IMG/VR virus record: IMGVR_UViG_2563366824_000004 | Reading direction: 5' to 3' (one strand) | Origin: a virus | Lineage: Duplodnaviria > Heunggongvirae > Uroviricota > Caudoviricetes | DNA length: 37,471 nucleotides | Part shown: piece by piece, positions 1-37,471 of the stretch | Layout: every line of letters begins with the position of its first letter | Position numbering within the stretch: position 1 is the first letter of the stretch | Translations under genes and position numbers: made by a program | Notes under the pieces: model-generated | What the model saw: the letters and a program-made list of their open reading frames with translations, nothing else | Databases searched by the model: none | What the model was told of the DNA's origin: nothing

Positions 1-1053
1 TTACGGGGTAATGCCAACCGCTGCCGCCACTTTGTCGCCACTTGGCAGCGTTGCCAGAGGATTGAAACGGAGCGCCGTTTCCAGATGATCCGGTGCCAGA
101 TGTGCGTAACGCATAGTCATTTTTATATCGTGGTGTCCGAGAATTTTTTGTAAGGCCAGAATGTTTCCACCCGACATCATGAAGTGCGCCGCAAACGTAT
201 GGCGCAGAACGTGTGTGAGTTGACCGCGAGGGAGCACGATAGACGTTTTTTCCATCACGGATAAAAATTGAAAATAGCAGTCTGTGAAGAAATTGAACCC
301 ATCAAGCGCCATGATCTCTTCGTAAAGCTCTTTACTGATAGGGATGCTTCTGTTTTTCTTCCCCTTCGTTCTTACAAAGGTAATTCGGTATTTGGTCACC
401 TGTGAACGAGTAAGATTTACGGCTTCTCGCCAGCGTGCGCCTGTGCTTAAGCATATCTTAACTACCAGTGCCAGAATTGGGTCCTGACGTTTGCAATCAG
501 CCAGTAATTCAACAATCTGCTCATGGGTAAGCCATGCCATCTCTTTTTCTGCGATGGTGAATTTTCGCATGTTCTCCAGTGGGTTCGGATACGACCATTC
601 GCCCAGGCGGGATAGTTCGCTAAAAACACTACTTAGATAGCTTTGCTCCAGGTTAATGGTGACCGGGCTTGCTCCTTTCTTCCATTTCTCGCTGAAGTAG
701 ATCTCGCCTGTCAGGCGTTTATCTCGATAGTGGGCAAACATTTTAGAGGTGAGATCGGTTGCAAGAGGATTGCCCAGAGCGTCAACCATCAACAGCAATT
801 TGTCATAGACATGCTGCCCAGCTGTCAGAGATTTACCATGTAGTTTGAACCATAGCTCAACCACGTCTTTCAGTGTTCGACGATCCACTGATTCACCCAG
901 CCAGGGCTTTGCTTCGGTTTCTTCCATCGTGTGGCGCTCAAAAGCCAGTGCTTCGCCTTTGGTGACGAATTGTTTACGCACACGACGCCCACTTCGTCCG
1001 GCGGGGTAACATTCGCAAAGCCATTTCCCAGTGGTGAGTTTTCGTACTGCCAT
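1..1053 (-). CDS. int: Tyrosine integrase (P2-like Int)
   Basis: C-terminal catalytic region HVLRHTFAAHF...GHHDIKMTMRYAHL (R..H..R..Y tyrosine recombinase signature). The ORF track extends to 1209, but the family-typical start MAVRKL is the ATG at 1051-1053. Stop codon is at 1-3. Confidence 0.9.
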   Translation of the reverse strand: MAVRKLTTGKWLCECYPAGRSGRRVRKQFVTKGEALAFERHTMEETEAKPWLGESVDRRTLKDVVELWFKLHGKSLTAGQHVYDKLLLMVDALGNPLATDLTSKMFAHYRDKRLTGEIYFSEKWKKGASPVTINLEQSYLSSVFSELSRLGEWSYPNPLENMRKFTIAEKEMAWLTHEQIVELLADCKRQDPILALVVKICLSTGARWREAVNLTRSQVTKYRITFVRTKGKKNRSIPISKELYEEIMALDGFNFFTDCYFQFLSVMEKTSIVLPRGQLTHVLRHTFAAHFMMSGGNILALQKILGHHDIKMTMRYAHLAPDHLETALRFNPLATLPSGDKVAAAVGITP

Positions 1054-1241
1054 AAAAAATGCCCTCCAGTAGAGAGCATTTTCACTGTATGTATAACCAG
1101 TGTCAATGTATGAAATCCTACGACCATACATCTCACTGAAGCCATAATTAAGTTGGCTATTCTTTTTGCTATGTGAGCATGTAACTTTTGCGGTTAACCT
1201 GCGGCTCATTTTTATTTTAGACGCAGATATAAAAGCAAAAG

Positions 1242-1433
1242 TTATCGTGAGTTTTTAGTACAGATTTTTTTGGATTTACTAATAGTTCCATCATTGCAAA
1301 CGAATTTGCCATCTGAGGTACAGTGAGAAACACCTCCCTTTTTCCCTGAGCAGGGATAATTTCTAGCATAGGTAGTTAGTGGGTTTAATAACAAAGAACA
1401 TGACAAAACCACAAAAAATACCTTACCAAGCAT
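1242..1433 (-). CDS. Small Cys-rich secreted protein or lipoprotein candidate (63 aa), hypothetical
   Basis: N-terminal hydrophobic signal-like segment [16 protein letters not shown] with a possible lipobox, and 5 Cys in the mature part; sits between int and cI on the same strand; AT-rich. Confidence 0.4.
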
Positions 1434-1448
1434 AGTTTCCTCCCGGTA

Positions 1449-2105
1449 CTATTTAACATACTTGACTGTTAAACTTATAATTTTACCAATTATTTCAATG
1501 TCTTCTATCTTGCATTCGAAGGCTCTGTTTCCACCCTCGACGAAGATTCTTCCACCGGGTAAACGAGTAATGTCACGGATCGTTATTTCGCCATCAATAC
1601 TTATTACCCATTTACCATCACGTATATCATCAAATTCTTTATCACAAATAAATTCAGAATTGTTATCTGTGATGACAAAAGGTTTTTTAAACGTAGAGGG
1701 TAGAAATCCCTTATCAAAAATATAAAAACCGTCTTTCTGCAATGCTCCATCAGACAATAAATATTTTTCTACTTCTATAGTATTTGTATTTGCTGATGCT
1801 TGCTTTGAACCATGCCCTGTTGTTAGCCAATTAAGCGAGGTGCCCGTTTCAAGGGCGCACTGGATTACCCAATCTGCTGGAAAAATATCACGCATATAGC
1901 GCGTTGCCATGGTGCTCTTAGAAACACCTAAATGATCACATAGAGCCTGACGGGTACCGAACCCATATGCTTCAACTAAACGTTCTATGGCTTTCTTACC
2001 GCCGCTATTGAAATCCACAAGTCCTCCAAAGAAATCCAAAATTCGTTGACAGATTCCAAAAGCGATCTTAAAGTTGAACCAGAAGTGTTCTTTTGGAGCC
2101 TTCAC
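1449..2105 (-). CDS. cI: Immunity repressor CI (186-like)
   Basis: Segment LVEAYGFGTRQALCDHLGVSKSTMATRYMRDIFPADWVIQCALETGTSLNWLTTGHG resembles the 186 CI HTH region as I recall it; located between int and the apl/cII operon, leftward. True start is uncertain. Confidence 0.8.
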   Translation of the reverse strand: MKAPKEHFWFNFKIAFGICQRILDFFGGLVDFNSGGKKAIERLVEAYGFGTRQALCDHLGVSKSTMATRYMRDIFPADWVIQCALETGTSLNWLTTGHGSKQASANTNTIEVEKYLLSDGALQKDGFYIFDKGFLPSTFKKPFVITDNNSEFICDKEFDDIRDGKWVISIDGEITIRDITRLPGGRIFVEGGNRAFECKIEDIEIIGKIISLTVKYVK

Positions 2106-2163
2106 TACTAATCACGACAAACAACGGCTCGCCACAAGCCATATCTAGAAGGAATGTTGCCTT
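2106..2163. promoter_or_regulatory. Lysis-lysogeny switch region between cI and apl/cox (promoters and operators expected here)
   Basis: 58-bp intergenic region between the leftward repressor and the rightward early operon; individual promoter elements not resolved. Confidence 0.4.
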
Positions 2164-2367
2164 ATGACACCTAACATTTCAATTACTCTGAATACACCAC
2201 ATGTCACAATCGAACGTTATAGCGAACTGACTGGCCTTTCTATTGATACGATTAACGACATGTTGGCTGATGGCCGACTACCTCGTCATCGTCTTCGTAA
2301 AGACAAAAAACGTGAAAAGGTAATGATTAACCTGGCTGCTCTGACTGTTGATGCTTTGTCTGCTTAA
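2164..2367 (+). CDS. Apl/Cox-like excisionase and switch regulator (67 aa)
   Basis: First gene of the rightward early operon, immediately opposite cI; small basic protein ([15 protein letters not shown]). Assigned by position and size. Confidence 0.6.
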
Positions 2368-2431
2368 TAGACGTCTATTTTCGCAATAAGACGCTGAGTT
2401 CGATTTTGCGATAAGTTCGGAGTTGAAAACC

Positions 2432-2941
2432 ATGTTTGATTACCAAGTTTCCAAACATCCACATTTTGATGAAGCCTGTCGTGCATTCGCACTGCGCCAC
2501 AATCTGGTGCAACTGGCAGAACGTGCGTGCATGAATGTGCAGATTCTGCGGAACAAGCTGAACCCAGCTCAACCTCATTTATTAACCGCACCAGAAATCT
2601 GGCTGCTTACCGATCTGACTGAAGATTCAACGTTGGTAGATGGTTTTCTGGCACAGATTCATTGTCTGCCATGTGTACCGATTAATGAGGTAGCAAAAGA
2701 GAAACTGCCGCATTACGTCATGAGCGCAACTGCAGAGATCGGGCGTGTTGCAGCAGGTGCGGTATCTGGTGATGTAAAAACTAGTGCCGGTCGTCGTGAT
2801 GCTATCAGCAGCATTAACTCTGTAACACGACTGATGGCGCTGGCTGCTGTTTCATTGCAGGCCCGTTTACAGGCTAATCCTGCGATGGCGAGTGCAGTTG
2901 ATACCGTGACTGGCCTCGGTGCTTCATTCGGTTTGCTGTGA
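2432..2941 (+). CDS. cII: CII-like transcriptional activator (186 CII family)
   Basis: [49 protein letters not shown]...[22 protein letters not shown] closely matches 186 CII as I recall it. ATG at 2432 has a GGAG upstream; the ORF-track start at 2423 is TTG. Confidence 0.85.
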
Positions 2942-2948
2942 GGTGCTT

Positions 2949-3245
2949 ATGCTGACGAAAGAACCATCATTTGCATCGCTGCTGGTAAAACAAAGCCCGA
3001 CAATGCACTACGGTCACGGCTGGATCACGGGTGAGGATGGAAAACGCTGGCATCCATGTCATTCACAAGATGAATTGCTGTCTGAATTGACCACGAGGAA
3101 ACGGAGAAAGTCCAAATGTATGCGGCAGAAAGTGAAGTGGTTTATCAGTTTCGTTACAGAGGGGAGAGTTATTCAGTACCTGAAGATGATTTGCTCTGTT
3201 GCTATCCGTCATTGTCGGGCGATGGCAGTTACTTTTTCACGTTAA
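2949..3245 (+). CDS. Hypothetical small early protein
   Basis: ATG at 2949 preceded by GAGGTG. The C-terminal half overlaps the next ORF in another frame and looks low-complexity, so the real extent is uncertain. Confidence 0.35.
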   Translation: MLTKEPSFASLLVKQSPTMHYGHGWITGEDGKRWHPCHSQDELLSELTTRKRRKSKCMRQKVKWFISFVTEGRVIQYLKMICSVAIRHCRAMAVTFSR

Positions 3246-3340
3246 AGGATGGGACGTTTTTACGGGGAGAGCAGGTTAAAGAGACGATACGAAAAAATGT
3301 ATCTCCTCTTGAGCGTTACCGTAAGAACAAAGAACGATAG
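3116..3340 (+). CDS. Hypothetical small early protein (74 aa)
   Basis: Protein-like composition (MYAAESEVVYQFRYRGESYSVPEDD...); position corresponds to the small early ORFs of P2/186. Confidence 0.5.
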   Translation: MYAAESEVVYQFRYRGESYSVPEDDLLCCYPSLSGDGSYFFTLKDGTFLRGEQVKETIRKNVSPLERYRKNKER

Positions 3341-3362
3341 CTGCGTTTGGGGGATATGAAGT

Positions 3363-3704
3363 ATGGCAATTAATGGCGCTGCAGCAACTGTTCCATTAAG
3401 CCCCGGTGAACGCCTGAATGGACTTAATCACATTGCAGAGTTAAGGGCGAAAGTTTTTGGCCTGAATATTGAGTCAGAGCTTGAGCGGTTTATTAAAGAT
3501 ATGCGTGATCCACGGGATATCAATAATGAACAAAATAAACGGGCACTGGCTGCCATATTCTTTATGGCAAAAATTCCAGCTGAACGTCATAGCATCAGCA
3601 TTAATGAGCTGACCACTGACGAAAAGCGGGAGCTGATTAAAGCAATGAATCATTTTCGTGCAGTGGTGAGCTTATTTCCCAGACGGCTAACCATGCCGAA
3701 TTAA
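3363..3704 (+). CDS. Hypothetical early protein (113 aa)
   Basis: Clean ORF with ATG start in the early operon; no recognisable motif. Confidence 0.6.
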   Translation: MAINGAAATVPLSPGERLNGLNHIAELRAKVFGLNIESELERFIKDMRDPRDINNEQNKRALAAIFFMAKIPAERHSISINELTTDEKRELIKAMNHFRAVVSLFPRRLTMPN

Positions 3705-3771
3705 CCAACTAATGAAATTAATGGCGTAAACCCGCCGGGCATCCCTTTATCTAAATTCAGGAGAATTGATT

Positions 3772-4005
3772 ATGCGTAATATTGAAACCCTCACGACTAA
3801 AACCGGACCGGATGACGCAGGGCTTAATATTTTACTGACAGAGGCTCGTCTGGAAGAACGCCGGGCAAGGGCTGAAGCAATGGCTGCTCGCCTTGATAGC
3901 CTGGCGTGTCATATCTCATCCCGCCAGCTAAACCACGTGGAAGCGGCAGAACTGCTGCGCGTGACTGCTGAAGCAATCCAGAACGAAGCGCAGGAGATCC
4001 ACTAA
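3772..4005 (+). CDS. Hypothetical early protein
   Basis: ATG at 3772 preceded by AGGAGAA; the ORF-track start at 3766 is TTG. Charged helical protein. Confidence 0.55.
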   Translation: MRNIETLTTKTGPDDAGLNILLTEARLEERRARAEAMAARLDSLACHISSRQLNHVEAAELLRVTAEAIQNEAQEIH

Positions 4006-4232
4006 TGGCTGATGCAATGGATCTCGTACAGCAGCGCGTTGAAGAAGAACGCCAGCGCCATATCCGTGCAGCCCGTGCCAAATCACCGGGCGTGTCACGC
4101 GTACTTTGCATTGAATGTGAAGCGCCAATTCCGCCAGCACGACGCCGCGCCATTCCGGGAGTGCAGCTTTGCATTACCTGTCAGGAAATCGCAGAACTGA
4201 AAGGCAAACATTACAACGGAGGTGCTGTATGA
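4005..4232 (+). CDS. TraR/DksA-family C4 zinc-finger protein (75 aa)
   Basis: CIECEAPIPPARRRAIPGVQLCITC: CxxC-N17-CxxC near the C-terminus after a charged helical N-terminus, typical of phage TraR-like proteins. Confidence 0.75.
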   Translation: MADAMDLVQQRVEEERQRHIRAARAKSPGVSRVLCIECEAPIPPARRRAIPGVQLCITCQEIAELKGKHYNGGAV

Positions 4233-5086
4233 GCACCATCCTGAAATGGGCGGGAAATAAAACCGCCATTATGCCAGAACTGAAAAAATACCTTCCTGCT
4301 GGCCCGCGACTGGTTGAACCTTTCGCGGGTTCCTGTGCTGTGATGATGGAAACGGATTATCCCAGCTATCTGGTTGCGGATATTAATCCTGATTTAATCA
4401 ACCTCTATAAAAAGGTTGCCGCTGATTGTGAATCGTTTATATCTCGCGCCAGAGTTTTATTTGAGATCGCAAACAGGGAGGTGGCTTATTACAACATAAG
4501 GCAGGAGTTTAACTGCTCAACTGAAATTACTGATTTCATGAAAGCGGTATATTTCCTGTATCTTAATCGTCACGGTTACCGTGGTTTATGTCGCTATAAC
4601 AAGAGCGGGCATTTCAACATCCCCTACGGTAATTATAAAAATCCGTATTTCCCTGAAAAAGAACTTCGCACATTTGCAGAAAAAGCCCAGCGAGCAACGT
4701 TTATCTGCGCCAGCTTTGATGAAACGCTGGCGATGTTGAAGGCGGGAGATGTGGTGTATTGCGATCCGCCGTATGACGGTACGTTTTCCGGCTATCACAC
4801 TGATGGTTTCACTGAAGATGACCAGTATCACCTGGCATCCGTTCTTGAACATCGGTCATCAGAAGGACATCCAGTCATTGTTTCTAACAGTGACACATCC
4901 CTGATCCGTTCGCTGTATCGCAATTTTACTCACCACTATATCAAGGTAAAACGCAGCATCGGTGTGGCAGCTGGCGAGGGTAAATCAGCAACAGAAATCA
5001 TTGCTGTTTCCGGGCCGCGCTGCTGGATGGGATTTGATTATTCGCGTGGCGTGGATAGTTCTGCCGTGTACGGAGTACGTGCATGA
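4229..5086 (+). CDS. dam: DNA adenine methyltransferase (Dam-like, N6-adenine, probably GATC)
   Basis: N-terminus [23 protein letters not shown]...EPFAGSCAV (AdoMet-binding motif) and catalytic DPPY ([10 protein letters not shown]). ATG with GGAGGTG upstream; the ORF-track start at 4169 is upstream. Confidence 0.9.
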
Positions 5087-7497
5087 GTCATGCCGATATG
5101 AACAACTGCTGCGGCTTTAACGAGGCTGCCGCAGCATTCTCATGGAACAGCCCGAAAAAGGCCATTAACCCTTATCTGGACCCGGCGGAAGTTGCGCCGG
5201 TTTCTACGCTTTCAAACCTGATCACTCTGTACGCTGCCGATAACGAGCAGGAACAGTTGCGCCGCGAGGCACTGAGTGATCAGGTCTGGGAGCGTTATTT
5301 CTTTAATGAATCCCGTGATCCTGTCCAACGCGAAATGGAGCAGGATAAGCTCATTAGCCGGGCAAAGATGGCGCATGAGCAGCAGCGTTTTAATCCGGAC
5401 ATGGTCATTCTGGCCGACGTCAACGCCCAGCCTTCCCATATCAGCAAGCCGCTGATGCAACGTATTGAATATTTCAGCAGCCTGGGCAGGCCAAAGGCTT
5501 ATTCCCGCTATTTGCGTGAGACGATTAAGCCATGTCTGGAACGACTGGAGCATGTACGCGACAGCCAGCTATCTGCATCTTTTCGTTTTATGGCAAGCCA
5601 TGAAGGGCTGGACGGTCTGCTGATCCTGCCTGAAATGAGTCAGGATCAGGTGAAACGCCTGTCTACCCTTGTCGCTGCGCATATGAGCATGTGTCTTGAT
5701 GCCGCTTGTGGTGATTTGTACGCCTCCGATGATGTTAAGCCAGAAGAAATCCGCAAGACATGGGAAAAGGTGGCTGCAGAAACCCTGCGACTGGATGTCA
5801 TACCGCCTGCGTTTGAGCAACTCCGCCGGAAAAGAAACCGCCGCAAACCTGTGCCCTATGAACTCATTCCGGGTTCGCTGGCGCGTATGCTGTGCGCCGA
5901 CTGGTGGTATCGGAAATTATGGAAGATGCGTTGCGAATGGCGGGAAGAGCAGTTGCGTGCTGTCTGCCTGGTCAGCAAAAAAGCATCTCCCTATGTCAGC
6001 TATGAAGCCGTGATGCATAAACGTGAGCAGCGCCGTAAGTCGCTGGAGTTTTTCCGTTCTCATGAACTGGTGAACGAAGACGGCGACACGCTGAACATGG
6101 AGGATGTGGTAAACGCCAGCAGCAGCAACCCGGCGCATCGCCGCAATGAGATGATGGCCTGTGTTAAAGGCCTGGAGCTTATCGCGGAAATGCGTGGTGA
6201 CTGCGCCGTTTTCTACACCATCACCTGTCCGTCACGTTTCCATTCCACGCTAAATAACGGCAGGCCAAACCCGACCTGGACCAACGCGACAGTAAGACAA
6301 AGCAGCGATTATCTGGTCGGCATGTTTGCTGCATTTCGTAAGGCTATGCACAAAGCCGGGTTGCGCTGGTATGGCGTGCGGGTGGCTGAGCCGCATCATG
6401 ACGGCACAGTTCACTGGCACCTGTTGTGTTTCATGCGTAAAAAAGACCGCCGCGCCATTACTGCATTGTTGCGTAAGTTTGCCATCCGTGAAGACCGCGA
6501 GGAGCTGGGCAATAACACGGGGCCACGCTTTAAGTCTGAGCTGATAAACCCGCGCAAAGGAACGCCGACAAGCTACATTGCGAAATATATCAGTAAGAAT
6601 ATTGACGGGCGTGGTCTGGCTGGCGAGATCAGTAAGGAAACGGGTAAATCCCTGCGTGATAACGCTGAATACGTTAATGCCTGGGCGTCTCTGCATCGTG
6701 TTCAGCAATTCCGCTTCTTTGGCATTCCGGGGCGTCAGGCTTACCGTGAACTGCGATTGCTGGCTGGTCAGGCGGCAAGGCAACAGGGTGACAAAAAAGC
6801 AGGTGCGCCGGTACTGGATAACCCGCGCCTTGATGCCATCCTGGCTGCTGCTGATGCTGGTTGTTTTGCCACCTACATCATGAAGCAGGGCGGCGTACTG
6901 GTTTCCCGCAAATATCACCTCATCAGAACCGCTTATGAAATCAACGAAGAGCCAACCGCCTATGGCGATCACGGTATTCGTATTTATGGCATCTGGTCAC
7001 CCATTGCAGAGGGCAAGATCTGCACTCATGCAGTGAAGTGGAAAATGGTTCGTAAGGCCGTTGACGTTCAGGAGGCGGCAGCCGACCAGGGCGCTTGCGC
7101 CCCTTGGACTCGTGGCAATAACTGTCCCCTTGCTGAAAATTTGAACCAACAAGGGAAAGACAAATCAGCTGATGGGGACTCCAGAACGGATATTACCCGT
7201 ATGAATGACAAGGAGTTGCACGATTACCTGCACAGTATGAGCAAAAAAGATCGCCGGGAACTGGCAGCAAGGTTACGCCTGGTGAAACCGAAACGGCGTA
7301 AAGACTACAAACAGCGAATTACAGACCATCAGCGACAGCAGCTTGTCTATGAATTGAAGTCCAGAGGATTTGATGGCAGCGAGAAAGAGGTCGAGTTGCT
7401 CCTTCGCGGTGGCAGTATTCCGTCAGGAGCAGGCCTGCGTATCTTCTATCGGAACCAGCGTCTGCAGGAGGATGATAAGTGGCGGAACATGTATTAA
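5083..7497 (+). CDS. A: Replication initiation protein gpA (rolling-circle endonuclease)
   Basis: 804 aa; HxH metal motif (TVHWHLL) and the tyrosine pair region [13 protein letters not shown] typical of P2 A-family initiators; located after the early operon. Confidence 0.9.
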
Positions 7498-7591
7498 TTA
7501 CGCTGATTAACAATTCGTGCTCTTAATAATACCAGGCATATCAGGCTGATGAACGTAAAAAAACGTTTTACATCAGTAAGATTATTATATA

Positions 7592-7607
7592 CTGTAAATA
7601 TAAACAG
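7592..7607 (+). promoter_or_regulatory. LexA (SOS) box CTGT-N8-ACAG
   Basis: Sequence tACTGTAAATATAAACAGtg, 44 bp upstream of the ATG at 7651, matches the E. coli LexA consensus CTGT-(AT-rich)8-ACAG. Confidence 0.6.
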
Positions 7608-7650
7608 TGGTTATGTATACAGTATTGCTTGTGGTGTCATAGGAGGAAAA

Positions 7651-7839
7651 ATGCAGGACTATTTTTTGGAGTCTTTGAAGCTCCAGCGCATTGATTTTTT
7701 TCTTAAGCTTGTAGCGGCTAGTGAGTGTAGTGATGAAGAGAAGGGGCTGGCTTTGCAGTGGGTTTCTGAACTAACAGATGAACTCATGGCAAAAATCAGA
7801 ACCCACGAATACAACCGCTCAATGGATGTCATCAGTTGA
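7651..7839 (+). CDS. SOS-regulated small protein (63 aa), possible Tum-like antirepressor component
   Basis: ATG at 7651 with AGGAGG upstream, downstream of the LexA box. The longer ORF-track start at 7549 lies upstream of the operator and is rejected. Function inferred from context only. Confidence 0.5.
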   Translation: MQDYFLESLKLQRIDFFLKLVAASECSDEEKGLALQWVSELTDELMAKIRTHEYNRSMDVIS

Positions 7840-7849
7840 GGTGACTTTT

Positions 7850-8083
7850 ATGCGCATTGAAATAATGATCGATAAAGAGCAGAAGATTAGCCAGTCTATC
7901 CTGGACGCCCTTGAATCCGAGCTTTACCGCAATCTGCGCCCCCTGTATCCAAAAACGGTAATTCGTATCCGCAAAGGTAGCTCTAACGGTGTGGAACTGA
8001 CCGGACTGCAACTGGACGAAGAAAGAAAACAAGTGATGAAAATTATGCAGAAGGTGTGGGAAGACGACAGCTGGCTGCATTAG
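7850..8083 (+). CDS. DinI-family protein (77 aa)
   Basis: MRIEIMIDKEQKISQSILDALESELYRNLRPLYP...EERKQVMKIMQKVWEDDSWLH aligns along its length with E. coli DinI as I recall it (MRIEVTIAK...AIDALAGEL...KEDKQRISEILQETWESADDWF). GAGGTG RBS. Confidence 0.8.
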   Translation: MRIEIMIDKEQKISQSILDALESELYRNLRPLYPKTVIRIRKGSSNGVELTGLQLDEERKQVMKIMQKVWEDDSWLH

Positions 8084-8211
8084 AGAACGTTGCGGATGAT
8101 AAAACTAGCTTTTACCATCTGCAAGGCTGAACAACGATTGTAGCGAGGTGTTAGGTGGTTCAAAAGTAAAGCGGTTATTTTGCCCGTAAAAGTGAACCAC
8201 CTGTATCTTGA

Positions 8212-8952
8212 TCAGTTTTCTTTGAATTTTTCACTTAATCGTTTCGTCAATACTTCGACAGATTCTTTGCGACCGGAGAACAAGTCATTGACGACGTACT
8301 CCATAATCTCAAAAGCATCCTCAATGTCTTTGACTTTTACTTCATCGTAGGTATGGCTTCCGGCATTTCCTAAAAATTTAATTGCCATAAGAGGTCTTGA
8401 AAACGATCCGTATAATTCAGGTAGCATCCCTAAACGGTGGTGTAGAGTTATGCGTTTGCCATTATCATTACGTTCAGCTACATCCATAGCGGTTAGCATT
8501 CTTTCAACTGAAATTCGAATTAGGTTTGCTGCTGCGCCAGGCTGTATTAGGAAAATGGAAAATGAGGCTTCAAGCGGTTCGGTAATTTCTTCTGGGCATT
8601 TTTCAGGTATTTCGAAAGGATGCAGTGATGGGTAAAAGGTGAAAGGTCTGTGCCATTGATAGTACTCAATATCATTTCTTTCTTCATCCCAACCTTGTTC
8701 CCATCCACTCTTACCAGTACAGGCCACAACTTCACCACATTGCATTCTTGAACAGCGGGCCATGCAACTGAAAATAGATGAATCCATTTCTAGTTCAAAC
8801 CAATCTTCACTGCGGAATTTTCGGGTATCATGTGTGTCATACGAGACGAAACTTTCTTTAATGATCTGTAGGGTTTTCTGATTGCAGTTAGGGCAGGGCC
8901 ACTCAACCTGCATATCGTGGAAAAACGCACCAGAGAGCTTGTGCACAGTCAT
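8212..8952 (-). CDS. Hypothetical cargo protein (246 aa) with N-terminal Cys-rich putative Zn-ribbon; candidate phage-exclusion gene
   Basis: Leftward AT-rich ORF at the position occupied by tin/old in P2. CPNC...C...C..C cysteine clusters; C-terminal alpha-helical region with a GNAGSH motif. Confidence 0.7.
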   Translation of the reverse strand: MTVHKLSGAFFHDMQVEWPCPNCNQKTLQIIKESFVSYDTHDTRKFRSEDWFELEMDSSIFSCMARCSRMQCGEVVACTGKSGWEQGWDEERNDIEYYQWHRPFTFYPSLHPFEIPEKCPEEITEPLEASFSIFLIQPGAAANLIRISVERMLTAMDVAERNDNGKRITLHHRLGMLPELYGSFSRPLMAIKFLGNAGSHTYDEVKVKDIEDAFEIMEYVVNDLFSGRKESVEVLTKRLSEKFKEN

Positions 8953-9152
8953 TCTTTGTGTTCCTCATTTTTATGATTGGTAGGGATTGTATCTTCATAC
9001 ACGATTACAGTTGCATTAAAGATAAGCCATAGCAAGCTACTGGAAAAGAGACGAAACAGTTGGGCATATCAGATGTTTTTTCTTAAGGTAAGTTGTTGTG
9101 CATGCCTATACTGCATGAGATTGCATGATCGTTTGAGGATCGTTATTGCTAA

Positions 9153-9177
9153 GGCCCACCAGAACTGGCGGGCTTTT
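9153..9177 (+). terminator. Candidate intrinsic terminator (imperfect GC stem followed by TTTT)
   Basis: GCCCACCAG-AA-CTGGCGGGC followed by TTTTG; would terminate rightward transcription just before the candidate cos site. Confidence 0.35.
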
Positions 9178-9222
9178 GCGTAGAGCATGCAGGTGCATGA
9201 AAACAACTACATAAAGCGGGCA

Positions 9223-9241
9223 GGCGTGGCGGGGATACGAG
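9223..9241. other. Candidate cos (cohesive-end) site
   Basis: GGCGTGGCGGGGATACGAG: the first 13 nt match the 19-nt cohesive end of 186/P2 as I remember it (GGCG(T/A)GGCGGGGAAAGCA..); located between A and Q as in P2-family genomes. Recalled from memory, not verified. Confidence 0.35.
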
Positions 9242-9356
9242 CGCGCGCTGGTTAATTTATATGAGAACAATCTCATATAAATATTCGAGACAAGTTGCAA
9301 AAAAACGCGGAGCATTATATGTTTAGTAGCAAATTCTGAACGTTGAGAATATTAAA

Positions 9357-10625
9357 ATGGAAATTTTTGATACGAATGATATCTTTGGGCTCTCAAGAGA
9401 TTTGCCACTTAATTACATTGAAAGACCTGATGTTGATTTCAAACTTAAACAGGAATTACAAGCAAAGAAACATATTGTTATTTACGGCAGTTCAAAGCAG
9501 GGTAAGACTTGCGTAAGAAAACACTGTATTAATTCTGATGATTATATTTTGGTGCAGTGTTCGAATCGTTCTGATGTATCTGAATTGAATGCAAGTATTT
9601 TAAAAAGAGCTGGATTCGAAATAACTCAGTCTACCAAGAAAGGTATTACGGGGAAAAATAAAATAATCGCATCAATAAAAACTTCTATTTTGGGTTTTGT
9701 GGCGAGTGCCGGAGGCGAGATCGAAGATACGAAATCTCATGAACAAGTAACCGCGCCTTTAGAAATTGATGTTGATGATGTTAATGATGTTATAGCGGCT
9801 TTAAAATCTATAAATTTCAAGAAGATTATCGTTCTTGAGGATTTTCATTATATGCCTTTCGAAACTCAAAGAGATTTTTCGATCGCATTAAAAGCCTTTC
9901 ATGAAACATCAAGCATTATTTTTGTAATTGTTGGAGTTTGGCTAGAAGATAATCGGCTCATTGTTTACAATGGTGACTTAACTGGCAGGATTATTTCTGT
10001 TAACGCAGACAAATGGCAAGATTCTGAACTGGAGATGGCAATTGATAAAGGAGGTTTACTCCTTAACATTGATTTTGATCCAACTTTCAAAGCAGATGTA
10101 GTAACACACTGTCTCAATAGTATTTATTTAGTGCAAGAAGCATGTAGGCGTGCGTGTATTGAATGCGGAATATCAGAGACTCAGCAAACAAAAAGAACTA
10201 TTGGAGCTGGTTTGGATGGAAAGGATATCATTGCAAAAATTGTTAATGACCAATCGGCTCGTTACAATTCTTTCCTTATTAATTTTTCAGATGGATTTCA
10301 AGATACTGAACTTCAAATGCATAAATGGATTTTATATCCTGTCCTTTCATCAACCATTAGTGAACTTGAATTAGGTTTGAAATTTAAAGATATAAGGGCA
10401 ATATTACAAAGTGTACATCCAAGAGGGGAGAAGTTAAACCTGGGTAATGTTACTCAGTCGTTACAATCAACGGCGTCTTTGCAAATAAAGAAAAATATAA
10501 TGCCTATTATTTTGGATTATGACCAAACAAATAGGAAACTGAATGTTGTTGATAAAGGCTTCCTAATATGGTTGCAACATCAAGATATCAAAGATCTAAA
10601 GGATGATTTGGAGTTGCCAAATTAA
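9357..10625 (+). CDS. P-loop NTPase (422 aa), hypothetical cargo; candidate defence or abortive-infection ATPase
   Basis: Walker A GSSKQGKT (residues 44-51) and Walker B-like IIVLEDFH; C-terminal roughly 200 aa without a motif I recognise; strongly AT-rich; lies between the candidate cos and portal gene Q. Confidence 0.75.
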   Translation: MEIFDTNDIFGLSRDLPLNYIERPDVDFKLKQELQAKKHIVIYGSSKQGKTCVRKHCINSDDYILVQCSNRSDVSELNASILKRAGFEITQSTKKGITGKNKIIASIKTSILGFVASAGGEIEDTKSHEQVTAPLEIDVDDVNDVIAALKSINFKKIIVLEDFHYMPFETQRDFSIALKAFHETSSIIFVIVGVWLEDNRLIVYNGDLTGRIISVNADKWQDSELEMAIDKGGLLLNIDFDPTFKADVVTHCLNSIYLVQEACRRACIECGISETQQTKRTIGAGLDGKDIIAKIVNDQSARYNSFLINFSDGFQDTELQMHKWILYPVLSSTISELELGLKFKDIRAILQSVHPRGEKLNLGNVTQSLQSTASLQIKKNIMPIILDYDQTNRKLNVVDKGFLIWLQHQDIKDLKDDLELPN

Positions 10626-10642
10626 TTCATGTCTTTATTATA

Positions 10643-10673
10643 GATAATGGCGCCTATGTAGGCGCCCATTATC
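10643..10673. terminator. Hairpin between the convergent NTPase and Q genes (possible bidirectional terminator)
   Basis: GATAATGGCGCC-TATGTA-GGCGCCCATTATC near-perfect inverted repeat immediately after both stop codons. Confidence 0.4.
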
Positions 10674-11705
10674 TTAGAATTCAAGTGTATACGGTTTGAA
10701 TTGGATTATATTCTCATTAGACCAACTATTTAATCCTTTTATTCTTTCCTGTAATGGTATTAGCTCATTCCTCACAAACACACAGCTAGCCTTTTCCACA
10801 TCCCCAAATCCTCCAACATTATTAGGTATAATCCCCATCATTTGCGGTGGTACGCGGTGCGCAGCCATCATGTCATCGCGGCTGACATTTTTGATATTCA
10901 GAAACTCATCCTTCGCCGCAACTTCTGACAGAGGAATGATCTGAAGCCCATCCTTTTTGCCATTAGGTGAGTACATAAACAGGTTGCGGAAATTGCCTGG
11001 ACCTTTGGCGCTTTTCATCGCGTTGCGGAGGTTGTTCACATCCTCCTGGTTCTGCGCCGCATCGGTCATGTACATGATGAAGCCTGCATGACTGCCGTTA
11101 ATGTAATACTTGCGGCGGAACAGCGTGGCGGACTCGTTGAGCAAAGCGGATGGGATGGCAGAAAGATAGCCGGGCAGGCCGTAGATCTCCTGATTAATAT
11201 CCGGTTCCATCAGATGAAAAATGCTGCCTTTCGTGAACTGATACGGCTGGGTTGTCATACCGTATTGCATAAACCAGTAGGTATCCAGGTCTAATCCGCG
11301 TCGGGTGTATTTTGCAAGCGCAGGCTCAAGAGCGATAACTTCACCGAATCGGTTCGTGCGTTTCTCCAGGTAGGCGTTACCAAATACCAGATAGTCCTGC
11401 ACAAAACGCGAAAAAGCCTGCTGGCTGAGCAGCGGATGAGGGATATAGGTACTGGTCAGAATGTTGCACTTTACTGCAATCGGGGAACTGTGATGCACGG
11501 CGGCGCGGAAGGTGCGCGCCAGTCCGTCAAAGCTGACGGGCGGCTCATACCAACGGTCCATCTGTACGCATTCCACATAATCCAGCAGTTCTCGGCGGTC
11601 CAGAACAGGAACGGGATCGCCGAAGCTGAATGCTTCGGCTGTAGTTTGACTTTTAAGCTGGATCTGTTTCGTCGCCGCAGCGCGGTTCTTCTTACTCTTT
11701 CCCAT
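10674..11705 (-). CDS. Q: Portal protein gpQ
   Basis: 343-aa leftward ORF directly upstream-adjacent to the terminase ATPase; its ATG overlaps the P stop (ATGA); P2 Q-P arrangement. Confidence 0.85.
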   Translation of the reverse strand: MGKSKKNRAAATKQIQLKSQTTAEAFSFGDPVPVLDRRELLDYVECVQMDRWYEPPVSFDGLARTFRAAVHHSSPIAVKCNILTSTYIPHPLLSQQAFSRFVQDYLVFGNAYLEKRTNRFGEVIALEPALAKYTRRGLDLDTYWFMQYGMTTQPYQFTKGSIFHLMEPDINQEIYGLPGYLSAIPSALLNESATLFRRKYYINGSHAGFIMYMTDAAQNQEDVNNLRNAMKSAKGPGNFRNLFMYSPNGKKDGLQIIPLSEVAAKDEFLNIKNVSRDDMMAAHRVPPQMMGIIPNNVGGFGDVEKASCVFVRNELIPLQERIKGLNSWSNENIIQFKPYTLEF

Positions 11706-13471
11706 CAAAAAATCTCCACAATATTGCTGGTATTGGCGGATTCGCCCTGCAGCGGTTCGTTAAACAGTGCGTGCATCGTTGCCCAGGCCAGATCGGCGTG
11801 GCTGGCTTCTTCGCTGCGGCTGGCTTCATAGGTCGGGCGGTTGCCACTGGCGGTGGTGGCGCGACGGATTGCCATAAAGGACTGCGCTATGTCGGTGTGT
11901 CCGGCGTCAAACTCCAGACGGCGGTGGCTGATAATGTCGTAGGCCTTGAGTACCAGGGCGTTTTTAACGTTGGGGTTGTAGACAAACTCCCGGACGGCAG
12001 GAAAAAACGCTTTCACGTTCTCGTAAACCCCGTGACCAACGCCGGTTGAGTCGATACCGATATAGGTCACGTTGTACTGTTCGGTCAGTTTTTTGATGGC
12101 GTCAGCCTGGGCGCGGAAGTCCATTCCGCGCCACTGGTGACGCTCAAGAATGCGGAACTTACCGCCCGGCACGGCTGGCGGCGCCACCACCACGCATCCG
12201 GCGCTGTCGCCGTTCTGCGTACCTTTCGCCGGGTCATATCCGATCCACACTTCGCGCCAGCCAAACGGGCGCAGGGCCAGTGCATGAAAGTCGGTCCAGA
12301 CTTCCCAACTGTCCACCATGCACGCCTGCAGCTCGCTGAGTGGGAACACAGACGCGAGATCGTCCACGAACTCACACATCAGCAGGTTCTGGTATTCGTC
12401 CGGGCTGTACTCCATGCGCAACTGGTCGAGGTCGAACAGGTTACAGCCGCCGCGCACCGCATCTTCCACAGTGACTATCTGGCGGTACTGCCCGTCTGCG
12501 CACAGCAGGCCGGGGGCCAGATTGCTGTGGGACAGGTCGATGTCCACCTTATCGGCTTTGTTGCGCCCTCGGTTGAACAGCGCACCGGACCAGAACGGAT
12601 AAGCACTGTGTGTCAGGCTGGATGGCGTGGAAAAATAGGTTTGTCGCCATTTTTTGTGAATAGCCATACCGGAAGCCACTTTGCGCAGCTCCTGGAATTT
12701 CGGTATCCAGAAATATTCATCCAGATACAGGTTGCCGTGGTAACTCTGGGCCGTGCGGGCATTGGTGCCGAGGAAGTACAGCGTGGCCCCGTTAGGAAGC
12801 ACCATCGGATCGCCTTTCAGCTCCACCTCCACTTCTTTGGCGAAGTCGATGATGTACTGCTTAAAGACGTGGGCCTGAGCCTTGCTGGCGGAAAGGAAAA
12901 TCTGGTTACGCCCGGTTAGCAGGGCGTCAATCAGGGCTTCACGGGCAAAATAGAAGGTCGCGCCGATCTGGCGTGACTTCAGCAGGTTGCGGATGCGGTT
13001 GGTTTTTCCGGCTTCCCACCAGTGGCGCTGGTAGTTGAACATGGAGGAATGGAAGATTTCTTCCAACTTCTCAATCTGTTCATCGGTGAAAACGTTCTTT
13101 TCCGGCTGACGGCGCGGGCCTTTGTTGCGGTTGGCGACGTTAGGGTTTAAGTCGGCTTCGTTGCCGCCATTGTTAAACTTGCCGATCCGCGCATGGCGCT
13201 CCGACTGGCGCGCCAGCAGGTCAATCTCTTTGAAATCTTTCCCTTCTTTGTGCTCCTTCATAATGAGCTGGCAGTAGCGTGCGGCGGTGGTGAGCTGCAT
13301 CTGATCCAGCGGCCCATAGTCACCCCACTTGTCGCGTTTTTTCCAGCTGTGAACGGTTGCAACTTTCTCGCCCAGCATTTCAGCAATGCGGGCTACGCGG
13401 TATCCCTGAAAGTACAGCAGCATGGCCTGCCGACGGGGATCGAGATCTGCGGGTGTCAGTGTGGTGTTCAT
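11705..13471 (-). CDS. P: Terminase large (ATPase) subunit gpP
   Basis: 588 aa, leftward, divergent from the O-N-M-L operon, as for P2 gpP. Confidence 0.85.
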   Translation of the reverse strand: MNTTLTPADLDPRRQAMLLYFQGYRVARIAEMLGEKVATVHSWKKRDKWGDYGPLDQMQLTTAARYCQLIMKEHKEGKDFKEIDLLARQSERHARIGKFNNGGNEADLNPNVANRNKGPRRQPEKNVFTDEQIEKLEEIFHSSMFNYQRHWWEAGKTNRIRNLLKSRQIGATFYFAREALIDALLTGRNQIFLSASKAQAHVFKQYIIDFAKEVEVELKGDPMVLPNGATLYFLGTNARTAQSYHGNLYLDEYFWIPKFQELRKVASGMAIHKKWRQTYFSTPSSLTHSAYPFWSGALFNRGRNKADKVDIDLSHSNLAPGLLCADGQYRQIVTVEDAVRGGCNLFDLDQLRMEYSPDEYQNLLMCEFVDDLASVFPLSELQACMVDSWEVWTDFHALALRPFGWREVWIGYDPAKGTQNGDSAGCVVVAPPAVPGGKFRILERHQWRGMDFRAQADAIKKLTEQYNVTYIGIDSTGVGHGVYENVKAFFPAVREFVYNPNVKNALVLKAYDIISHRRLEFDAGHTDIAQSFMAIRRATTASGNRPTYEASRSEEASHADLAWATMHALFNEPLQGESANTSNIVEIF

Positions 13472-13517
13472 GGCACAAACCTACAGCCTTGAATGAAGGC
13501 TTTCCCCGCCTGCGGTT

Positions 13518-13535
13518 TGTGTGGTTGTCGGTACA
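13518..13535. promoter_or_regulatory. Candidate Ogr-dependent late promoter element (TGT-N12-ACA dyad) in the divergent P/O control region
   Basis: TGTGTGGTTGTCGGTACA centred about 88 bp upstream of the O start codon; P2 late promoters carry TGT-N12-ACA around -55. Confidence 0.45.
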
Positions 13536-13613
13536 AATACCGCGCATTGTTTCACTGCCCCCATCACCGCAACCATAAGGCTCCAGTAAGTTTTTTCTAA
13601 CGGAGCACGGCTC

Positions 13614-14447
13614 ATGACAGTGAAAGCAAAGCGTTTTCGCATCGGGGTGGAAGGTGCCACCACCGACGGACGCGAAATCCAGCGTGAATGGCTGGAACAG
13701 ATGGCAGCCAGCTATAACCCGGCGGTGTATACCGCGCTGATTAACCTTGAGCACATCAAGTCTTATCTGCCGGACAGCACCTTTAACCGCTACGGCAAGG
13801 TGACGGCGCTGTTTGCTGAAGAAATCACGGAAGGTCCGCTGGCAGGCAAGATGGCGCTGTATGCTGACGTTGAGCCAACGGAGTCCCTGGTGGAACTGGT
13901 GAAAAAAGGCCAGAAATTATTCACCTCTATGGAAGTCAGCCCGAAGTTCGCTGATACGGGCAAAGCCTACCTGGTCGGCCTGGCTGCCACTGATGACCCT
14001 GCCAGTCTGGGCACTGAAATGCTGACATTCAGCGCCAGTGCAGCCCATAACCCGCTGGCAAACCGCAAGCAGAATCCCGCCAATCTCTTTACCGCCGCAG
14101 AGGAAACGGTGATCGAACTGGAAGAAGTCCAGGACGACAAACCGTCCCTGTTTGCCCGCGTCACGGCGCTGTTTACCAAAAAAGAGCAGTCCGATGACGC
14201 CCGGTTCTCTGATGTGCATAAGGCCGTGGAGCTGGTCGCCACTGAGCAGCAGAACCTGAGCGCACGCACCGAAAAATCCCTGTCTGAGCAGGAAGAACGC
14301 CTGTCTGCGCTGGAGACTGCCCTGCAGGCACAGCAAACCGCCTTTAACGAACTGGTGGACAAGCTGAGTCATGAAGACAGCCGCCAGGACTACCGCCAGC
14401 GTGCAACAGGCGGTAACGCCCCCGCTGACACTCTGACCAATTGCTGA
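13614..14447 (+). CDS. O: Capsid scaffolding protein gpO
   Basis: 277 aa, acidic and coiled-coil-rich, first gene of the rightward late operon, before the major capsid gene. Confidence 0.8.
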   Translation: MTVKAKRFRIGVEGATTDGREIQREWLEQMAASYNPAVYTALINLEHIKSYLPDSTFNRYGKVTALFAEEITEGPLAGKMALYADVEPTESLVELVKKGQKLFTSMEVSPKFADTGKAYLVGLAATDDPASLGTEMLTFSASAAHNPLANRKQNPANLFTAAEETVIELEEVQDDKPSLFARVTALFTKKEQSDDARFSDVHKAVELVATEQQNLSARTEKSLSEQEERLSALETALQAQQTAFNELVDKLSHEDSRQDYRQRATGGNAPADTLTNC

Positions 14448-14463
14448 TGGAGCACAAAACCTG

Positions 14464-15522
14464 ATGAAGAAGAATACCCGCTTTGCTTTTAACGCTTACC
14501 TGCAGCAGCTGGCGCGTCTGAACGGTGTGGCAGTTGAAGAACTGTCCAGCAAGTTCACCGTGGAGCCGTCTGTACAGCAGACGCTGGAAGACCAGATCCA
14601 GCAGTCCGCCGCTTTCCTGACGCTGATTAACGTCACGCCAGTGACTGAGCAGTCCGGTCAGCTGCTGGGGCTGGGAGTTGGCAGCACCATTGCCGGAACC
14701 ACTGACACCACCGCGAAAGAGCGTGAACCTGTCGATCCGACGCTGATGGTCGATGTGGAATACAAATGCGAGCAGACCAACTTTGACACGGTGCTGACCT
14801 ACGCGAAGCTGGACCTGTGGGCGAAGTTTCAGGATTTCCAGGTGCGCATCCGTGACGCCATCGTGAAACGTCAGGCACTGGACCGCATCATGATCGGCTT
14901 TAACGGCGTGAAGCGTGCGAAAACCTCCAACCGTAGCGATAACCCGCTGCTGCAGGATGTGAACAAAGGCTGGCTGCAGAAAATCCGTGAAGATGCACCG
15001 GATCACGTCATGGGCAGCACCACCACGGGCGGTGAAACCACACCGGGTGCGGTGAAAGTCGGGAAAGGTGGCGAATATGCCAACCTGGACGCCGTGGTGA
15101 TGGATGCCGTCAATGAGCTTATCGATGTGGTCTACCAGGAAGATGACGATCTGGTGGTGATTTGCGGTCGTGAACTGCTGTCTGACAAGTATTTCCCGCT
15201 GGTCAACAAAGAGCAGGAAAACAGTGAAAAACTGGCTGCCGATATGATCATCAGTCAGAAACGCATGGGTGGCCTGCAGGCCGTGCGTGCGCCGTTCTTC
15301 CCGCCGAATGCACTGCTGATCACCCGTCTGGATAACCTGTCCATCTACTGGCAGGAAGACACCCGCCGCCGCTCAGTTATCGACAACCCGAAACGTGACC
15401 GGATTGAAAACTTTGAATCCGTTAACGAAGCCTATGTGGTTGAGGACTACCGCTGCGCCGCACTGGTGGAAAACATCCAGATTGGCGACTTCAGCGCCGC
15501 AGCAGCAGAAACCGGAGCGTAA
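14464..15522 (+). CDS. N: Major capsid protein gpN
   Basis: 352 aa, directly after the scaffold gene; size and position match P2 gpN. Confidence 0.85.
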   Translation: MKKNTRFAFNAYLQQLARLNGVAVEELSSKFTVEPSVQQTLEDQIQQSAAFLTLINVTPVTEQSGQLLGLGVGSTIAGTTDTTAKEREPVDPTLMVDVEYKCEQTNFDTVLTYAKLDLWAKFQDFQVRIRDAIVKRQALDRIMIGFNGVKRAKTSNRSDNPLLQDVNKGWLQKIREDAPDHVMGSTTTGGETTPGAVKVGKGGEYANLDAVVMDAVNELIDVVYQEDDDLVVICGRELLSDKYFPLVNKEQENSEKLAADMIISQKRMGGLQAVRAPFFPPNALLITRLDNLSIYWQEDTRRRSVIDNPKRDRIENFESVNEAYVVEDYRCAALVENIQIGDFSAAAAETGA

Positions 15523-15525
15523 TTC

Positions 15526-16176
15526 ATGAGCCTGAGTCCCGCACGGCAGCATCGCCTGCGCGTTCAGGCTGAACAGGCCGCCCGCGAGGGCGGCAGCGTT
15601 CGCCACGCGTCGGGCTATGACCTGATGCTGCTGCAACTGGCGGAAGACCGCCGCCGTCTCAAGGGCGTTCAGTCCACGGTCAAAAAAGCGGAAATCAAGG
15701 TGGAGCTGCTGCCGAAGTACGCCGCTTGGGCGGAGGGTGTCCTGGCTGCCGGAGGCGCTCAACAGGATGACGTGCTGATGTACGTGATGCTGTGGCGCAT
15801 TGATGCCGGAGATTATGCCGGGGCGCTGGAGATCGGGCGTCACGCCCTGCGTCATGGCTGGGTGATGCCGTTAGGTAACCGCAACGTGCAGACCGTGCTG
15901 GCAGAGGAAATGGCAGATGCAGCCCAGAGCGCAATGCTTGCCGCCACCGGCTTTGATGCCGATCTGTTGCTGCAGACCCTGGAGCTGACAGACGGTATGG
16001 ATATGCCGGACCAGTCACGGGCGCGTCTGCATAAAGCGATTGGCGCTGTCCTGAGTGAAAGAAATCCGGCGTCTGCCCTTAATCATCTCAACCATGCGTT
16101 ACAGCTCGATCCCCGCTGTGGCGTGAAAAAAGACAAACAGCAGCTGGAGCGCAGACTGCGCAATGACAGCCGCTGA
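15526..16176 (+). CDS. M: Terminase small/endonuclease subunit gpM
   Basis: 216 aa, position after N as in P2. Confidence 0.8.
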   Translation: MSLSPARQHRLRVQAEQAAREGGSVRHASGYDLMLLQLAEDRRRLKGVQSTVKKAEIKVELLPKYAAWAEGVLAAGGAQQDDVLMYVMLWRIDAGDYAGALEIGRHALRHGWVMPLGNRNVQTVLAEEMADAAQSAMLAATGFDADLLLQTLELTDGMDMPDQSRARLHKAIGAVLSERNPASALNHLNHALQLDPRCGVKKDKQQLERRLRNDSR

Positions 16177-16271
16177 CAGAACGTGCCCCCGCGCACGGGC
16201 GGCACGGGGTGGCGAAAGGCACTGCCACATCAAAACCCCGTCCACCGCCCTCTATTTCAGGAGAAAGCAGC

Positions 16272-16736
16272 ATGAAGTTTGTTGCGCCAGAACAGGCACC
16301 GGAACAGGCGGAAATCATCAGGAATACGCCGTTCTGGCCTGATGTGGACCTGTCGGAGTTTCGCAGTGTGATGCGCACTGACGGCACGGTGACGCAGCCG
16401 CGTTTAAAACAGGTTGCCCTGTCGGCAATTTCGGAGGTCAACGCAGAGCTGTATGAGTTTCGCAGACGCCAGCAGATGCTGGGGTATGCCTCGCTGGCAG
16501 AAGTCCCGGCGGAACAACTGGACGGCAAAAGCGAGCGCATTCAGCACTATTTCAACGCGGTTTATTGCTGGGCACGCGCCATGCTCAACGAACGTTACCA
16601 GGACTATGACGCCACGGCATCCGGTGCGAAGCGAGGCGAGGAACTGGCGGAAGCAAGCGGTGATTTATGGCGTGACGCCCGCTGGGCCATCAGCCGGGTG
16701 CAGGATGCGCCGCACTGCACAGTGGAGCTTATCTGA
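16272..16736 (+). CDS. L: Head completion/stabilisation protein gpL
   Basis: ATG at 16272 with GGAGAAAG upstream; the ORF-track start at 16209 is GTG. Position after M. Confidence 0.75.
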   Translation: MKFVAPEQAPEQAEIIRNTPFWPDVDLSEFRSVMRTDGTVTQPRLKQVALSAISEVNAELYEFRRRQQMLGYASLAEVPAEQLDGKSERIQHYFNAVYCWARAMLNERYQDYDATASGAKRGEELAEASGDLWRDARWAISRVQDAPHCTVELI

Positions 16737-16939
16737 TGAAAGTGCGTGCGCATCAGTATGACACGGTGGACGCACTTTGCTGGCGTCATTACGGGCGCAC
16801 GCAGGGTGTCACGGAGCAGGTACTGAAGGCAAATCCGGGGCTTGCCGAATACGTCCCCTTTTTACCTCACGGGCTGCAGGTGGAGCTGCCGGACATTCCG
16901 ACAACCACCACCGTGCAGACCGTCCAGCTATGGGACTGA
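16736..16939 (+). CDS. X: Tail protein gpX (67 aa)
   Basis: Small ORF translationally coupled (ATGA) to L, before the lysis genes, as P2 X. Confidence 0.7.
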   Translation: MKVRAHQYDTVDALCWRHYGRTQGVTEQVLKANPGLAEYVPFLPHGLQVELPDIPTTTTVQTVQLWD

Positions 16940-16942
16940 ATT

Positions 16943-17158
16943 ATGACGCTTGAGCGAATCAGCGCCTTTATCACGTATTGCATCGCCGTCGTGCTGGCCT
17001 GGCTGGGCGATTTGTCCATCAAGGATGCCTCAACGCTGGGCGGCCTGATGATCGGTGTGCTGATGCTGGCTATCAACTGGTACTACAAACACAAAGCCTA
17101 CCAGCTTCTGCGCGACGGGCAGATCTCGCGGGAGGACTATGAATCCATCAATCGTTAA
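16943..17158 (+). CDS. Holin (71 aa)
   Basis: Two hydrophobic segments (ITYCIAVVLAWLG, LGGLMIGVLMLAINWYY) and a charged C-terminus; immediately upstream of the endolysin. Confidence 0.7.
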   Translation: MTLERISAFITYCIAVVLAWLGDLSIKDASTLGGLMIGVLMLAINWYYKHKAYQLLRDGQISREDYESINR

Positions 17159-17651
17159 ACGCTGCCTTGTCGGGGCCGTGCTGGCTATTGCTGCCACGCT
17201 GCCGGGGTTTCAGCAGCTTCACACCTCCGAGGAGGGACTGAAACTGATCGCCGATTATGAAGGCTGTCGTCTGCAGCCGTATCAGTGCAGCGCGGGTGTC
17301 TGGACCGACGGCATTGGTAATACGTCGGGCGTCATTCCCGGCAAAATTATTACGGAACGACAGGCAGCTGAAGGGCTGATCTCCAACGTGCTACGAGTGG
17401 AGCGGGCGCTGGAAAGGTGTGTGAAGCAACAGCCGCCGCAGAAGGTGTATGACGCTACGGTGTCGTTTGCCTTCAACGTGGGGACGGGCAATGCCTGTAG
17501 TTCCACGCTGGTGAAATTGCTCAATCAGCGGCGCTGGGCGGATGCATGCCGACAGTTGCCGCGCTGGGTTTATGTGAAAGGTGTTTTTAATCAGGGGCTG
17601 GATAACCGCCGTGCGCGGGAGATGGCCTGGTGTTTACAGGGAGCAAACTGA
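17139..17651 (+). CDS. Endolysin, GH24 (T4-type) lysozyme with probable signal-anchor-release N-terminus
   Basis: E-x8-D-x5-T catalytic triad context (LIADYEGCRLQPYQCSAGVWTDGIGNT); Gly/Ala-rich weakly hydrophobic N-terminus CLVGAVLAIAATLPG. Confidence 0.85.
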   Translation: MNPSIVKRCLVGAVLAIAATLPGFQQLHTSEEGLKLIADYEGCRLQPYQCSAGVWTDGIGNTSGVIPGKIITERQAAEGLISNVLRVERALERCVKQQPPQKVYDATVSFAFNVGTGNACSSTLVKLLNQRRWADACRQLPRWVYVKGVFNQGLDNRRAREMAWCLQGAN

Positions 17652-17652
17652 A

Positions 17653-18030
17653 ATGAAAAAGAAATTAATCAGCGGACTGTTTCTGATGTTATGGATGGCG
17701 CTGTTAATCGCAGCAATGGTGTATCCGCAGGGGATTTTTCCGGTACTGGCAGCGTCCGGCGTTTGGGTAGCCTGTTTGCTGACATGGGCGGTAATTCCGG
17801 TAGCACTGGCTGCGTTAATTAAGAATGGCCCGCTCTGGCAGCAGTTAAGGGCATCTTTGCTGAAGACAATTACCCGAAAAGAAAACGTATTTACCAGTTG
17901 GGTGATGCGATTGCTGATTGTTGTAAGTCTCGCCTGGACGGGGTGGGCTATTACCCTGGTCTTTTATCTACTGACCGTTATTGCCTTCTGGATCACCCGT
18001 AATCAGATGGCGCAACAGGTAGCAGCATGA
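17653..18030 (+). CDS. LysA-like membrane protein (lysis timing)
   Basis: ATG at 17653 with GGGAG upstream; multiple transmembrane segments; position as P2 lysA. Confidence 0.6.
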   Translation: MKKKLISGLFLMLWMALLIAAMVYPQGIFPVLAASGVWVACLLTWAVIPVALAALIKNGPLWQQLRASLLKTITRKENVFTSWVMRLLIVVSLAWTGWAITLVFYLLTVIAFWITRNQMAQQVAA

Positions 18031-18455
18031 ACCGGTTGCTGCTGGGTGTGCTGGCGTTATTACTGGCGGCGCTGGGCTGGCAGACGTGGCGGCTGGCTGA
18101 TGCCAGCCAGACCATCAGCACGCAGGCAGACGAGCTGCAGAGCAAAAGCCAGGCGCTGGCAAAGAGCAACAACCAGCTTATCAGCCTGTCCATTCTGACT
18201 GAAACTAACAACCGGGAGCAGGCGCGGCTCTATGCCGAAGCAGAACAGACCAGTGCACTGCTGAGACAACGACAACACCGGATTGAGGAACTGAAACGTG
18301 AGAACGAGGATTTACGCCGCTGGGCTGATACTCCTTTGCCTGCTGACATTATCCGGCTGCGAAAACGTCCAGCATTCACCGGAGGTGCAGCTTACCGTCA
18401 GTGGTTGTCCGCGAGTGACGCCGTGTCGGCTGGATCAGGCCGCGCCGCACACTAA
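18027..18455 (+). CDS. LysB / Rz-like i-spanin
   Basis: N-terminal TM anchor followed by a coiled-coil periplasmic domain rich in Q/E/R/L. Confidence 0.7.
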   Translation: MNRLLLGVLALLLAALGWQTWRLADASQTISTQADELQSKSQALAKSNNQLISLSILTETNNREQARLYAEAEQTSALLRQRQHRIEELKRENEDLRRWADTPLPADIIRLRKRPAFTGGAAYRQWLSASDAVSAGSGRAAH

Positions 18456-18588
18456 CGGTGATCTGAGCGCATTGCTGGATGAAACGGAAGCCGCTTGGGC
18501 GGTCTGTGCAGATAAAGTGGACATGATTATTGCGTGTCAGGAGCGAAACAGTGAACAAACCACAATCCCTGCGCCACGCCCTCAATAA
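18298..18588 (+). CDS. LysC / Rz1-like o-spanin lipoprotein, starting inside LysB in another frame
   Basis: Lipobox LTLSGC after a hydrophobic signal; Pro-rich mature part; embedded architecture as P2 lysB/lysC. Start codon uncertain (GTG). Confidence 0.55.
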   Translation: MRTRIYAAGLILLCLLTLSGCENVQHSPEVQLTVSGCPRVTPCRLDQAAPHTNGDLSALLDETEAAWAVCADKVDMIIACQERNSEQTTIPAPRPQ

Positions 18589-18982
18589 AGCGGTGCCTTA
18601 TGTCCGCAATAACCCGGACAAACTGCATCTGTTTGTGGATAACGGTTCGCTGGTTGCTACAGGGGCCAGCTCCATGTCATGGGAGTATCGTTACACCCTG
18701 AACGTGGTGGTTGAGGATTTCAGCGGCGACCAGAATCTGTTGATGGCCCCGGTTTTGCTGTGGCTGCGGGATAACCAGCCCGATGCCATCAATAACCCGG
18801 CGTTACGGGAAAAGTTATTCACCTTTGAGGTGGATATTCTGCGCAATGATGTCTGTGATATCAGCCTGAACCTGCAACTGACGGAGCGTGTGCTGGTCAG
18901 CACTGACGGCAGTGTGTCGAGCGTTGAAGCGATAACGGAACCCGATGAACCTGAAGAAATGTGGACGGTGAAACGTGGCTGA
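18551..18982 (+). CDS. R: Tail completion protein gpR
   Basis: GTG at 18551 with AGGAG upstream gives MNKPQSLRHALNKAVPYVRNNPDKLHLFVDNGS, resembling the P2 gpR N-terminus as recalled. Confidence 0.8.
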   Translation: MNKPQSLRHALNKAVPYVRNNPDKLHLFVDNGSLVATGASSMSWEYRYTLNVVVEDFSGDQNLLMAPVLLWLRDNQPDAINNPALREKLFTFEVDILRNDVCDISLNLQLTERVLVSTDGSVSSVEAITEPDEPEEMWTVKRG

Positions 18983-19418
18983 ATTGCAGAAAGTGGACGA
19001 CTGGCTGAGTGCCTTACTGGCGAATCTGGAGCCAGCTGCAAGAAGTCGCATGATGCGCCAACTGGCACAGGAGCTGCGCCGGACACAGCAGCAAAACATC
19101 AGGATGCAGCGCAATCCAGATGGCAGTAGTTATGAGCCGCGACGGGTAACAGCGCGCAGTAAAAAAGGCCGCATCAAACGTCAGATGTTTGCGAAGCTGC
19201 GCACCACAAAATACCTGAAAACTGCCGCCAGCGCCGATTCTGCCAGCGTGCAGTTTGAAGGTAAGGTGCAGCGCATTGCCCGTGTTCACCATTATGGACT
19301 GCGTGATCGTGTCAGTAAACGTGGGCCGATAGTTCATTATTCCAGACGATGCTTGCTAGGTATTAATGAGCCTATTAAAAAAGAAGTTGAGAGATTTTTG
19401 ATATATTGTATTTCATAA
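18975..19418 (+). CDS. S: Tail completion protein gpS
   Basis: GTG start overlapping the R stop; position after R. Confidence 0.75.
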   Translation: MAELQKVDDWLSALLANLEPAARSRMMRQLAQELRRTQQQNIRMQRNPDGSSYEPRRVTARSKKGRIKRQMFAKLRTTKYLKTAASADSASVQFEGKVQRIARVHHYGLRDRVSKRGPIVHYSRRCLLGINEPIKKEVERFLIYCIS

Positions 19419-19458
19419 CTTGCGTATATTGTTGCCCAGTGGCGATCTGGGCTTTATT

Positions 19459-21327
19459 TTAATTTTCAATGCTTTGCTTTAATTTATCTATTGCGGGAGT
19501 TAAACAATCATTTATGAGCTCATCGATTTGTAATGATAATATATTTGAGTTTATTTGAGTTTTCTTTTCAATTAGCTTTCTAATTAGCTCGCGGTGGAAA
19601 AAACGCTCTGCAGAAAGCTCTTTTAGATAAGGGGTGTTGTTGTATCGGTTTTTTATAGCATAGCCAAAGAAATGCATCTCGGTTGAGTCTATCAGTATTT
19701 TTGTTAGTTGTTCAGCATCACCAAAATAAAGAACTGGTTTGTCGTGAAATGAATAAATATCTTTGTTGTTGAAATTTAGATGTGCGTAATATTCATGATT
19801 TCCGGACTGTATTAATTTGAATATCTTTTGAGCGTCTTGGCTAAGTTGATATGCAATTAATACATTTTTCTTTTGTTCTATGTAATTAACAAGCTCCTTG
19901 AATTCCCTAGTTTCTTTGCAATGAAAAGTTAATCCTCTCCATCGCTCATCCTTAATGTCTTCATCAAAAATTTCATAACTAGTTTGTATCATTCCTTTTT
20001 CTGCTAAAATATCAACAGCAGAGTGGGCTAAGTTTGTTAAATAGTGTTCGTTGATGGGTTTTATATGTTCTCTGGATAAATGAAGTAATAATCCGTAAAT
20101 ATGCTTAAGAACATGCTCGTTCAATATTTCAAAATTAATAAGCGTATGAAGTGTTGAATTGTAATTTTCCTCAAATTCTGTGTATTTTAATCGATCATAA
20201 TTCCAAAGTTGTGTCCATGGCTCAATTGTTTTATTAGAAACACTGACGAATGTTATTAATTCAGATATTATTTTTTCTTGATTGATTTTCTGATTGTCAA
20301 TTATATCGATCCAGGTATCCTCGTCTAAGATTAAATTTGACAAATAAGTTGTACCATATTTTTCAATTAAATTGGATGTGTATTTATTATCATCATCTAT
20401 TTTATATGTTAACAAGTCAGAAACGGTTCGTTTTATTTTATTAGATTCAAAATAGAGTATAAAATGTAATTGATATAATCTGAGTGTCAAATCTGAATTT
20501 TGCTGAAACTGTGCTGGTAATATTTTGAATATTCTTTCAAAAAAAGAAATTTGCCTTTCAATTAATCTAATGTTATTACACTCTGAAAGAGTGAGTAAGC
20601 TCTCAATATTTTTTATGTTCAGAATGGTGTTGAGTTCGCTAGTTATATTTTTTAGAAAATATTCGTAGGCGTGAGAATGTTGAGGTTGATATTTGAAAGT
20701 TATACCTATAACTTTTTCTTTTGCATCTAAATAAATACCATCATGATTTTTATTTCTAGCGGGGTTTAATATTTCTCTCTCATTGGCGATAATCAAAACC
20801 TTGCATTCTTTTTCTTCAACGAAATTATTTATATAACCAAATATAGAATTCCAATCTAATTCGCAGCGTTCAAGATCATCAAATATCAATATGGTGTTTT
20901 CTGGTGAGTAGTAAAAGTCTTTAATGCTTACGTTGGGTAGTTCTGGGGAGCCCTCTACACTTGTAACGAATGAATCACTTAAATCAATCTTAAGTGTGCC
21001 TTTAATTAGTGCCTTAGTTAGTGTGCCAGCAAGCAACATGCCTTTAGATGAAAGGAAGGGATGCATTTGCTTGAAAATTATTTCGTCAATTTGTTCGGTG
21101 GATTTTATTCCATATAATGAGATCATTAATGGCTTAACTTTCCCTTTTAGTGATTCTTCATTCATTAATTTACGGACAAACCATGTTTTCCCGCTTCCCC
21201 ATTCGCCGTCAATCATTACTGCGAAATTAGGGGATTTTTCAAGATCCACTAAATAATTAAGATATGAGGTTAGCTCTTCATTGTAATTCATTGGATTGTA
21301 AGACCCTTCATACAATTTGAAAATCAC
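19459..21327 (-). CDS. KAP-family P-loop NTPase (622 aa), cargo gene between S and V
   Basis: Hallmark KAP Walker A DGEWGSGKTWF and Walker B ILIFDDLERC; strongly AT-rich; opposite strand to the flanking late genes. Start may be the ATG at 21291 rather than the GTG at 21327. Confidence 0.75.
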   Translation of the reverse strand: MIFKLYEGSYNPMNYNEELTSYLNYLVDLEKSPNFAVMIDGEWGSGKTWFVRKLMNEESLKGKVKPLMISLYGIKSTEQIDEIIFKQMHPFLSSKGMLLAGTLTKALIKGTLKIDLSDSFVTSVEGSPELPNVSIKDFYYSPENTILIFDDLERCELDWNSIFGYINNFVEEKECKVLIIANEREILNPARNKNHDGIYLDAKEKVIGITFKYQPQHSHAYEYFLKNITSELNTILNIKNIESLLTLSECNNIRLIERQISFFERIFKILPAQFQQNSDLTLRLYQLHFILYFESNKIKRTVSDLLTYKIDDDNKYTSNLIEKYGTTYLSNLILDEDTWIDIIDNQKINQEKIISELITFVSVSNKTIEPWTQLWNYDRLKYTEFEENYNSTLHTLINFEILNEHVLKHIYGLLLHLSREHIKPINEHYLTNLAHSAVDILAEKGMIQTSYEIFDEDIKDERWRGLTFHCKETREFKELVNYIEQKKNVLIAYQLSQDAQKIFKLIQSGNHEYYAHLNFNNKDIYSFHDKPVLYFGDAEQLTKILIDSTEMHFFGYAIKNRYNNTPYLKELSAERFFHRELIRKLIEKKTQINSNILSLQIDELINDCLTPAIDKLKQSIEN

Positions 21328-21344
21328 TATTTTCTTTTGATTTC

Positions 21345-21938
21345 ATGCAAACTGCAACCATGAACGCACAACTCACAGAAATTATGCGCCTTATCACCAA
21401 TCTGATCCGCACCGGCATTGTGACCGAAGTGGACCGGAACAAATGGCTGTGCCGGGTGAAGGTAGGCGAGCTTGAAACCAACTGGATTAACTGGCTGACG
21501 CTACGCGCCGGTGGTGCCCGTACATGGTGGTGCCCGTCGCCAGATGAGCAGGTGGTGGTGCTGAGCATGGGCGGCAATCTGGAAACCGCGTTTGCGCTGC
21601 CCGCCATCTATTCGAATCAGTTCGCACCACCGTCGACGTCGGCGGACGCCTGCGTGACAGAACATCCTGACGGTGGCTGGTTTGAATACGAACCCGCCAC
21701 CGGGCGCTGGTATGTCAGGGGCATCAAATCAATGGTCATTGAGGCTGCTGACAACATCACCATGAAAACCAGTGAGTTTGTACTGGAGGCTGACCGCACG
21801 CGCATTAACAGCGAAGTGGTGATCAATGGTGGCGTTACCCAGGGCGGCGGAGCGATGAGTTCTAACGGGATCGTGGTTGATGCGCATCAGCATACTGGCG
21901 TCCTGAAAGGCGGCGATACAACCGGAGGCCCGGTATGA
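21345..21938 (+). CDS. V: Baseplate spike/assembly protein gpV
   Basis: IRTGIVTEVD...WINWLTLRAGG...WWCPS...GVLKGGDTTGGP resembles P2 gpV as recalled. Start may be the internal ATG at 21360. Confidence 0.85.
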   Translation: MQTATMNAQLTEIMRLITNLIRTGIVTEVDRNKWLCRVKVGELETNWINWLTLRAGGARTWWCPSPDEQVVVLSMGGNLETAFALPAIYSNQFAPPSTSADACVTEHPDGGWFEYEPATGRWYVRGIKSMVIEAADNITMKTSEFVLEADRTRINSEVVINGGVTQGGGAMSSNGIVVDAHQHTGVLKGGDTTGGPV

Positions 21939-22294
21939 CGCTTTATAGCGGGATGAACAATACCAGCGGCAAAGTCATTACTGATATTGATCATCTGCGC
22001 CAGTCGGTGCGGGACATTCTGCTGACACCGCAGGGTAGCCGTATTGCCCGCCGGGAATATGGTTCCCTGCTGTCGGCACTGATAGATCAGCCACAAAATC
22101 CGGCATTACGCCTGCAGGTCATGTCGGCAGTGTATGTGGCGCTGAGTCGCTGGGAGCCACGGTTGACGCTGGATTCCATCACCATCAACAGCAATTTTGA
22201 CGGTTCAATGGTGGTGGAGCTGACCGGGCGGCGGAATAACGGTGTGCCTGTGTCCCTTTCCGTATCAACAGGAGCAGAGAATGGCAGTGATTGA
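21935..22294 (+). CDS. W: Baseplate protein gpW (gp25-like)
   Basis: 119 aa, coupled to V; the motif ILLTPQGSRIARREYGSLL is typical of the GPW/gp25 family. Confidence 0.85.
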   Translation: MTLYSGMNNTSGKVITDIDHLRQSVRDILLTPQGSRIARREYGSLLSALIDQPQNPALRLQVMSAVYVALSRWEPRLTLDSITINSNFDGSMVVELTGRRNNGVPVSLSVSTGAENGSD

Positions 22295-23189
22295 CCTTTC
22301 GCAGTTGCCTGCACCGCAGATTGTGGATGTGCCGGACTTTGAGGCGCTGCTTGCCGAACGCAAGGCAGAATTTGTGGCGCTTCATCCGAAAGATGAGCAG
22401 GAAGCAGTGATCCGCACGCTGGAACTGGAATCTGAACCCGCCACTAAATTGTTGCAGGAGAACGCTTACCGTGAGTTGCTTCTGCGCCAGCGCATTAACG
22501 AAGCCGCGCAGGCGGTGATGGTGGCTTACGCGATGGGCGGCGATCTTGACCAGCTCGCTGCCAACTACAACGTGACACGCCTGACGGTGACGCCTGCTGA
22601 TAATGATGCTGTGCCGCCCGTTGCAGCTGTGATGGAAAGCGATGAAGCGTTGCGCCTGCGTGTGCCTGCAGCCTTTGAAGGGCTTTCTGTTGCGGGGCCA
22701 ACTGCAGCTTATGAATTTCATGCCCGAAGCGCCGACGGTCGGGTGGCGGATGCCAGTGCAACCAGCCCGGCACCTGCAGAGGTGGTGCTGACTGTCCTTA
22801 GCCGCGAAGGCGATGGAACTGCAGAAAAAGACCTGCTGGACGTGGTGGAAAAAGCTCTGAACAGTGAGAACGTCCGCCCGGTGGCTGACCGTCTTACGGT
22901 TCGCAGCGCAGAAATCATCCCGTATCGCGTGGAAGCCACCATTTTTCTCTATCCTGGACCGGAAGCAGAGCCGGTAATGGCAGCGGCAAAAGCCAGCCTG
23001 CAGAAGTACATCGCCAGTCAGACGCGTCTTGGTCGGGATATTCGCCGTAGCGCCATCTTTGCCGCCCTGCATGTTGAGGGGGTGCAGCGTGTGGAGCTGG
23101 CTTCTCCTCTGGCGGATGTGGTCCTGAACAAAACACAGGCGGCATCATGTACGCAGTGGAGCGTAACCAACGGAGGAACGGATGAATAG
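22281..23189 (+). CDS. J: Baseplate protein gpJ
   Basis: ATG at 22281 with AGGAG upstream gives 302 aa, matching the P2 gpJ length; position after W. Confidence 0.85.
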   Translation: MAVIDLSQLPAPQIVDVPDFEALLAERKAEFVALHPKDEQEAVIRTLELESEPATKLLQENAYRELLLRQRINEAAQAVMVAYAMGGDLDQLAANYNVTRLTVTPADNDAVPPVAAVMESDEALRLRVPAAFEGLSVAGPTAAYEFHARSADGRVADASATSPAPAEVVLTVLSREGDGTAEKDLLDVVEKALNSENVRPVADRLTVRSAEIIPYRVEATIFLYPGPEAEPVMAAAKASLQKYIASQTRLGRDIRRSAIFAALHVEGVQRVELASPLADVVLNKTQAASCTQWSVTNGGTDE

Positions 23190-23787
23190 TCTGCTGCCAC
23201 CGGGTTCAACACCACTGGAGCGCCGACTGGCGCAAACCTGCAGCGGGATTTCTGATCTGCAGGTGCCGCTTCGTGACTTGTGGAATCCGGCAACCTGTCC
23301 GGTCAGTTTCCTGCCTTATCTCGCCTGGGCGTTCTCTGTGGATCGCTGGGACGAGGGCTGGACAGAAAGCGTCAAGCGCCAGGTGGTGAAGGATGCTTTT
23401 TATATTCATCAGCATAAAGGGACCACCAGTGCCGTGCGGCGGGTGGTGGAGCCGTTCGGATTCCTGATCCGCATTATTGAGTGGTGGCAGACCGGAGAAA
23501 CACCGGGCACGTTTCGCCTGGATATCGGCGTGCAGGACCAGGGCATCACTGAAGATACCTATCTGGAACTTGAGCGACTGATAAGCGATGCCAAACCATG
23601 TAGCCGCCACATGATCGGCATGTCCATCAATCTGCAGACCAGCGGCCCGCATTGGGTGGGAGCCGCCAGCTATCTTGGCGAAGAAATCACGATCTATCCG
23701 TATATCAACGAAACGATTATTTCCGGTGGCACCGCGCATGAAGGCGGGGCGGTCCATGTTATTGACACAATGAGAGTGAATCCATGA
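23182..23787 (+). CDS. I: Baseplate protein gpI
   Basis: Position between J and the tail fibre gene; GGAGG RBS. Confidence 0.8.
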   Translation: MNSLLPPGSTPLERRLAQTCSGISDLQVPLRDLWNPATCPVSFLPYLAWAFSVDRWDEGWTESVKRQVVKDAFYIHQHKGTTSAVRRVVEPFGFLIRIIEWWQTGETPGTFRLDIGVQDQGITEDTYLELERLISDAKPCSRHMIGMSINLQTSGPHWVGAASYLGEEITIYPYINETIISGGTAHEGGAVHVIDTMRVNP

Positions 23788-25223
23788 GCACAAAATTTTA
23801 TACCCTGCTGACGGATATTGGCGCGGCGAAACTTGCCAGCGCCGCCGCGCTCGGTGTGCCGCTAAAAATTACCCATATGGCGGTGGGCGATGGCGGTGGA
23901 GTATTGCCAACGCCGGACGCAAAGCAGACGGCACTGGTAAATGAGAAACGCCGGGCTGCGCTGAATATGCTTTATATCGACCCGCAGAACAGCAGCCAGA
24001 TTATTGCCGAACAGGTGATCCCTGAAAACGAGGGCGGTTGGTGGATACGTGAAGTGGGCTTGTTTGATGAGTCCGGGGCGTTGATTGCCGTGGGCAACTG
24101 CCCGGAAAGCTATAAGCCGCAACTGGCTGAAGGTAGCGGGCGCACTCAGACCGTGCGCATGGTGCTGATTACCAGCAGCACGGACAATATCACCCTGAAA
24201 ATCGACCCTGCTGTAGTGCTGGCAACCCGCAAGTATGTGGATGACAAGGCACTGGAGCTGAAGGTGTACGCGGATGATCAGATGGCAAAACATCTTGCCG
24301 CACCGGACCCGCATTCACAGTACGCGCCAAAAGCCAGCCCGACATTTACCGGAACCCCCAAAGCGCCAACGCCAGCGGCGGGAAATAATACCACGCAGGT
24401 TGCGACCACTGCGTTTGTACAGGCGGCACTGACGGCCCTTATTAATGGTGCGCCAGCCACGCTGGACACGCTGAAAGAAATAGCCGCAGCCATTAACAAT
24501 GATCCGAATTTCAGTACCACCATTAACAATGCGCTGGCACTAAAAGCACCGTTGTCGAGTCCGGCACTCACCGGAACGCCAACAGCCCCCACGGCGGCGC
24601 AGTCGGTCAACAATACACAGATTGCCACTACGGCTTTTGTGAAATCGGCGATTGCAGGAATGGTGGGTTCTGCACCTGCTGCACTGGATACACTGAACGA
24701 ACTGGCGGCGGCACTGGGGAATGATCCGAACTTTGCCACGACAATGCTTAATGCGCTGGCAGGTAAACAACCGCTGGACAATACGCTTACCAATTTGAGT
24801 GGAAAGGATGTAGCTGGTCTTCTCACATACCTTGGTTTGGGAGAAGCGGCAACGAGGAACGTCGGAACGGATACCGGGCAAGTACCAGATATGAGTAGTT
24901 TTACAACGGGGCACTCTGGAGCAGCAGACTGGCCGATTCCTAAATCTGGATGGAGTAAGGGGCCGGAAGGGGTAATTACACAATGGGGTATTTTCGGTTT
25001 CCCCGTTGGACAGACAGGGACGAATGTTGTTTTCCCGCTACCTTTCCCCGCGCGGGTCGAATCAATTACACTGACAATGGCAGATATCCAGGAGTCTCTG
25101 CTTTCTCCAACAACCATGCCTGCTTATGGAGTTAACTCAACTGGTACTTCAAGAACGGGTTTTACAGCCCGTATGTCAGGCGCCGGTGGGTTTAATCTTT
25201 GCTATATAGCGAAAGGGAGATAA
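23784..25223 (+). CDS. H: Tail fibre protein gpH, with a switchable C-terminal segment
   Basis: 479 aa; Ala/Thr/Asn-rich with internal tandem repeats; followed by a tail fibre assembly gene; contains a crossover site at 24830-24855. Confidence 0.85.
   Translation: MSTKFYTLLTDIGAAKLASAAALGVPLKITHMAVGDGGGVLPTPDAKQTALVNEKRRAALNMLYIDPQNSSQIIAEQVIPENEGGWWIREVGLFDESGALIAVGNCPESYKPQLAEGSGRTQTVRMVLITSSTDNITLKIDPAVVLATRKYVDDKALELKVYADDQMAKHLAAPDPHSQYAPKASPTFTGTPKAPTPAAGNNTTQVATTAFVQAALTALINGAPATLDTLKEIAAAINNDPNFSTTINNALALKAPLSSPALTGTPTAPTAAQSVNNTQIATTAFVKSAIAGMVGSAPAALDTLNELAAALGNDPNFATTMLNALAGKQPLDNTLTNLSGKDVAGLLTYLGLGEAATRNVGTDTGQVPDMSSFTTGHSGAADWPIPKSGWSKGPEGVITQWGIFGFPVGQTGTNVVFPLPFPARVESITLTMADIQESLLSPTTMPAYGVNSTGTSRTGFTARMSGAGGFNLCYIAKGR
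24333..24776 (+). repeat. Two tandem in-frame repeat units of about 222 bp (74 aa) inside the tail fibre gene
   Basis: ASPTFTGTPKAPTPAAGNNTTQVATTAFVQAALTALINGAPATLDTLKEIAAAINNDPNFSTTINNALALKAPL versus SSPALTGTPTAPTAAQSVNNTQIATTAFVKSAIAGMVGSAPAALDTLNELAAALGNDPNFATTMLNALAGKQPL. Confidence 0.7.
24830..24855. promoter_or_regulatory. Left 26-bp invertase crossover site (cix/gix/hix-like) inside the tail fibre gene
   Basis: TTCTCACATACCTTGGTTTGGGAGAA is an inverted copy (14 identical nt, TTGGTTTGGGAGAA) of the site at 26680-26705; resembles hixL TTCTTGAAAACCAAGGTTTTTGATAA as recalled. Confidence 0.55.
24830..25223 (+). other. Currently expressed variable tail fibre C-terminus (inside the invertible segment)
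   Basis: Portion of H downstream of the left crossover site. Confidence 0.5.
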
Positions 25224-25227
25224 CAGA

Positions 25228-25671
25228 ATGAATAAAGTTAAAAGTGTTTACAGCCCGTCCGAAAATGCAATCTACAACGCAGCGCTATATGAAAGTTATA
25301 TCAAGGAGGGGACATGGCCGCAGGATGGTATTGAAATCAGCGATGAGGATGCTGTCAGATTTAATGGGGGAAATAAGCCAACAGGAAAAATGCTGGGAAT
25401 GGTTTCAGGGACCCTTGCATGGGTTGATGAGCCGCCGCTTTCACCAGAACAGAAAATATCAGATGCAGAAAACATGAAAGCCACATTTCGTGCAAAAGCT
25501 GACAGTGAAATATCCTGGCGTCAGGATGCTGTTGATGCTGGTATCGCAACTGATGAAGAAACTTCAACTCTCACCCAATGGAAGAAATACCGTGTGCTGC
25601 TGATGCGTGTTGATACATCAACAGCCCCCGATATTGAATGGCCTACACCTCCGGCAGTTCAGGCCAGATGA
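25228..25671 (+). CDS. G: Tail fibre assembly protein gpG (147 aa)
   Basis: C-terminal motif TSTAPDIEWP typical of tail fibre assembly chaperones; directly after H. Confidence 0.8.
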   Translation: MNKVKSVYSPSENAIYNAALYESYIKEGTWPQDGIEISDEDAVRFNGGNKPTGKMLGMVSGTLAWVDEPPLSPEQKISDAENMKATFRAKADSEISWRQDAVDAGIATDEETSTLTQWKKYRVLLMRVDTSTAPDIEWPTPPAVQAR

Positions 25672-26236
25672 CATCCGGCGCGGTGCTGGTATCTGTTGCC
25701 GTCACCGCGTCAATGTAATCCAGCACGGCGTTAAGGCGGGTGGTTTCTGCCTGCGTCAGCCTCCGCCCGGCCTGTAATTTCAGCTGAATCAGACTGATGG
25801 AAGCCATTGCAGCATCAATCAGTGACTGGCGCTGTGCTTCTGCCGCGTCTACTGCGGCACCGTGTTGTGCCTCAGTATCTGTCACCCATTTCTCACCATC
25901 CCATTTATCATATGGCGTTAACGGTGAAAGCGTGACATAACCGTTTTTGATGGCACCGATATAATCCACTGTAACAGCAGCACCATTTTCGATTGAGTAA
26001 ACAGTCTCATTGCGATGGTCTTCTTCATGGCTCCATCCCTTACCTGTAAATACTGCCACTCTTCCCGGAATGTTTTCGCCAGGGTCAATACCAGTGGAAC
26101 AGGCGGGCATACTTACGCCAGTATTAATATATTCATCAGACCAGCCCGTATACTCAGATGTTTCAGCATCATAATAAAAACAACGCATATCGCCCGGCAC
26201 TGTAGCCAGCCCATTTTTATCAAAAACAGGTTTCAT
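25643..26236 (-). CDS. Alternative tail fibre assembly protein (197 aa), opposite orientation
   Basis: C-terminus ATDTSTAPDVIWPELP parallels gpG; converges on and overlaps G by 29 bp, as U/U' do in Mu-type invertible segments. Confidence 0.75.
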   Translation of the reverse strand: MKPVFDKNGLATVPGDMRCFYYDAETSEYTGWSDEYINTGVSMPACSTGIDPGENIPGRVAVFTGKGWSHEEDHRNETVYSIENGAAVTVDYIGAIKNGYVTLSPLTPYDKWDGEKWVTDTEAQHGAAVDAAEAQRQSLIDAAMASISLIQLKLQAGRRLTQAETTRLNAVLDYIDAVTATDTSTAPDVIWPELPEV

Positions 26237-26733
26237 TATTTAGCCCTCACCAGAAAGTTAAATGCAATATTGCGCGGTCTGACAGCAACAAAATTCACAC
26301 CATCACCCACAGAGTTACTGGTGAAATTAAATCGTGAAAATCCTGGCTGATTTCCGGCGATGCCATCATGAAAGTTAATTGCGTGTCCCGCACCTTCGCC
26401 TATATTCCCGGCAAACTGAGAAAAGTTTGTAGCTGCCTGCCAGCTTAATAATTCGCGACCACCGTCTGCACCTCGTCCGTCATCCCAGATACGAATGAAA
26501 TCACCGCGGGCTTCAGGTAATACCAGCGAAGGAAATACTTTCGCCAGCACAGGATAATCAGTGGCAGAGAATTTCGCGCCGTTGAACTTCAAAAACACCA
26601 TACTGGACCAGCTGTCGATTACAGTATTTGGCATTGCAGCGGACGGCCAGAAGAACGGAACGCCAATAGCTGGAGCACCTTCTCCCAAACCAACGTTTAA
26701 GAAAATGCAGAGGTAACAGCTAACTGGCATCAT
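26236..26733 (-). CDS. Alternative tail fibre C-terminal variable segment, silent in this orientation
   Basis: Reading frame continues through the right crossover site (encodes NVGLGEG, parallel to H YLGLGEA at the left site); on inversion it would fuse to the constant part of H. The ATG at 26733 is probably fortuitous. Confidence 0.65.
   Translation of the reverse strand: MMPVSCYLCIFLNVGLGEGAPAIGVPFFWPSAAMPNTVIDSWSSMVFLKFNGAKFSATDYPVLAKVFPSLVLPEARGDFIRIWDDGRGADGGRELLSWQAATNFSQFAGNIGEGAGHAINFHDGIAGNQPGFSRFNFTSNSVGDGVNFVAVRPRNIAFNFLVRAK
26680..26705. promoter_or_regulatory. Right 26-bp invertase crossover site
   Basis: TTCTCCCAAACCAACGTTTAAGAAAA; inverted relative to the site at 24830-24855; imperfect internal dyad around a central AA dinucleotide. 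Confidence 0.55.
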
Positions 26734-26760
26734 CTCCGGTTTTTATTCAGGGGGATGATC

Positions 26761-27327
26761 ATGCTTATTGGCTATGTACGCGTGTCAACAAATGACCAGA
26801 ACACCGATTTGCAACGAAATGCACTGAACTGCGCGGGATGTGAGCGGATTTTTGAGGACAAAATCAGTGGCACTAAGTCCGACAGACCGGGGCTGAAAAA
26901 ACTGCTCAGGACACTATCGGCAGGAGACACGCTGGTTGTCTGGAAGCTGGACAGGTTGGGGCGCAGTATGCGGCATCTTGTTACGCTGATAGAAGAGTTG
27001 CGCCAGCGTGGTGTGAATTTCAGAAGCCTGACTGACAGTATTGATACCAGTACCCCAATGGGCCGTTTCTTTTTTCATGTCATGGGTGCCCTGGCTGAAA
27101 TGGAACGCGAACTGATAGTTGAACGTACCAGGGCAGGGCTGGCTGCAGCTCGTGCCAAAGGCAGAGTAGGTGGACGCCGTCCTAAGTTGACCACCGAACA
27201 GTGGGCACAGATCGGGCGTTTACTCGAGGCCGGAGAATCAATACAGCGTATTGCACTGATTTTTGATGTAGGCGTTTCTACCATTTATAGAAAATTTCCG
27301 GCAAATAAGATCAATGAATCCCCCTGA
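26761..27327 (+). CDS. Serine DNA invertase (Cin/Gin/Hin/Pin family)
   Basis: MLIGYVRVSTNDQNTDLQRNAL...GDTLVVWKLDRLGRSMRHL...RTRAGLAAARAKGRVGGRRPKL plus a C-terminal HTH; catalytic Ser in the YVRVST context. The ORF-track start at 26755 is an alternative. Confidence 0.9.
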   Translation: MLIGYVRVSTNDQNTDLQRNALNCAGCERIFEDKISGTKSDRPGLKKLLRTLSAGDTLVVWKLDRLGRSMRHLVTLIEELRQRGVNFRSLTDSIDTSTPMGRFFFHVMGALAEMERELIVERTRAGLAAARAKGRVGGRRPKLTTEQWAQIGRLLEAGESIQRIALIFDVGVSTIYRKFPANKINESP

Positions 27328-27375
27328 ATCAGCATTATGTTGATTATCCCTGCAAGCAGACAAATACCGTTATTT

Positions 27376-27393
27376 TGTGTGAATAACGACACA
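27376..27393. promoter_or_regulatory. Candidate Ogr-dependent late promoter element (TGT-N12-ACA) for the FI operon
   Basis: TGTGTGAATAACGACACA centred about 85 bp upstream of the FI start codon, consistent with the -55 dyad geometry of P2 late promoters. Confidence 0.45.
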
Positions 27394-27469
27394 ACTGCGC
27401 TTAGCTGTTTGTCAGGCACAATCACTTCAACATAGGGCGAAGCCTAATCCAATCAGGAGGTTCGCCACT

Positions 27470-28642
27470 ATGGCTCAGGATTACCACCACGGGGTGCGCG
27501 TTGTTGAAGTCAACGAAGGCACCCGATCTATTACCACGGTGAGCACCGCCATCGTGGGTATGGTCTGCACGGGCGATGATGCCGATGCAAAAATGTTTCC
27601 TCTTAATAAACCCGTGCTGATCACTGATGTGCTGACTGCCAGCGGTAAAGCGGGTGAGTCAGGTACTCTGGCCCGTTCGCTGGATGCCATCGCTGACCAG
27701 GCAAAACCCGTGACCATTGTTGTGCGTGTGCCGCAGGGTGAAACGGAAGACGAAACCACGACCAATATCATCGGCGCAGTGACTGCTGAAGGTAAAAAAA
27801 CAGGTATGAAAGCCCTGTTATCTGCCCAGTCACAGCTCGGCGTTAAACCGCGCATTCTCGGCGTGCCAGGCCACGACACCAAGGCGGTAGCTACTGAGTT
27901 GCTGAGCGTGGCGCAAAGCCTGCGTGGATTTGCTTACCTGTCAGCGTATGGCTGCAAGACAGTGCAGGAGGCGATCACTTACCGCGAAAACTTCAGCCAG
28001 CGCGAAGGGATGCTGATCTGGCCTGACTTTACTGGCTGGGACACGGTGCTGAATGCCGAAGCAACGGCATATGCCACCGCCCGTGCACTTGGTCTGCGCG
28101 CCAAAATTGACGAGCAGACCGGATGGCACAAAAGCCTTTCCAACGTGGGCGTGAACGGTGTCACCGGAATTTCTGCAGATGTGTTCTGGGATCTGCAGGA
28201 CCCGGCAACCGATGCAGGTCTGCTGAACCAGAACGACGTCACCACGCTTGTGCGTAAAGACGGTTTCCGCTTCTGGGGTTCCCGCTGCCTGAGTGATGAC
28301 CCGCTCTTTGCCTTCGAAAACTACACCCGCACGGCGCAGGTGCTGATGGACACGATGGCAGAAGCACACATGTGGGCGGTGGATAAACCGCTTAACCCGT
28401 CGCTGGCCCGCGACATTATCGAAGGTATCCGCGCCAAAATGCGCAGCCTGGTCAGTCAGGGCTATCTCATTGGTGGTGATTGCTGGCTGGATGAGTCGGT
28501 GAACGACAAAGACACGCTGAAAGCCGGAAAACTCACCATCGACTACGACTACACGCCAGTGCCGCCACTTGAAAACCTGATGCTGCGTCAGCGCATCACC
28601 GATCAGTACCTGGTGAATTTCGCCAGCCAGGTCAGCGCGTAA
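27470..28642 (+). CDS. FI: Tail sheath protein gpFI
   Basis: 390 aa, AGGAGG RBS, followed by the tube gene; P2 FI position and size. Confidence 0.9.
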
Positions 28643-28651
28643 GGGGACAAC

Positions 28652-29167
28652 ATGGCTTTACCACGCAAATTAAAACACCTGAACCTGTTTAACGACGGGA
28701 ACAACTGGCAGGGGATCGTTGAGTCGCTGACGCTGCCGAAATTTACCCGCAAATATGAGAAGTATCGCGGCGGCGGAATGCCGGGTGCGGTGGATGTGGA
28801 TCTGGGGCTTGATGACAGTGCGCTGGACACAGAATTTTCCATTGGTGGTACTGAATTGCTGCTGTTTAAACAGATGGGTAAAGCCACGGTGGATGGCATC
28901 CAGCTGCGCTTTACCGGCTCTATTCAGCGTGACGATACCGGGGAAGTGCAGGCCGTGGAGCTTGTCGTGCGTGGACGTCACAAAGAAGTGGATTCCGGCG
29001 AGTGGAAGACGGGCGAAAGCAACACCACCAAAGTGACCAGTACCAACAGCTACGCGAAGCTGACCATCAATGGTGAGGTGCTCTATGAAGTGGACCTTAT
29101 CAACATGGTGGAAATTGTGGACGGTGTGGACCTGATGGAAGCGCACCGCAACGCCCTCGGCCTCTGA
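28652..29167 (+). CDS. FII: Tail tube protein gpFII
   Basis: 171 aa directly after the sheath gene. Confidence 0.9.
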   Translation: MALPRKLKHLNLFNDGNNWQGIVESLTLPKFTRKYEKYRGGGMPGAVDVDLGLDDSALDTEFSIGGTELLLFKQMGKATVDGIQLRFTGSIQRDDTGEVQAVELVVRGRHKEVDSGEWKTGESNTTKVTSTNSYAKLTINGEVLYEVDLINMVEIVDGVDLMEAHRNALGL

Positions 29168-29221
29168 TATATCTGAACGGCGCGGGATACCGCGCCAGAA
29201 CCCAATTGACAGGACAGCAAA

Positions 29222-29524
29222 ATGAGCGATAAGCAGACTGAAAAGACCATTCAACTGGATACCCCCATCAAGCGCGGTAAAACAGAAATCACCGAAATTG
29301 TGCTGCGTAAACCGCAGTCCGGTGCGCTGCGCGGTACACGCCTGCAGGCCATTATGGATATGGATGTAAACGCGATGATGACCGTGATCCCCCGCATCTC
29401 CAGTCCGGCACTGACTGCACAGGAAATTGCAGAGATGGACCCGGCAGATCTCACAGCCATGTCGGTTGAGGTTGTCACTTTTTTGTTGAAGAAGTCGGTG
29501 CTTGCCGGTTTACCGACAGCCTGA
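29222..29524 (+). CDS. E: Tail assembly chaperone gpE (zero-frame product); the E+E' frameshift product would extend to 29658
   Basis: Small ORF upstream of the tape measure gene containing a TTTTTTG slippery heptamer; the -1 frame stays open to a TGA at 29656-29658, overlapping the T start. Confidence 0.8.
   Translation: MSDKQTEKTIQLDTPIKRGKTEITEIVLRKPQSGALRGTRLQAIMDMDVNAMMTVIPRISSPALTAQEIAEMDPADLTAMSVEVVTFLLKKSVLAGLPTA
29479..29485 (+). promoter_or_regulatory. Programmed -1 ribosomal frameshift slippery site T_TTT_TTG (E/E')
   Basis: Heptamer in the gpE zero frame (ACT TTT TTG); the -1 frame from here is open for 58 codons. Confidence 0.6.
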
Positions 29525-29650
29525 CGGTTGACGATCTGGTGGCAGATATCGCCACCATTTTTCACTGGCCGCCATCCGTTACTGACGTTATGCCGCTGAC
29601 CGAAGTGCTGGAATGGCGGTATAAAGCGATTCAGAGAAGCGGGGCCAACG

Positions 29651-32600
29651 ATGAGTGATAACAACCTGCGTCTGCAGGTCATTCTTAATGCGGTTGACAA
29701 GCTCACCCGTCCATTTCGATCTGCGCAGGCCAGTTCAAGAGAACTGGCTGCTGCTGTCAAAAAATCCCGCGATGCAATAAAGCAGCTTGATCAGGCCGGG
29801 AGCAGTCTGGACAGCTTCCGAAAGCTGCAGGCAGAAAATCAGAAATTAGGCGACAGGCTGAACTATGCCCGCCAGCGTGCAAATTTGCTCAGTCAGGAAC
29901 TGGGAGCGATGGGGCCGCCTTCGCAACGTCAGGTTGTTGCTCTGGGCCGTCAACGGCTGGCTGTTCAGCGCCTGGAAGAACGCCAGAAAAAGCTGCAGCA
30001 GCAGACGGCGCTTGTGCGTGCTGAACTGTACCGGGCGGGAATTTCTGCGAAAGACGATGCGGGAGCAACTGCCCGTTTAGCCCGTGAAACATCACGTTAT
30101 AACCAGGAACTTTCGAAACAGGAGGCGCGGCTGAAGCGACTGGGGGAAGCTCAGCGCAGGATGAATGCAGCGCGTGCCAGTTATGCCCGTTCGCTGGAGG
30201 TGCGTGATCGTATTGCAGGTGCCGGAGCCACCACCACGGCTGCAGGGCTGGCAATGGGTGCGCCAGTGATGGCGGCAGTAAAAAGCTATACCAGCATGGA
30301 AGATGCCATGAAAGGTGTGGCAAAGCAGGTCAATGGTCTGCGTGACGATAATGGCAACCGCACTGCACGTTTTTATGAAATGCAGGATGCCATCAAGGCT
30401 GCCAGCGAACAGTTGCCGATGGAAAACGGTGCGGTGGACTTCGCTGCACTGGTTGAAGGTGGTGCGCGCATGAACGTCGCAAACCCTGACGACAGCTGGG
30501 AAGATCAGAAACGTGACCTGCTGGCCTTCGCCAGTACGGCAGCAAAGGCGGCAACAGCCTTTGAGCTGCCAGCGGATGAACTGTCAGAAAGTCTGGGGAA
30601 AATCGCCCAGCTCTACAAAATCCCCACCCGCAATATTGAACAGCTCGGTGATGCGCTGAACTATCTGGATGATAACGCCATGTCGAAAGGGGCAGACATC
30701 ATTGATGTGATGCAACGTCTGGGCGGTGTGGCTGACCGTCTGGATTATCGTAAAGCGGCGGCGCTGGGTTCCACCTTCCTGACACTGGGCGCTGCGCCAG
30801 AGGTTGCAGCCAGTGCAGCAAACGCGATGGTGCGTGAATTGTCCATTGCCACCATGCAAAGCAAGAGTTTCTTTGAAGGGATGAATCTGCTGAAACTCAA
30901 TCCTGAAGTGGTTGAAAAGCAGATGACGAAGGATGCGATGGGAACCATCCAGCGCGTGCTGGAGAAGGTAAACGCGCTGCCGCAGGACAAGCGCCTGTCT
31001 GCCATGACTATGTTGTTTGGTAAAGAGTTTGGCGATGACGCGGCGAAACTGGCAAACAACCTGCCGGAACTGCAGCGTCAGTTAAAACTGACAGCGGGCA
31101 ATGATGCGCTCGGCTCCATGCAGAAAGAATCCGACATTAACAAGGATTCACTTTCTGCGCAGTGGTTGCTGGTCAAAACCGGAGCGCAGAACACCTTCAG
31201 CAGCCTGGGCGAAACGCTGCGCCAGCCGCTGATGGATATTCTGTACACGGTGAAAAGCGTCACGGGGGCGTTGCGTCGCTGGGTGGAAGCTAACCCGGAA
31301 CTGACAGGCACACTGATGAAAGCATCGGCTGTTGTGGCTGCGGTTACCGTCGGCCTCGGCACCTTAGCGGTGGCGCTGGCTGCAGTGCTGGGGCCGCTGG
31401 CAGTGATCCGTCTGGGATTCTCTGTGTTGGGTATCAAAACGTTATCTTCCGTTACGGCAGCAGTAACTCGAACCAGCAGCGCGTTATCCTGGCTGGCTGG
31501 CGCACCACTGGCACTGCTGCGACGCGGGCTTGCTTCATCGGGCAACGCCGCAGGTTTACTTACTGCGCCGTTGTCGTCTTTGCGCCGCACGGCATCACTG
31601 ACGGGAAATGTCCTGAAAACTGTAGCAGGTGCGCCGGTTGCACTTTTGCGGTCTGGATTATCCGGTTTACGTGCTGTTGCTGTGATGTTTATGAATCCTC
31701 TGGCGGTACTGCGCGGTGGACTGGCCGCCGCAGGCACGGTGCTGCGAGTACTGGCATCTGGTCCACTGGCGATGCTGCGCGTTGCCCTGTATGCCATATC
31801 TGGTCTGTTAGGTGCTCTGCTCAGTCCGATAGGTCTTGTGGTTACTGCACTGGCGGGCGTGGCGCTGGTTGTCTGGAAATACTGGCAACCCATCACCGCA
31901 TTTCTCGGTGGCGTGGTGGAAGGATTCAAAGCGGCGGCTGGTCCCGTCAGTGCAGCATTCGAACCACTTAAGCCTGTATTTCAGTGGATTGGCGATAAAG
32001 TACAGGCGCTGTGGGGCTGGTTTACTGATCTGCTGACGCCCGTTAAGTCGACCTCTGCCGAACTGCAGAGCGCAGCGGCAATGGGGCGACGATTCGGGGA
32101 GGCACTGGCGGAAGGGCTGAATATGGTTATGCATCCGCTGGACTCCCTGAAATCCGGTGTTTCCTGGTTACTGGAGAAACTTGGCATTGTCAGTAAAGAG
32201 GCCGCAAAGGCAAAACTGCCGGAAAGCGTGACGCGTCAGCAACCTGTGACGGTGAATGCAGACGGTAAAGTGATGATGTCATCGGGTGGTTTTCCATCAT
32301 GGGGATATGGCTTTGCGGGGATGTATGACCGCGGCGGCTATATCCCGCGCGGGCAGTTTGGCATTGTCGGTGAAAACGGGCCTGAAATTGTCAATGGCCC
32401 GGCAAACGTGACCAGCCGGAGAAATACCGCTGCACTGGCTGCGGTTGTCGCCGGAATGATGGGCGTTGCTGCCGCGCCAGCAGAGTTTCCACCGTTGCAT
32501 CCTTTGGCGCTTCCCGCGAAAGGCGGTGAAGCGATGGTGAGTCGCGCAGTCACTGTGCCGCCCGTTTACCAGATTGAGGCACCAACGCAGATCATCATCC

Positions 32601-32728
32601 AGACGCAGCCAGGACAAAGTGCGCAGGATATTGCACGGGAGGTGGCCCGCCAGCTTGATGAACGTGAACGCAGGCTGAAGGCAAAAGCCAGGAGTAACTA
32701 CAGCGATCAGGGGGGATACGACGCATGA
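29651..32728 (+). CDS. T: Tail tape measure protein gpT
   Basis: 1025 aa, Ala/Leu-rich with repetitive helical segments; after E/E'. Confidence 0.9.
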   Translation: MSDNNLRLQVILNAVDKLTRPFRSAQASSRELAAAVKKSRDAIKQLDQAGSSLDSFRKLQAENQKLGDRLNYARQRANLLSQELGAMGPPSQRQVVALGRQRLAVQRLEERQKKLQQQTALVRAELYRAGISAKDDAGATARLARETSRYNQELSKQEARLKRLGEAQRRMNAARASYARSLEVRDRIAGAGATTTAAGLAMGAPVMAAVKSYTSMEDAMKGVAKQVNGLRDDNGNRTARFYEMQDAIKAASEQLPMENGAVDFAALVEGGARMNVANPDDSWEDQKRDLLAFASTAAKAATAFELPADELSESLGKIAQLYKIPTRNIEQLGDALNYLDDNAMSKGADIIDVMQRLGGVADRLDYRKAAALGSTFLTLGAAPEVAASAANAMVRELSIATMQSKSFFEGMNLLKLNPEVVEKQMTKDAMGTIQRVLEKVNALPQDKRLSAMTMLFGKEFGDDAAKLANNLPELQRQLKLTAGNDALGSMQKESDINKDSLSAQWLLVKTGAQNTFSSLGETLRQPLMDILYTVKSVTGALRRWVEANPELTGTLMKASAVVAAVTVGLGTLAVALAAVLGPLAVIRLGFSVLGIKTLSSVTAAVTRTSSALSWLAGAPLALLRRGLASSGNAAGLLTAPLSSLRRTASLTGNVLKTVAGAPVALLRSGLSGLRAVAVMFMNPLAVLRGGLAAAGTVLRVLASGPLAMLRVALYAISGLLGALLSPIGLVVTALAGVALVVWKYWQPITAFLGGVVEGFKAAAGPVSAAFEPLKPVFQWIGDKVQALWGWFTDLLTPVKSTSAELQSAAAMGRRFGEALAEGLNMVMHPLDSLKSGVSWLLEKLGIVSKEAAKAKLPESVTRQQPVTVNADGKVMMSSGGFPSWGYGFAGMYDRGGYIPRGQFGIVGENGPEIVNGPANVTSRRNTAALAAVVAGMMGVAAAPAEFPPLHPLALPAKGGEAMVSRAVTVPPVYQIEAPTQIIIQTQPGQSAQDIAREVARQLDERERRLKAKARSNYSDQGGYDA

Positions 32729-33210
32729 TGATGGTGCTGGGATTGTACGTGTTTATGCTGCGCACCGTGCCGTATCAGGAACTGCAGTATCAGCGCAGCT
32801 GGCGACATGCGGCTAACAGTCGGGTAAATCGTCGTCCATCCACGCAGTTTCTGGGACCGGACAACGACATGCTGACGCTTTCTGGTGTTCTTATGCCGGA
32901 GATAACAGGCGGCAGGTTGTCATTGCTGGCACTGGAGCAGATGGCAGAACAGGGGAAAGCATGGCCCCTGATTGAAGGCAGCGGCACGATTTACGGCATG
33001 TATGTGATTGAGGGACTGAATCAGACCAAAACGGAGTTTTTCCGCGACGGTATGCCGCGCCGGATTGAGTTCACCCTGTCGCTCAAACGGGTGGATGAAT
33101 CCCTGTCCGATATGTTTGGTGATCTCAGTGCGCAGCTGAATAATCTGCAGGACATGGCAACATCTGCCTTAAGCGATATCAGTAAAACGGTGGGAGGGCT
33201 GCTGTCATGA
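32725..33210 (+). CDS. U: Tail protein gpU
   Basis: 161 aa, coupled to T; P2 order T-U-D. Confidence 0.85.
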   Translation: MMMVLGLYVFMLRTVPYQELQYQRSWRHAANSRVNRRPSTQFLGPDNDMLTLSGVLMPEITGGRLSLLALEQMAEQGKAWPLIEGSGTIYGMYVIEGLNQTKTEFFRDGMPRRIEFTLSLKRVDESLSDMFGDLSAQLNNLQDMATSALSDISKTVGGLLS

Positions 33211-34307
33211 ATTTCAGCTCTGAACTGCTTAACAAAGGCAACAAAACTCCGGCATTCAGTATCAGTATTGAGGGCAGGGATATCACCACTGTGCTGGATA
33301 ACCGTCTGATGAGTCTGACGCTGGCGGACAATCGGGGCTTTGAAGCGGACCAGCTTGATCTGGAGCTGGACGACGCCGACGGAAAAATCGTGCTGCCGCG
33401 CCGTGGTGCGGTCATTACGCTGGCGCTGGGCTGGAAGGGGCTGCCGCTTTTCCCGAAAGGGGCATTCACGGTGGACGAGATTGAACACACTGGCGCACCG
33501 GACCGCCTGACTATCCGGGCGCGAAGTGCTGATTTTCGTGAAACGCTGAATACCCGCCGTGAAAAATCGTGGCATAACACCACCATCGGGGAAGTGGTGA
33601 AGGAAATAGCCGCGCGGCACAAGCTGAAGATGGCACTGGGTAAAGACCTGTCGGATAAGCCCGTGGAGCATATAGACCAGACTAATGAGAGTGACGGCAG
33701 TTTTCTGATGCGGCTGGCGCGACAGTACGGTGCTATTGCGTCGGTGAAAAATGGCAATCTGTTATTCATCCGGCAGGGACAGGGTAAAAGCGCCAGCGGT
33801 AAACCACTACCGGTGATCACTATCACACGTAAGGACGGCGACAGTCACCGCTTTACCCTGGCGGATCGCGGAGCTTACACGGGTGTAATAGCCAGCTGGT
33901 TGCATACCCGCGAACCCGCGAAGAAAAAAAGCACCACGGTGAAGCGTAAGCGCAGGACTAAGAAGCAGAAGAAAGAGCCGGAAGCGAAGCAGGGCGATTA
34001 CCTGGTGGGGACGGATGAAAACGTGCTGGTACTTAATCGCACCTATGCTAATCGGAGTAACGCCGAACGGGCAGCGAAAATGCAGTGGGAACGCCTGCAA
34101 CGCGGTGTTGCGTCATTCTCGCTACAACTGGCGGAAGGTCGGGCGGATCTCTACACGGAAATGCCTGTGAAGGTCAGCGGCTTTAAACAGCCGATAGATG
34201 ATGCGGAATGGACCATTACCACCCTGACACATACCGTCAGCCCGGATAACGGTTTTACGACCAGTCTGGAGCTTGAAGTGAGGATTGATGATTTCGAAAT
34301 GGAATGA
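33207..34307 (+). CDS. D: Tail protein gpD (late control gene D)
   Basis: 366 aa, last gene of the tail operon before ogr. Confidence 0.85.
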   Translation: MNFSSELLNKGNKTPAFSISIEGRDITTVLDNRLMSLTLADNRGFEADQLDLELDDADGKIVLPRRGAVITLALGWKGLPLFPKGAFTVDEIEHTGAPDRLTIRARSADFRETLNTRREKSWHNTTIGEVVKEIAARHKLKMALGKDLSDKPVEHIDQTNESDGSFLMRLARQYGAIASVKNGNLLFIRQGQGKSASGKPLPVITITRKDGDSHRFTLADRGAYTGVIASWLHTREPAKKKSTTVKRKRRTKKQKKEPEAKQGDYLVGTDENVLVLNRTYANRSNAERAAKMQWERLQRGVASFSLQLAEGRADLYTEMPVKVSGFKQPIDDAEWTITTLTHTVSPDNGFTTSLELEVRIDDFEME

Positions 34308-34397
34308 TTCTTCGCAATGGAGAACTTTTAAGTTTGCAAAATGGAATAATACGGTATCATTGTTGTGAATTTAGCAAAAATGGGGAGAACTCGAAAA

Positions 34398-34616
34398 ATG
34401 ATGATTTGCCCACTGTGTGGAAGTGCCGCCCATACTCGCAGCAGTTTTCAGGTATCTTCATTGACCAAAGAGCGTTATAACCAGTGCCAGAACATTAACT
34501 GCAGCCATACTTTTGTTACCCATGAAACTTTTGTTCGTTCGATTGCAACACCAAAAGAGTCGAATCCAGTTCAGCCGCATCCAATGAAATCAGGACAGGT
34601 GGCGCTCTCTCTTTGA
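34398..34616 (+). CDS. ogr: Ogr/Delta-family zinc-finger late transcription activator (72 aa)
   Basis: MMICPLCGSAAHTRSSFQVSSLTKERYNQCQNINCSHTFVTHE matches P2 Ogr (MFHCPLCQHAAHARTS...KERYHQCQNVNCSATF) as recalled; CxxC...CxxxxC zinc finger. Confidence 0.9.
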   Translation: MMICPLCGSAAHTRSSFQVSSLTKERYNQCQNINCSHTFVTHETFVRSIATPKESNPVQPHPMKSGQVALSL

Positions 34617-34702
34617 CGCTGCCGCCATTTTGTCGCCATCGTTAAAAAACAGTGCTTCTAACATCATGATTTTAAACATCTTAAATTTCAGGCAACAAAA
34701 AA

Positions 34703-34739
34703 CCCATCAACCTTGAACCGAAATGGCGGGGTTGATGGG
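34703..34739 (-). terminator. Candidate intrinsic terminator for ybjL (perfect 10-bp stem, T-run on the minus strand)
   Basis: CCCATCAACC...GGTTGATGGG, preceded on the plus strand by an A-run; the loop is large (17 nt), so confidence is modest. Confidence 0.4.
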
Positions 34740-34851
34740 CTCCACAAAATGGGGACATCAAAGAAAAGCAGTGGCACTAATTAAGACTGATGCCCTGCGG
34801 AAAAGTTCTGCGGTTGTGCAAAAAAATTTCATTTTCAGGGCAACTTCAGTT

Positions 34852-36537
34852 TTATCCTAATCCTGGCCATACCATGACGATGATTGTCCCTGCCAGCGTC
34901 AGCAGGACGTTGGCGATTGCGTAGGTGCCCGCATAGCCCAGCGCCGGGATGTTACTGCGAGCTGTATCACTGATGATCTCCATTGCCGGCGCGCAGGTGC
35001 GTGCGCCCATCATTGCGCCGAACAACAGTGCGCGGTTCATTCGCAATACATAAGCACCGAACAAGAAACAGATAACCACGGGCACCAGACTGACAATCAA
35101 TCCGGCAATCAACATTTGACCGCCAATTGCGCCCAGGCCGTTATTAATACCGCTACCGGCGCTCAGACCAACGCCTGCCATAAACACCATCAAGCCGAAC
35201 TCCTTCACCATGCTTAATGCACCCTGCGGAATGTAACCGAAGGTCGGGTGGTTCGCGCGCATAAAGCCCAGCATGATTCCGGCGAATAACAACCCGGCAG
35301 CGTTCCCCATGCCGAAACTGAATGTGCTGAACTGGAAGGTGATCATCCCGATCATCAGCCCAATAACAAAGAAGGCGCAGAATGCCAGCAAGTCAGTGAC
35401 CTGGCTGTGAATCGAGATAAAGCCGATGCGATCGGCGATGGTTTTTACGCGACGGGCATCGCCGCTGACTTGTAAAACGTCACCTTTGTTAAGCACGACG
35501 TTGTCATCAATCGGCATCTCAATCTGGCTACGAATGACGCGGTTAAGGAAGCAACCGTGATCGGTCAACTTCAGTTGTGCCAAGCGTTTGCCAACAGCGT
35601 TATGGTTTTTAACGACCACTTCTTCAGTGACGATACGCATGTCGAGAAGGTCACGATCGAAAACTTCTTTGCCATTACGGAAACTGGGATCGAGTCGGGC
35701 GTGGGCGTCAGGATAGCCTACCAACGCTATTTCATCGCCCATTTGTAGTACGGCATCACCGTCTGGATTTGCCAGAATCCCGTTACGCCGAATACGTTCA
35801 ATGTAACAGCCAGTTTGTCGATAAATACCCAGTTCACGCAGATTTTTGCCGTCGGTCCAGGCCACCAGCTCCGGGCCGACGCGGTAGGCCCGGATCACCG
35901 GTAAATAAACCTTACGGTTGGCATCAGTGTCCAGGCCACGTTCGCGGGCGATTTGCTGGGCGCTGGTCTGTAAGTCCTGATGCTGCAATTTCGGCAAGTA
36001 ACGCGCACCAACAATCAAACTCACCAGACCGATTAAATAGGTTAAGGCATACCCGAGGCTCAGATTATCCAGTGCCAGTGAGAGCTGCCTGCTTTCCATG
36101 CCGGAATGACGCAGTGTATCGCCAGCACCGACCAGAACCGGTGTTGACGTCATAGAGCCTGCTAACATACCGGCCGTCAGGCCAATATCCCAGCCAAACA
36201 GCTTACCTAACCCTAAGGCGATCACCAGCGCACTGCCAACCATCACCAGTGCTAACATTAGGTAATTTTTCCCATCGCGAAAAAAAATGGAAAAAAAGTT
36301 CGGTCCGGCTTCGACCCCGACGCAGAAAATAAACAGCATAAAGCCAAGATTAAGCGCGTCGGTGTTAATGCTGAAATGTTGTTGGCCTAATAACAGCGAT
36401 ACGACTAAAACGCCAATGGAATTACCCAGTTGGATCGAACCAAGTCGTAACTTTCCGAGACATAGCCCAAGCGCGAGGACCACAAATAATAACAGAATGT
36501 AATTCCCATTTAACAATTCGGCGACGTTTATATTCAC
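34852..36537 (-). CDS. ybjL: Putative transport protein YbjL (AAE family, 561 aa)
   Basis: Polytopic membrane N- and C-terminal domains around a central soluble region; sequence and the ybjL-ybjM-grxA neighbourhood recognised as the E. coli locus. Confidence 0.85.
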
Positions 36538-36806
36538 GGAGGCTAACTTCTTGTTTACTAGTAAGCTGTTGAAAGAAATGGTAATTTACGATAATGTTTT
36601 TTACCAGAATTCAGGGCGCAGATTCATTCAGCGCACCTAAACGATAGTAAAGTAACAATATATTTTACTAGTGTAATCACATTAGGTATCAACGGCTATA
36701 TGAATTGCGTTGGCCTATATTAGCATGGAATGCGAAGCGGCTTTATCTTACTGAACGCCACACTGGCGAAAAATGTGTTCGATAGACGCAGTGTCAGGAG
36801 GAACGA

Positions 36807-37184
36807 GTGAAACATAAACAACGTTGGGCGGGGGCAATCTGCTGTTTTGTCCTCTTCATTGTGGTGTGCCTTTTTCTGGCAACGCACATGAAAGGCGCTT
36901 TTCGGGCTGCCGGGCATCCTGAAATCGGCTTGCTGTTTTTCATTCTTCCTGGAGCAGTTGCCAGCTTTTTTTCACAGCGTAGAGAAGTCCTGAAACCTCT
37001 GTTTGGCGCAATGCTGGCGGCACCCTGTTCAATGCTTATTATGCGGCTGTTTTTTTCACCGACGCGCTCATTCTGGCAAGAGCTGGCATGGTTATTAAGT
37101 GCGGTGTTCTGGTGTGCGCTGGGGGCACTGTGTTTCTTATTTATCAGTAGTTTGTTTAAACCACAGCACAGAAAAAATCAGTAA
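36807..37184 (+). CDS. ybjM: Inner membrane protein YbjM (125 aa)
   Basis: Small four-TM protein between ybjL and grxA, as in E. coli. Confidence 0.75.
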   Translation: MKHKQRWAGAICCFVLFIVVCLFLATHMKGAFRAAGHPEIGLLFFILPGAVASFFSQRREVLKPLFGAMLAAPCSMLIMRLFFSPTRSFWQELAWLLSAVFWCALGALCFLFISSLFKPQHRKNQ

Positions 37185-37204
37185 AGCCCTCAACGTGAGG
37201 GCTT
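37184..37204 (-). terminator. Hairpin between convergent ybjM and grxA (probable grxA terminator)
   Basis: AAGCCCTCA-ACG-TGAGGGCTT perfect 9-bp stem; a T-run follows on the minus strand. Confidence 0.4.
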
Positions 37205-37213
37205 GTCAGACGA

Positions 37214-37471
37214 TCAGGCGTCCAGATTCTCTTTCACCCATGCAGCAAAATCGGTATAGCCGCCGATATGTTGCTGATCGACAAAAATCTGCGGCACGGT
37301 TTCTACGGGTTTACCTGCCTTTTGTTGTAGATCTTCTTTAGTGATCCCTTCCGCACGAATATCAACATACTGATACTGAAAATCATCGCGTTCATTGCTC
37401 AATTTCTCAGCCAGATCTTTTGCACGCACACAGTAAGGGCAACCCGGACGACCAAAAATAACGGTTTGCAT
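37214..37471 (-). CDS. grxA: Glutaredoxin 1
   Basis: MQTVIFGRPGCPYCVRAKDLAEKL: CPYC active site, 85 aa; start codon at the right window edge. Confidence 0.9.
   Translation of the reverse strand: MQTVIFGRPGCPYCVRAKDLAEKLSNERDDFQYQYVDIRAEGITKEDLQQKAGKPVETVPQIFVDQQHIGGYTDFAAWVKENLDA

Follow-up and report, generated by a model that had tools for sequence, protein, structure and literature searches.

A YdcA-family gene behind the cI repressor gene of a 186-like prophage

Results

The ORF between cI and int encodes a YdcA-family protein

Judged by its sequence, the small open reading frame (ORF) between the repressor and integrase genes of this 186-like prophage is a prophage-borne copy of an already annotated YdcA-family protein, and not a new kind of element. 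It lies on the minus strand of the window, by which we mean the whole 37,471-nucleotide stretch of DNA that was analysed:

1242..1433, minus strand: ydcA-like coding sequence, 63 aa plus stop codon, from the ORF listing and its translation (NF007463 / PF27300 / phrog_6000)

The frame runs from an ATG to a TAA over 63 codons, exactly where the first-pass annotation had placed a 63-residue ORF with five cysteines. The cysteine count was also right, with C12 in the hydrophobic leader and C28, C38, C46 and C58 in the mature part. The NCBIfam models of the YdcA family are those of PRK10040 (NF007462/NF007463/NF007464); the protein matches NF007463 (PRK10040.1-2) with 115.8 bits against a curated cut-off of 93, its residues 5-63 covering model positions 1-58 of 58, and it matches phrog_6000 with E = 1.9e-34. 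An identical protein is listed in RefSeq as WP_000900883.1, "YdcA family protein". The Pfam family PF27300 ("YdcA") is absent from our local Pfam copy and was assigned via the precomputed records of the homologues, all close ones of which carry it, including the 98%-identical cluster representative P0001. The local copy predates PF27300, and the scan with it accordingly returned GULLO2 as its sole match, below threshold; this candidate was rejected. A resemblance to DUF3761 found no support in the Pfam scans and was likewise discarded.

Similar to the window protein, YdcA of Escherichia coli K-12 (b1419) consists of a signal peptide and a mature domain of ~35-40 residues with four cysteines. 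The two proteins have the motif PCSGxKGG...CNDGxxSxSKKxC in common and agree at 26 of 33 residues of the mature part (about 79%). The K-12 gene occupies the chromosomal rydC-ydcA locus and is reportedly under YdcI/acid control, whereas the window copy sits in a prophage repressor operon and is probably expressed with cI. The K-12 protein passes NF007462 (147 bits over the full model; its mature part is identical to that of database protein P0100), whereas the window protein matches NF007463 and not NF007462.

The int-ydcA-cI block is present in 590 of 5,426 complete E. coli genomes, and strains B/BL21 and HS are among the carriers of the module. The family as a whole ranges over gamma-, beta- and alpha-proteobacteria. 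Its members are found on temperate phages of Haemophilus, Moraxella, Acinetobacter and Pseudomonas; as one of the five genes of 3.9-kb MOBQ plasmids, adjoining traD; next to a GIY-YIG nuclease gene in a T6SS cluster; and, for some members, in chromosomal housekeeping contexts. When the cI-ydcA region was compared by megablast with 50,697 phage records, the end of the integrase gene was all that matched, so no isolated phage among those records carries the module. Everything found in the IMG/VR scan was a near-identical copy of this prophage, and no new contexts were added. Literature searches with the protein accessions, PF27300, PRK10040 and phrog_6000 yielded nothing relevant, and most genes called ydcA in papers are unrelated namesakes (a Bacillus subtilis rhomboid, a plasmid methylase and a gonococcal island gene).

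The ORF is a real gene. Its short length and the AT-richness of the region might suggest a chance ORF or a non-coding spacer, a reading whose probability we regard as negligible and which the conservation pattern refutes. Curated family models match the protein over its full length, 1,429 database clusters match at E <= 0.001, and synonymous changes predominate in the mature part between diverged prophages (as in 9 synonymous against 1 non-synonymous, or 21 against 4). Every related prophage examined keeps the frame intact. The first-pass annotation had named disruption in close relatives as an observation that would speak against the gene; instead, the 63-codon frame is unbroken in all 80 IMG/VR prophage contigs, and all 29 spread-sampled RefSeq E. 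coli matches that cover the position have an annotated CDS there. As the 80 contigs were chosen by their identical mature part, the independent information in them is limited to the intact start codon and leader.

A predicted exported protein with a conserved mature domain

The protein divides into two segments:

1365..1433, minus strand: signal peptide, residues 1-23, type I, predicted cleavage TYA|RN (hydrophobicity profile and -3/-1 rule)
1245..1364, minus strand: mature domain, residues 24-63 (40 aa), four cysteines, net charge about +7, pI 9.7, motif PCSGKKGG

The window protein is predicted to carry a type I signal peptide that is cleaved after Ala23. The Sec-type leader combines a basic K4, a hydrophobic core of 12 residues and a c-region NPLTTYA that fits the -3/-1 rule, with an Ala-X-Ala-like site for cleavage. 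At -1, directly ahead of the mature domain, the aligned homologues invariably have alanine, which agrees with the signal-like hydrophobic N-terminus proposed in the first-pass annotation. K-12 YdcA, too, has been described as having a signal sequence and a predicted periplasmic location. In the prophage comparison, the leader varies freely and the mature part is fixed.

The lipoprotein alternative, raised in the same annotation, did not hold up. On this reading, signal peptidase II would process the protein and Cys12 would be lipidated, and the local sequence V-L-S-C does resemble a lipobox. However, PROSITE PS51257 wants the cysteine at positions 15-35, and K4 falls inside the six-residue window that this pattern requires to be uncharged. 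In the alignment, the residue before the corresponding cysteine is F, I or V, many homologues have no cysteine there, and only 3 of the 242 YdcA family members carry a lipobox. The conserved type I cleavage site, moreover, follows eleven residues after Cys12. Lipidation is therefore contradicted by the sequence, and we consider it very improbable.

The window protein has every invariant column of the YdcA family (P, C, S, G, G, C, C, S, S, C), within the motifs PCSGxKGG and F-x-C-N-D-G-x-x-S-x-S-K-K-x-C. An AlphaFold2 model of the mature domain shows a small beta-hairpin fold (mean pLDDT 80.7). Among enterobacterial prophages, dN is 0.04-0.09 for the mature domain and 0.2-0.7 for cI, with dS saturated. 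These values indicate very strong purifying selection on the mature domain, which is better conserved than the repressor encoded next to it.

Legionella Dis2 resembles a tandem of YdcA domains

The only characterised YdcA relative that we found is Legionella Dis2, which appears, from profile and structure comparisons, to be a tandem of the YdcA domain. Alignment of the YdcA domain with the Dis2 lobes by hhalign gave a probability of 95.3% and E = 2e-8, and Dis2 was the top Foldseek match in the PDB (probability 0.80, TM 0.61, 36% identity). One Dis2 homologue has a precomputed PF27300 match. In the alignment of Dis2 homologues (A4), the first six residues of rows 2-3, DGCCSK, come from the PDB Dis2 chain and were added because the database homologues start at MGG. 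An HMM search of the PDB with the full-length YdcA alignment found Dis2 at E = 8e-5, a score that comes partly from the signal peptide; with a mature-only profile, Dis2 was found at E = 0.027, level with LDL-receptor class A repeats. Matches to these repeats, to lysozyme and to a potato proteinase inhibitor were set aside as cysteine-pattern noise, since the VLDL receptor stands at Foldseek rank 16 with a probability of 0.03 and the other two are not in the Foldseek list. Single-sequence PDB searches with two-repeat YdcA family members gave marginal or empty results.

Each Dis2 lobe contains the pattern C-x-K-x-GG-[IV]-x-x-C...V-C-N-[ND]-G-x-x-S, and Dis2 is small, exported and disulfide-rich, as the window protein is predicted to be. 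The window protein thus has the sequence and fold of a Dis2 lobe, but it differs in architecture and association. Dis2 is built of two lobes with five disulfides and is a stoichiometric component of a secretion machine (PMC8486379), whereas the window protein has one lobe only, could form two disulfides, and is encoded in a 186-like prophage with no secretion-system genes nearby. Dis2 had been called Legionella-specific and without structural relatives (PMC8486379; PMC12716638). It is an outer-membrane-proximal subunit of the Dot/Icm system that touches DotK, DotC and DotD and not the channel (PMC8486379; PMC12716638), and it is dispensable, with no role assigned (PMC12716638). Dis2 therefore gives the family a location rather than a function.

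Because the homologous lobes of Dis2 dock on DotK and on two lipoproteins, DotC and DotD, and because the domain also precedes secreted nucleases in other proteins, we propose that the YdcA mini-domain is a docking module for a conserved envelope component and acts as a lysogenic-conversion factor. We put this forward tentatively, at a little under even probability; that Dis2 supplies a location and not a function weighs against it, and the nuclease fusions of the family could equally mean DNA binding. Five of 20 longer representatives carry an SNase or Endonuclease_NS domain after the YdcA domain, and P0247 is one more such fusion; in the sequences inspected (P0123 and P0178), a low-complexity stretch separates the two domains. 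The YdcA domain is also fused to VasL.

Several hosts of phage-borne YdcA copies belong to naturally competent genera, which, together with these nuclease fusions and the GIY-YIG nuclease gene adjoining a YdcA-domain gene in the T6SS cluster, would suit a periplasmic nucleic-acid-binding module. The basic mini-domain, with its net charge of +7 and conserved lysines in GKKGG and SKSKK, would then sequester or mark DNA entering the periplasm. We think this decidedly unlikely: the only solved relative, Dis2, contacts proteins and not the substrate channel, the long low-complexity stretch before the nuclease in the fusions inspected suits an anchoring role no less than that of a DNA clamp, and similarity to known DNA-binding folds was not found.

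ydcA is joined to cI and separated from int by a spacer

As the first-pass annotation had stated, the ORF lies between cI and int on the lysogenic strand; all three are on the minus strand of the window. The elements of the operon are as follows:

1449..2018, minus strand: cI repressor gene at the PGAP start, with a longer GTG-initiated ORF to 2105; Phage_CI_repr (3.3e-31) and Phage_CI_C (4.7e-29)
1439..1444, minus strand: ribosome-binding site GGGAGG, 5 nt before the ydcA ATG, within the 15-nt gap after the cI stop
1106..1131, minus strand: inverted repeat ATGTATG-N12-CATACAT upstream of int, its half-sites of the type found in the 186 CII operator at pE
1078..1106, minus strand: promoter-like site TTGACA-17-GAAAAT, directly after the inverted repeat, 10/12 matches in a consensus scan
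1054..1082, minus strand: terminator-like hairpin AAAATGCTCTC-TACTG-GAGGGCATTTT followed by TT, ending directly before the int ATG; z = -5.5 in an RNA fold of the spacer
1..1053, minus strand: integrase gene (int) at the PGAP start, with Int_N and Phage_integrase domains, 188 nt after the ydcA stop

ydcA is tightly joined to cI. The strong ribosome-binding site is kept as GGGAGG in 76 of the 80 IMG/VR loci, and the minus strand has no terminator-like site between cI and ydcA and no promoter-like site before ydcA. The order cI-then-ydcA, with gaps of 0-53 nt, recurs in 186-like prophages of E. coli, Hafnia, Enterobacter and Yersinia, and in Haemophilus phage HP2 the ydcA ATG overlaps the cI stop. 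Since the gene lies on the lysogenic strand directly behind cI, lysogens very likely make its product, in line with the expression that the first-pass annotation had expected.

The gene order past ydcA fits a single int-cI transcription unit, as claimed in that annotation, less well, because a hairpin, an inverted repeat and a promoter-like site precede int. The 3' arm of the hairpin includes the int Shine-Dalgarno sequence GGAGG, and the hairpin is retained with a different stem sequence in the related loci L011 and L015; a simple terminator scan did not flag it. The inverted repeat resembles the 186 CII site, ATGTTTG-N13-CAAACAT. Such a CII-operator-like pattern occurs twice in the window (at 1106..1131 and at pE, 2432-2458) against 0.03 occurrences expected, and it is found at the same two places in related loci. 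The -10 element of the promoter-like site overlaps the 5' arm of the hairpin, and TTGACx and the spacing are conserved in L009, L011, L015 and L020. The hairpin and the site at 1078..1106 are a putative terminator and a putative promoter. With the int ribosome-binding site covered by the hairpin, and a CII-operator-like repeat and a promoter-like site upstream, int may be controlled separately.

The surrounding region is organised much as in phage 186, whose lysogenic operon reads pL/pE - cI - int - orf69: they share the convergent pR/pL region, apl, Fil, and a cII gene whose 5' end carries a CII operator. In phage 186, however, cI and int abut, whereas the window has ydcA and the 188-nt spacer with its regulatory-looking elements between them. 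ydcA therefore looks like an insertion, and this part of the earlier suggestion that it is a moron stands: a close relative lacks the gene at this junction. The other marks of a moron, an own promoter and terminator and a distinct composition, were not found, the only terminator-like hairpin lying further downstream, before int. The GC content of the ORF (35.4%) is indeed well below that of int (48.7%), as had been noted, but the values for cI (38.2%) and for the ORF-int spacer (36.7%) are just as low, so that the gene does not form a separate compositional island. It is, moreover, a constant partner of cI across genera and not sporadic cargo.

In related prophages, ydcA stays constant while the defence candidates next to it vary. 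These candidates, which lie in the same operon or directly behind int, match PADLOC models: a KAP NTPase corresponding to PDC-S20 (E = 2e-171), PDC-S21 and HEC-04. That some relatives share the operon with defence candidates points towards a defence role and against the docking proposal. Superinfection exclusion had been raised in the first-pass annotation; a periplasmic mini-protein might exclude superinfecting or entering elements by blocking incoming phage or conjugative DNA, for instance by occupying an outer-membrane-proximal site needed by an injecting machine, or by binding periplasmic DNA. Encoded in the repressor operon, it would be present before superinfection. The recurrence of the family on temperate phages of the four genera named above and beside traD on MOBQ plasmids, the membership of Dis2 in a type IV secretion machine and the fusions to secreted nucleases also agree with such a role. 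We nevertheless hold it to be rather unlikely. None of the 5,027 models of PADLOC-DB 2.0 matched the window protein at E <= 1, and ydcA is constant where the defence candidates vary. The mature domain is nearly invariant, is close to a chromosomal gene of phage-sensitive laboratory strains, and evolves far slower than cI. This pattern would be unexpected for a phage-specific exclusion protein, as such proteins are expected to vary more between phages.

Discussion

The docking proposal, which we prefer, can be laid out as a series of steps. ydcA would be transcribed with cI from the lysogenic promoters, that is, from pL and, during establishment, also from pE, so that lysogens would make the YdcA-like product continuously. 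After Sec export and cleavage behind Ala23, oxidation in the periplasm would yield a beta-hairpin mini-domain with two disulfides, which would bind a conserved, probably anionic, outer-membrane-proximal component of the envelope. The constitutive prophage copy would add to the regulated YdcA of the host and occupy or modify this envelope site. Envelope properties might thereby be altered, for example by protection from stress or from incoming macromolecules; the product would not be a phage-specific exclusion protein. The low dN of the mature domain, its likeness to chromosomal YdcA and the range of the family over three proteobacterial classes are consistent with a conserved ligand.

A more specific version of this explanation is that the extra, constitutively made copy of an acid- and organic-acid-responsive protein gives the lysogen a more robust envelope. 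A delta-ydcA strain of E. coli W was sensitive to 3-hydroxypropionate (300 mM), and ydcA is reported to be induced by acid (pH 5) via YdcI (PMC7642389). The close similarity of the mature domain to that of K-12 YdcA, the strongly basic nature of the peptide and the housekeeping contexts of some chromosomal members would suit such a function. Yet this is one phenotype from one paper, without a mechanism, and deletion of yieP overrode the sensitivity (PMC7642389); the small mobilisable plasmids and secretion-system loci that carry the YdcA domain are also left unexplained. Stress tolerance as the specific benefit is accordingly possible, if somewhat unlikely.

Small envelope proteins that prophages make from lysogenic transcripts, or that serve phages as exclusion factors, include Bor of lambda, Sp and Imm of T4, Cor of phi80 and N15, Llp of T5 and Ltp of TP-J34. 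The window protein would resemble these as a small exported protein of a resident phage that acts in the envelope, but it has no sequence relationship to any of them. Unlike Bor, Cor, Llp and Ltp, which are lipoproteins or anchored in the membrane, the window protein is predicted to be a soluble periplasmic protein. For each of the known proteins, a phenotype has been demonstrated.

A broader version of the docking idea would take YdcA as a general outer-membrane-proximal docking module of translocation machines that span the envelope, on the model of Dis2 in Dot/Icm. Its stand-alone copies, in the repressor operons of 186-like and HP2-like phages and on very small mobilisable plasmids, would then serve as broad entry-exclusion factors that block incoming DNA in the periplasm during phage injection or conjugation. 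We regard this as a long shot. If true, it would reveal a new and widespread class of exclusion proteins hidden among small genes annotated as hypothetical.

The gene itself is no discovery, as the identical protein is named in RefSeq and roughly one complete E. coli genome in ten has the block. Its interest is modest: YdcA has no assigned function, yet it combines extreme conservation with a fixed repressor partner in many P2/186-like prophages, and the family recurs on other temperate phages, tiny plasmids and secretion-system loci. Dis2, if it is a tandem of YdcA domains as it appears to be, would give this family its first solved structure and a location in the cell.

Gene layout between cI and int

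The window opens on a 186-like, P2-related prophage, whose left arm carries a short ORF, ydcA, between two genes of the lysogenic strand:

1–1053, minus strand: int
188 nt between int and ydcA: spacer
1242–1433, minus strand: ydcA, 63 codons, with cysteines at residues 12, 28, 38, 46, and 58
1449–2018, minus strand: cI (PGAP start; a longer GTG-initiated ORF extends to 2105)

Beyond cI, the plus strand carries an Apl/Cox-like gene, cII, fil, and the replication genes. The gap between cI and ydcA measures 15 nt, and the ydcA ATG lies 5 nt downstream of a GGGAGG ribosome-binding site. The 63-residue length, five cysteines, and hydrophobic N-terminus are all as described in the first-pass annotation, whose observation was accurate and whose interpretation was partly right. 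It also called the ORF AT-rich relative to int, which is correct (35.4 versus 48.7% GC), but this is not a trait of the ORF alone: cI (38.2%) and the spacer (36.7%) are as AT-rich, so that the low-GC block comprises all three.

A conserved member of the YdcA family

Public databases already annotate the ORF product, placing it in a named family whose function is unknown. It matches the whole NCBIfam model NF007463 (PRK10040.1-2) with 115.8 bits (curated cut-off 93) as well as PHROG 6000 (E = 1.9e-34), and the identical RefSeq protein, WP_000900883.1, is named "YdcA family protein". The Pfam copy that we scanned returned no family because PF27300 ("YdcA"), which is a precomputed assignment on relatives of the protein, is newer than that copy. 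The int-ydcA-cI block (at least 80% coverage) occurs in 590 of 5,426 complete E. coli genomes, and more than 1,000 contigs bear the exact protein. Among 50,697 deposited phage genomes, the cI-ydcA module (window 1000–2200) found no near match, only the end of the integrase gene being matched; within that collection, this common prophage type thus appears to have no genome sequenced from an isolated phage.

The ORF is a genuine gene, and selection on it is strong. Nine prophage copies were compared at codon level: in the mature domain, the window differs from E. coli B by 9 synonymous and 1 non-synonymous changes, from strain VG38-53E1 by 12 and 3, and from a 69%-identical E. coli variant by 21 and 4. 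Across enterobacterial prophage copies, dN of this domain is 0.04–0.09 with saturated dS, compared with a dN of 0.2–0.7 for the flanking cI; unlike the mature domain, the leader peptide is free to change. The first-pass annotation had named disruption in relatives as an argument against the ORF, and the relatives carry it intact. The reading frame is preserved in 80 of 80 IMG/VR contigs, where the sole amino acid polymorphism is T20A in the leader; as these loci were chosen by an identical mature part, what they add independently is that start codon and leader are intact too. In a sample spread over 89–100% DNA identity, each of the 29 rows covering this position has an annotated CDS there, including that of one strain with an IS1 inside the spacer and ydcA still intact. 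Frameshifted variants are rare in the protein database, forming clusters of 1–10 member sequences versus 355 for the intact cluster.

Predicted export and mature peptide

In the leader, basic K4 is followed by a hydrophobic core of 12 residues, a c-region containing Pro, and T-Y-A before the mature part; in two alignments, of 29 and 40 homologues, the Ala at −1 never varies. Of the two suggested fates, secreted or lipoprotein, these features favor the former. Lipidation at Cys12 failed the PROSITE lipobox rule, the residue being too near the N-terminus with K4 inside the window required to be uncharged. Cys12 lies in the hydrophobic core, homologues either lack it or have F, I, or V before it, and any lipobox occurs in only 3 of 242 family members. 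The product is therefore predicted to be a soluble periplasmic peptide of 40 residues (4.3 kDa, pI 9.7, net charge about +7) with four invariant cysteines; Sec export, cleavage after Ala23, and disulfide formation all appear likely. AlphaFold2, run with a 40-sequence alignment, models a small beta-hairpin fold (mean pLDDT 80.7).

A probable relationship to Legionella Dis2

Searched against the PDB, the family profile found one bacterial protein, Legionella Dis2 (Lpg0823; 7MUC chain AN), which has been published as a Legionella-specific Dot/Icm subunit without structural relatives (PMC8486379, PMC12716638). Part of that profile score came from the leader, and the mature domain alone scored E = 0.027, no better than LDL-receptor repeats. 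Three further results support a real relationship. The best Foldseek match of the AlphaFold model among 350,542 PDB chains was the same Dis2 chain (probability 0.80; query-normalized TM 0.61; 39 columns, 36% identity), although its E-value of 0.43 is not significant alone. PF27300 is a precomputed assignment on a database protein homologous to Dis2 (Dis2-related proteins P0294 and P0295). Profile–profile alignment (hhalign) between the YdcA domain and both Dis2 lobes gave 95.3% probability and E = 2e-8; in one input alignment, the first six residues (DGCCSK) of rows 2–3 were taken from the PDB Dis2 chain. We consider the relationship probable, and Dis2 looks like two YdcA-type domains in tandem.

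Hosts, genomic contexts, and domain fusions

This is a large family, with 312 representatives after clustering at 50% and 1,429 clusters (E ≤ 0.001) at the 90% level. Its members occur in gamma-, beta-, and alphaproteobacteria, and the majority are stand-alone proteins of 55–100 residues. [quoted passage not shown] Deletion of ydcA renders E. coli W sensitive to 3-hydroxypropionate, and acid induction via YdcI has been reported (PMC7642389). Conversion of the lysogen to stress tolerance is accordingly one reading of the prophage gene, albeit one less likely than not.

Several phage homologues are unannotated. Haemophilus phage HP2 (NC_003315) encodes one of 60 codons at about 2486–2668 of the record (3420–3602 in our extracted locus, L001), with its start codon overlapping the final base of the cI stop. 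In Acinetobacter Vieuvirus phages, homologues lie among genes annotated only as hypothetical, and phage Ab11510-phi has an intact 61-codon ORF (locus L004, 3917–4102). Moraxella phages carry theirs between annotated coat and tail protein genes. The Mcat22 copy has 46 codons from a TTG (locus L003, 3971–4111) without a full leader, and the annotated 63-codon CDS there (3933–4124) uses another frame; the leader is apparently split between frames, which may reflect a frameshift, a pseudogene, or a sequencing error.

Elsewhere, a family gene adjoins ogr where a P2-like prophage of Xenorhabdus ends. On five-gene, 3.9-kb MOBQ Acinetobacter plasmids (pApiMCR53a; L030, 728–904), one of the genes belongs to the family and sits beside a small traD. 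In a Citrobacter plasmid T6SS cluster, another lies directly 3′ of tssE and is followed by a GIY-YIG nuclease gene (L032, 4926–5327). Among 20 longer representatives, the domain is fused to Endonuclease_NS in four and to SNase in one, N-terminal to the nuclease wherever both parts are visible (P0118 is probably a fragment). Other fusions involve VasL (T6SS) or a PBCV basic-adaptor motif, and two or three tandem copies also occur (fusion and tandem proteins: P0123, P0157, P0178, P0118, P0168, P0247, P0087, P0105).

A constant cI partner beside variable cargo

In phage 186, cI abuts int within a cI-int-orf69 lysogenic operon, so ydcA and the spacer are an insertion relative to this prototype. 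To that extent the earlier moron proposal holds, but ydcA is not sporadic cargo: cI followed by ydcA, with gaps of 0–53 nt, recurs in other E. coli immunity types, Hafnia, Enterobacter, Yersinia, and Haemophilus phage HP2. The content 3′ of ydcA varies:

Enterobacter: nothing, int abuts
The window: the 188-nt spacer
Some E. coli strains: a KAP NTPase, full-length match to the PADLOC candidate family PDC-S20 (E = 2e-171)
Hafnia: an uncharacterized 347-residue protein

Variable cargo slots in related loci

L009: 1142–2473
L011: 5198–6529
L015: 5247–6290
L019: 5281–6843
L021: 5315–6301

Other relatives carry a PDC-S21 (DUF4917) or HEC-04 (AAA ATPase) candidate beyond int. The cargo, between ydcA and int or just 3′ of int, is variable and includes genes without known identity. 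Because the cI-ydcA order recurs while the downstream content changes, we regard ydcA as a constant cI partner at the edge of what looks like a defense-cargo hotspot in 186-like prophages. These defense candidates as operon partners in relatives, together with carriage of the family on plasmids and phages, would fit exclusion of incoming phage or DNA by YdcA; against this stand the absence of diversification in ydcA and its close host paralogue, and we rate exclusion somewhat below stress tolerance. PADLOC gave no match for ydcA itself.

At the right end of the prophage, Rfam identifies the RybB sRNA (105 bits; 34694–34772, minus strand). A 14-bp stretch from the 3′ end of rybB (AACAAAAAACCCAT) is repeated on the other side between rcdA and int (locus L002, 2914–2927), the only exact repeat of at least 12 bp common to both flanks, which suggests integration at the rybB 3′ end.

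Transcription signals around ydcA

The minus strand shows no promoter- or terminator-like site at the cI-ydcA junction, and co-transcription with cI is the natural reading. The spacer contains three minus-strand features:

1054–1082, minus strand: hairpin AAAATGCTCTC-TACTG-GAGGGCATTTT plus two T, ending directly before the int ATG
Upstream of the hairpin, minus strand: promoter-like TTGACA-17-GAAAAT
1106–1131, minus strand: CII-operator-like inverted repeat ATGTATG-N12-CATACAT

The hairpin, whose 3′ arm includes the int Shine-Dalgarno sequence, looks like an intrinsic terminator. Folding of the whole spacer beats 200 of 200 shuffles (z = −5.5), and more distant prophages have a changed stem (AGTCCTCAGACATGAGGACT or AGCCCTCAGACATGAGGGCT) but retain a hairpin and T6 ahead of the start codon. 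The repeat resembles the annotated CII operator at pE of phage 186, which differs in reading ATGTTTG-N13-CAAACAT. Its degenerate pattern occurs twice in the 37-kb window, at pE (2432–2458) and at 1106–1131 (0.03 expected), and at the same two positions in related loci; where int and its upstream neighbor abut (186, Enterobacter relatives), the copy before int is missing. Judged from these motifs, lysogenic transcripts would mostly end past ydcA, and int would be driven by its own, possibly CII-dependent, promoter. On this view, the proposed int-cI transcription unit would hold for cI and ydcA but may not extend into int.

A long hairpin (1183–1243) begins at the ydcA stop codon. Within it, the plus strand has a terminator-like site at 1188–1204 (TTGCGGTTAACCTGCGG followed by a T-rich tail) that could stop antisense transcription coming from the int side.

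Proposed role of the mature peptide

The mature peptide might be a module that docks on a conserved component of the envelope, near the outer membrane and probably anionic. This is suggested by a mature part that hardly varies between genera despite divergent leaders and cI, by the conserved basic surface motif, by the docking of the homologous Dis2 lobes on envelope lipoproteins, and by the position of the domain N-terminal to secreted nucleases, behind a linker in the sequences inspected. Made constitutively in lysogens, YdcA would place its mature domain free in the periplasm, where it would add to the host's regulated YdcA and may alter the envelope of the lysogen. We tentatively favor this envelope docking module supplementing host YdcA, giving it slightly less than an even chance. 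Periplasmic DNA binding by the peptide seems the least probable reading. Docking, stress tolerance, exclusion, and DNA binding overlap, the specific proposals lying within or beside the general one.

Of use beyond the ORF itself are the probable link between YdcA and Dis2, the fusions to nucleases, the conserved pairing of cI with ydcA beside a defense-cargo hotspot, homologues left unannotated in the HP2 and Acinetobacter phage records, and a possible CII-controlled int promoter.

Follow-up and report, generated by a model that had tools for sequence, protein, structure and literature searches.

The window, meaning the whole stretch of 37,471 nucleotides analyzed here, was a P2-family prophage of Escherichia coli of the Fels-2/186 type. 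A query covering positions 7400-10700 was 100% identical to a stretch in E. coli strain DE17 and in other avian and human isolates. The early region followed the layout of phage 186, with integrase, a 186-type CI, CII, several small genes, a Dam-type methylase and the replication endonuclease gpA (5083-7497). The tum module occupied the 150 nt that follow gpA, together with the next two small genes, so that the end of gpA at 7497 was followed by the operator (7590-7624) and by the start of tumA at 7651. The same layout, in which the tum module immediately follows replication gene A on the right, is found in 186, PsP3 and Fels-2. An earlier note on this DNA had proposed a 186-type SOS module at the map position that it has in 186, and comparison with the annotated 186 record confirmed this placement. 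The span given for the module, 7580-8083, did contain the elements described, on the plus strand. However, the -35 hexamer at 7567-7572 lay outside it and a second LexA box was missed.

The presumed target of the module is the immunity repressor gene cI, located on the minus strand at 1449-2105. In the Pfam search, its product matched Phage_CI_repr (PF07022, E 3e-31) and Phage_CI_C (PF16452, E 5e-29), and a match to the S24 peptidase family stayed below the Pfam threshold. A self-cleaving CI like that of lambda was dismissed, because the S24 match was subthreshold and the domains were of the 186 type. Both the window prophage and 186 thus possess a 186-type CI.

Upstream of tumA, matrix and pattern scans located LexA box 1, TACTGTAAATATAAACAGTG, at 7590-7609 on the plus strand, with a 16-bp core at 7592-7607. 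This core, CTGTAAATATAAACAG, was the sole exact match to CTGT-N8-ACAG in the 37.5-kb window. Using a LexA weight matrix that was rebuilt from ~25 E. coli sites and gives only approximate absolute values, the 20-mer of box 1 received the top score of the window, 24.3 bits with a heterology index (HI) of ~4.0, which falls within the ranges of the training sites (12.6-27.4 bits; HI 2.0-12.3). Across 200 shuffles, the median of the best scores was 11.2 bits, and none exceeded 21.2 bits. The weight-matrix check suggested in the earlier note thus placed box 1 above all 200 shuffles.

When one mismatch was allowed, CTGT-N8-ACAG was found 15 times versus 12.8 expected, no more often than by chance, and the intergenic region is AT-rich. 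Both points would fit a palindrome that arose by chance and has no regulatory role. Against such an origin stand the uniqueness of the exact match, its score above all shuffles and its setting in related genomes. The comparison comprised 82 loci, namely 80 kept IMG/VR loci, Fels-2 and the window. In 81 of them a LexA box lay 61 nt 5' of tumA, and its position relative to the -35 hexamer, the -10 hexamer and tumA was fixed across these 81. The exception, L004, carried the same box ~2 kb upstream of tumA. The sequence of box 1 was identical in 68 of the 82 loci, and the score was at least 17.7 bits in all but L004. Furthermore, ten distant P2-family phages (SEN8, ST437-OXA245phi4.1, MLG42, ESSI2_ev015, ESSI-2, ENT90, YenM_324, YenM_201.16, 186, and PsP3) each had at the same place, just 5' of a TumA-type gene, a strong LexA box (21.6-28.9 bits) whose sequence differed. 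Because the position is fixed in 81 of 82 loci and distant relatives carry different boxes of equal strength, box 1 is judged from these comparisons to be no chance match. A chance palindrome is also at odds with the resemblance to experimentally studied colicin operators (PMC2994835) and can be given next to no credence. The well-formed LexA operator of the earlier note was confirmed by its unique exact motif, best matrix score and conserved position.

The putative tum promoter, the equivalent of 186 p95, was read from the sequence on the plus strand. The -35 hexamer TTTACA (7567-7572) is separated by 17 nt from the -10 hexamer TACTGT (7590-7595), which was assigned by analogy with p95 and forms the left arm of LexA box 1. 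In the annotated 186 record, p95 has the -35 hexamer TTCACA, a spacing of 18 nt and the -10 hexamer TACTGT; the LexA site begins at this hexamer and overlaps it. The -10 hexamer and its relation to the LexA site are the same in the window as in 186. Each position of the -35 hexamer varied in at most one of the 82 related loci. From this analogy, together with the conservation, we infer a tum promoter equivalent to p95 in which the LexA box overlaps the core promoter. In a strict sigma-70 scan of 7300-9400 no promoter passed; the tum promoter was missed because its -10 hexamer matches the consensus at only three of six positions. An Rfam scan of 7300-8400 yielded nothing. A 96-aa ORF from the ATG at 7549 was dismissed as a real gene, since its own promoter and operator would then lie within the coding sequence. 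A longer form starting at an upstream ATG is annotated in some records, as in ST437-OXA245phi4.1.

The matrix also located LexA box 2, CAGTGGTTATGTATACAGTA, at 7605-7624 on the plus strand (core 7607-7622). It scored 15.6 bits, ranking third in the window and reaching the 95th percentile of the shuffle maxima. The core of box 2, GTGG-N8-ACAG, shares the single base G7607 with the core of box 1. Among the relatives the arms GTGG and ACAG were conserved and the central spacer varied. In a comparison of the operator region with plasmids, small mobilizable plasmids were matched with 82-92% identity over 35-43 nt. Two of the three plasmid matches examined lay directly 5' of the genes for colicin N (cna) and pesticin (pst) in the same orientation, and the third preceded an unnamed ORF on a plasmid of similar kind. 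When aligned to the operators of colicin N and pesticin, both boxes were in register, and one plasmid had an identical box 2. The colicin and pesticin promoters share with the window the architecture ACTGT-N8-CAGTGG-N8-ACAGTAT in nearly the same sequence. The genes that they drive, however, encode toxin and lysis functions of small plasmids, and neither the -35 region nor the leader is related to that of the window. By this likeness, boxes 1 and 2 are recognized as a colicin-type double operator with an overlap of 1 bp and a GTGG left arm in the second box. Fels-2 has the same double operator as the window, whereas 186 and PsP3 have one LexA box only. Two LexA dimers are reported to bind colicin operators (PMC2994835), and by analogy very tight repression of the tumA promoter is probable.

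The first gene of the module, tumA (7651-7839 on the plus strand, stop codon at 7837-7839), encodes a predicted antirepressor with a helical hairpin. A Shine-Dalgarno sequence, AGGAGG, was read at 7641-7646, 4 nt before the ATG at 7651, in agreement with the strong ribosome-binding site claimed previously. The small ORF had been described as 63 aa long; it was present at the expected place, but the product has 62 aa, and the count of 63 is reached only in codons including the stop. No family was found for TumA in Pfam or NCBIfam. Among the PHROG families, it matched phrog_698 with an E value of 3.6e-38, as well as phrog_8554 and phrog_1993. The first 70 residues of 186 Tum matched the same three families, phrog_1993, phrog_8554 and phrog_698 (E 6.7e-6), and PsP3 TumA belonged to phrog_1993 in the PHROG search. 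Alignment of the small ORF with 186 Tum had been proposed as a check. Pairwise BLASTP gave no alignment of TumA with 186 Tum or with PsP3 TumA, but a profile comparison did succeed: hhalign of 32 homologues of the window TumA versus five 186-type N-terminal sequences gave a probability of 95% and an E value of 3.9e-8 over residues 1-42 of both. The pattern common to TumA and the Tum N terminus consists of a hydrophobic helix, a turn that usually contains a Cys and an A-L-x-W/L-hydrophobic-x-E motif. These profiles over ~42 residues support TumA as a distant but true homologue of the N-terminal, non-DinI part of 186 Tum. Of the two roles that the earlier note had offered for the small ORF, antirepressor or divergent replacement, the first is therefore favored by the profile homology and the second is not. 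AlphaFold2 modeled TumA as a hairpin of two helices, 2-23 and 28-61, with a mean pLDDT of 90, and a Foldseek search of the model versus the PDB returned generic helical hairpins only, none at E ≤0.001.

The second gene, tumB (7850-8083 on the plus strand, stop codon at 8081-8083), encodes a DinI-family protein of 77 aa. The DinI homologue named in the earlier note was borne out in several ways. TumB matched Pfam DinI (PF06183) with an E value of 1.3e-22 and 80.4 bits versus a cutoff of 24.2, over the full profile (1-63 of 63). It also matched the solved E. coli DinI structure 1GHH (E 3.6e-6); the TumB segment KVWEDDSW aligned with ETWESADDW of 1GHH, in the acidic C-terminal helix with its W-E-x-D-(x)-W motif. 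In addition, TumB was 41% identical to residues 71-145 of 186 Tum, which is exactly the annotated truncated product Tum95.5. With 42 bits, TumB remained below the cutoff of 111 bits for the NCBIfam DinI equivalog NF007893, and it is classified by these scores as a phage paralogue and not an orthologue of the host dinI.

The two genes are in different frames and 10 nt apart, each with its own ribosome-binding site. A weak hairpin at 7828-7845 (plus strand), with six pairs followed by TTTTAT, covers both the stop codon of tumA and the ribosome-binding site of tumB. It was the sole terminator-like match of the consensus terminator scan, and any part in translational coupling or attenuation is speculative. 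Directly after tumB, RNA folding placed a stem-loop of 13 bp at 8088-8126 (plus strand), at the border of a variable cargo region; the fold of 8081-8215 had an energy of -41.6 kcal/mol and a z score of -4.4. This stem-loop is not a classic terminator because it has no U-tract. The related loci had differing sequences at this position, where an equivalent hairpin appeared possible by eye, followed by a common GAACAACGA motif.

In comparison with its relatives the module is already known, as it corresponds in sequence to the split tum operon (tumA-tumB) of the Fels-2/PsP3 type. A role for the Fels-2-type TumA has reportedly been in the literature since 2002. Fels-2 (STM2728/STM2726.1) and PsP3 (tumA/tumB) share with the window the LexA box, the small TumA and the separate DinI-like TumB. 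TumA was 98% identical to STM2728 of Fels-2, and TumB was 99% identical to the Fels-2 DinI-family protein and 77% identical to PsP3 TumB. PsP3 differs from the window in that its TumA is of another subfamily (phrog_1993, ~20% identity) and in that its tumA and tumB lie in one frame with a stop codon between them, whereas the window genes are in different frames. In 186, the N-terminal part of Tum is homologous to TumA and the C-terminal part to TumB. Unlike in the window, both parts are fused in a single Tum protein of 146 aa, with the DinI part also made separately from internal starts, and orf97 follows in the operon instead of the variable cargo region. Tum has been described as resembling an antirepressor fused to DinI, with tum split in two in Fels-2 and PSP3 (PMC3121763).

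Relative to 186, the reading frame in the window is interrupted, and the position of tumA and tumB in different frames 10 nt apart might be taken as the trace of a disabling mutation, which would make the module a decayed remnant in a prophage that is no longer SOS-inducible. That modules can be disrupted is illustrated by L004 with its ~2 kb between operator and tumA. However, the split is a conserved state. An IMG/VR scan confirmed 593 relatives, and TumA was 100% identical in all 80 loci kept from them. The query containing the module matched 1261 of 5426 complete E. coli genomes (~23%). The separate ribosome-binding site of each ORF likewise speaks against decay, and so does PsP3, which shares the split and whose annotation ties UV induction to tumA, described there as "similar to 5' end 186 tum; UV induction of prophage," next to tumB. 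Finally, the Fels-2 copy responds to DNA damage. Exposure to the mutagen MX was reported to alter expression of the operon STM2726-STM2727-STM2728, in which STM2727 rose 5.5-, 11.1-, and 14.8-fold, among the strongest responses of the LexA regulon (PMC2225428). A decayed remnant is therefore considered very unlikely.

The division of labor between the two proteins was addressed by the distant phages. In five of the ten (ESSI-2, ESSI2_ev015, ENT90, YenM_324, and YenM_201.16), the LexA box and the TumA-like gene were present with no annotated DinI-like gene, and because these relatives keep the box and TumA without it, the comparison argues for TumA as the core function and TumB as an accessory. 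An operon that is SOS-regulated but mainly host-modulating would reverse these roles: the DinI-like protein would adjust both RecA activity and mutagenesis to the benefit of the lysogen, the 62-aa protein would have another SOS-related role and prophage induction would have a different basis. In favor of this reading, TumB truly belongs to the DinI family, prophage loci under LexA control widely contain homologues of DinI, and TumA has neither a curated family nor a tested function under its own name. Moreover, when the dinI homologues of the Gifsy prophages were removed by nonpolar deletions, induction did not change significantly (PMC3121763), so the DinI part may contribute little to it. 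What weighs against the host-modulating reading is the homology of TumA to the antirepressor part of Tum and its retention with the LexA box where no DinI gene is annotated. The upstream gene of PSP3 was also reported to carry the antirepressor activity, as a personal communication via Bunny et al. 2002 (PMC3121763). In addition, with CI below the S24 threshold, an induction route other than self-cleavage would be needed. Taken together, a mainly host-modulating operon appears improbable, although it is a somewhat better candidate than a decayed one.

Similar arrangements are known outside the P2 family. In the Salmonella Gifsy prophages (dinI-gfoA/gftA-irsA) and in N15 (AntC), small LexA-controlled antirepressors act on a noncleavable repressor, as proposed for the window, and in Gifsy the antirepressor is cotranscribed with a DinI homologue (PMC3121763). 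Unlike in the window, the order is reversed with dinI first, and these are lambdoid phages with a different repressor family. For 186 itself, SOS derepression of the LexA-regulated p95 leads to Tum, which inhibits CI by sequestering it, and p95 is rerepressed as the signal decays (PMC7708051).

Pairing of TumA with CI was compared across the relatives. In the IMG/VR loci, identical TumA co-occurred with 41 distinct CI proteins. The N-terminal DNA-binding domains of these 41 had a median pairwise identity of 76% and contained the almost invariant sequence SKST..RY.RD.FP..W.IQCALETG, whereas the median identity of the C-terminal domains was 34%, with a minimum of 22%. Across 11 phages, TumA similarity was correlated with the similarity of the CI N-terminal domain (Spearman 0.71, Mantel p 4e-4) and showed no correlation with that of the C-terminal domain (0.11). 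In the pair 186 and PsP3, gpA was 91% identical, compared with 32% for the TumA cores and 39% for the CI N-terminal domains. These patterns are suggestive of a contact between TumA and the N-terminal DNA-binding domain of CI. They are not decisive, because this domain is linked to the conserved operator region, gpA similarity also correlates with that of TumA (0.61, leaving a partial correlation of 0.52 between TumA and the CI N-terminal domain) and ESSI2_ev015 is discordant in the comparison.

A second strong LexA box was found by the matrix ~30 nt upstream of int, on the minus strand at 1083-1102. With 22.1 bits it was the second-best site in the window. It fills the 17-nt spacer of a promoter-like TTGACA/GAAAAT pair (1106-1078, minus strand). 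A box at this site was present in every related locus with the same int family, in several different sequences. No paper on control of int by LexA in P2-like phages came up in a literature search.

With the homologies, the conserved operator and the synteny considered together, the module is very probably the operon through which the SOS response induces this E. coli prophage, a P2-family member of the Fels-2/186 type. From the sequence features, homologies and conservation observed, we infer LexA binding, binding of TumA to CI and the role of TumB in the following course of events. In the lysogen, LexA on the double operator (7590-7609 and 7605-7624) would shut the -10 and start region of the p95-like promoter. 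After DNA damage, RecA would be activated and LexA would cleave itself, so that the tum promoter fires and a transcript encoding TumA and TumB is made. TumA would then bind the 186-type CI, most likely at its conserved N-terminal DNA-binding domain, and block its binding to the operator. The lytic promoter would thus be freed, and Apl/excisionase, replication and then the late genes would follow. TumB, the equivalent of the C-terminal half of Tum, most likely tunes the activity of the RecA filament as an accessory. The double operator would give tight and probably cooperative repression, and therefore induction would need sustained damage. SOS inducibility of the window prophage, which the earlier note had expected, is plausible because its CI is of the 186 type without a significant S24 match and the near-identical Fels-2 operon is induced by MX.

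A wider scheme can be put forward only tentatively, as a possibility somewhat short of even. It would be a two-point circuit in the style of the colicins, in which the double operator gates tumA for sustained damage and a LexA-repressed promoter cosupplies integrase. The invariant TumA would neutralize many CI proteins via their DNA-binding domain, and one damaged cell could cross-induce every coresident Fels-2-type prophage, whatever the C-terminal domain of its CI.

Beyond the known module, the analysis makes modest additions, which are the double colicin-type operator, the LexA box at the int promoter and the pattern of conserved N-terminal and variable C-terminal domains in CI; the basic picture is unchanged. 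It also points to a gap in annotation, since TumA is without a Pfam or NCBIfam model and is called "hypothetical protein" among the RefSeq genomes listed. For the biology of these phages, the prediction is that a common type of E. coli prophage would be induced by DNA-damaging antibiotics via an antirepressor and not via repressor cleavage. Induction by this route would be reversible and may act in trans on related prophages.

A second candidate target of LexA was found at the integrase end of the window. The LexA box CACTGTATGTATAACCAGTG lies on the minus strand at 1083-1102 and, with 22.1 bits on our approximate LexA weight matrix, ranks second among the LexA sites of the window. It occupies the spacer of a promoter-like site with a good match (TTGACA-17-GAAAAT, minus strand, 1078-1106), and the start codon of int (at about position 1052) follows about 30 nt downstream. 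When related loci were compared, a LexA box was present at this spot in every locus with the same int family, in at least eight sequence versions scoring 19-26 bits; no box was detected there in loci with an unrelated int. A literature search on LexA-controlled int in P2-like phages returned no paper. The box in the int promoter, together with its presence in the loci of the same int family, suggests that integrase expression in the window prophage is SOS-controlled.

In phage 186, cI and int are adjacent, whereas in the window they are separated by a small ORF with a signal-peptide-like start (minus strand, about 1245-1433). Because the homology to related phages ends just past the int promoter, this ORF looks like inserted cargo. 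The repressor gene itself varies among the related loci from IMG/VR. Several of the CI variants (L025, L044, L020, L040, and L079) have an open frame upstream of the DNA-binding domain in which the last part of this domain is partly duplicated, as in METGVSVEWLAFG... and MANRYARDTFPADWVIICSIETGASIDWLASG.... Such partial copies resemble the traces that recombination inside cI would leave.

A longer form of the homologue of tumA, the predicted antirepressor gene, is found in the annotation of some database entries and protein clusters. Examples are the coding sequence at 8896-9189 of Klebsiella phage ST437-OXA245phi4.1 and clusters of 96 aa, whose start is equivalent to the ATG at 7549 of the window (7549-7839). 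The longer form probably reflects mis-annotation of the start codon, since its coding sequence would take in the promoter and the LexA operator. In the related locus L004, operator (8031) and tumA (10001) are about 2 kb apart; this gap may be an insertion that uncouples induction.

Similarity to related phages extends as far as the stop codon of tumB, the DinI-family gene that follows tumA. Two stable stem-loops, at 8088-8126 and 8144-8210, are predicted in the interval that separates tumB from the convergent cargo gene (RNA fold z -4.4). Both are without a U-tract, and an Rfam scan gave no match. At the position of the first stem-loop the related loci differ in sequence, and an equivalent hairpin, judged by eye, is possible; the motif GAACAACGA, located after the hairpin position, is common to them.

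The variable slot in the window spans 8084-10625 and holds two genes, encoding a DUF4145 protein (minus strand, 8212-8952), for which PD-T7-4, a defence gene, is a weak hit (E 1.6e-5), and a 422-aa ATPase (9357-10625), with a strong match to the candidate defence family PDC-S59 (E 4.8e-72). Several other loci carry a strong LexA box, TGCTGGACAT(A/G)CATACAGTA, of 19.6-22.8 bits within the cargo downstream of tumB (L006, 7398; L014, 6699; L019, 9069; L075, 10272). Across 82 loci, 38 different sequences were found downstream of tumB, and the region at 8084-10625 is probably a hotspot for anti-phage cargo.

Follow-up and report, generated by a model that had tools for sequence, protein, structure and literature searches.

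The window analysed here is the whole stretch of viral DNA, 37,471 nucleotides in length. Two divergent genes, encoding proteins of 246 and 422 amino acids, lie back to back in it across a 404-bp spacer (8953-9356), in line with the first-pass annotation, which had described a divergent pair about 400 bp apart. RefSeq lists the same two CDS for E. coli APEC IMT5155, whose sequence agrees with the window at 100% identity across 8100-10700. The variable region that holds them is bracketed by gpA (5083-7497) and the portal gene Q, both with the same annotations in matching genomes, and the coordinates of its features are collected in Table 1. Both genes are AT-rich against the prophage as a whole (50% GC) yet unlike each other, the 246-aa gene having 41.6% GC (GC3 37.7%) and the 422-aa gene 34.1% (GC3 26.7%; z = 3.3 and 2.9). 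They had previously been called equally AT-rich, and joint acquisition had been argued from this; since base composition differs between the two genes, neither the description nor the argument holds.

Table 1. Features of the variable region, in window coordinates.
Feature	Coordinates	Strand	Evidence
DinI-like gene, conserved left anchor of the variable region	7850..8083	+	Pfam DinI 2.5e-22; kept at loci with other cargos
Left cargo cassette: 246-aa gene and 141 bp upstream, reaching the cos core	8155..9093	-	Homology breakpoints
246-aa protein: N-terminal Cys-rich domain and C-terminal DUF4145/HEPN; distant RAZR/PD-T7-4 relative	8212..8952	-	
Conserved cos core common to P2-like phages; cassettes end at its edges	9094..9249	.	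P2 collinearity; breakpoints
Imperfect G+C-rich hairpin within the cos core	9151..9176	+	Folding energy
Predicted 19-nt cohesive end; virion DNA left end would begin at 9223	9223..9241	+	SEN8 and P2 matches
Right cargo cassette: palindrome-bearing upstream region, 422-aa gene and bidirectional terminator	9250..10694	+	Homology breakpoints
Perfect 12-nt inverted repeat, part of the right cassette	9255..9282	.	Fold; conservation among identical cassettes
422-aa P-loop ATPase, PADLOC candidate family PDC-S59, ORC/Cdc6, clamp-loader or STAND-like fold	9357..10625	+	
Bidirectional terminator hairpin between the 422-aa gene and portal gene Q	10642..10674	.	Terminator scan; folding
Portal gene Q, conserved right anchor of the variable region	10674..11708	-	Annotation in matching genomes; tblastn conservation across loci

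The spacer holds a cos site of the P2/186 type, its position predicted from homology to annotated phage ends. The 19 bases of the predicted cohesive end, GGCGTGGCGGGGATACGAG, are identical to bases 1-19 of Salmonella phage SEN8, where they are annotated as a putative cos site, and window position 9222 corresponds to the end of the SEN8 record. P2 cosL matches the same stretch at 14 of 19 bases, and window 9112-9250 aligns collinearly with the cos region of P2. These matches bear out the candidate cos that had been placed in the spacer from the letters alone. Of 5426 complete E. coli genomes, 1248 contain the surrounding 156-bp core.

Other elements of the spacer are harder to assign a role. 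The palindrome noticed earlier is present as a perfect inverted repeat (12-nt arms at 9255-9266 and 9271-9282, 4-nt loop; -11.9 kcal/mol, z -4.2), and it is 100% kept at loci bearing the identical right cassette. As an operator of that cassette it was rejected, being degraded or absent upstream of ATPase homologues at 95% and 91% amino acid identity, and any function for it is doubtful. A hairpin that had been taken as terminator-like does exist (-19.3 kcal/mol, z -2.4), but it lies within the conserved cos core, has just four T's past the stem and was uncalled by the terminator scan; its sequence is conserved for cos, and only the hairpin, not the terminator, can be retained. The hairpin downstream of the 422-aa gene is terminator-like on both strands (-19.8 and -20.3 kcal/mol, z -4.3 and -5.5). 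A consensus scan of the spacer gave no promoter on either side of cos, and no Rfam family matches the region.

The 246-aa protein appears from its sequence to be a distant zinc-ribbon and HEPN (DUF4145) relative of the single-gene RNase RAZR/PD-T7-4. A DUF4145 domain with the HEPN fold occupies its C-terminus, and the PADLOC PD-T7-4 profile matches it weakly (E 1.6e-5, 22.5 bits). Profile-profile alignment to RAZR covers the linker and HEPN domain with a probability of 94.8% and starts only at residue 96; the RAZR side consists of fragments, as full-length RAZR was sought with a 70-aa fragment that returned partial proteins. The profile match to the RAZR structure, PDB 9y9c, has an E value of 0.19, below significance alone; 9y9c was missing from both structure searches, and searching PDB sequences with each protein singly yielded no usable match. 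RAZR/PD-T7-4 is known to defend as a single gene, by abortive infection, and to become active when it assembles around ring-shaped phage proteins (Zhang et al. 2026, PMC13017515; see also Vassallo et al. 2022 for RAZR). Like it, the 246-aa protein is a small single protein with an N-terminal Cys-rich, putatively zinc-binding region, a C-terminal DUF4145/HEPN domain and the motif [R/K]-x2-G-N-x3-H, here KFLGNAGSH, in which the His (H200) is conserved. Unlike it, the protein is longer (246 aa vs about 211-219 aa), and its N-terminal domain, with C20, C23, C67 and C72 invariant in the family, is larger and does not align with that of RAZR. The catalytic R-x7-H of RAZR (R146, H154) is also not kept in full, the essential Arg being replaced by a Lys (K192) that is invariant in 40 of 40 aligned family members; another PD-T7-4-like protein, L069_R0, has Lys at the same position too. 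By analogy, the 246-aa protein probably acts on its own as a RAZR-type abortive-infection RNase, with a trigger that probably differs from RAZR's. On the RAZR model, its N-terminal Cys-rich sensor would recognise a phage protein assembly, upon which the protein would oligomerise and its HEPN domain cleave RNA. A further zinc-finger and HEPN candidate, DS-38 of DefensePredictor, proved to be a different protein (WP_001313577, 1101-nt gene).

The 422-aa protein matches the PADLOC profile PDC-S59 over its full length (its residues 5-411, out of 422, align with positions 4-405 of the 428 in the profile; E 4.8e-72, 241 bits). PDC-S59 is only a computational candidate family, listed by PADLOC under its single-gene ('S') label, and the name carries no mechanism. 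The Walker A (GSSKQGKT) and Walker B (VLEDFH) motifs are invariant among the relatives, Pfam gives weak matches to AAA_22 and TniB, and nSTAND families match in relatives. With the AlphaFold2 model (pLDDT 84.9), Foldseek returned RFC subunits (1.5e-8) and Cdc6/Orc1 (TM 0.44-0.49), with probability 1.0 to both. Residues 321-417, considered as a possible winged-helix domain, are modelled as helices and a beta-hairpin, and the best TM score, in a search with the whole protein, is to Cdc6/Orc1. The protein resembles ORC/Cdc6, clamp-loader AAA+ and STAND proteins in having a P-loop core, a helical lid and a C-terminal helical/beta-hairpin domain, but sequence identity is only about 10-12%, and the model places an insertion, a beta-hairpin and a disordered stretch (residues 87-134), between Walker A and B. 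Unlike Avs/NLR-type defence STANDs, it has neither sensor repeats nor an effector domain, and no effector domain was recognisable in its fused relatives, which comprise rare nSTAND3 tandems and one sub-threshold alpha/beta-hydrolase match. A role as the replication initiator of the present phage was discarded, as the phage uses gpA. We regard the protein as probably a nucleotide-dependent switch of the ORC/Cdc6 or STAND type that works alone and is made in the lysogen; our best guess is that it would oligomerise in an ATP-dependent manner on phage nucleic acid or protein, blocking replication or growth.

Comparison with related loci defined where each cassette begins and ends. At loci with the 422-aa gene only, homology to the window ends at 8081-8154 and restarts at 9095-9099, and at loci with the 246-aa gene only, similarity is lost at 9246-9250 and regained at 10695-10756. 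These breakpoints coincide with both edges of the cos core, which is universal and is the only DNA common to both cassettes. Identity changes at the same places: at the 422-aa-only loci 9250-10625 is 99.8-100% identical, their cos core merely 85-93%, and the left cassette is 99.7-99.9% identical among loci with different right-hand cargos. In related prophages, flanks with 95-100% identity enclose cargos that are unrelated.

This arrangement is an ordinary instance of the cos-proximal accessory hotspot between gpA and gpQ of P2, described by Rousset et al. 2022 (PMC9122126) and Moura de Sousa et al. 2026 (PMC13586616). It shares the setting, between replication gene A and portal gene Q and next to cos in a P2-like prophage, and the character of the cargo, which is AT-rich, variable and defence-like. 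Those papers treat one hotspot, whereas here we see two bays, breakpoints at the cos edges and many-to-many pairing of cargos. The left bay would extend between DinI/gpA and the cos core, and the right bay from the cos core to the 3' end of Q. P2 itself carries old-tin in the same left bay and in the same orientation, the transcript beginning about 150 nt away from the cut; its right bay is empty, the Q gene ending 186 nt from the left end.

Each cassette travels with many partners. Of the 5426 E. coli genomes, 29 have the 246-aa gene, 11 have the 422-aa gene and six have both, leaving 23 of the 29 and 5 of the 11 without the other gene. Five of the six genomes with both share one near-identical prophage, and the sixth pair is in EcPF20 (85% coverage, 96.9% identity), making at least two backbones. 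Copies of the left cassette at 99-100% identity face at least five other right-hand cargos, among them PD-T7-1, a TIR protein, a DitB-like protein and a three-gene set, with partners read in 3 of the 23 E. coli genomes that have the 246-aa gene only. The wider 246-aa family in IMG/VR has at least 17 right-hand contents, including AbiU, a PARIS-like AriA and PDC-M03A, and at two loci (L074 and L077) the right slot is empty, at 176 bp. Copies of the right cassette at 99.8-100% identity stand beside at least six other left-hand cargos, or none: a 111-aa gene, a 71- and 280-aa pair, a PDC-S42-like set, a three-gene set and a pair that looks DprA- and phosphoribosyltransferase-like by eye only, with no family match obtained. 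A KAP NTPase partner is listed by Rousset 2022 (Table S5A, PMC9122126). More distant ATPase cassettes (77% and 91% amino acid identity, loci L029 and L031) adjoin a nearly empty left slot.

The homologues also diverge in their wider distribution. No ATPase homologue lies within 7 kb at 34 of 37 loci of the 246-aa family, no 246-aa homologue was found at 35 of 38 ATPase-bearing IMG/VR loci, and every co-occurrence in these surveyed loci is a 100%-identical copy of the present locus; diverged homologues were never found together. In Serratia P2-like prophages a 76%-identical ATPase sits on the side of cos that faces gpA, and HicAB occupies the Q side; at another locus (L032) the homologue and Q share a strand. 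The ATPase is solitary in P. aeruginosa and S. stutzeri, where it lies outside phages and after nrdAB, and in Pseudomonas variable pyocin and Mrr-like genes adjoin it. Other prophages carry homologues at 28-30% identity that come after a gene for a CI-like repressor. Across 53 loci no neighbour of the ATPase recurred besides P2 core genes. In size the two families are more than 20-fold apart: the 246-aa protein forms 96 clusters at 90% identity, almost all of them in Enterobacterales, and the ATPase more than 2300 at 90% identity, or 2115 at 50%, across phyla, with members nearly all about 420-450 aa long and free of any added domain. The isolated phage SEN8 carries the 246-aa gene but lacks an ATPase homologue.

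We are confident, from this distribution and the boundaries, that the two genes are separate, self-contained cargo cassettes in two adjacent bays of the known P2 gpA-gpQ hotspot, one on either side of the cos core. The first-pass annotation had offered two possibilities, unrelated cargo genes at each virion end or a functionally linked pair brought together by circularisation, and had suggested asking whether the genes always travel together. They do not, each having many unrelated neighbours and sometimes standing alone, which favours the former and tells against the latter; that the pair becomes contiguous only on circularisation also carries little weight, as the genes are already contiguous in the integrated prophage. 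One two-component system, with the HEPN protein and the ATPase cooperating (e.g., as sensor and effector) from divergent positions around cos, would explain why the genes lie next to each other in divergent orientation, both in this prophage and in six E. coli genomes, and why an ATPase without an effector domain has a predicted nuclease as its neighbour. It would also fit a naive co-occurrence well above chance (6 observed vs 0.25 expected among about 1291 cos-bearing loci, p = 3e-8). We nevertheless find such a system highly improbable, given that the homologues so rarely meet and do so only as identical copies of this locus, that either gene is found beside an empty partner slot, that the ATPase can sit across cos or wholly outside phages, that SEN8 carries the 246-aa gene alone, that the family sizes are so disparate, and that, with boundaries at the cos edges, the two genes have no evident regulatory DNA in common outside the core itself. 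A subtler proposal is that the cassettes are independent but their combination is co-selected, the genes acting separately while complementing each other through different targets or as backup. The recurrence of the pair in at least two backbones, an enrichment that persists after the five genomes of one prophage are collapsed (p = 0.007) and the finding that many P2 hotspots carry more than one system (Rousset 2022, PMC9122126) are in keeping with co-selection. However, with only 400 bp between the genes, a 2.6-kb block should be inherited jointly even in the absence of selection, and common descent and linkage predict a pair enrichment above chance; given also the other partners in most 246-aa carriers and in five of the 11 422-aa carriers, and the separation of diverged homologues, we think co-selection unlikely, though a weak form of it may be at work.

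The cargo of both cassettes is probably anti-phage, and we infer its defence activity, triggers and biochemical outputs from the resemblances set out above. For the ATPase there is a competing view, that it serves the phage or the host in regulation or DNA transactions and is simply a passenger of the hotspot. Its lack of an effector domain, its closest folds (clamp-loader subunits and Cdc6/Orc1), its unusual conservation (55-64% identity between Enterobacteria, Pseudomonas and Burkholderia) and its fixed place after nrdAB in two Pseudomonadaceae would all suit such a role. The literature searched contained no mention of PDC-S59, and hence no experimental validation of it, nor any experiments on either protein, and no match to either was found in the DefensePredictor supplements. 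Against this, the protein matches a defence-candidate profile over its full length, occupies bays otherwise filled by known defence genes and is missing from most P2-like phages, to which it is therefore inessential. Its position after a CI-like repressor gene in other prophages points the same way; the lysogen-expressed exclusion genes rexAB of lambda are classically found after the CI repressor gene. So do its variable pyocin and Mrr-like neighbours in Pseudomonas and its rare fusions to nSTAND3 NTPase domains, which are seen in conflict systems. On balance, a non-defence role for the ATPase seems rather unlikely.

Returning to two separate cassettes, the architecture suggests how they could be exchanged and maintained. 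Because conserved sequence bounds each bay, homologous recombination in these anchors can swap either cargo and leave the other untouched. Transcription of both genes runs away from cos, so that no unit spans the cut and each stays whole whether the DNA is linear, circular or integrated. It is possible, and we put this forward tentatively, that the cos core acts as a fixed homology pivot splitting the gpA-gpQ hotspot into two independently exchanging bays, each virion end thereby having its own inward-pointing, self-contained defence cassette, with the right bay here holding an effector-less ORC/Cdc6- or STAND-like ATPase (PDC-S59).

Read in this manner, the locus consists of two swappable modules in a known hotspot, with no system split by the packaging site. 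Exact bay limits at the cos edges help to delimit candidate systems when mining P2-like prophages, and since the bays are split at cos, genes from opposite sides should not be pooled as one 'system'. The 246-aa protein, as a RAZR-like variant whose sensor domain differs and whose catalytic motif has a Lys, offers a natural comparison for trigger recognition by RAZR-type proteins. The stand-alone ATPases of PDC-S59 form a large and highly conserved family and occupy positions typical of cargo genes expressed in the lysogen; with more than 2000 clusters across phyla, the family would, if antiviral, represent a new single-protein mode of defence.

Four independent lines of evidence (counts, partners, boundaries and wider distribution) point to two systems rather than one beside cos in this P2-like prophage of the 186/Fels-2 type. 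The divergent 246-aa and 422-aa ORFs proposed by the first-pass annotation stand, both agreeing with RefSeq and lying 404 bp apart, and E. coli APEC IMT5155 matches window 8100-10700 at 100% identity. They are not, as that annotation had it, equally AT-rich, with GC contents of 41.6% for the 246-aa gene and 34.1% for the 422-aa gene (GC3 37.7% and 26.7%). A third AT-rich cargo gene (19459-21327, minus; 27-31% GC) sits amid the tail genes, presumably in the second P2 hotspot, which lies among those genes, and encodes a 622-aa KAP-family P-loop NTPase matching PADLOC candidate PDC-S49 (1e-134). Further right, the ORF at 34852-36537 (minus) codes for a 561-aa transporter (domains Asp-Al_Ex and TrkA_C) and likely belongs to the host, which probably puts the right end of the prophage near 34.3-34.8 kb.

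Features of the prophage around cos, in window coordinates
Feature	Coordinates	Strand	Remark
Integrase	1-1209		
CI repressor	1449-2105		
Replication gene A	5083-7497		
DinI-like gene	about 7850-8083		
Left cassette	about 8155-9093		
246-aa ORF	8212-8952	minus	matches RefSeq CDS
Right cassette	about 9250-10694		
422-aa ORF	9357-10625	plus	matches RefSeq CDS
Strong bidirectional terminator	10642-10674		between 422-aa gene and Q
Portal gene Q	10674-11708	minus	
Terminase gene P	11705-13471	minus	

The candidate cos suggested earlier for the spacer is borne out by sequence comparison. Window 9223-9241, GGCGTGGCGGGGATACGAG, shares every base with positions 1-19 of Salmonella phage SEN8, a putative cos site by the annotation of that record, and matches the P2 left cohesive end at 14 of 19 bases; window 9222 is the counterpart of the last base of the SEN8 record, and the P2 cos region is collinear with 9112-9250. 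With cos at this position, the virion DNA would carry the 422-aa gene at its left end and the 246-aa gene at its right, both reading inward. Two blocks (9112-9126 and 9191-9250) are common to the P2 cos region at an identical spacing of 79 nt, one being TGCATGAGATTGCAT with 15/15 matches and the other surrounding the cut site; the conservation shared with P2 extends about 130 bp left of the cut and about 27 bp right of it. The reported palindrome, at 9255-9282, turns out to be an inverted repeat of 12 nt without mismatch. As for the supposed terminator-like hairpin, there is an imperfect stem at about 9151-9176, within the cos core, but the terminator scan made no call there.

Where a locus has the 246-aa gene alone, it follows the window at 99-100% identity until 9246-9250 and is then unrelated; where it has the 422-aa gene alone, identity is 100% from 9250 on, with a cos core at just 85-93%. 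The cassette junctions are therefore precisely the two edges of the 156-bp cos core (9094-9249), a core carried by 1248 of 5426 complete E. coli genomes. The locus is made up of two cassettes that are exchanged separately and read outward from cos, each with conserved sequence as an anchor on either side (DinI/gpA, the cos core and the 3' end of Q). In Salmonella-like loci (L063-L065, L071) compared with window 7850-9249, the left cassette (94.8% identity) is more alike than DinI (83.7%) or the cos core (90%), which suggests, from sequence, that it passed between the P2-like phages of Salmonella and those of E. coli after their backbones had split.

Of the same 5426 genomes, 29 carry the 246-aa gene, 11 the 422-aa gene and 6 both, five of these six having the whole prophage in common (98-99% coverage). 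Taken naively, this co-occurrence is above chance (6 genomes where 0.25 would be expected, p = 3e-8), and it remains so once the one prophage lineage is collapsed (p = 0.007), which could be read as mild co-selection of the pair. However, descent together with linkage across 400 bp predicts the same excess, so that it is no demonstration of a functional link, and we regard co-selection as improbable. The co-occurrence check proposed earlier recovers the pair in six genomes, with 23 of the 29 and 5 of the 11 carriers lacking the other gene.

At 99.7-99.9% identity the left cassette lies opposite PD-T7-1, a TIR protein, a DitB-like protein or a three-gene set, and the wider 246-aa family faces at least 17 kinds of right-hand cargo, including AbiU, PARIS-like AriA, PDC-M03A, another PD-T7-4-like gene and, in SEN8, an HNH set; in some loci the right-hand slot is empty (176 bp). 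The right cassette (99.8-100% identity) is found opposite a 111-aa gene, a 71+280-aa pair, a PDC-S42-like set, a three-gene set, or a pair resembling DprA and a phosphoribosyltransferase by eye, without family match; a KAP NTPase partner appears in the table published by Rousset et al. (PMC9122126). Opposite homologous right cassettes (77% and 91% amino-acid identity; L029, L031) the left slot is nearly empty.

Across IMG/VR and GTDB, 3 of 37 loci of the 246-aa family (members 41-100% identical) have an ATPase homologue within 7 kb, all three being 100% copies of the window locus, and in reverse a 246-aa homologue appears among 38 IMG/VR ATPase loci again only in such copies. SEN8, an isolated phage, carries the 246-aa gene; no ATPase was found in it. 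The families are of very different size, small for the 246-aa protein (96 clusters, almost all from Enterobacterales) and very large for the ATPase (>2300 clusters at 90% identity; 2115 clusters at 50%). In Serratia P2-like prophages it is the gpA side of cos that holds the ATPase (76% identical), and HicAB occupies the Q side; in P. aeruginosa and S. stutzeri the homologue is solitary, just after nrdAB. In these last loci (L004-L010; gene 6001-7281, 59-61% identity, same strand as nrdAB) a terminator-like hairpin stands about 20-25 nt ahead of the start codon, and what lies downstream varies: one species has pyocin S genes there, the other an Mrr-like nuclease. Relatives at 28-30% identity in other, non-P2 prophages (L047-L050) come immediately after a gene for a CI/LexA-like repressor in the same orientation, a position typical of lysogen-expressed exclusion genes; the ORF, recognised as a repressor by eye, is about 215 aa and ends 38-46 nt ahead of the ATPase homologue. 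No recurrent ATPase neighbour beyond P2 core genes was found in the 53 loci compared.

The 246-aa protein has a Pfam DUF4145 domain (4.9e-13) and a confident structure model (pLDDT 90.5), and its family aligns with RAZR/PD-T7-4 fragments over residues 96-218 (hhalign probability 94.8%, E 5e-8). RAZR, an abortive-infection RNase encoded by one gene, forms a 24-mer around ring-shaped phage proteins, e.g. portals, and then cleaves RNA (PMC13017515). The RAZR His is kept (H200, in the motif KFLGNAGSH), whereas an invariant Lys (K192) replaces its essential Arg, and the larger N-terminal Cys-rich domain (C20, C23, C67 and C72 invariant) does not align. By these sequence features the protein appears to be a distant relative of the same design, not RAZR proper, and we expect its trigger to differ. 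One IMG/VR contig (L069) has zinc-ribbon + DUF4145 genes on both sides of cos, the left a member of the 246-aa family and the right a different, 244-aa PD-T7-4-like protein (E 1.6e-7) with Lys in the [R/K]-x2-G-N-x3-H motif.

The 422-aa protein matches PADLOC candidate PDC-S59 over its full length (4.8e-72), and its Walker A and Walker B motifs are invariant. In its predicted structure (pLDDT 84.9) it is similar to clamp-loader subunits and Cdc6/Orc1, with a beta-hairpin insertion and disordered loop at residues 87-134; no effector domain was found in it, nor experimental work on it in a literature search. Almost all relatives are stand-alone (415-450 aa), with rare fusions to an nSTAND3 NTPase domain. 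Two library proteins, P0351 (791 aa) and P0371 (860 aa), carry this extra domain N-terminal to the PDC-S59 module as tandem NTPases, which could be real fusions or gene-calling artefacts.

We propose that recombination within the anchors would swap one cargo per event and that both genes may be expressed from the lysogen, by analogy with P2 old-tin, which is lysogen-expressed from the same left side of cos, its transcript starting about 150 nt from the cut. The 246-aa protein would act as a RAZR-like RNase switched on by its trigger, and the ATPase as a nucleotide-dependent oligomerising switch. The earlier suggestion that the genes become contiguous only on circularisation has little force, since they already adjoin in the prophage and neither unit spans the cut, so circularisation is unneeded for assembly. 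The gpA-gpQ region by cos, from replication gene A to portal gene Q, is a published P2-like phage defence hotspot with 1,650 arrangements in E. coli, often holding more than one system; the sections of these reports consulted handle it as a single hotspot, and no description was found there of a split in two with breakpoints at the cos edges (PMC9122126, PMC13586616). The window locus is a further arrangement of this known hotspot. Its division into two bays, one on each side of cos, is a small yet useful refinement; of more interest are the PDC-S59 ATPase, an uncharacterised protein, and the RAZR-like variant.

Follow-up and report, generated by a model that had tools for sequence, protein, structure and literature searches.

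The gene at 9357..10625 (+) of the window, by which we mean the whole 37,471-nucleotide stretch of viral DNA analysed, encodes a 422-aa stand-alone AAA+ ATPase with a winged helix (WP_000402159.1) that belongs to the PADLOC candidate family PDC-S59 and lies between the cos site and the portal gene of a P2-like prophage. We are very confident of this identity, that is, of the fold, the cargo status and the family. Reading the gene as a defence sensor or effector is plausible, and an anti-phage role is probable, although with a good deal of room for doubt. The explanation taken as a whole, a mobile single-gene defence candidate whose product would be an ATP-dependent oligomeric DNA-binding switch interfering directly with invading DNA, is in our judgement about evenly balanced between being right and wrong, and the steric DNA-binding mode of action within it is offered tentatively.

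The open reading frame begins with an ATG codon and has the same coordinates in RefSeq, where WP_000402159.1 of E. coli APEC IMT5155 is named 'hypothetical protein'; the window matches a P2-like prophage of this strain and is identical to it over the ORF stretch. Shuffling the cargo segment 2000 times gave stop-free runs of at most 182 codons compared to the 422 observed, and more than 2300 homologs of the 422-aa protein were present among the candidates scored, so this is not a chance ORF and the original reading of a 422-aa gene is confirmed. The strong AT-richness noted at the outset was also borne out. GC content was 0.341 and GC3 0.267 in the cargo ORF compared to 0.493 and 0.568 in Q, with a GC content of 0.571 in P and 0.530 in A, so that a gene at 0.34 stands among neighbouring phage genes at 0.49-0.57.

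The left edge of the slot is the cos cohesive-end sequence of the prophage at 9223..9241 (GGCGTGGCGGGGATACGAG), placed by its matches to SEN8 cos and P2 cosL. These nucleotides agree at 19/19 positions with the cos annotated in Salmonella phage SEN8, the record of which terminates exactly at window 9222, and at 14/19 with P2 cosL, which upholds the provisional cos call of the initial annotation. A query with an approximate P2 cos gave no match in the window at up to three mismatches. Homology with other P2-like prophages crosses cos and stops at ~9250. In the P2 record only the tQ terminator is found between cosL (1-19) and Q (187-1221), in agreement with the earlier statement that canonical P2 has no gene there, and from the annotated SEN8 and P2 records the gene is therefore placed as cargo between cos and Q in a slot that is empty in P2.

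A perfect 11-bp inverted repeat (TTTATATGAGA-ACAA-TCTCATATAAA; 9256..9281), read from the sequence between cos and the gene, was not conserved in an alignment with the orthologous Klebsiella cassette. An upstream block at 9290..9325 (+; AGTTGCA ... CATTATAT) was common to the cassette of the Klebsiella ortholog and might conceivably hold the cargo gene's own promoter; a consensus scan of the + strand upstream of the gene start found no convincing sigma-70 site. An Rfam scan of 7400-10800 returned sub-threshold chance matches only. The portal gene Q (10674..11708) is on the - strand and convergent with the cargo gene, and the 48-nt gap from the ORF stop at 10625 to the Q stop at 10674 is filled by a hairpin (10643..10673; GC core 10649-10666) that folds at -17.9 kcal/mol on one strand and -18.9 kcal/mol on the other and is terminator-like on both. 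This agrees with the description of a gene that runs away from cos toward Q and ends at a hairpin shared with it. The tQ terminator of P2 occupies the corresponding position but is not homologous to the hairpin in sequence.

Reading 9357..10625 as an acquired cargo gene, as had been proposed from its position, is well supported by its absence from P2, its foreign base composition, its rarity and the varying contents of the slot. SEN8 has two other genes in this slot, E. coli E308 a 550-aa P-loop NTPase, and Serratia an ortholog of the cargo gene together with HicAB. Among 5426 complete E. coli genomes the cos-flanking sequence was found in 1248 and the cargo gene in 11, where it always adjoins the portal gene. 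The same counts bear on the possibility that the protein is a core packaging or replication factor of the P2 family that lies next to cos by chance, a possibility that the position beside cos, the portal gene and the terminase genes would favour. The gene is, however, absent from P2, from SEN8 and from more than 99% of the E. coli genomes with the same cos region, a tblastn search against 50,697 phage records gave no match, and relatives are widespread outside phages. A core P2 function, which the initial annotation had named as an outcome that would overturn its reading, is refuted by this distribution, and we assign it a negligible probability.

The gpA-gpQ region around cos has been described as a diversity hotspot of P2-like phages that is rich in anti-phage systems (Rousset et al., 2022; PMC9122126), and the cargo gene is at this same locus. 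Table S5A of that study lists WP_000402159 as 'hypothetical' with varied partners (a KAP NTPase, other hypotheticals and DinI); the protein appears to have been neither cloned nor tested there, since the accession occurs only in the hotspot inventory within the supplement text that was searched. A 2026 study (PMC13586616) reported rapid swapping at the cos-proximal and Z/fun hotspots and, for the equivalent P4 hotspot, that six of eight loci of unknown function protected against phage. The genes old and tin of P2 are between A and cos, whereas the cargo gene is on the other side, between cosL and Q. Our literature search found no paper mentioning PDC-S59 or, in its text, WP_000402159.

In Klebsiella (86%), Serratia (76%) and more distant P2-likes, the same slot holds orthologs at 53-91% identity. 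An IMG/VR scan gave 38 proviral contigs with relatives, and in the distant P2-likes of IMG/VR homologs at 53-56% identity adjoin Q, once in inverted orientation. When one genome per species was scanned, relatives were present in 220 species, covering Proteobacteria, Acidobacteria, Cyanobacteria, Firmicutes, Actinobacteria, candidate phyla and haloarchaea, with full-length identities of 47-62%, and an exhaustive profile search returned 2115 clusters at E ≤ 1e-3 and 370 at E ≤ 1e-30. On rare occasions the module is fused to an N-terminal nSTAND3 NTPase or to an alpha/beta hydrolase.

Structure prediction gave, in order, an ORC/Cdc6-type AAA+ domain, a lid and an extended winged helix, which places a protein first described only as a P-loop NTPase; the closest folds were Arch_ATPase and Cdc6. 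The C-terminal region of roughly 200 aa, which the initial annotation could not assign, is resolved in the models into the helical lid of the AAA+ module (residues ~222-297; 10020..10247, +) and the extended winged-helix domain (residues ~300-422; 10254..10622, +). A separate model of residues 280-422 (pLDDT 90.7) matched winged-helix-type DNA-binding domains, with the winged helices of ORC2, ORC1, RepE, RepA and histones H1 and H5 close behind, and the modelled domain also appears to resemble the sulfur-binding domains of the phosphorothioate-dependent type IV restriction enzymes ScoMcrA, Hga and SprMcrA. The 422-aa protein showed no sign of a nuclease, TIR, SIR2, protease or membrane domain.

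Sequence libraries placed the protein far less readily. Pfam returned AAA_22 (21.3 bits; cut-off 27) and TniB (17.3 bits; cut-off 22.4), both sub-threshold, and ATPase_2 (PF01637) was not among the matches at E ≤ 1. NCBIfam gave no useful match, PHROGs a weak match only, to a family of unknown function, and PDB sequences gave no meaningful match either to the protein itself or to a profile built from 37 sequences. The BFVD viral structure library gave generic clamp-loader AAA+ matches only (query-normalised TM-score ≤0.48). The likeness to the Arch_ATPase/COG1672 group, represented by PABY2304 (2qen) and SSO1545 (2fna), is one of fold only at 12-14% identity, and neither of these proteins has been characterised. 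In longer members of the group DUF234 is present, classed as a PD-(D/E)XK nuclease (PMC3424549), whereas the cargo protein has no such extra C-terminal domain.

The Walker A (P-loop) codons (G44-S-S-K-Q-G-K50-T51; 9486..9509, +) and those of the Walker B strand with the motif that follows it (I-I-V-L-E161-D162-F-H-Y; 9825..9851, +) encode residues that were invariant in 37 close homologs at 54-90% identity. A divergent set of 96 full-length relatives (24-53% identity) retained G49 and K50 in 95 proteins each and Q48 in 94. Position 161 was acidic in all 96 (E in 84, D in 12), position 162 was D in 71, N in 19 and E in 6, and F163, H164 and Y165 were kept in at least 90. The canonical Walker A and the Walker B-like motif picked out in the single sequence are therefore conserved features of the family. 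The occurrence of N as the second Walker B residue in 19 relatives is more in keeping with a nucleotide-dependent switch than with a processive motor.

Ten residues were kept in at least 97% of the 96 relatives (R23, Q48, G49, K50, W195, R211, W220, L236, Q376 and D399), the last two being located in the winged helix. R211 (codon 9987..9989, +; R in 95/96) immediately precedes the strand at 212-216 in the model, at the base of strand 5. An arginine finger at this position is a hallmark of ORC/Cdc6-type AAA+ ATPases and is essential for their oligomerisation (PMC12839542), and by analogy R211 would be the arginine finger of the cargo protein, with a catalytic role. A conserved basic beta-hairpin (residues 87-107; 9615..9677, +) is inserted after helix 2 of the AAA+ core, with strands at 87-95 and 101-107 (DSSP on the model). 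Residues 85-108 have a net charge of +4, G99 and K102 are invariant in close homologs, and from the model the hairpin is a candidate nucleic-acid contact. It is followed by a variable disordered loop (residues 109-131; acidic or glycine-rich, pLDDT <50). The conserved features support ATP-dependent self-association and DNA binding, both of which are predicted properties.

Walker A, an acidic Walker B, R211 and a lid followed by a winged helix are all features of AAA+ proteins of the ORC/Cdc6-STAND kind, and the cargo protein works most like ORC/Cdc6-type and STAND-type switches. It nevertheless differs from each known group. Orc1/Cdc6 initiators have a helical, DNA-contacting insert after strand 2 (helix-extension-helix or initiator-specific), which is absent from the predicted structure, where the basic beta-hairpin and disordered loop are found instead. 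The Walker B of Orc1/Cdc6 and of the BREX ATPases BrxC/BrxD, also ORC/Cdc6-type, reads D-E compared to E-D in the cargo protein, and the cargo gene has neither BREX partners nor an origin context. STAND and NLR-like NTPases (Avs, NB-ARC, CED-4, MalT) differ from it in having C-terminal sensor repeats and an N-terminal effector; Pfam, PADLOC and the model revealed no sensor repeats (TPR, WD40, LRR) and no fused effector, and nothing follows the winged helix, which runs to residue 422.

Stand-alone NTPases in such hotspots had been suspected at the start to be defence proteins, and a defence classifier returned a match to a candidate family. The PADLOC PDC-S59 profile matched at E = 4.8e-72 (241 bits), aligning residues 5-411 with positions 4-405 of 428, so the cargo gene shares with this family a full-length profile match as well as the single-gene organisation. 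PDC families are phage defence candidates listed with no phenotype (Payne et al., 2024; bioRxiv 10.1101/2024.01.29.577857), and PDC-S59 is a catalogue entry with neither a fold description nor a mechanism. The cargo protein is outside every curated family except this candidate family.

Some homologs occur in defence contexts. In one Clostridia and one Faecalibacterium genome, a homolog lies between full-length HmaA and HmaB (E = 0), and the embedding of homologs in Hma systems follows the same 'guilt-by-embedding' logic that is behind the PDC list. Others adjoin TIR-like proteins, PDC-S35, MqsA, an Mrr-type nuclease, HicAB or a giant double helicase. A DpdF/PsyrT signal in the neighbour census came down to one giant helicase at one locus and was discarded, there being no recurrent Dpd association. 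Defence-like upstream neighbours numbered only ~8-10 of 58, and many neighbours were ordinary metabolic or housekeeping genes. All-against-all clustering of the ORFs within 5 kb of 80 loci revealed no conserved neighbour. The largest cluster covered nine loci, at variable positions, and consisted of ABC transporters; the recurrent clusters were ABC transporters and GGDEF/EAL proteins, large paralogous families that match by chance. On this evidence the gene stands alone.

This census also weighs on a role as a transposition target-selector ATPase of the TniB/TnsC/MuB kind, or as a remnant of one. No transposase was linked to the gene and none was found as a conserved neighbour in the 80 loci, the Arch_ATPase and Cdc6 folds were closer at clearly higher Z, and a winged helix follows the lid. 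TniB and AAA_22 were both below their Pfam cut-offs. For want of a transposase this role was rejected, and we regard it as very improbable.

The defence reading is favoured by the PDC-S59 match, the location in the gpA-gpQ hotspot and the homologs embedded in Hma systems. As we envisage it, the gene would be a horizontally mobile single-gene module in the cos-proximal accessory slot of P2-like prophages, and its product, an AAA+ switch of the ORC/Cdc6-STAND kind with a lid, an extended winged helix and apparently no enzymatic effector domain, would protect the lysogen from other phages. ATP-bound protein would oligomerise via the putative arginine finger R211 and then use both the winged helix and the ATPase domain's basic hairpin to bind DNA. 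Invading DNA, or a replication or packaging intermediate, might then be sequestered or blocked directly without being cut. This last step is a guess, since no effector domain was found.

The same architecture could instead serve as an abortive-infection switch that acts on the host, the ATPase oligomerising on the host chromosome or replication machinery, or burning ATP, and so arresting the cell. Against this, nothing in the sequence singles out host rather than phage DNA as the target, the protein has neither sensor repeats nor an effector domain, and the D162N variants (19 of 96 relatives) make ATP depletion a less likely effector activity. We consider an abortive-infection switch unlikely.

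Several observations count against the defence reading: the many housekeeping neighbours, a linkage to ribonucleotide reductase (RNR) genes, the high conservation and the lack of a convincing own promoter upstream of the gene. In two separate clades, the gene is immediately downstream of RNR genes on the same strand. The first clade follows class Ia nrdAB in P. aeruginosa, Stutzerimonas stutzeri and Vogesella, with homologs mutually 62-75% identical; the second follows a class II RNR in three Acidobacteriaceae, with homologs mutually 61-64% and RNRs 72-92% identical. The linkage could reflect a functional tie to replication or dNTP supply. It could also mark an insertion hotspot, because the site downstream of nrdB in P. 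aeruginosa is a variable region that also holds pyocin S genes. The identity of 47-62% kept between E. coli, actinobacteria and haloarchaea is, in turn, unusually high for a protein that tracks fast-evolving phage triggers.

Three of these points are the case for a non-defence protein of DNA metabolism or regulation, for instance an ORC/Cdc6-like switch responding to replication stress or DNA damage or a factor tied to dNTP supply. Homologs have diverged to 61-75% identity without leaving their place downstream of nrdAB or the class II RNR, housekeeping genes are frequent among the neighbours, and the sequence is highly conserved. An example of a replication-stress or DNA-damage-responsive switch is provided by Orf8 of the haloarchaeal virus SNJ2, an Orc1/Cdc6 homolog. 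The SNJ2 module, however, requires two conserved partner genes, whereas no partner is conserved at the 80 loci here; the gene is rare and patchy (11/5426 E. coli genomes), it occurs in variable slots and embedded in Hma systems, and the P. aeruginosa nrdB-downstream site is itself variable, with pyocin genes. A non-defence role therefore seems to us improbable, to much the same degree as the abortive-infection switch.

A bolder form of the defence reading would make PDC-S59 representative of an effector-less class of immunity, in which the protein assembles on invading or modified DNA, by means of a winged helix like that of phosphorothioate readers, and blocks replication or packaging without a nuclease. 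The RNR linkage would then express a coupling to replication or dNTP status, and conservation from E. coli to haloarchaea would point to a universal, portable DNA-sensing module. We raise this as speculation that is unlikely to hold. Because the hotspot has been published and the family is listed in a catalogue, the general idea of a defence gene here is known and the surprise is limited. Added interest would come if an effector-less ORC-like protein alone gave immunity or if the winged helix read modified DNA. Should the gene protect, one of the 145 PADLOC candidates would be validated, as a defence protein without a recognisable killing or cutting domain, and one would then have to ask by what means a DNA-binding switch of the ORC-like type can stop a virus unaided. 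Since the family is small, highly conserved, easily cloned and made up of a single gene, this question is directly testable.

Other parts of the prophage carry further genes of interest. A gene for a DUF4145 protein, across cos from the cargo gene, is a second candidate defence gene, and identical E. coli copies of the cargo gene occur both with and without it. A third candidate encodes a KAP-family NTPase matching PDC-S49 in a second AT-rich island at the Z/fun position. One prophage thus carries three separate candidate defence genes, and the cargo region of P2-like phages reaches both sides of cos.

The winged helix at the C-terminus of the 422-aa ATPase (residues 300-422; window 10254-10622), taken in isolation, gave as its top structural matches the phosphorothioate-sensing sulfur-binding domains of the type IV restriction enzymes Hga, ScoMcrA and SprMcrA, a likeness at the level of overall fold, with ordinary winged helices scoring just slightly below them. 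Four cysteines of the protein (C57, C68, C263 and C267; gene 9357-10625) were invariant in close homologs, and in divergent relatives C68 was kept in 87 of 96 and C267 in 91 of 96. In the predicted structure strand 2 ends with one of these two, and the lid helix contains the other; the nucleotide pocket, redox and metal binding are candidate roles for the conserved cysteines. Rare family members carry an added N-terminal domain. In P0240 (791 aa) and P0259 (860 aa) this is an nSTAND3 NTPase, giving two NTPases in tandem, and P0201 (669 aa) has an alpha/beta hydrolase-like N-terminal region (Pfam, sub-threshold, E = 1.8e-4).

Homologs of the 422-aa gene were found directly downstream of ribonucleotide reductase genes, on the same strand, in two separate clades (loci L091-L096, L005, L017, L046 and L050; homolog at approximately 6001-7281, 7001-8269 or 8001-9260). 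The first clade has class Ia nrdAB followed by the homolog in Pseudomonas, Stutzerimonas and Vogesella, and the second has a class II reductase followed by the homolog in three Acidobacteriaceae. This linkage is kept although the homologs have diverged to 61-75% identity. At two further loci, in one Clostridia genome and one Faecalibacterium genome, the homolog lies inside an Hma defence system, between HmaA and HmaB (L031, 4475-12158; L040, 4477-12043; both Hma proteins full-length, E = 0).

In the slot between cos and the portal gene Q, a perfect 11-bp inverted repeat (TTTATATGAGA-ACAA-TCTCATATAAA; 9256-9281) follows cos closely and precedes the cargo gene. The cassette of the Klebsiella ortholog does not share this repeat, which may be an operator, a scar left by recombination or a chance occurrence. 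In Serratia P2-like prophages (L088-L090) the homolog is separated from the portal gene by a HicA/HicB toxin-antitoxin pair (7700-8296), and the slot is therefore able to take more than one cargo module. On the opposite side of cos from the 422-aa gene is a gene for a 246-aa DUF4145 protein (8212-8952, minus strand; PF13643, E = 5e-13; phrog_1305, E = 8e-50), which also matched PADLOC PD-T7-4 weakly (E = 1.6e-5). The 422-aa gene is found in identical copies both with it (L099, L101, L104) and without it (L100, L102, L103), which makes the DUF4145 gene a cargo gene in its own right.

The tail completion gene S (18975-19418) and the baseplate gene V (21345-21938) flank another AT-rich island (GC 0.31; 19459-21327, minus strand), the second in this prophage, at the position of the Z/fun hotspot of P2. 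Its product is a 622-aa P-loop NTPase of the KAP family (PF07693, E = 3e-16) that matches the PADLOC phage defence candidate PDC-S49 over its full length (E = 1e-134). At the left end of the window the minus strand encodes a CI-type repressor (1449-2105) and a prophage integrase (1-1209) whose gene continues past the window end. The window therefore begins at the attachment end of the prophage or close to it.

Follow-up and report, generated by a model that had tools for sequence, protein, structure and literature searches.

What is a gene for a KAP-type P-loop NTPase doing between the late genes S and V of a P2/186-like prophage? The prophage, from E. coli, was analyzed as IMG/VR virus record IMGVR_UViG_2563366824_000004 (37,471 nucleotides in all, here called the window), and the gene lies antisense to both of its neighbors (Table 1).

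Reading frame, family, and origin of the gene

The open reading frame (ORF) listing of the window contains an open frame of 622 amino acids (aa) at 19459 to 21327 on the minus strand, with a GTG start, so the antisense ORF described in the initial annotation is real. By our own arithmetic, a run of 622 open codons has a chance probability of ~1e-23, given that ~8% of random codons are stops at ~30% GC. The translated frame is probably slightly shorter. A 100% identical gene in E. coli APEC IMT5155 is annotated in RefSeq as a 610-aa "P-loop NTPase fold protein" whose ATG corresponds to window position 21291, and the window protein is identical to RefSeq WP_001108703.1. PADLOC and PHROG profile alignments start at residues 14 to 16 of the 622-aa ORF, and N4, L11, and Y14 (610-aa numbering) are nearly invariant among homologs. 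Since the RefSeq start, the profile starts, and these conserved residues all fit the ATG at 21291, this codon is probably the true start of the gene, with a 610-aa product. The 12-codon in-frame extension to the GTG, whose inclusion accounts for the length of 622 aa given initially, is probably untranslated.

The assignment to the KAP family, originally based on motifs, held in a profile search. Pfam PF07693 (KAP_NTPase) matched at 60 bits, the gathering score being 20 (E = 3e-16), with residues 19 to 240 of the 622-aa ORF aligned to profile positions 5 to 253 of 293, and the domain was present in 120 of 120 homologs among the matches listed. The hallmark Walker A and DDLER-type Walker B motifs were likewise found (Table 1); they agree with the KAP-type pattern G-x-W-G-x-G-K-[ST] and a Walker B in which DD is followed by E/R. 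More than 540 full-length homologs of the window KAP protein were found, and residues in the C-terminal half are also invariant across the homolog alignment.

Almost the entire protein matched the PADLOC profile PDC-S49 (E = 1e-134; residues 14 to 618 of the 622-aa ORF on profile positions 3 to 617 of 619), and three PDC-S49 models were each matched end to end (E = 1e-134, 6e-133, and 1e-74). By these matches, the protein is a stand-alone member of the PDC-S49 family, being a single gene of the same length; PDC-S49 homologs share no conserved neighbor gene across their contexts. Members of the PDC set are "guilt-by-embedding" defense candidates, recognized by their location within BREX, DISARM, and type I restriction-modification (RM) loci (Payne et al., bioRxiv 10.1101/2024.01.29.577857), whereas the window copy occupies a slot in a prophage tail region. 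We found no mention of PDC-S49 in the literature searched. A profile of the family detected 3730 cluster representatives at E ≤ 1e-30. The best 150 of these 3730 are ~430 to 730 aa long, mostly 600 to 700, and nearly all of the 150 show one continuous match over almost the whole profile, so that the stretches left unmatched are too short to accommodate a fused effector domain. The isolated phage genomes in INPHARED contained no close homolog, only matches of <32% identity covering less than half of the query. Among close, near-identical alleles, dN/dS was 0.24 to 0.42, a range based on only 9 to 11 substitutions, too few to carry weight.

As the initial annotation had stated, the gene is very AT-rich: GC is 0.27 to 0.31 over positions 19501 to 21000, versus 0.52 to 0.59 immediately upstream and 0.56 to 0.60 downstream (~57% in the flanks overall), and the five commonest residues in the protein are Leu, Ile, Glu, Lys, and Asn. 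The drop in GC supports the foreign origin proposed for the gene, which was horizontally acquired. The gain for annotation is small, consisting of the label PDC-S49-family KAP NTPase and the start codon at 21291.

Table 1. Features of the S-V region, in window coordinates (residues in 610-aa numbering)
Feature	Position	Strand	Evidence or remark
Tail-completion gene S, last of the O late operon	18975..19418	+	ORF, RefSeq
AT-rich divergent last ~37 codons of S	19305..19418	+	S alignment loses identity from ~19305
Intrinsic terminator of the O (head/lysis/R-S) late operon	19434..19460	+	GCCCAG-N7-CTGGGC (19434-19452), then TTTATTTT
KAP-type P-loop NTPase CDS, PDC-S49 family	19459..21291	-	610 aa plus stop; ORF, RefSeq start, Pfam, PADLOC
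Predicted all-helical C-terminal domain, residues 286-610	19462..20436	-	Alpha-solenoid-like
Predicted NTPase core and helical lid, residues 1-285	20437..21291	-	N-terminal
Walker B ILIFDDLER, residues 134-142	20866..20892	-	F137, D138, D139, E141, R142 invariant in 84 homologs
Gly/Lys-rich Walker A-B insert, residues 78-122	20926..21060	-	Position of canonical KAP TM helices; non-hydrophobic
Walker A GEWGSGKT, residues 29-36	21184..21207	-	G29, W31, G32, G34, K35 invariant in 84 homologs
In-frame 12-codon 5' extension to GTG	21292..21327	-	V-promoter activator box inside; homologs start at 21291
TGT-N12-ACA dyad, Ogr/Delta-type V-promoter activator box	21297..21314	.	Right border of cargo slot
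Baseplate gene V, first of the V late operon	21360..21938	+	RefSeq annotation, ORF

The S-V slot and its borders

The gene had been regarded as an interruption of a canonical order in which V directly follows S. This is not the order in P2 itself (NC_001895), where the antisense, non-essential orf30 lies between the two genes, and P2-like phages have long been known to possess three variable regions, the S-V slot among them (PMC3091744; also PMC6823313). Where the slot is filled, then, an antisense gene is the usual arrangement. P2 orf30 sits in exactly the same place and is likewise antisense, with the O terminator on one side and the V activator site on the other; like old/tin and Z/fun, it shares with the window KAP gene an AT-rich composition, non-essentiality, and lateral acquisition, but none of these genes is related to it in sequence. 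Orf30 (261 aa) had no PADLOC match.

Nor does the KAP gene lie inside a structural operon, as had been supposed, since it is flanked by the O-operon terminator and the activator box of V. The terminator sits between the convergent stop codons of S and the KAP gene, at a site equivalent to that of an annotated terminator in P2. Its hairpin has a fold energy of -11 kcal/mol (z = -1.55; terminator scan and folding), and the only Rfam match was a sub-threshold one to isrL at this terminator. At the opposite border, the activator box has aligned counterparts in 500465-1, Cartapus, and P2 and is invariant in six diverged KAP-bearing junctions. It lies ~55 nt from the V start, the spacing seen in empty-site relatives and in P2, whose annotation places the activator site ~55 nt upstream of V. 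The V promoter is thus not squeezed by the insertion; the box falls outside the probable CDS and only within the GTG extension.

On the left, S is still full length (147 aa), and comparison with S of the empty-site phage 500465-1 and of differently occupied junctions revealed a divergent C-terminal tail that appears, from these alignments, to travel with the cargo module. Searches for flanking direct or inverted repeats, as expected for transposition or site-specific insertion, returned only short AT-rich chance matches. Given that one border of the slot falls within the 3' end of S and the other at the activator box, the arrangement fits an exchange by recombination among P2-like phages. The junction has each of the properties of a cargo slot: it is bounded by a terminator and an activator box, it varies in content, and it deviates in composition.

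This variability was evident when the junction was compared across the IMG/VR phages whose V proteins are closest, 80 in all; in 61 of them the S-V junction is empty. Of the 5426 complete E. coli genomes, only 10 contain the KAP gene. Both counts indicate that the gene is no conserved component of the late regions of P2-like phages, in line with the initial annotation. The 19 occupied junctions contain inserts of 12 sizes, nearly all of them antisense and AT-rich; among the other occupants are an FRG/PDC-S15 protein and a SIR2-like one, and most of these occupants have no defense annotation. KAP homologs with 61, 60, 39, and 33% identity were found antisense in the same slot of diverged P2-like phages, and two other P2 hotspots, gpA-gpQ and the interval from gpD to ogr, are occupied by more distant family members scoring 516 to 526 bits. 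One prophage remnant has suffered large deletions and a frameshift in V but has kept a 618-aa KAP copy intact. More distant homologs were also found in the Vibrio cholerae superintegron cassette array and in Pseudomonas, on islands that carry serine recombinases, both small and large; the small type is a marker used to find KAP defense genes (PMC13552941). KAP proteins are not mentioned in the Vibrio integron defense-cassette paper or by Vassallo et al. (2022).

A consensus scan for a KAP promoter returned sigma-70-like sites at background frequency (10, versus 10.1 in shuffled sequence), and the sole nearby match, with a -10 element TACAAT at 21295 to 21300, would start transcription at or after the ATG. 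No conserved KAP promoter was seen in the six diverged junctions, where only the activator box and the V-coding constraint were conserved, and the window allele lacks a suitably spaced Shine-Dalgarno sequence upstream of the ATG at 21291. This ATG lies 5 nt from the activator box, and the TACAAT overlaps the TGT half-site of the box. Since the 5' end of the gene abuts the Ogr/Delta box in this way, Ogr binding could shut the KAP gene off. That a candidate defense gene is wired into the prophage late switch, with Ogr turning it off at lytic onset, strikes us as a long shot. If it were so, the gene would be on in the lysogen and the resident phage would be spared its own defense, and the orf30 slot, by its position, would serve all its cargos as a regulatory device rather than as a mere permissive gap.

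Predicted architecture and relation to known KAP proteins

In structure comparisons, the predicted N-terminal domain resembled ORC/Cdc6, TnsC, MuB, STAND, and RdrA proteins, and the C-terminal half matched no recognizable enzyme fold. An alpha-superhelical region after the NTPase domain is a feature of the KAP family and is present here; we take this modeled alpha-solenoid domain to be a putative sensor or interaction domain. The protein contains no separate nuclease, protease, TIR, or pore domain.

Membrane insertions are common in KAP proteins and had been anticipated in this one, but no transmembrane (TM) helix was found; the top 19-residue Kyte-Doolittle mean (KD19) over the whole protein is 0.98. 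The window protein thus differs from most KAP members, for which TM helices are typical, and is predicted from its sequence to be a soluble, membrane-less KAP-type P-loop NTPase. TM helices are not obligatory in the family, as the founding member PifA also lacks them (PMC13001434). At their canonical position, the window protein has an insert whose column conservation (0.61) is near that of the core (0.66) and whose residues 87 to 122 have a pLDDT of <50. A membrane anchor in this insert, either TM or amphipathic, was considered and rejected (KD19 maximum of 0.98; muH of 0.32, rank 168 of 593). The conserved, non-hydrophobic insert that replaces the KAP TM hairpin could conceivably be a new soluble oligomerization or trigger-sensing element.

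The description of KAP NTPases as poorly characterized is out of date, as both KAP fusions (PMC13552941) and Reve (PMC13586616) have been shown to act against phages. Reve, a KAP P-loop system consisting of one gene, comes from a P4-satellite hotspot (PMC13586616; bioRxiv 10.64898/2026.02.27.708500) and cuts Drexlerviridae plaquing by up to ~1e-5 to 1e-6 (PMC13586616). It is similar in length to the window protein (586 versus 610 aa), and both are single-gene proteins without a TM helix. The Reve motifs, GEWGVGKT and IIDDLER, share with the window protein the pattern GEWGxGKT plus DDLER, and both proteins have an all-helical C-terminal half and are AT-rich cargo of a P2/P4-system hotspot. The sole PADLOC match of Reve is PDC-S49 (2.5e-11). 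Against the window-family profile, however, Reve scored 26 bits (E = 1.9e-10), mainly over positions 26 to 324, i.e., the NTPase half; its best BLASTP segment has ~23% identity over 121 residues (E = 1e-4), and the C-terminal halves are barely alignable. Reve is also carried by a satellite and the window gene by a phage, and their targets may differ. Reve is the closest tested relative of the window protein, distant and of the same architecture but not the same system.

PifA, the founding prokaryotic KAP protein, is encoded by the F plasmid and excludes T7 (PMC13001434). Like the window protein, it has a Pfam KAP_NTPase domain, no TM helices, and a location on a mobile element, but it is longer (741 aa), scores 148 rather than 60 bits against the KAP profile, and has GAWGSGKT as its Walker A motif; only the region around this motif aligns with the window family. 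PifA acts by membrane depolarization and is regulated by PifC, for which the window KAP gene has no counterpart. Given the weak match to Reve and the restriction of the PifA match to Walker A, function cannot be transferred to the window protein by homology alone.

The remaining comparisons rest on architecture. Enterococcus faecalis is protected by proteins that join a KAP domain to an unknown C-terminal region, with Walker B and the C-terminal region both being needed (PMC13552941). EF_KAP and the metagenomic KAP fusions resemble the window protein in that a long C-terminal region of no known fold comes after the KAP NTPase, and these proteins are linked to small serine recombinases, as are the Pseudomonas homologs; EF_KAP differs in its two TM helices and Firmicutes origin. 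Tmn likewise combines a P-loop NTPase with a solenoid-like arm, which serves in sensing, and it is triggered by a phage protein, with ATP turnover being part of the effector step. Nevertheless, Tmn belongs to another family (YobI), has two TM helices within its NTPase domain, and forms a decameric membrane pore, whereas the window protein has no TM segment and no match to the PADLOC tmn profile.

Candidate function and alternative explanations

We favor, with moderate confidence, the view that the KAP gene is a single-gene, lysogen-expressed anti-phage sensor-NTPase carried as defense cargo in the orf30 slot. Since it is antisense to the late genes, it could be expressed in the lysogen while the late promoters are silent. 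The initial annotation had proposed an anti-phage or exclusion cargo within a structural operon; the location was wrong, but the function is plausible in light of the full-length match to the candidate family PDC-S49. The analysis itself establishes the gene, its motifs and fold class, its family and foreign origin, its position, and its repeated occurrence in hotspots of the defense type. We infer that the gene is expressed in the lysogen and that its product is active against phages, and the trigger and effector step proposed below are equally our inference. The gene would then be a plausible but ordinary example of prophage-borne defense cargo from an already listed candidate family.

The location among tail genes could instead point to a gene that benefits the phage itself (a moron), whether in replication, packaging, tail assembly, the aiding of lysogeny, or the countering of host defenses. 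The S tail does co-vary with the cargo, the N-terminal domain resembles the DNA-loading AAA+ proteins ORC/Cdc6, TnsC, and MuB, and most other occupants of the slot are unannotated. We nonetheless think this quite unlikely, given that the 61 close relatives with an empty slot are otherwise complete phages, that the gene runs antisense to both late operons and falls in neither of their transcription units, that most of the family occurs elsewhere than in phages (islands, integron cassettes, and BREX/RM-embedded positions), and that a copy was retained in a dead prophage remnant. The same remnant, with its intact copy, speaks against a further explanation, that the gene is a selfish or addiction passenger or a neutral hitchhiker, spread by recombination between the conserved S and V flanks and conferring no benefit on host or phage. 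Its rarity in E. coli, the failure to find a partner gene or promoter, and the very small number of substitutions from which selection can be measured would all accord with such a passenger. Yet a neutral gene would be expected to lose an intact 610-aa frame in AT-rich DNA and invariant catalytic motifs, and the family has thousands of full-length members across phyla; we regard this explanation as very unlikely.

A different question is whether a defense protein of this kind would act at the membrane, as PifA and Tmn do, and bring about abortive infection through plasmolysis or a leakage of ions or nucleotides, rather than serve as a soluble sensor. PifA, although free of TM helices, causes membrane depolarization and nucleotide leakage, and Tmn couples ATP turnover to Mg2+ export (PMC13001434); in addition, the conserved insert occupies the canonical TM position. 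Against this stand the lack of a hydrophobic segment, the lack of a marked amphipathic helix in the insert, the detection of PifA by the family profile at Walker A only, and the finding that defense by EF_KAP, a tested KAP protein, did not behave as abortive infection (PMC13552941). Membrane action therefore seems to us unlikely.

If the gene does encode a soluble sensor-NTPase, the variable C-terminal alpha-solenoid would bind a protein of the infecting phage, and binding would switch the ORC/STAND-like NTPase domain into an NTP-dependent oligomer. The active assembly might then halt infection through runaway NTP hydrolysis or by trapping or remodeling the bound phage component; because no effector domain is visible, this killing or blocking step is a guess. 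A sensor-like solenoid joined to an NTPase without an effector is a setting in which the mechanism would show how "effector-less" NTPase defenses work. Activity would also provide a tested member for a family that comprises several thousand soluble KAP-type NTPases and is at present only a computational defense candidate, and it would make the little-studied orf30 slot a third or fourth defense-cargo site of P2-like phages beside old/tin and Z/fun. The same window prophage carries PDC-S59 in its gpA-gpQ hotspot.

The gene between S and V

With the KAP gene, a family of defense candidates that had already been catalogued gains a new, prophage-borne member, in a variable slot that had likewise been described before. 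The window is an almost whole P2/186-like prophage, the queried stretch being 100% identical to a prophage of E. coli APEC strain IMT5155 that is integrated between rcdA and ybjL. The initial annotation had reported a leftward 622-aa ORF with Walker motifs between tail genes S and V. The motifs are real, and so is the frame: since ~8% of random codons at this GC content are stops (chance of a 622-codon frame, ~1e-23 by our own arithmetic), it is not due to chance. Its start, by comparison, was probably misplaced by 12 codons. Given that RefSeq starts inside the long ORF, that the family profiles begin their alignment at the Met of this internal ATG, and that homologues hardly vary at residues 4, 11, and 14 of the 610-aa form, we took that form as the gene. 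GC content is 0.27 to 0.31 across the ORF, versus 0.52 to 0.60 in the structural genes on both sides. A 110-codon ORF that runs antisense within the gene was treated as a by-product of composition, as nothing supports its being a gene.

Coordinates of features in the window and in compared loci (L-numbers, own coordinates)
Feature	Sequence	Coordinates	Strand	Remark
Long ORF	window	19459-21327	-	622 codons, uninterrupted (ORF listing)
KAP gene, RefSeq form	window	19459-21291	-	ATG at 21291; 610 aa; WP_001108703.1
Walker A, GEWGSGKT	window	21184-21207	-	read from sequence
Walker B, ILIFDDLER	window	20866-20892	-	read from sequence
110-codon ORF	window	20924-21256	+	within KAP gene
Variant tail of S	window	19305-19418	+	last ~37 codons
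Terminator hairpin and T-run	window	19434-19460	+	between convergent S and KAP stop codons
TGT-N12-ACA dyad	window	21297-21314		center ~55 nt before V start codon
gpA-gpQ (old/tin) hotspot cargo	window	8212-8952	-
gpA-gpQ (old/tin) hotspot cargo	window	9357-10625	+
Tail-fiber assembly segment	window	~25183-27273
Fil-family gene	window	~2651-2806	+	beside cII
FRG-domain protein	L168	4980-5915	-	S-V slot cargo; PADLOC PDC-S15
SIR2_2-domain protein	L175	4714-5922	+	only sense-strand S-V cargo; resembles ThsA and LmuA N-domains
DUF6216 membrane protein	L140	5091-5897	-	S-V slot cargo
Distant KAP family member	L028	5995-7887
Distant KAP family member	L032	~5998-7890
Distant KAP family member	L062	5980-7923
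Vibrio cholerae member	L013	1749-3614
Pseudomonas homologue	L012	10001-11884
Pseudomonas homologue	L015	10001-11905
Homologue in P2-like remnant	L009, L010	8001-9857

Contrary to what had been assumed, P2 does not have V directly after S: its reference record places the non-essential antisense gene orf30 there, with the rho-independent terminator of the O operon annotated immediately before it and the V promoter's activator-binding site immediately after it. Since one late operon ends with S and the next begins with V, the slot is an inter-operon gap, and the KAP gene does not lie inside a structural operon as first described. The window has counterparts of both landmarks, the hairpin and the dyad of the table. 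The dyad can be aligned with the matching box in P2 and in two relatives and is invariant in six diverged junctions holding KAP homologues. It is 5 nt away from the real coding sequence, and the suggested overlap of the V promoter with the 5' end of the gene is confined to the probably untranslated GTG extension.

When the window was aligned to the empty-site phage 500465-1, homology ended at ~19305, within the last ~37 codons of S, and returned at the activator box, which delimits an exchangeable module of ~19305-21296 that includes an AT-rich variant S tail; S is nonetheless full length. As judged from this alignment, the recombination border of the module is inside S. No flanking repeats were found around the module, which fits recombinational exchange between P2-like phages rather than transposition. 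In the window, Cartapus, and Kp4865-2, the AT-rich S tails diverge along with the slot cargo and keep the protein length and an LLG(I/L)NE motif.

Family and genomic settings

The KAP-family assignment was borne out by profile search (Pfam KAP_NTPase, 60 bits versus a cutoff of 20). Three PADLOC models of the phage-defense-candidate family PDC-S49 matched end to end (best E, 1e-134); the PDC set comprises 145 candidate systems, picked because copies of them lie within BREX, DISARM, or type I RM loci. The protein also matched PHROG 4740, whose function is not known, and nothing in NCBIfam. Although large, the family is sparse: out of 1.84 billion cluster representatives, profile searching gave 3,730 at E ≤ 1e-30. 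Of the best 150, most are 600 to 700 aa long, and nearly all align in a single stretch over almost the entire profile. Members are scattered in species-representative genomes of Cyanobacteria, Bacteroidota, Pseudomonadota, Campylobacterota, and others. Walker A, Walker B, N240, R242, E282, W359, R549, and Y550 show no variation in 84 sequences, and the NTPase half is better conserved than the C-terminal half.

The orf30 slot, Z/fun, and the old/tin region are listed in the literature as the three sites of laterally acquired genes in P2-like phages (PMC3091744; PMC6823313), and a recent survey places defense systems of P2-likes "within the late genes" and "downstream of GpL." We sampled the 80 contigs of IMG/VR whose V proteins are closest; the S-V junction was empty in 61; the 19 occupied junctions had 12 different insert sizes, and three carried the KAP gene. 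The other occupants are nearly always single antisense genes of 31 to 37% GC. The table names three of them; most of the others are unannotated, seven more types lacking any annotation. The KAP gene occurs in 10 of 5,426 complete E. coli genomes, always in this slot.

Homologues of 61, 60, 39, and 33% identity occupy the same antisense position in P2-like phages whose S and V have diverged to 53 to 65% identity. Three distant but unambiguous members (L028, L032, and L062; 516 to 526 bits to the profile) lie in two other P2-like hotspots, gpA-gpQ (from replication gene A to portal gene Q) and gpD-ogr, the latter in a high-GC P2-like phage. A 30%-identical member on a Vibrio cholerae contig sits among DUF645, DUF3709, and DUF1289 genes, a setting that looks like a superintegron cassette array. 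The Pseudomonas homologues occupy small islands in the same chromosomal neighborhood after glnK-amtB, bounded by large and small serine recombinases, with a YagK/YfjJ-domain gene just downstream; a comM-like Mg-chelatase gene is interrupted by one of the islands, and genes for a HigB-type toxin and a methyltransferase were seen in one case. A Flavobacterium homologue stands among housekeeping genes. The KAP homologue is always a lone gene, and no neighbor is conserved across contexts.

Candidate function

The nearest experimental evidence is indirect. Reve, a KAP protein from a P4 hotspot whose sequence we translated from its authors' synthetic construct, cuts Drexlerviridae plaquing by as much as five to six orders of magnitude (PMC13586616). 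Like the KAP protein, it is encoded by a single gene of the same length class, has the same motifs, and lacks a membrane helix, and its sole PADLOC match is PDC-S49; in contrast, it scores just 26 bits against the KAP gene's family profile. KAP domains fused to uncharacterized C-terminal regions protect E. faecalis, for which Walker B and the C-terminal region are each needed, and one such fusion did not behave as abortive infection (PMC13552941). PifA of F, a membrane-less KAP protein that excludes T7, aligns with the family around Walker A only. By these comparisons, all appear too distant for transfer of function by homology.

Where the gene sits and how it is oriented, its composition, its turnover, and the associations of its family all argue for a defense moron of the P2 kind (old, tin, fun), and anti-phage defense is a reasonable and fairly probable, although unproven, role for the KAP gene. 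Its functional rivals are a phage function other than defense and carriage as a neutral passenger. Among close alleles dN/dS is <1, but over only ~10 substitutions. One lineage persists in a ~10-kb P2-like prophage remnant beside ybjL (L009 and L010; three independent samples). Gone from it is everything between cII and the S tail, which are now fused, and between mid-H and the D end, likewise fused; V is frameshifted, and the KAP homologue (618 aa, 60% identity) is intact. The gene is a good, cheap candidate for phage challenge, and one that would not surprise a specialist.

If it does act in defense, the variable solenoid might sense a phage protein, upon which the ORC/STAND-like NTPase would oligomerize on NTP and the assembly would block infection through NTP consumption or through ligand trapping or remodeling. 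This particular three-step scheme is doubtful, and its main rival is a membrane-directed action like that of PifA or the defense protein Tmn. The membrane insertion that had been expected is not present: the protein has no transmembrane helix (highest 19-residue hydropathy mean, 0.98). Where canonical KAP proteins have membrane helices, residues 78 to 122 form a conserved Gly/Lys-rich insert that is disordered in the AlphaFold model and not notably amphipathic. Nuclease, protease, TIR, SIR2, and pore domains are likewise absent from the protein.

No convincing promoter or ribosome-binding site was found for the window's allele. Two diverged alleles have a good Shine-Dalgarno sequence between the activator box and the ATG, so transcription must begin within the V promoter region or beyond it. 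This placement raises the possibility, to which we give little credence, that the prophage late activator and the KAP promoter compete.

Low-GC cargo is also present in the gpA-gpQ hotspot of the prophage, which therefore holds candidate defense genes in two hotspots; one gene encodes a DUF4145 protein that weakly matches PD-T7-4 (E, 1.6e-5), and the other a 422-aa protein that matches PADLOC PDC-S59 (E, 4.8e-72). Farther along, RefSeq annotates tail-fiber assembly genes duplicated in opposite orientations, a truncated tail-fiber fragment, and an adjacent recombinase gene, which together resemble a Gin/Cin-type invertible host-range segment. The Fil-family filamentation gene is a truncated pseudogene according to RefSeq in the identical prophage.

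Follow-up and report, generated by a model that had tools for sequence, protein, structure and literature searches.

A probable two-state Gin/Cin/Pin-type inversion switch in the tail-fibre operon of an E. coli P2-type prophage

Introduction

Among described inversion systems, the one closest to the locus treated here is the P segment of e14, a cryptic E. coli K-12 prophage and defective lambdoid-type remnant. Its fibre gene is followed by tfa, a convergent tfa' and a silent fibre end, with the invertase PinE encoded outside the 1797-bp segment, and inversion of this segment, on which PinQ acts, makes a chimeric StfE2 that blocks T2 adsorption (PMC12529663). The G segment of Mu (about 3 kb, Gin) and the C segment of P1 (about 4.2 kb, Cin) join a constant S part to alternative Sv/U and Sv'/U' cassettes through 26-bp sites, with an enhancer inside the 5' end of the invertase gene. 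The Salmonella Hin/H segment relies on 26-bp sites with AA/TT cores and a Fis-dependent enhancer, of which the proximal Fis site lies about 100 bp from the recombination site (PMC3798978); in that system hin resides inside its own segment and a promoter is flipped.

P2-like prophages have counterparts as well. In EPEC E2348/69, inversion was demonstrated in two such prophages by sequencing and PCR, both orientations coexisting in clonal cultures (PMC4272514). The Salmonella Fels-2 Fin locus is, as far as the citing paper describes it, an invertible fibre locus of a P2-like prophage (Kutsukake et al. 2006, cited in PMC4272514), and is likened to the present locus by that description. Moreover, invertases with inverted neighbour genes are frequent at the Z/fun hotspot of P2 (bioRxiv 10.1101/2024.10.15.618418).

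Here we analyze a 37,471-nucleotide stretch of DNA (the window), one sequence in one orientation, for which an initial annotation had proposed an invertible tail-fibre switch. With a probability that we put at roughly 0.86, the locus is a two-state site-specific inversion switch of the Gin/Cin/Pin type in the tail-fibre operon of an E. coli P2-type prophage.

Results and Discussion

A P2-type prophage with an invertase at the fun(Z) locus

The open reading frames of the window follow the order V-W-J-I-H-(G) ... FI-FII-E/E'-T-U-D and encode P2-family proteins, the fibre gene coming after V, W, J and I, and the invertase gene being followed by sheath, tube, tape measure and D. Pfam matches in the window comprise Tail_P2_I, Phage_tail_fib, sheath domains, Phage_GPD, Phage_GPA, portal and terminase, and positions 1-24845 are 98.9% identical to the nearest prophages, the capsid of which is annotated as P2 family. 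Apart from the prophage integrase (1-1209), the window encodes no tyrosine recombinase. The prophage also has other defence-type cargo.

That classical P2 is devoid of an invertase, as the initial annotation stated, agrees with the P2 record that we compared, which reads H-G-terminator-fun(Z)-FI and lacks a recombinase; fun(Z) there occupies the locus where the window prophage has its invertase. The unusualness that this implied was however not sustained, as P2-type prophages bearing such an invertase are common among E. coli and Klebsiella records and their inversion is already published (PMC4272514). A Gin/Cin/Pin-type fibre switch in a P2-type prophage is thus ordinary and already described.

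Two hix-type crossover sites delimit the segment

In the 7-kb region, the highest-ranking inverted repeat (27 nt, 81% complementary) corresponds to two inverted 26-bp sites, each composed of two imperfect 12-bp half-sites flanking a 2-bp core. The left site (24820-24845, TTCTCACATACC-TT-GGTTTGGGAGAA, core TT at 24832-24833) is located within the fibre gene, where it encodes LLTYLGLGE, while the right site (26680-26705, TTCTCCCAAACC-AA-CGTTTAAGAAAA) has its AA core at 26692-26693. Aligned as reverse complements the sites match at 21 of 26 positions, and the cores, TT and AA on the plus strand, become identical once one site is inverted, as in the Hin/Gin/Cin/Pin family. Scanning the whole 37.5 kb with a hix/gix/cix-type consensus (three mismatches or fewer) returned these two sites as the only matches, with 0 expected from 100 shuffles, and neither a third full site nor an extra half-site-plus-core match was detected in the window.

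The invertible segment measures 1858 bp core-to-core and 1886 bp between the outer edges, close to the roughly 1.9 kb assigned initially, and only small corrections of coordinates were required (the earlier start was 24830). It is comparable to the P segment of e14, also in the TT/AA cores, and smaller than the Mu and P1 segments; the gix core of Mu is GA/TC rather than AA/TT. A single nucleotide separates the right site from its counterpart in the e14 P segment, and on the left the inner half-site agrees fully with e14; the left outer half, CATACC, deviates from the AAACC motif. Multiple-inversion systems, such as p15B Min or the three-repeat EPEC locus, are not represented here, as there are two full sites only; by its published description, that EPEC locus has three repeats and four variants as opposed to two sites and two states, although invertase and inverted repeats likewise sit in the fibre region (PMC4272514). 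Neither is the locus a shufflon, which employs the tyrosine recombinase Rci and multiple 19-bp sfx repeats: the adjoining enzyme is a serine recombinase and the sites are 26-bp hix-type.

Alternative fibre tips, each with its chaperone gene

The gpH-type fibre gene (23784-25223, plus strand) encodes 479 residues with Phage_tail_fib N-terminal and Gp53-like_C domains. Its constant part (23784-24833, to the crossover core) carries the Phage_tail_fib N-terminal domain (E 5.7e-65; frame verified by translation) and supplies residues 1-350, followed by residues 351-354 (GLGE), which derive from the inner half-site and are unchanged in either orientation; over residues 181-340 it shares 80% identity with the P1 S constant part. 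The current variable tip (Sv, 24834-25223, plus strand) contributes residues 355-479, that is 125 amino acids against the about 120 first estimated, with a Gp53-like_C match at residues 394-478 (E 4.7e-9) and 97.6% identity to the tips encoded by the RM9088 and PigCaeca_1 prophages. Five nucleotides past the fibre stop codon, preceded by GGGAG, begins the gene of its assembly chaperone (25228-25671, plus strand, 147 aa, Caudo_TAP E 9.8e-33).

On the minus strand reside a silent, promoterless alternative fibre C-terminus (Sv', 26236-26691, 147 aa after GLGE) and the matching chaperone gene (25643-26236, 197 aa, Caudo_TAP E 4.5e-27), the ATG of which overlaps the Sv' stop codon (TAATG). The two convergent assembly genes, sharing 29 bp at their 3' ends, and the opposite-strand fibre end are thereby all where the initial annotation had them. 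Sv' is 40% identical to e14 StfE and its chaperone 64% identical to e14 TfaE, in a layout shared with e14, while the first half-cassette with the Gp53-like_C tip is unrelated to its K-12 e14 counterpart; furthermore, e14 is a remnant, whereas the present switch belongs to an entire P2-type tail operon and is joined to a gpH-type constant part. The logic of constant and alternative parts is also that of Mu and P1, the variable parts of which are however unrelated except for the chaperone C-termini, and whose hosts are Mu-type and P1-type phages, not P2-type.

The swap of the gpH C-terminus together with its chaperone, as originally suggested, was reproduced in silico: flipping the segment joins the constant part to Sv' in frame, giving a 501-aa fibre, and the alternative chaperone gene lands directly after the new stop codon. 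E. coli C4 and GW-AmxH19 encode this very fusion as an uninterrupted 501-aa ORF.

A Gin/Cin/Pin-type invertase and its candidate enhancer

The serine invertase gene (26761-27327, plus strand, 188 aa) lies outside the segment, as does pinE and in contrast to hin; inversion here would swap coding 3' ends and not flip a promoter. Its ORF opens at 26755, and ATG 26761, with GGGGG 6 nt ahead, yields the MLIGYVRVS N-terminus found in Gin, Cin and Pin. The product belongs in size to the small serine recombinases (about 185-195 aa), with a Resolvase domain (residues 5-137, E 2.9e-53) followed by an HTH (HTH_7, E 6.4e-16); the N-terminus MLIGYVRVSTNDQ places the catalytic serine, Ser9, in the YVRVST motif (family pattern GYxRVST), and wild-type counterparts of Gin H106 and M114 are present. 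Identity amounts to 84.8% to PinE of e14, 76.9% to Cin of P1 and 72.9% to Gin of Mu, congruent with the Cin/Gin/Hin-type assignment made at the outset, and to 100% to the invertase of APEC IMT5155 (WP_000905030.1). As residues 1-184 match the sequence of the Mu Gin crystal structure (PDB 3uj3) at E 1.4e-91, compared to 2.5e-34 for gamma-delta resolvase, the sequence identifies the recombinase as a Gin/Cin/Pin-type invertase and not a resolvase.

Helix 1 of its DNA-binding domain further contains Q-I-G-R-L, and helix B contains G-L-K-K-L-L-R, so that the invertase-specific residues by which Hin contacts Fis and the enhancer (Q151, R154, L155 and the basic residues 47, 48 and 51; PMC3798978) are retained as Q-x-x-R-L and K-K-x-x-R. 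The region 26779-26850, +19 to +90 of the gene and thus at the same offset as in P1 cin, is a predicted recombinational enhancer homologue with ungapped identities of 57/72 to the annotated P1 cin enhancer, 62/72 to pinE and 53/72 to gin, values confounded by the catalytic N-terminus encoded there. Enhancers of this family act in cis through two Fis-binding sites about 48 bp apart. The candidate contains two G-N13-C Fis-type 15-mers (26782-26796 and 26831-26845), with centres 49 bp apart in the chosen framing, and its proximal centre is 96 bp from the right core, resembling the Hin spacing. Codons 7-30 display a weak signal of extra synonymous-site conservation, in 8 of 10 pairs, which are non-independent. 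Judged from these sequence features, the region may function as an enhancer, and inversion would then be Fis-dependent.

A pattern scan recovered, downstream of the right site and ahead of the start of the invertase gene, a short stem-loop followed by a T run (26722-26741, plus strand), one of two found against 0.9 expected by chance. The sequence is kept in P2-type relatives, not in Mu or RM9088, and might possibly terminate read-through from the late operon.

We propose that dimers of the 188-aa invertase would bind the two inverted sites and synapse, probably on a Fis-bound enhancer within the first ~90 bp of the invertase gene. Both sites would be cut at the 2-bp core (TT/AA), and a 180-degree rotation of one half of the tetramer followed by religation would invert about 1.86 kb. 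In the sequenced orientation, the late operon should provide the 479-aa fibre (1-354 constant, 125-aa Gp53-like_C tip) and then the 147-aa chaperone, and in the other the 501-aa fibre with a 147-aa StfE-like tip and then the 197-aa chaperone. From a population of lysogens one would therefore expect particles of two different receptor specificities, and presumably two host ranges.

Natural inversion in relatives

Sister isolates E. coli ZF31 and ZF34 harbor the same P2-type prophage, with flanks that are 100% identical over 3539 and 3714 bp, and the 2292-bp segment between these runs in opposite directions in the two isolates (99.9% identity). The inner half-sites have changed places and the outer ones have not, so the inversion falls exactly at the homologues of the window's crossover sites, next to an invertase 97.3% identical to the window's. 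Equally, the window's cassette lies flipped in the PigCaeca_1 P2-type prophage (98.0% identity). Among complete E. coli genomes, a contiguous left junction was found in 61 for the simulated flipped state and in 7 for the sequence as it is. In a P2 backbone, precisely this combination of half-cassettes was absent, in either orientation, from the complete E. coli genomes of the collection (best coverage 76-80%).

We infer that the window's own copy is active as well. It could instead be a frozen relic with intact parts, the invertase unexpressed or the sites disused, so that the prophage makes the 479-aa fibre only. Congruent with such an arrest are the single orientation seen, the divergent CATACC outer half-site and the promoter scan, which on the plus strand picked up no sigma-70-like promoter for the invertase. 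The same CATACC half-site is however shared by ZF31 and ZF34, which did invert, and weak expression is also typical of the known gin and cin genes. Moreover, nothing interrupts the invertase ORF, which equals that of other prophages at 100% identity; at the protein level, the silent Sv' and chaperone share 96-100% identity with the PigCaeca_1 copies, there in the expressed orientation, which speaks against decay. A frozen locus is accordingly unlikely.

The segment is clearly mosaic, its halves having different nearest relatives, with joints at the crossover sites and the tfa 3' ends. The inverted repeat and reverse-strand fibre fragment might then be leftovers of prophage recombination beside an unrelated resolvase-type cargo gene, yet we assign this a practically negligible probability considering the full hix-type architecture with compatible cores, the in-frame fusion, the invertase-subgroup enzyme and the clean ZF31/ZF34 inversion.

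Returning to an active two-state switch, its benefit could in principle fall to the host: a fibre-derived protein would mask a surface receptor in the lysogen and block superinfecting phages, perhaps with inversion in trans by other Pin-type invertases. The near-identity of the crossover sites to those of e14, the likeness of Sv' to StfE, the StfE2 precedent and the other defence-type cargo all fit this idea. On the other hand, the prophage is intact, and its late tail operon, which includes the fibre gene, is complete and seems functional. The P2 late tail operon needs Ogr-type activation and is silent in the lysogen, as would be expected here, and the sequence gives no sign of expression in that state, making a mainly host-serving role extremely unlikely. 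That the switch doubles as a host-protective device, possibly with Pin-type invertases in trans, while its sites serve as portable joints by which co-resident P2-type and Mu-type prophages trade receptor-binding cassettes, is very unlikely.

Homology to otherwise near-identical prophages ends exactly within the left crossover site (24845), and the about 1.87-kb cassette also occurs in unrelated prophage backbones, suggesting that the sites of the inversion switch delimit exchangeable receptor-binding modules. The prophage can probably present two receptor-binding tips, of relevance for host-range prediction and for P2-type phages and tailocins as tools, and the value of the present analysis lies in correct annotation, little in discovery. 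In relatives with the flipped state, automated annotation splits the fibre gene, although it is intact, into 'partial pseudogenes', and segment orientation should thus be checked before a fibre is called defective.

The probable invertible segment and its crossover sites

The follow-up confirms what was initially observed and supports how it was interpreted. The locus is an ordinary example of a switch system known for a long time, in a context already described. It resides in what is essentially a complete E. coli P2-type prophage, with genes for the integrase (1-1209, minus strand), a CI-type repressor (1449-2105, minus strand), the gpA replication protein (5083-7497), and the portal and terminase (10674-13471, minus strand). 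Congruent with the P2-type tail module proposed in the initial annotation, the baseplate genes V, W, J and I (21345-23787) precede the fibre gene (23784-25223), while sheath, tube, tape measure, U and D (27470-34307) follow it, with a host transporter gene after the D-end. Positions 1-24845 are 98.8-98.9% identical to prophages of several complete E. coli genomes, such as APEC IMT5155 and DE17.

The initial annotation had also placed inverted 26-bp hix-like sites here, one of them inside the fibre gene. Both sites are present, and 24820-24846 pairs with 26679-26705 as the top inverted repeat of the 7 kb around the feature. The left site (24820-24845) reads TTCTCACATACC-TT-GGTTTGGGAGAA and the right site (26680-26705) TTCTCCCAAACC-AA-CGTTTAAGAAAA, each with a 2-bp core flanked by two imperfect 12-bp half-sites. 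The plus-strand cores, TT and AA, are identical after inverting one site, as required for religation following a 180-degree rotation. A degenerate hix/gix/cix consensus with up to three mismatches matched only these two sites in the 37.5 kb, and nothing in 100 shuffles. Neither the consensus scan nor a search with inner half-site and core recovered a third site in the window, and a multi-inversion arrangement was therefore rejected.

The architecture is clearly shared with Mu gix and P1 cix, and the sites are almost the same as those of the e14 P segment of E. coli K-12. This similarity, together with that of the StfE-like tip to e14, is the one point in favour of a role in host defence of the kind described for PinQ and the e14 P segment (PMC12529663), a reading that we regard as very improbable for this prophage.

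From core to core the segment measures 1858 bp and has four components. The 3' part of the fibre gene encodes the currently expressed tip, Sv (residues 355-479, which differ between orientations), with a Gp53-like_C domain. Five nt downstream begins the first chaperone gene (25228-25671), and the second (25643-26236) occupies the opposite strand; both encode Caudo_TAP proteins and overlap by 29 bp at their 3' ends, in agreement with the roughly 1.9-kb segment and two convergent tail-fibre assembly genes described initially. Finally, the silent alternative tip, Sv', is a minus-strand frame (26236-26691) that stays open as it enters the right site. Pfam returned no match for the Sv' ORF (165 aa), and NCBIfam none for the fibre parts and chaperones. 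The left site itself encodes LLTYLGLGE, the last residues of the constant fibre part. Simulated inversion joins the constant part in frame to Sv', yielding a 501-aa fibre that ends ...NFLVRAK and whose stop codon shares bases with the ATG that starts the second chaperone gene (TAATG), as expected for the alternative C-terminus that had been proposed in opposite orientation. The anatomy is exactly that of the Mu/P1/e14-type Sv-U / U'-Sv' cassette pair. Upstream, fibre residues 181-340 (24324-24803) show 80% protein identity to the constant part of the P1 tail fibre protein S, a further sign of fibre-gene exchange between unrelated phage types.

The invertase and a candidate enhancer

The invertase ORF opens at 26755, and an ATG at 26761, preceded by GGGGG 6 nt ahead, gives the N-terminus MLIGYVRVS common to Gin, Cin and PinE. 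The protein has Resolvase and HTH_7 domains, is 84.8% identical to PinE, 76.9% to Cin and 72.9% to Gin, and aligns over residues 1-184 with the sequence of the Mu Gin crystal structure (E 1.4e-91), thereby substantiating the assignment to the Cin/Gin/Hin type. The match to gamma-delta resolvase is far weaker (E 2.5e-34), and a resolvase reading was rejected on this basis. A shufflon was likewise discarded, considering that the adjacent recombinase is a serine type and the sites are 26-bp hix-type. In NCBIfam the protein fell below the cut-off of every equivalog-level model. Ser9 is kept, as are the equivalents of Hin Q151, R154 and L155 and the basic helix-B residues, which McLean et al. found specific to Fis/enhancer-dependent invertases (PMC3798978).

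The P1 record places the Cin enhancer between +19 and +90 of cin. Aligned ungapped, the corresponding stretch of the invertase gene here (26779-26850) matches P1 at 57 of 72 positions, pinE at 62 and gin at 53, and contains two G-N13-C 15-mers (26782-26796 and 26831-26845) matching the positions of the gin motifs. The proximal motif is centred 96 bp away from the right core, the comparable distance in hin being about 100 bp (PMC3798978). As the stretch doubles as coding sequence for the conserved catalytic N-terminus, the alignment represents homology rather than proof of an enhancer. Identical codons were kept more often in codons 7-30 than in codons 31-135 in eight of ten pairs; since these pairs are non-independent and the numbers small, the synonymous-site excess is slight and counts as weak evidence for the candidate enhancer.

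A plus-strand sigma-70 promoter scan upstream of the invertase gave no match. In the interval from the right site to the invertase start lies a short stem-loop with a T run behind it (26722-26741, plus strand), which P2-type relatives conserve and Mu and RM9088 do not. It could block late-operon read-through into the invertase gene, but the match is no better than regional chance expectation.

Inversion in related prophages

No complete E. coli genome in the collection combines exactly these two half-cassettes on a P2 backbone: among 5,426 genomes, matches in the sequenced orientation all stayed below 80% coverage, the best flipped match is listed at 80%, and the best matches overall cover 76-80%. 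Considering that no single genome offers a before/after comparison for the exact pair, we instead exploited ZF31/ZF34 and PigCaeca_1. E. coli ZF31 and ZF34, isolates recorded with a common source and place, harbor the same P2-type prophage, with flanks 100% identical across 3539 and 3714 bp, while the 2292 bp between the sites are inverted at 99.9% identity. The inner half-sites have exchanged places and the outer half-sites are unmoved, which is the pattern characteristic of exchange at the core. Their invertase shares 97.3% identity with that of the window, and the CATACC deviation of the left outer half-site recurs in both. The ZF31/ZF34 pair, the site architecture and the in-frame fusion all contradict a chance repeat or recombination debris, which is extremely improbable.

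PigCaeca_1, a more distant P2-type prophage, carries the window's cassette flipped at 98.0% identity, its DNA identity to the window being 83% in the invertase gene and 66-81% in other aligned backbone parts. Moreover, the left junction produced by simulated inversion occurs uninterrupted in 61 complete E. coli genomes and the sequenced junction in 7. The invertase of the APEC IMT5155 prophage is 100% identical to ours. A switch frozen in this particular copy is unlikely, as every part is intact and matches its counterpart in active relatives exactly or almost exactly.

In flipped-orientation relatives RefSeq annotates the fibre gene as two separate 'incomplete, partial' pseudogenes, despite intact ORFs: the flipped-type fusion is a 501-aa ORF in both C4 (locus L004, 3107-4612) and GW-AmxH19 (locus L005, 3107-4612), and two further relatives encode 507 aa (locus L008, 2485-4008) and 427 aa (locus L009, 2257-3540). 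These calls are an annotation artefact tied to segment orientation.

Exchange of tip and chaperone modules

Homology to the otherwise 98.9%-identical prophages stops inside the left crossover site (24845-24850). IMT5155, among the nearest, is shared up to this point and again from 25609 on, with a different first half-cassette; conversely, 1008S13 shares the first half of the segment and not the second. The half-cassettes, each a tip with its chaperone, have different nearest relatives, with a second joint at 25609-25924, within the overlapping chaperone 3' ends. As the joints coincide with crossover sites and conserved overlapping chaperone 3' ends, tip-plus-chaperone units are exchanged as modules. 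The 1.87-kb cassette also recurs, at 98.6% identity, in an E. coli RM9088 prophage adjoining dusA (locus L002, 3992-5867) with a different baseplate-fibre module. There it is joined to a short fibre protein that bears the annotation gp53-like domain-containing, its orientation with respect to the neighbouring fibre and invertase genes is as in the window, and the invertase beside it is only 51% identical to that of the window.

Relation to P2 and known invertible loci

That classical P2 has no invertase, as initially stated, holds: in its record H and G are followed by a terminator, fun(Z) on the other strand, the PF activator site and FI, and there is no recombinase. In E. coli and Klebsiella records, however, numerous P2-type phages and prophages are annotated with an invertase here. 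Another example is the Fin invertase of Fels-2, reportedly described by Kutsukake et al. in 2006 (cited in PMC4272514). Goldberg et al. used sequencing and PCR to show that the fibre loci of two P2-like prophages of EPEC E2348/69 are invertible (PMC4272514), and a hotspot survey found that the Z/fun hotspot of P2-like phages often encodes a DNA invertase, with adjacent genes inverted (bioRxiv 10.1101/2024.10.15.618418). In the window, a dyad TTGTG-N10-CACAA (27375-27394), about 75 bp upstream of the sheath gene, is positioned like the activator binding site that is annotated at the PF late promoter of P2. The invertase cassette therefore takes the place of P2 fun(Z), after the end of the fibre operon and before PF.

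Cargo genes elsewhere in the prophage

Two cargo genes (8212-8952, minus strand, and 9357-10625, plus strand) separate gene A from the portal gene, in the classical old/tin hotspot. One encodes a DUF4145 protein that weakly matches PD-T7-4 (E 1.6e-5), the other an AAA-type protein matching the PADLOC candidate PDC-S59 (E 4.8e-72). A third, at 19459-21327 (minus strand), inserted between the gpS-type gene and baseplate gene V, encodes a 622-aa KAP-family P-loop NTPase (Pfam KAP_NTPase; PADLOC candidate PDC-S49, E 1e-134). The same junction holds an FRG-domain protein in C4 (L004, 1-600) and a SIR2-family protein in GW-AmxH19 (L005, 1-584), and is a short gap without annotated gene in three other relatives (loci L001, L003 and L006). 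The junction seems to be another hotspot for variable cargo or defence genes in P2-type prophages.
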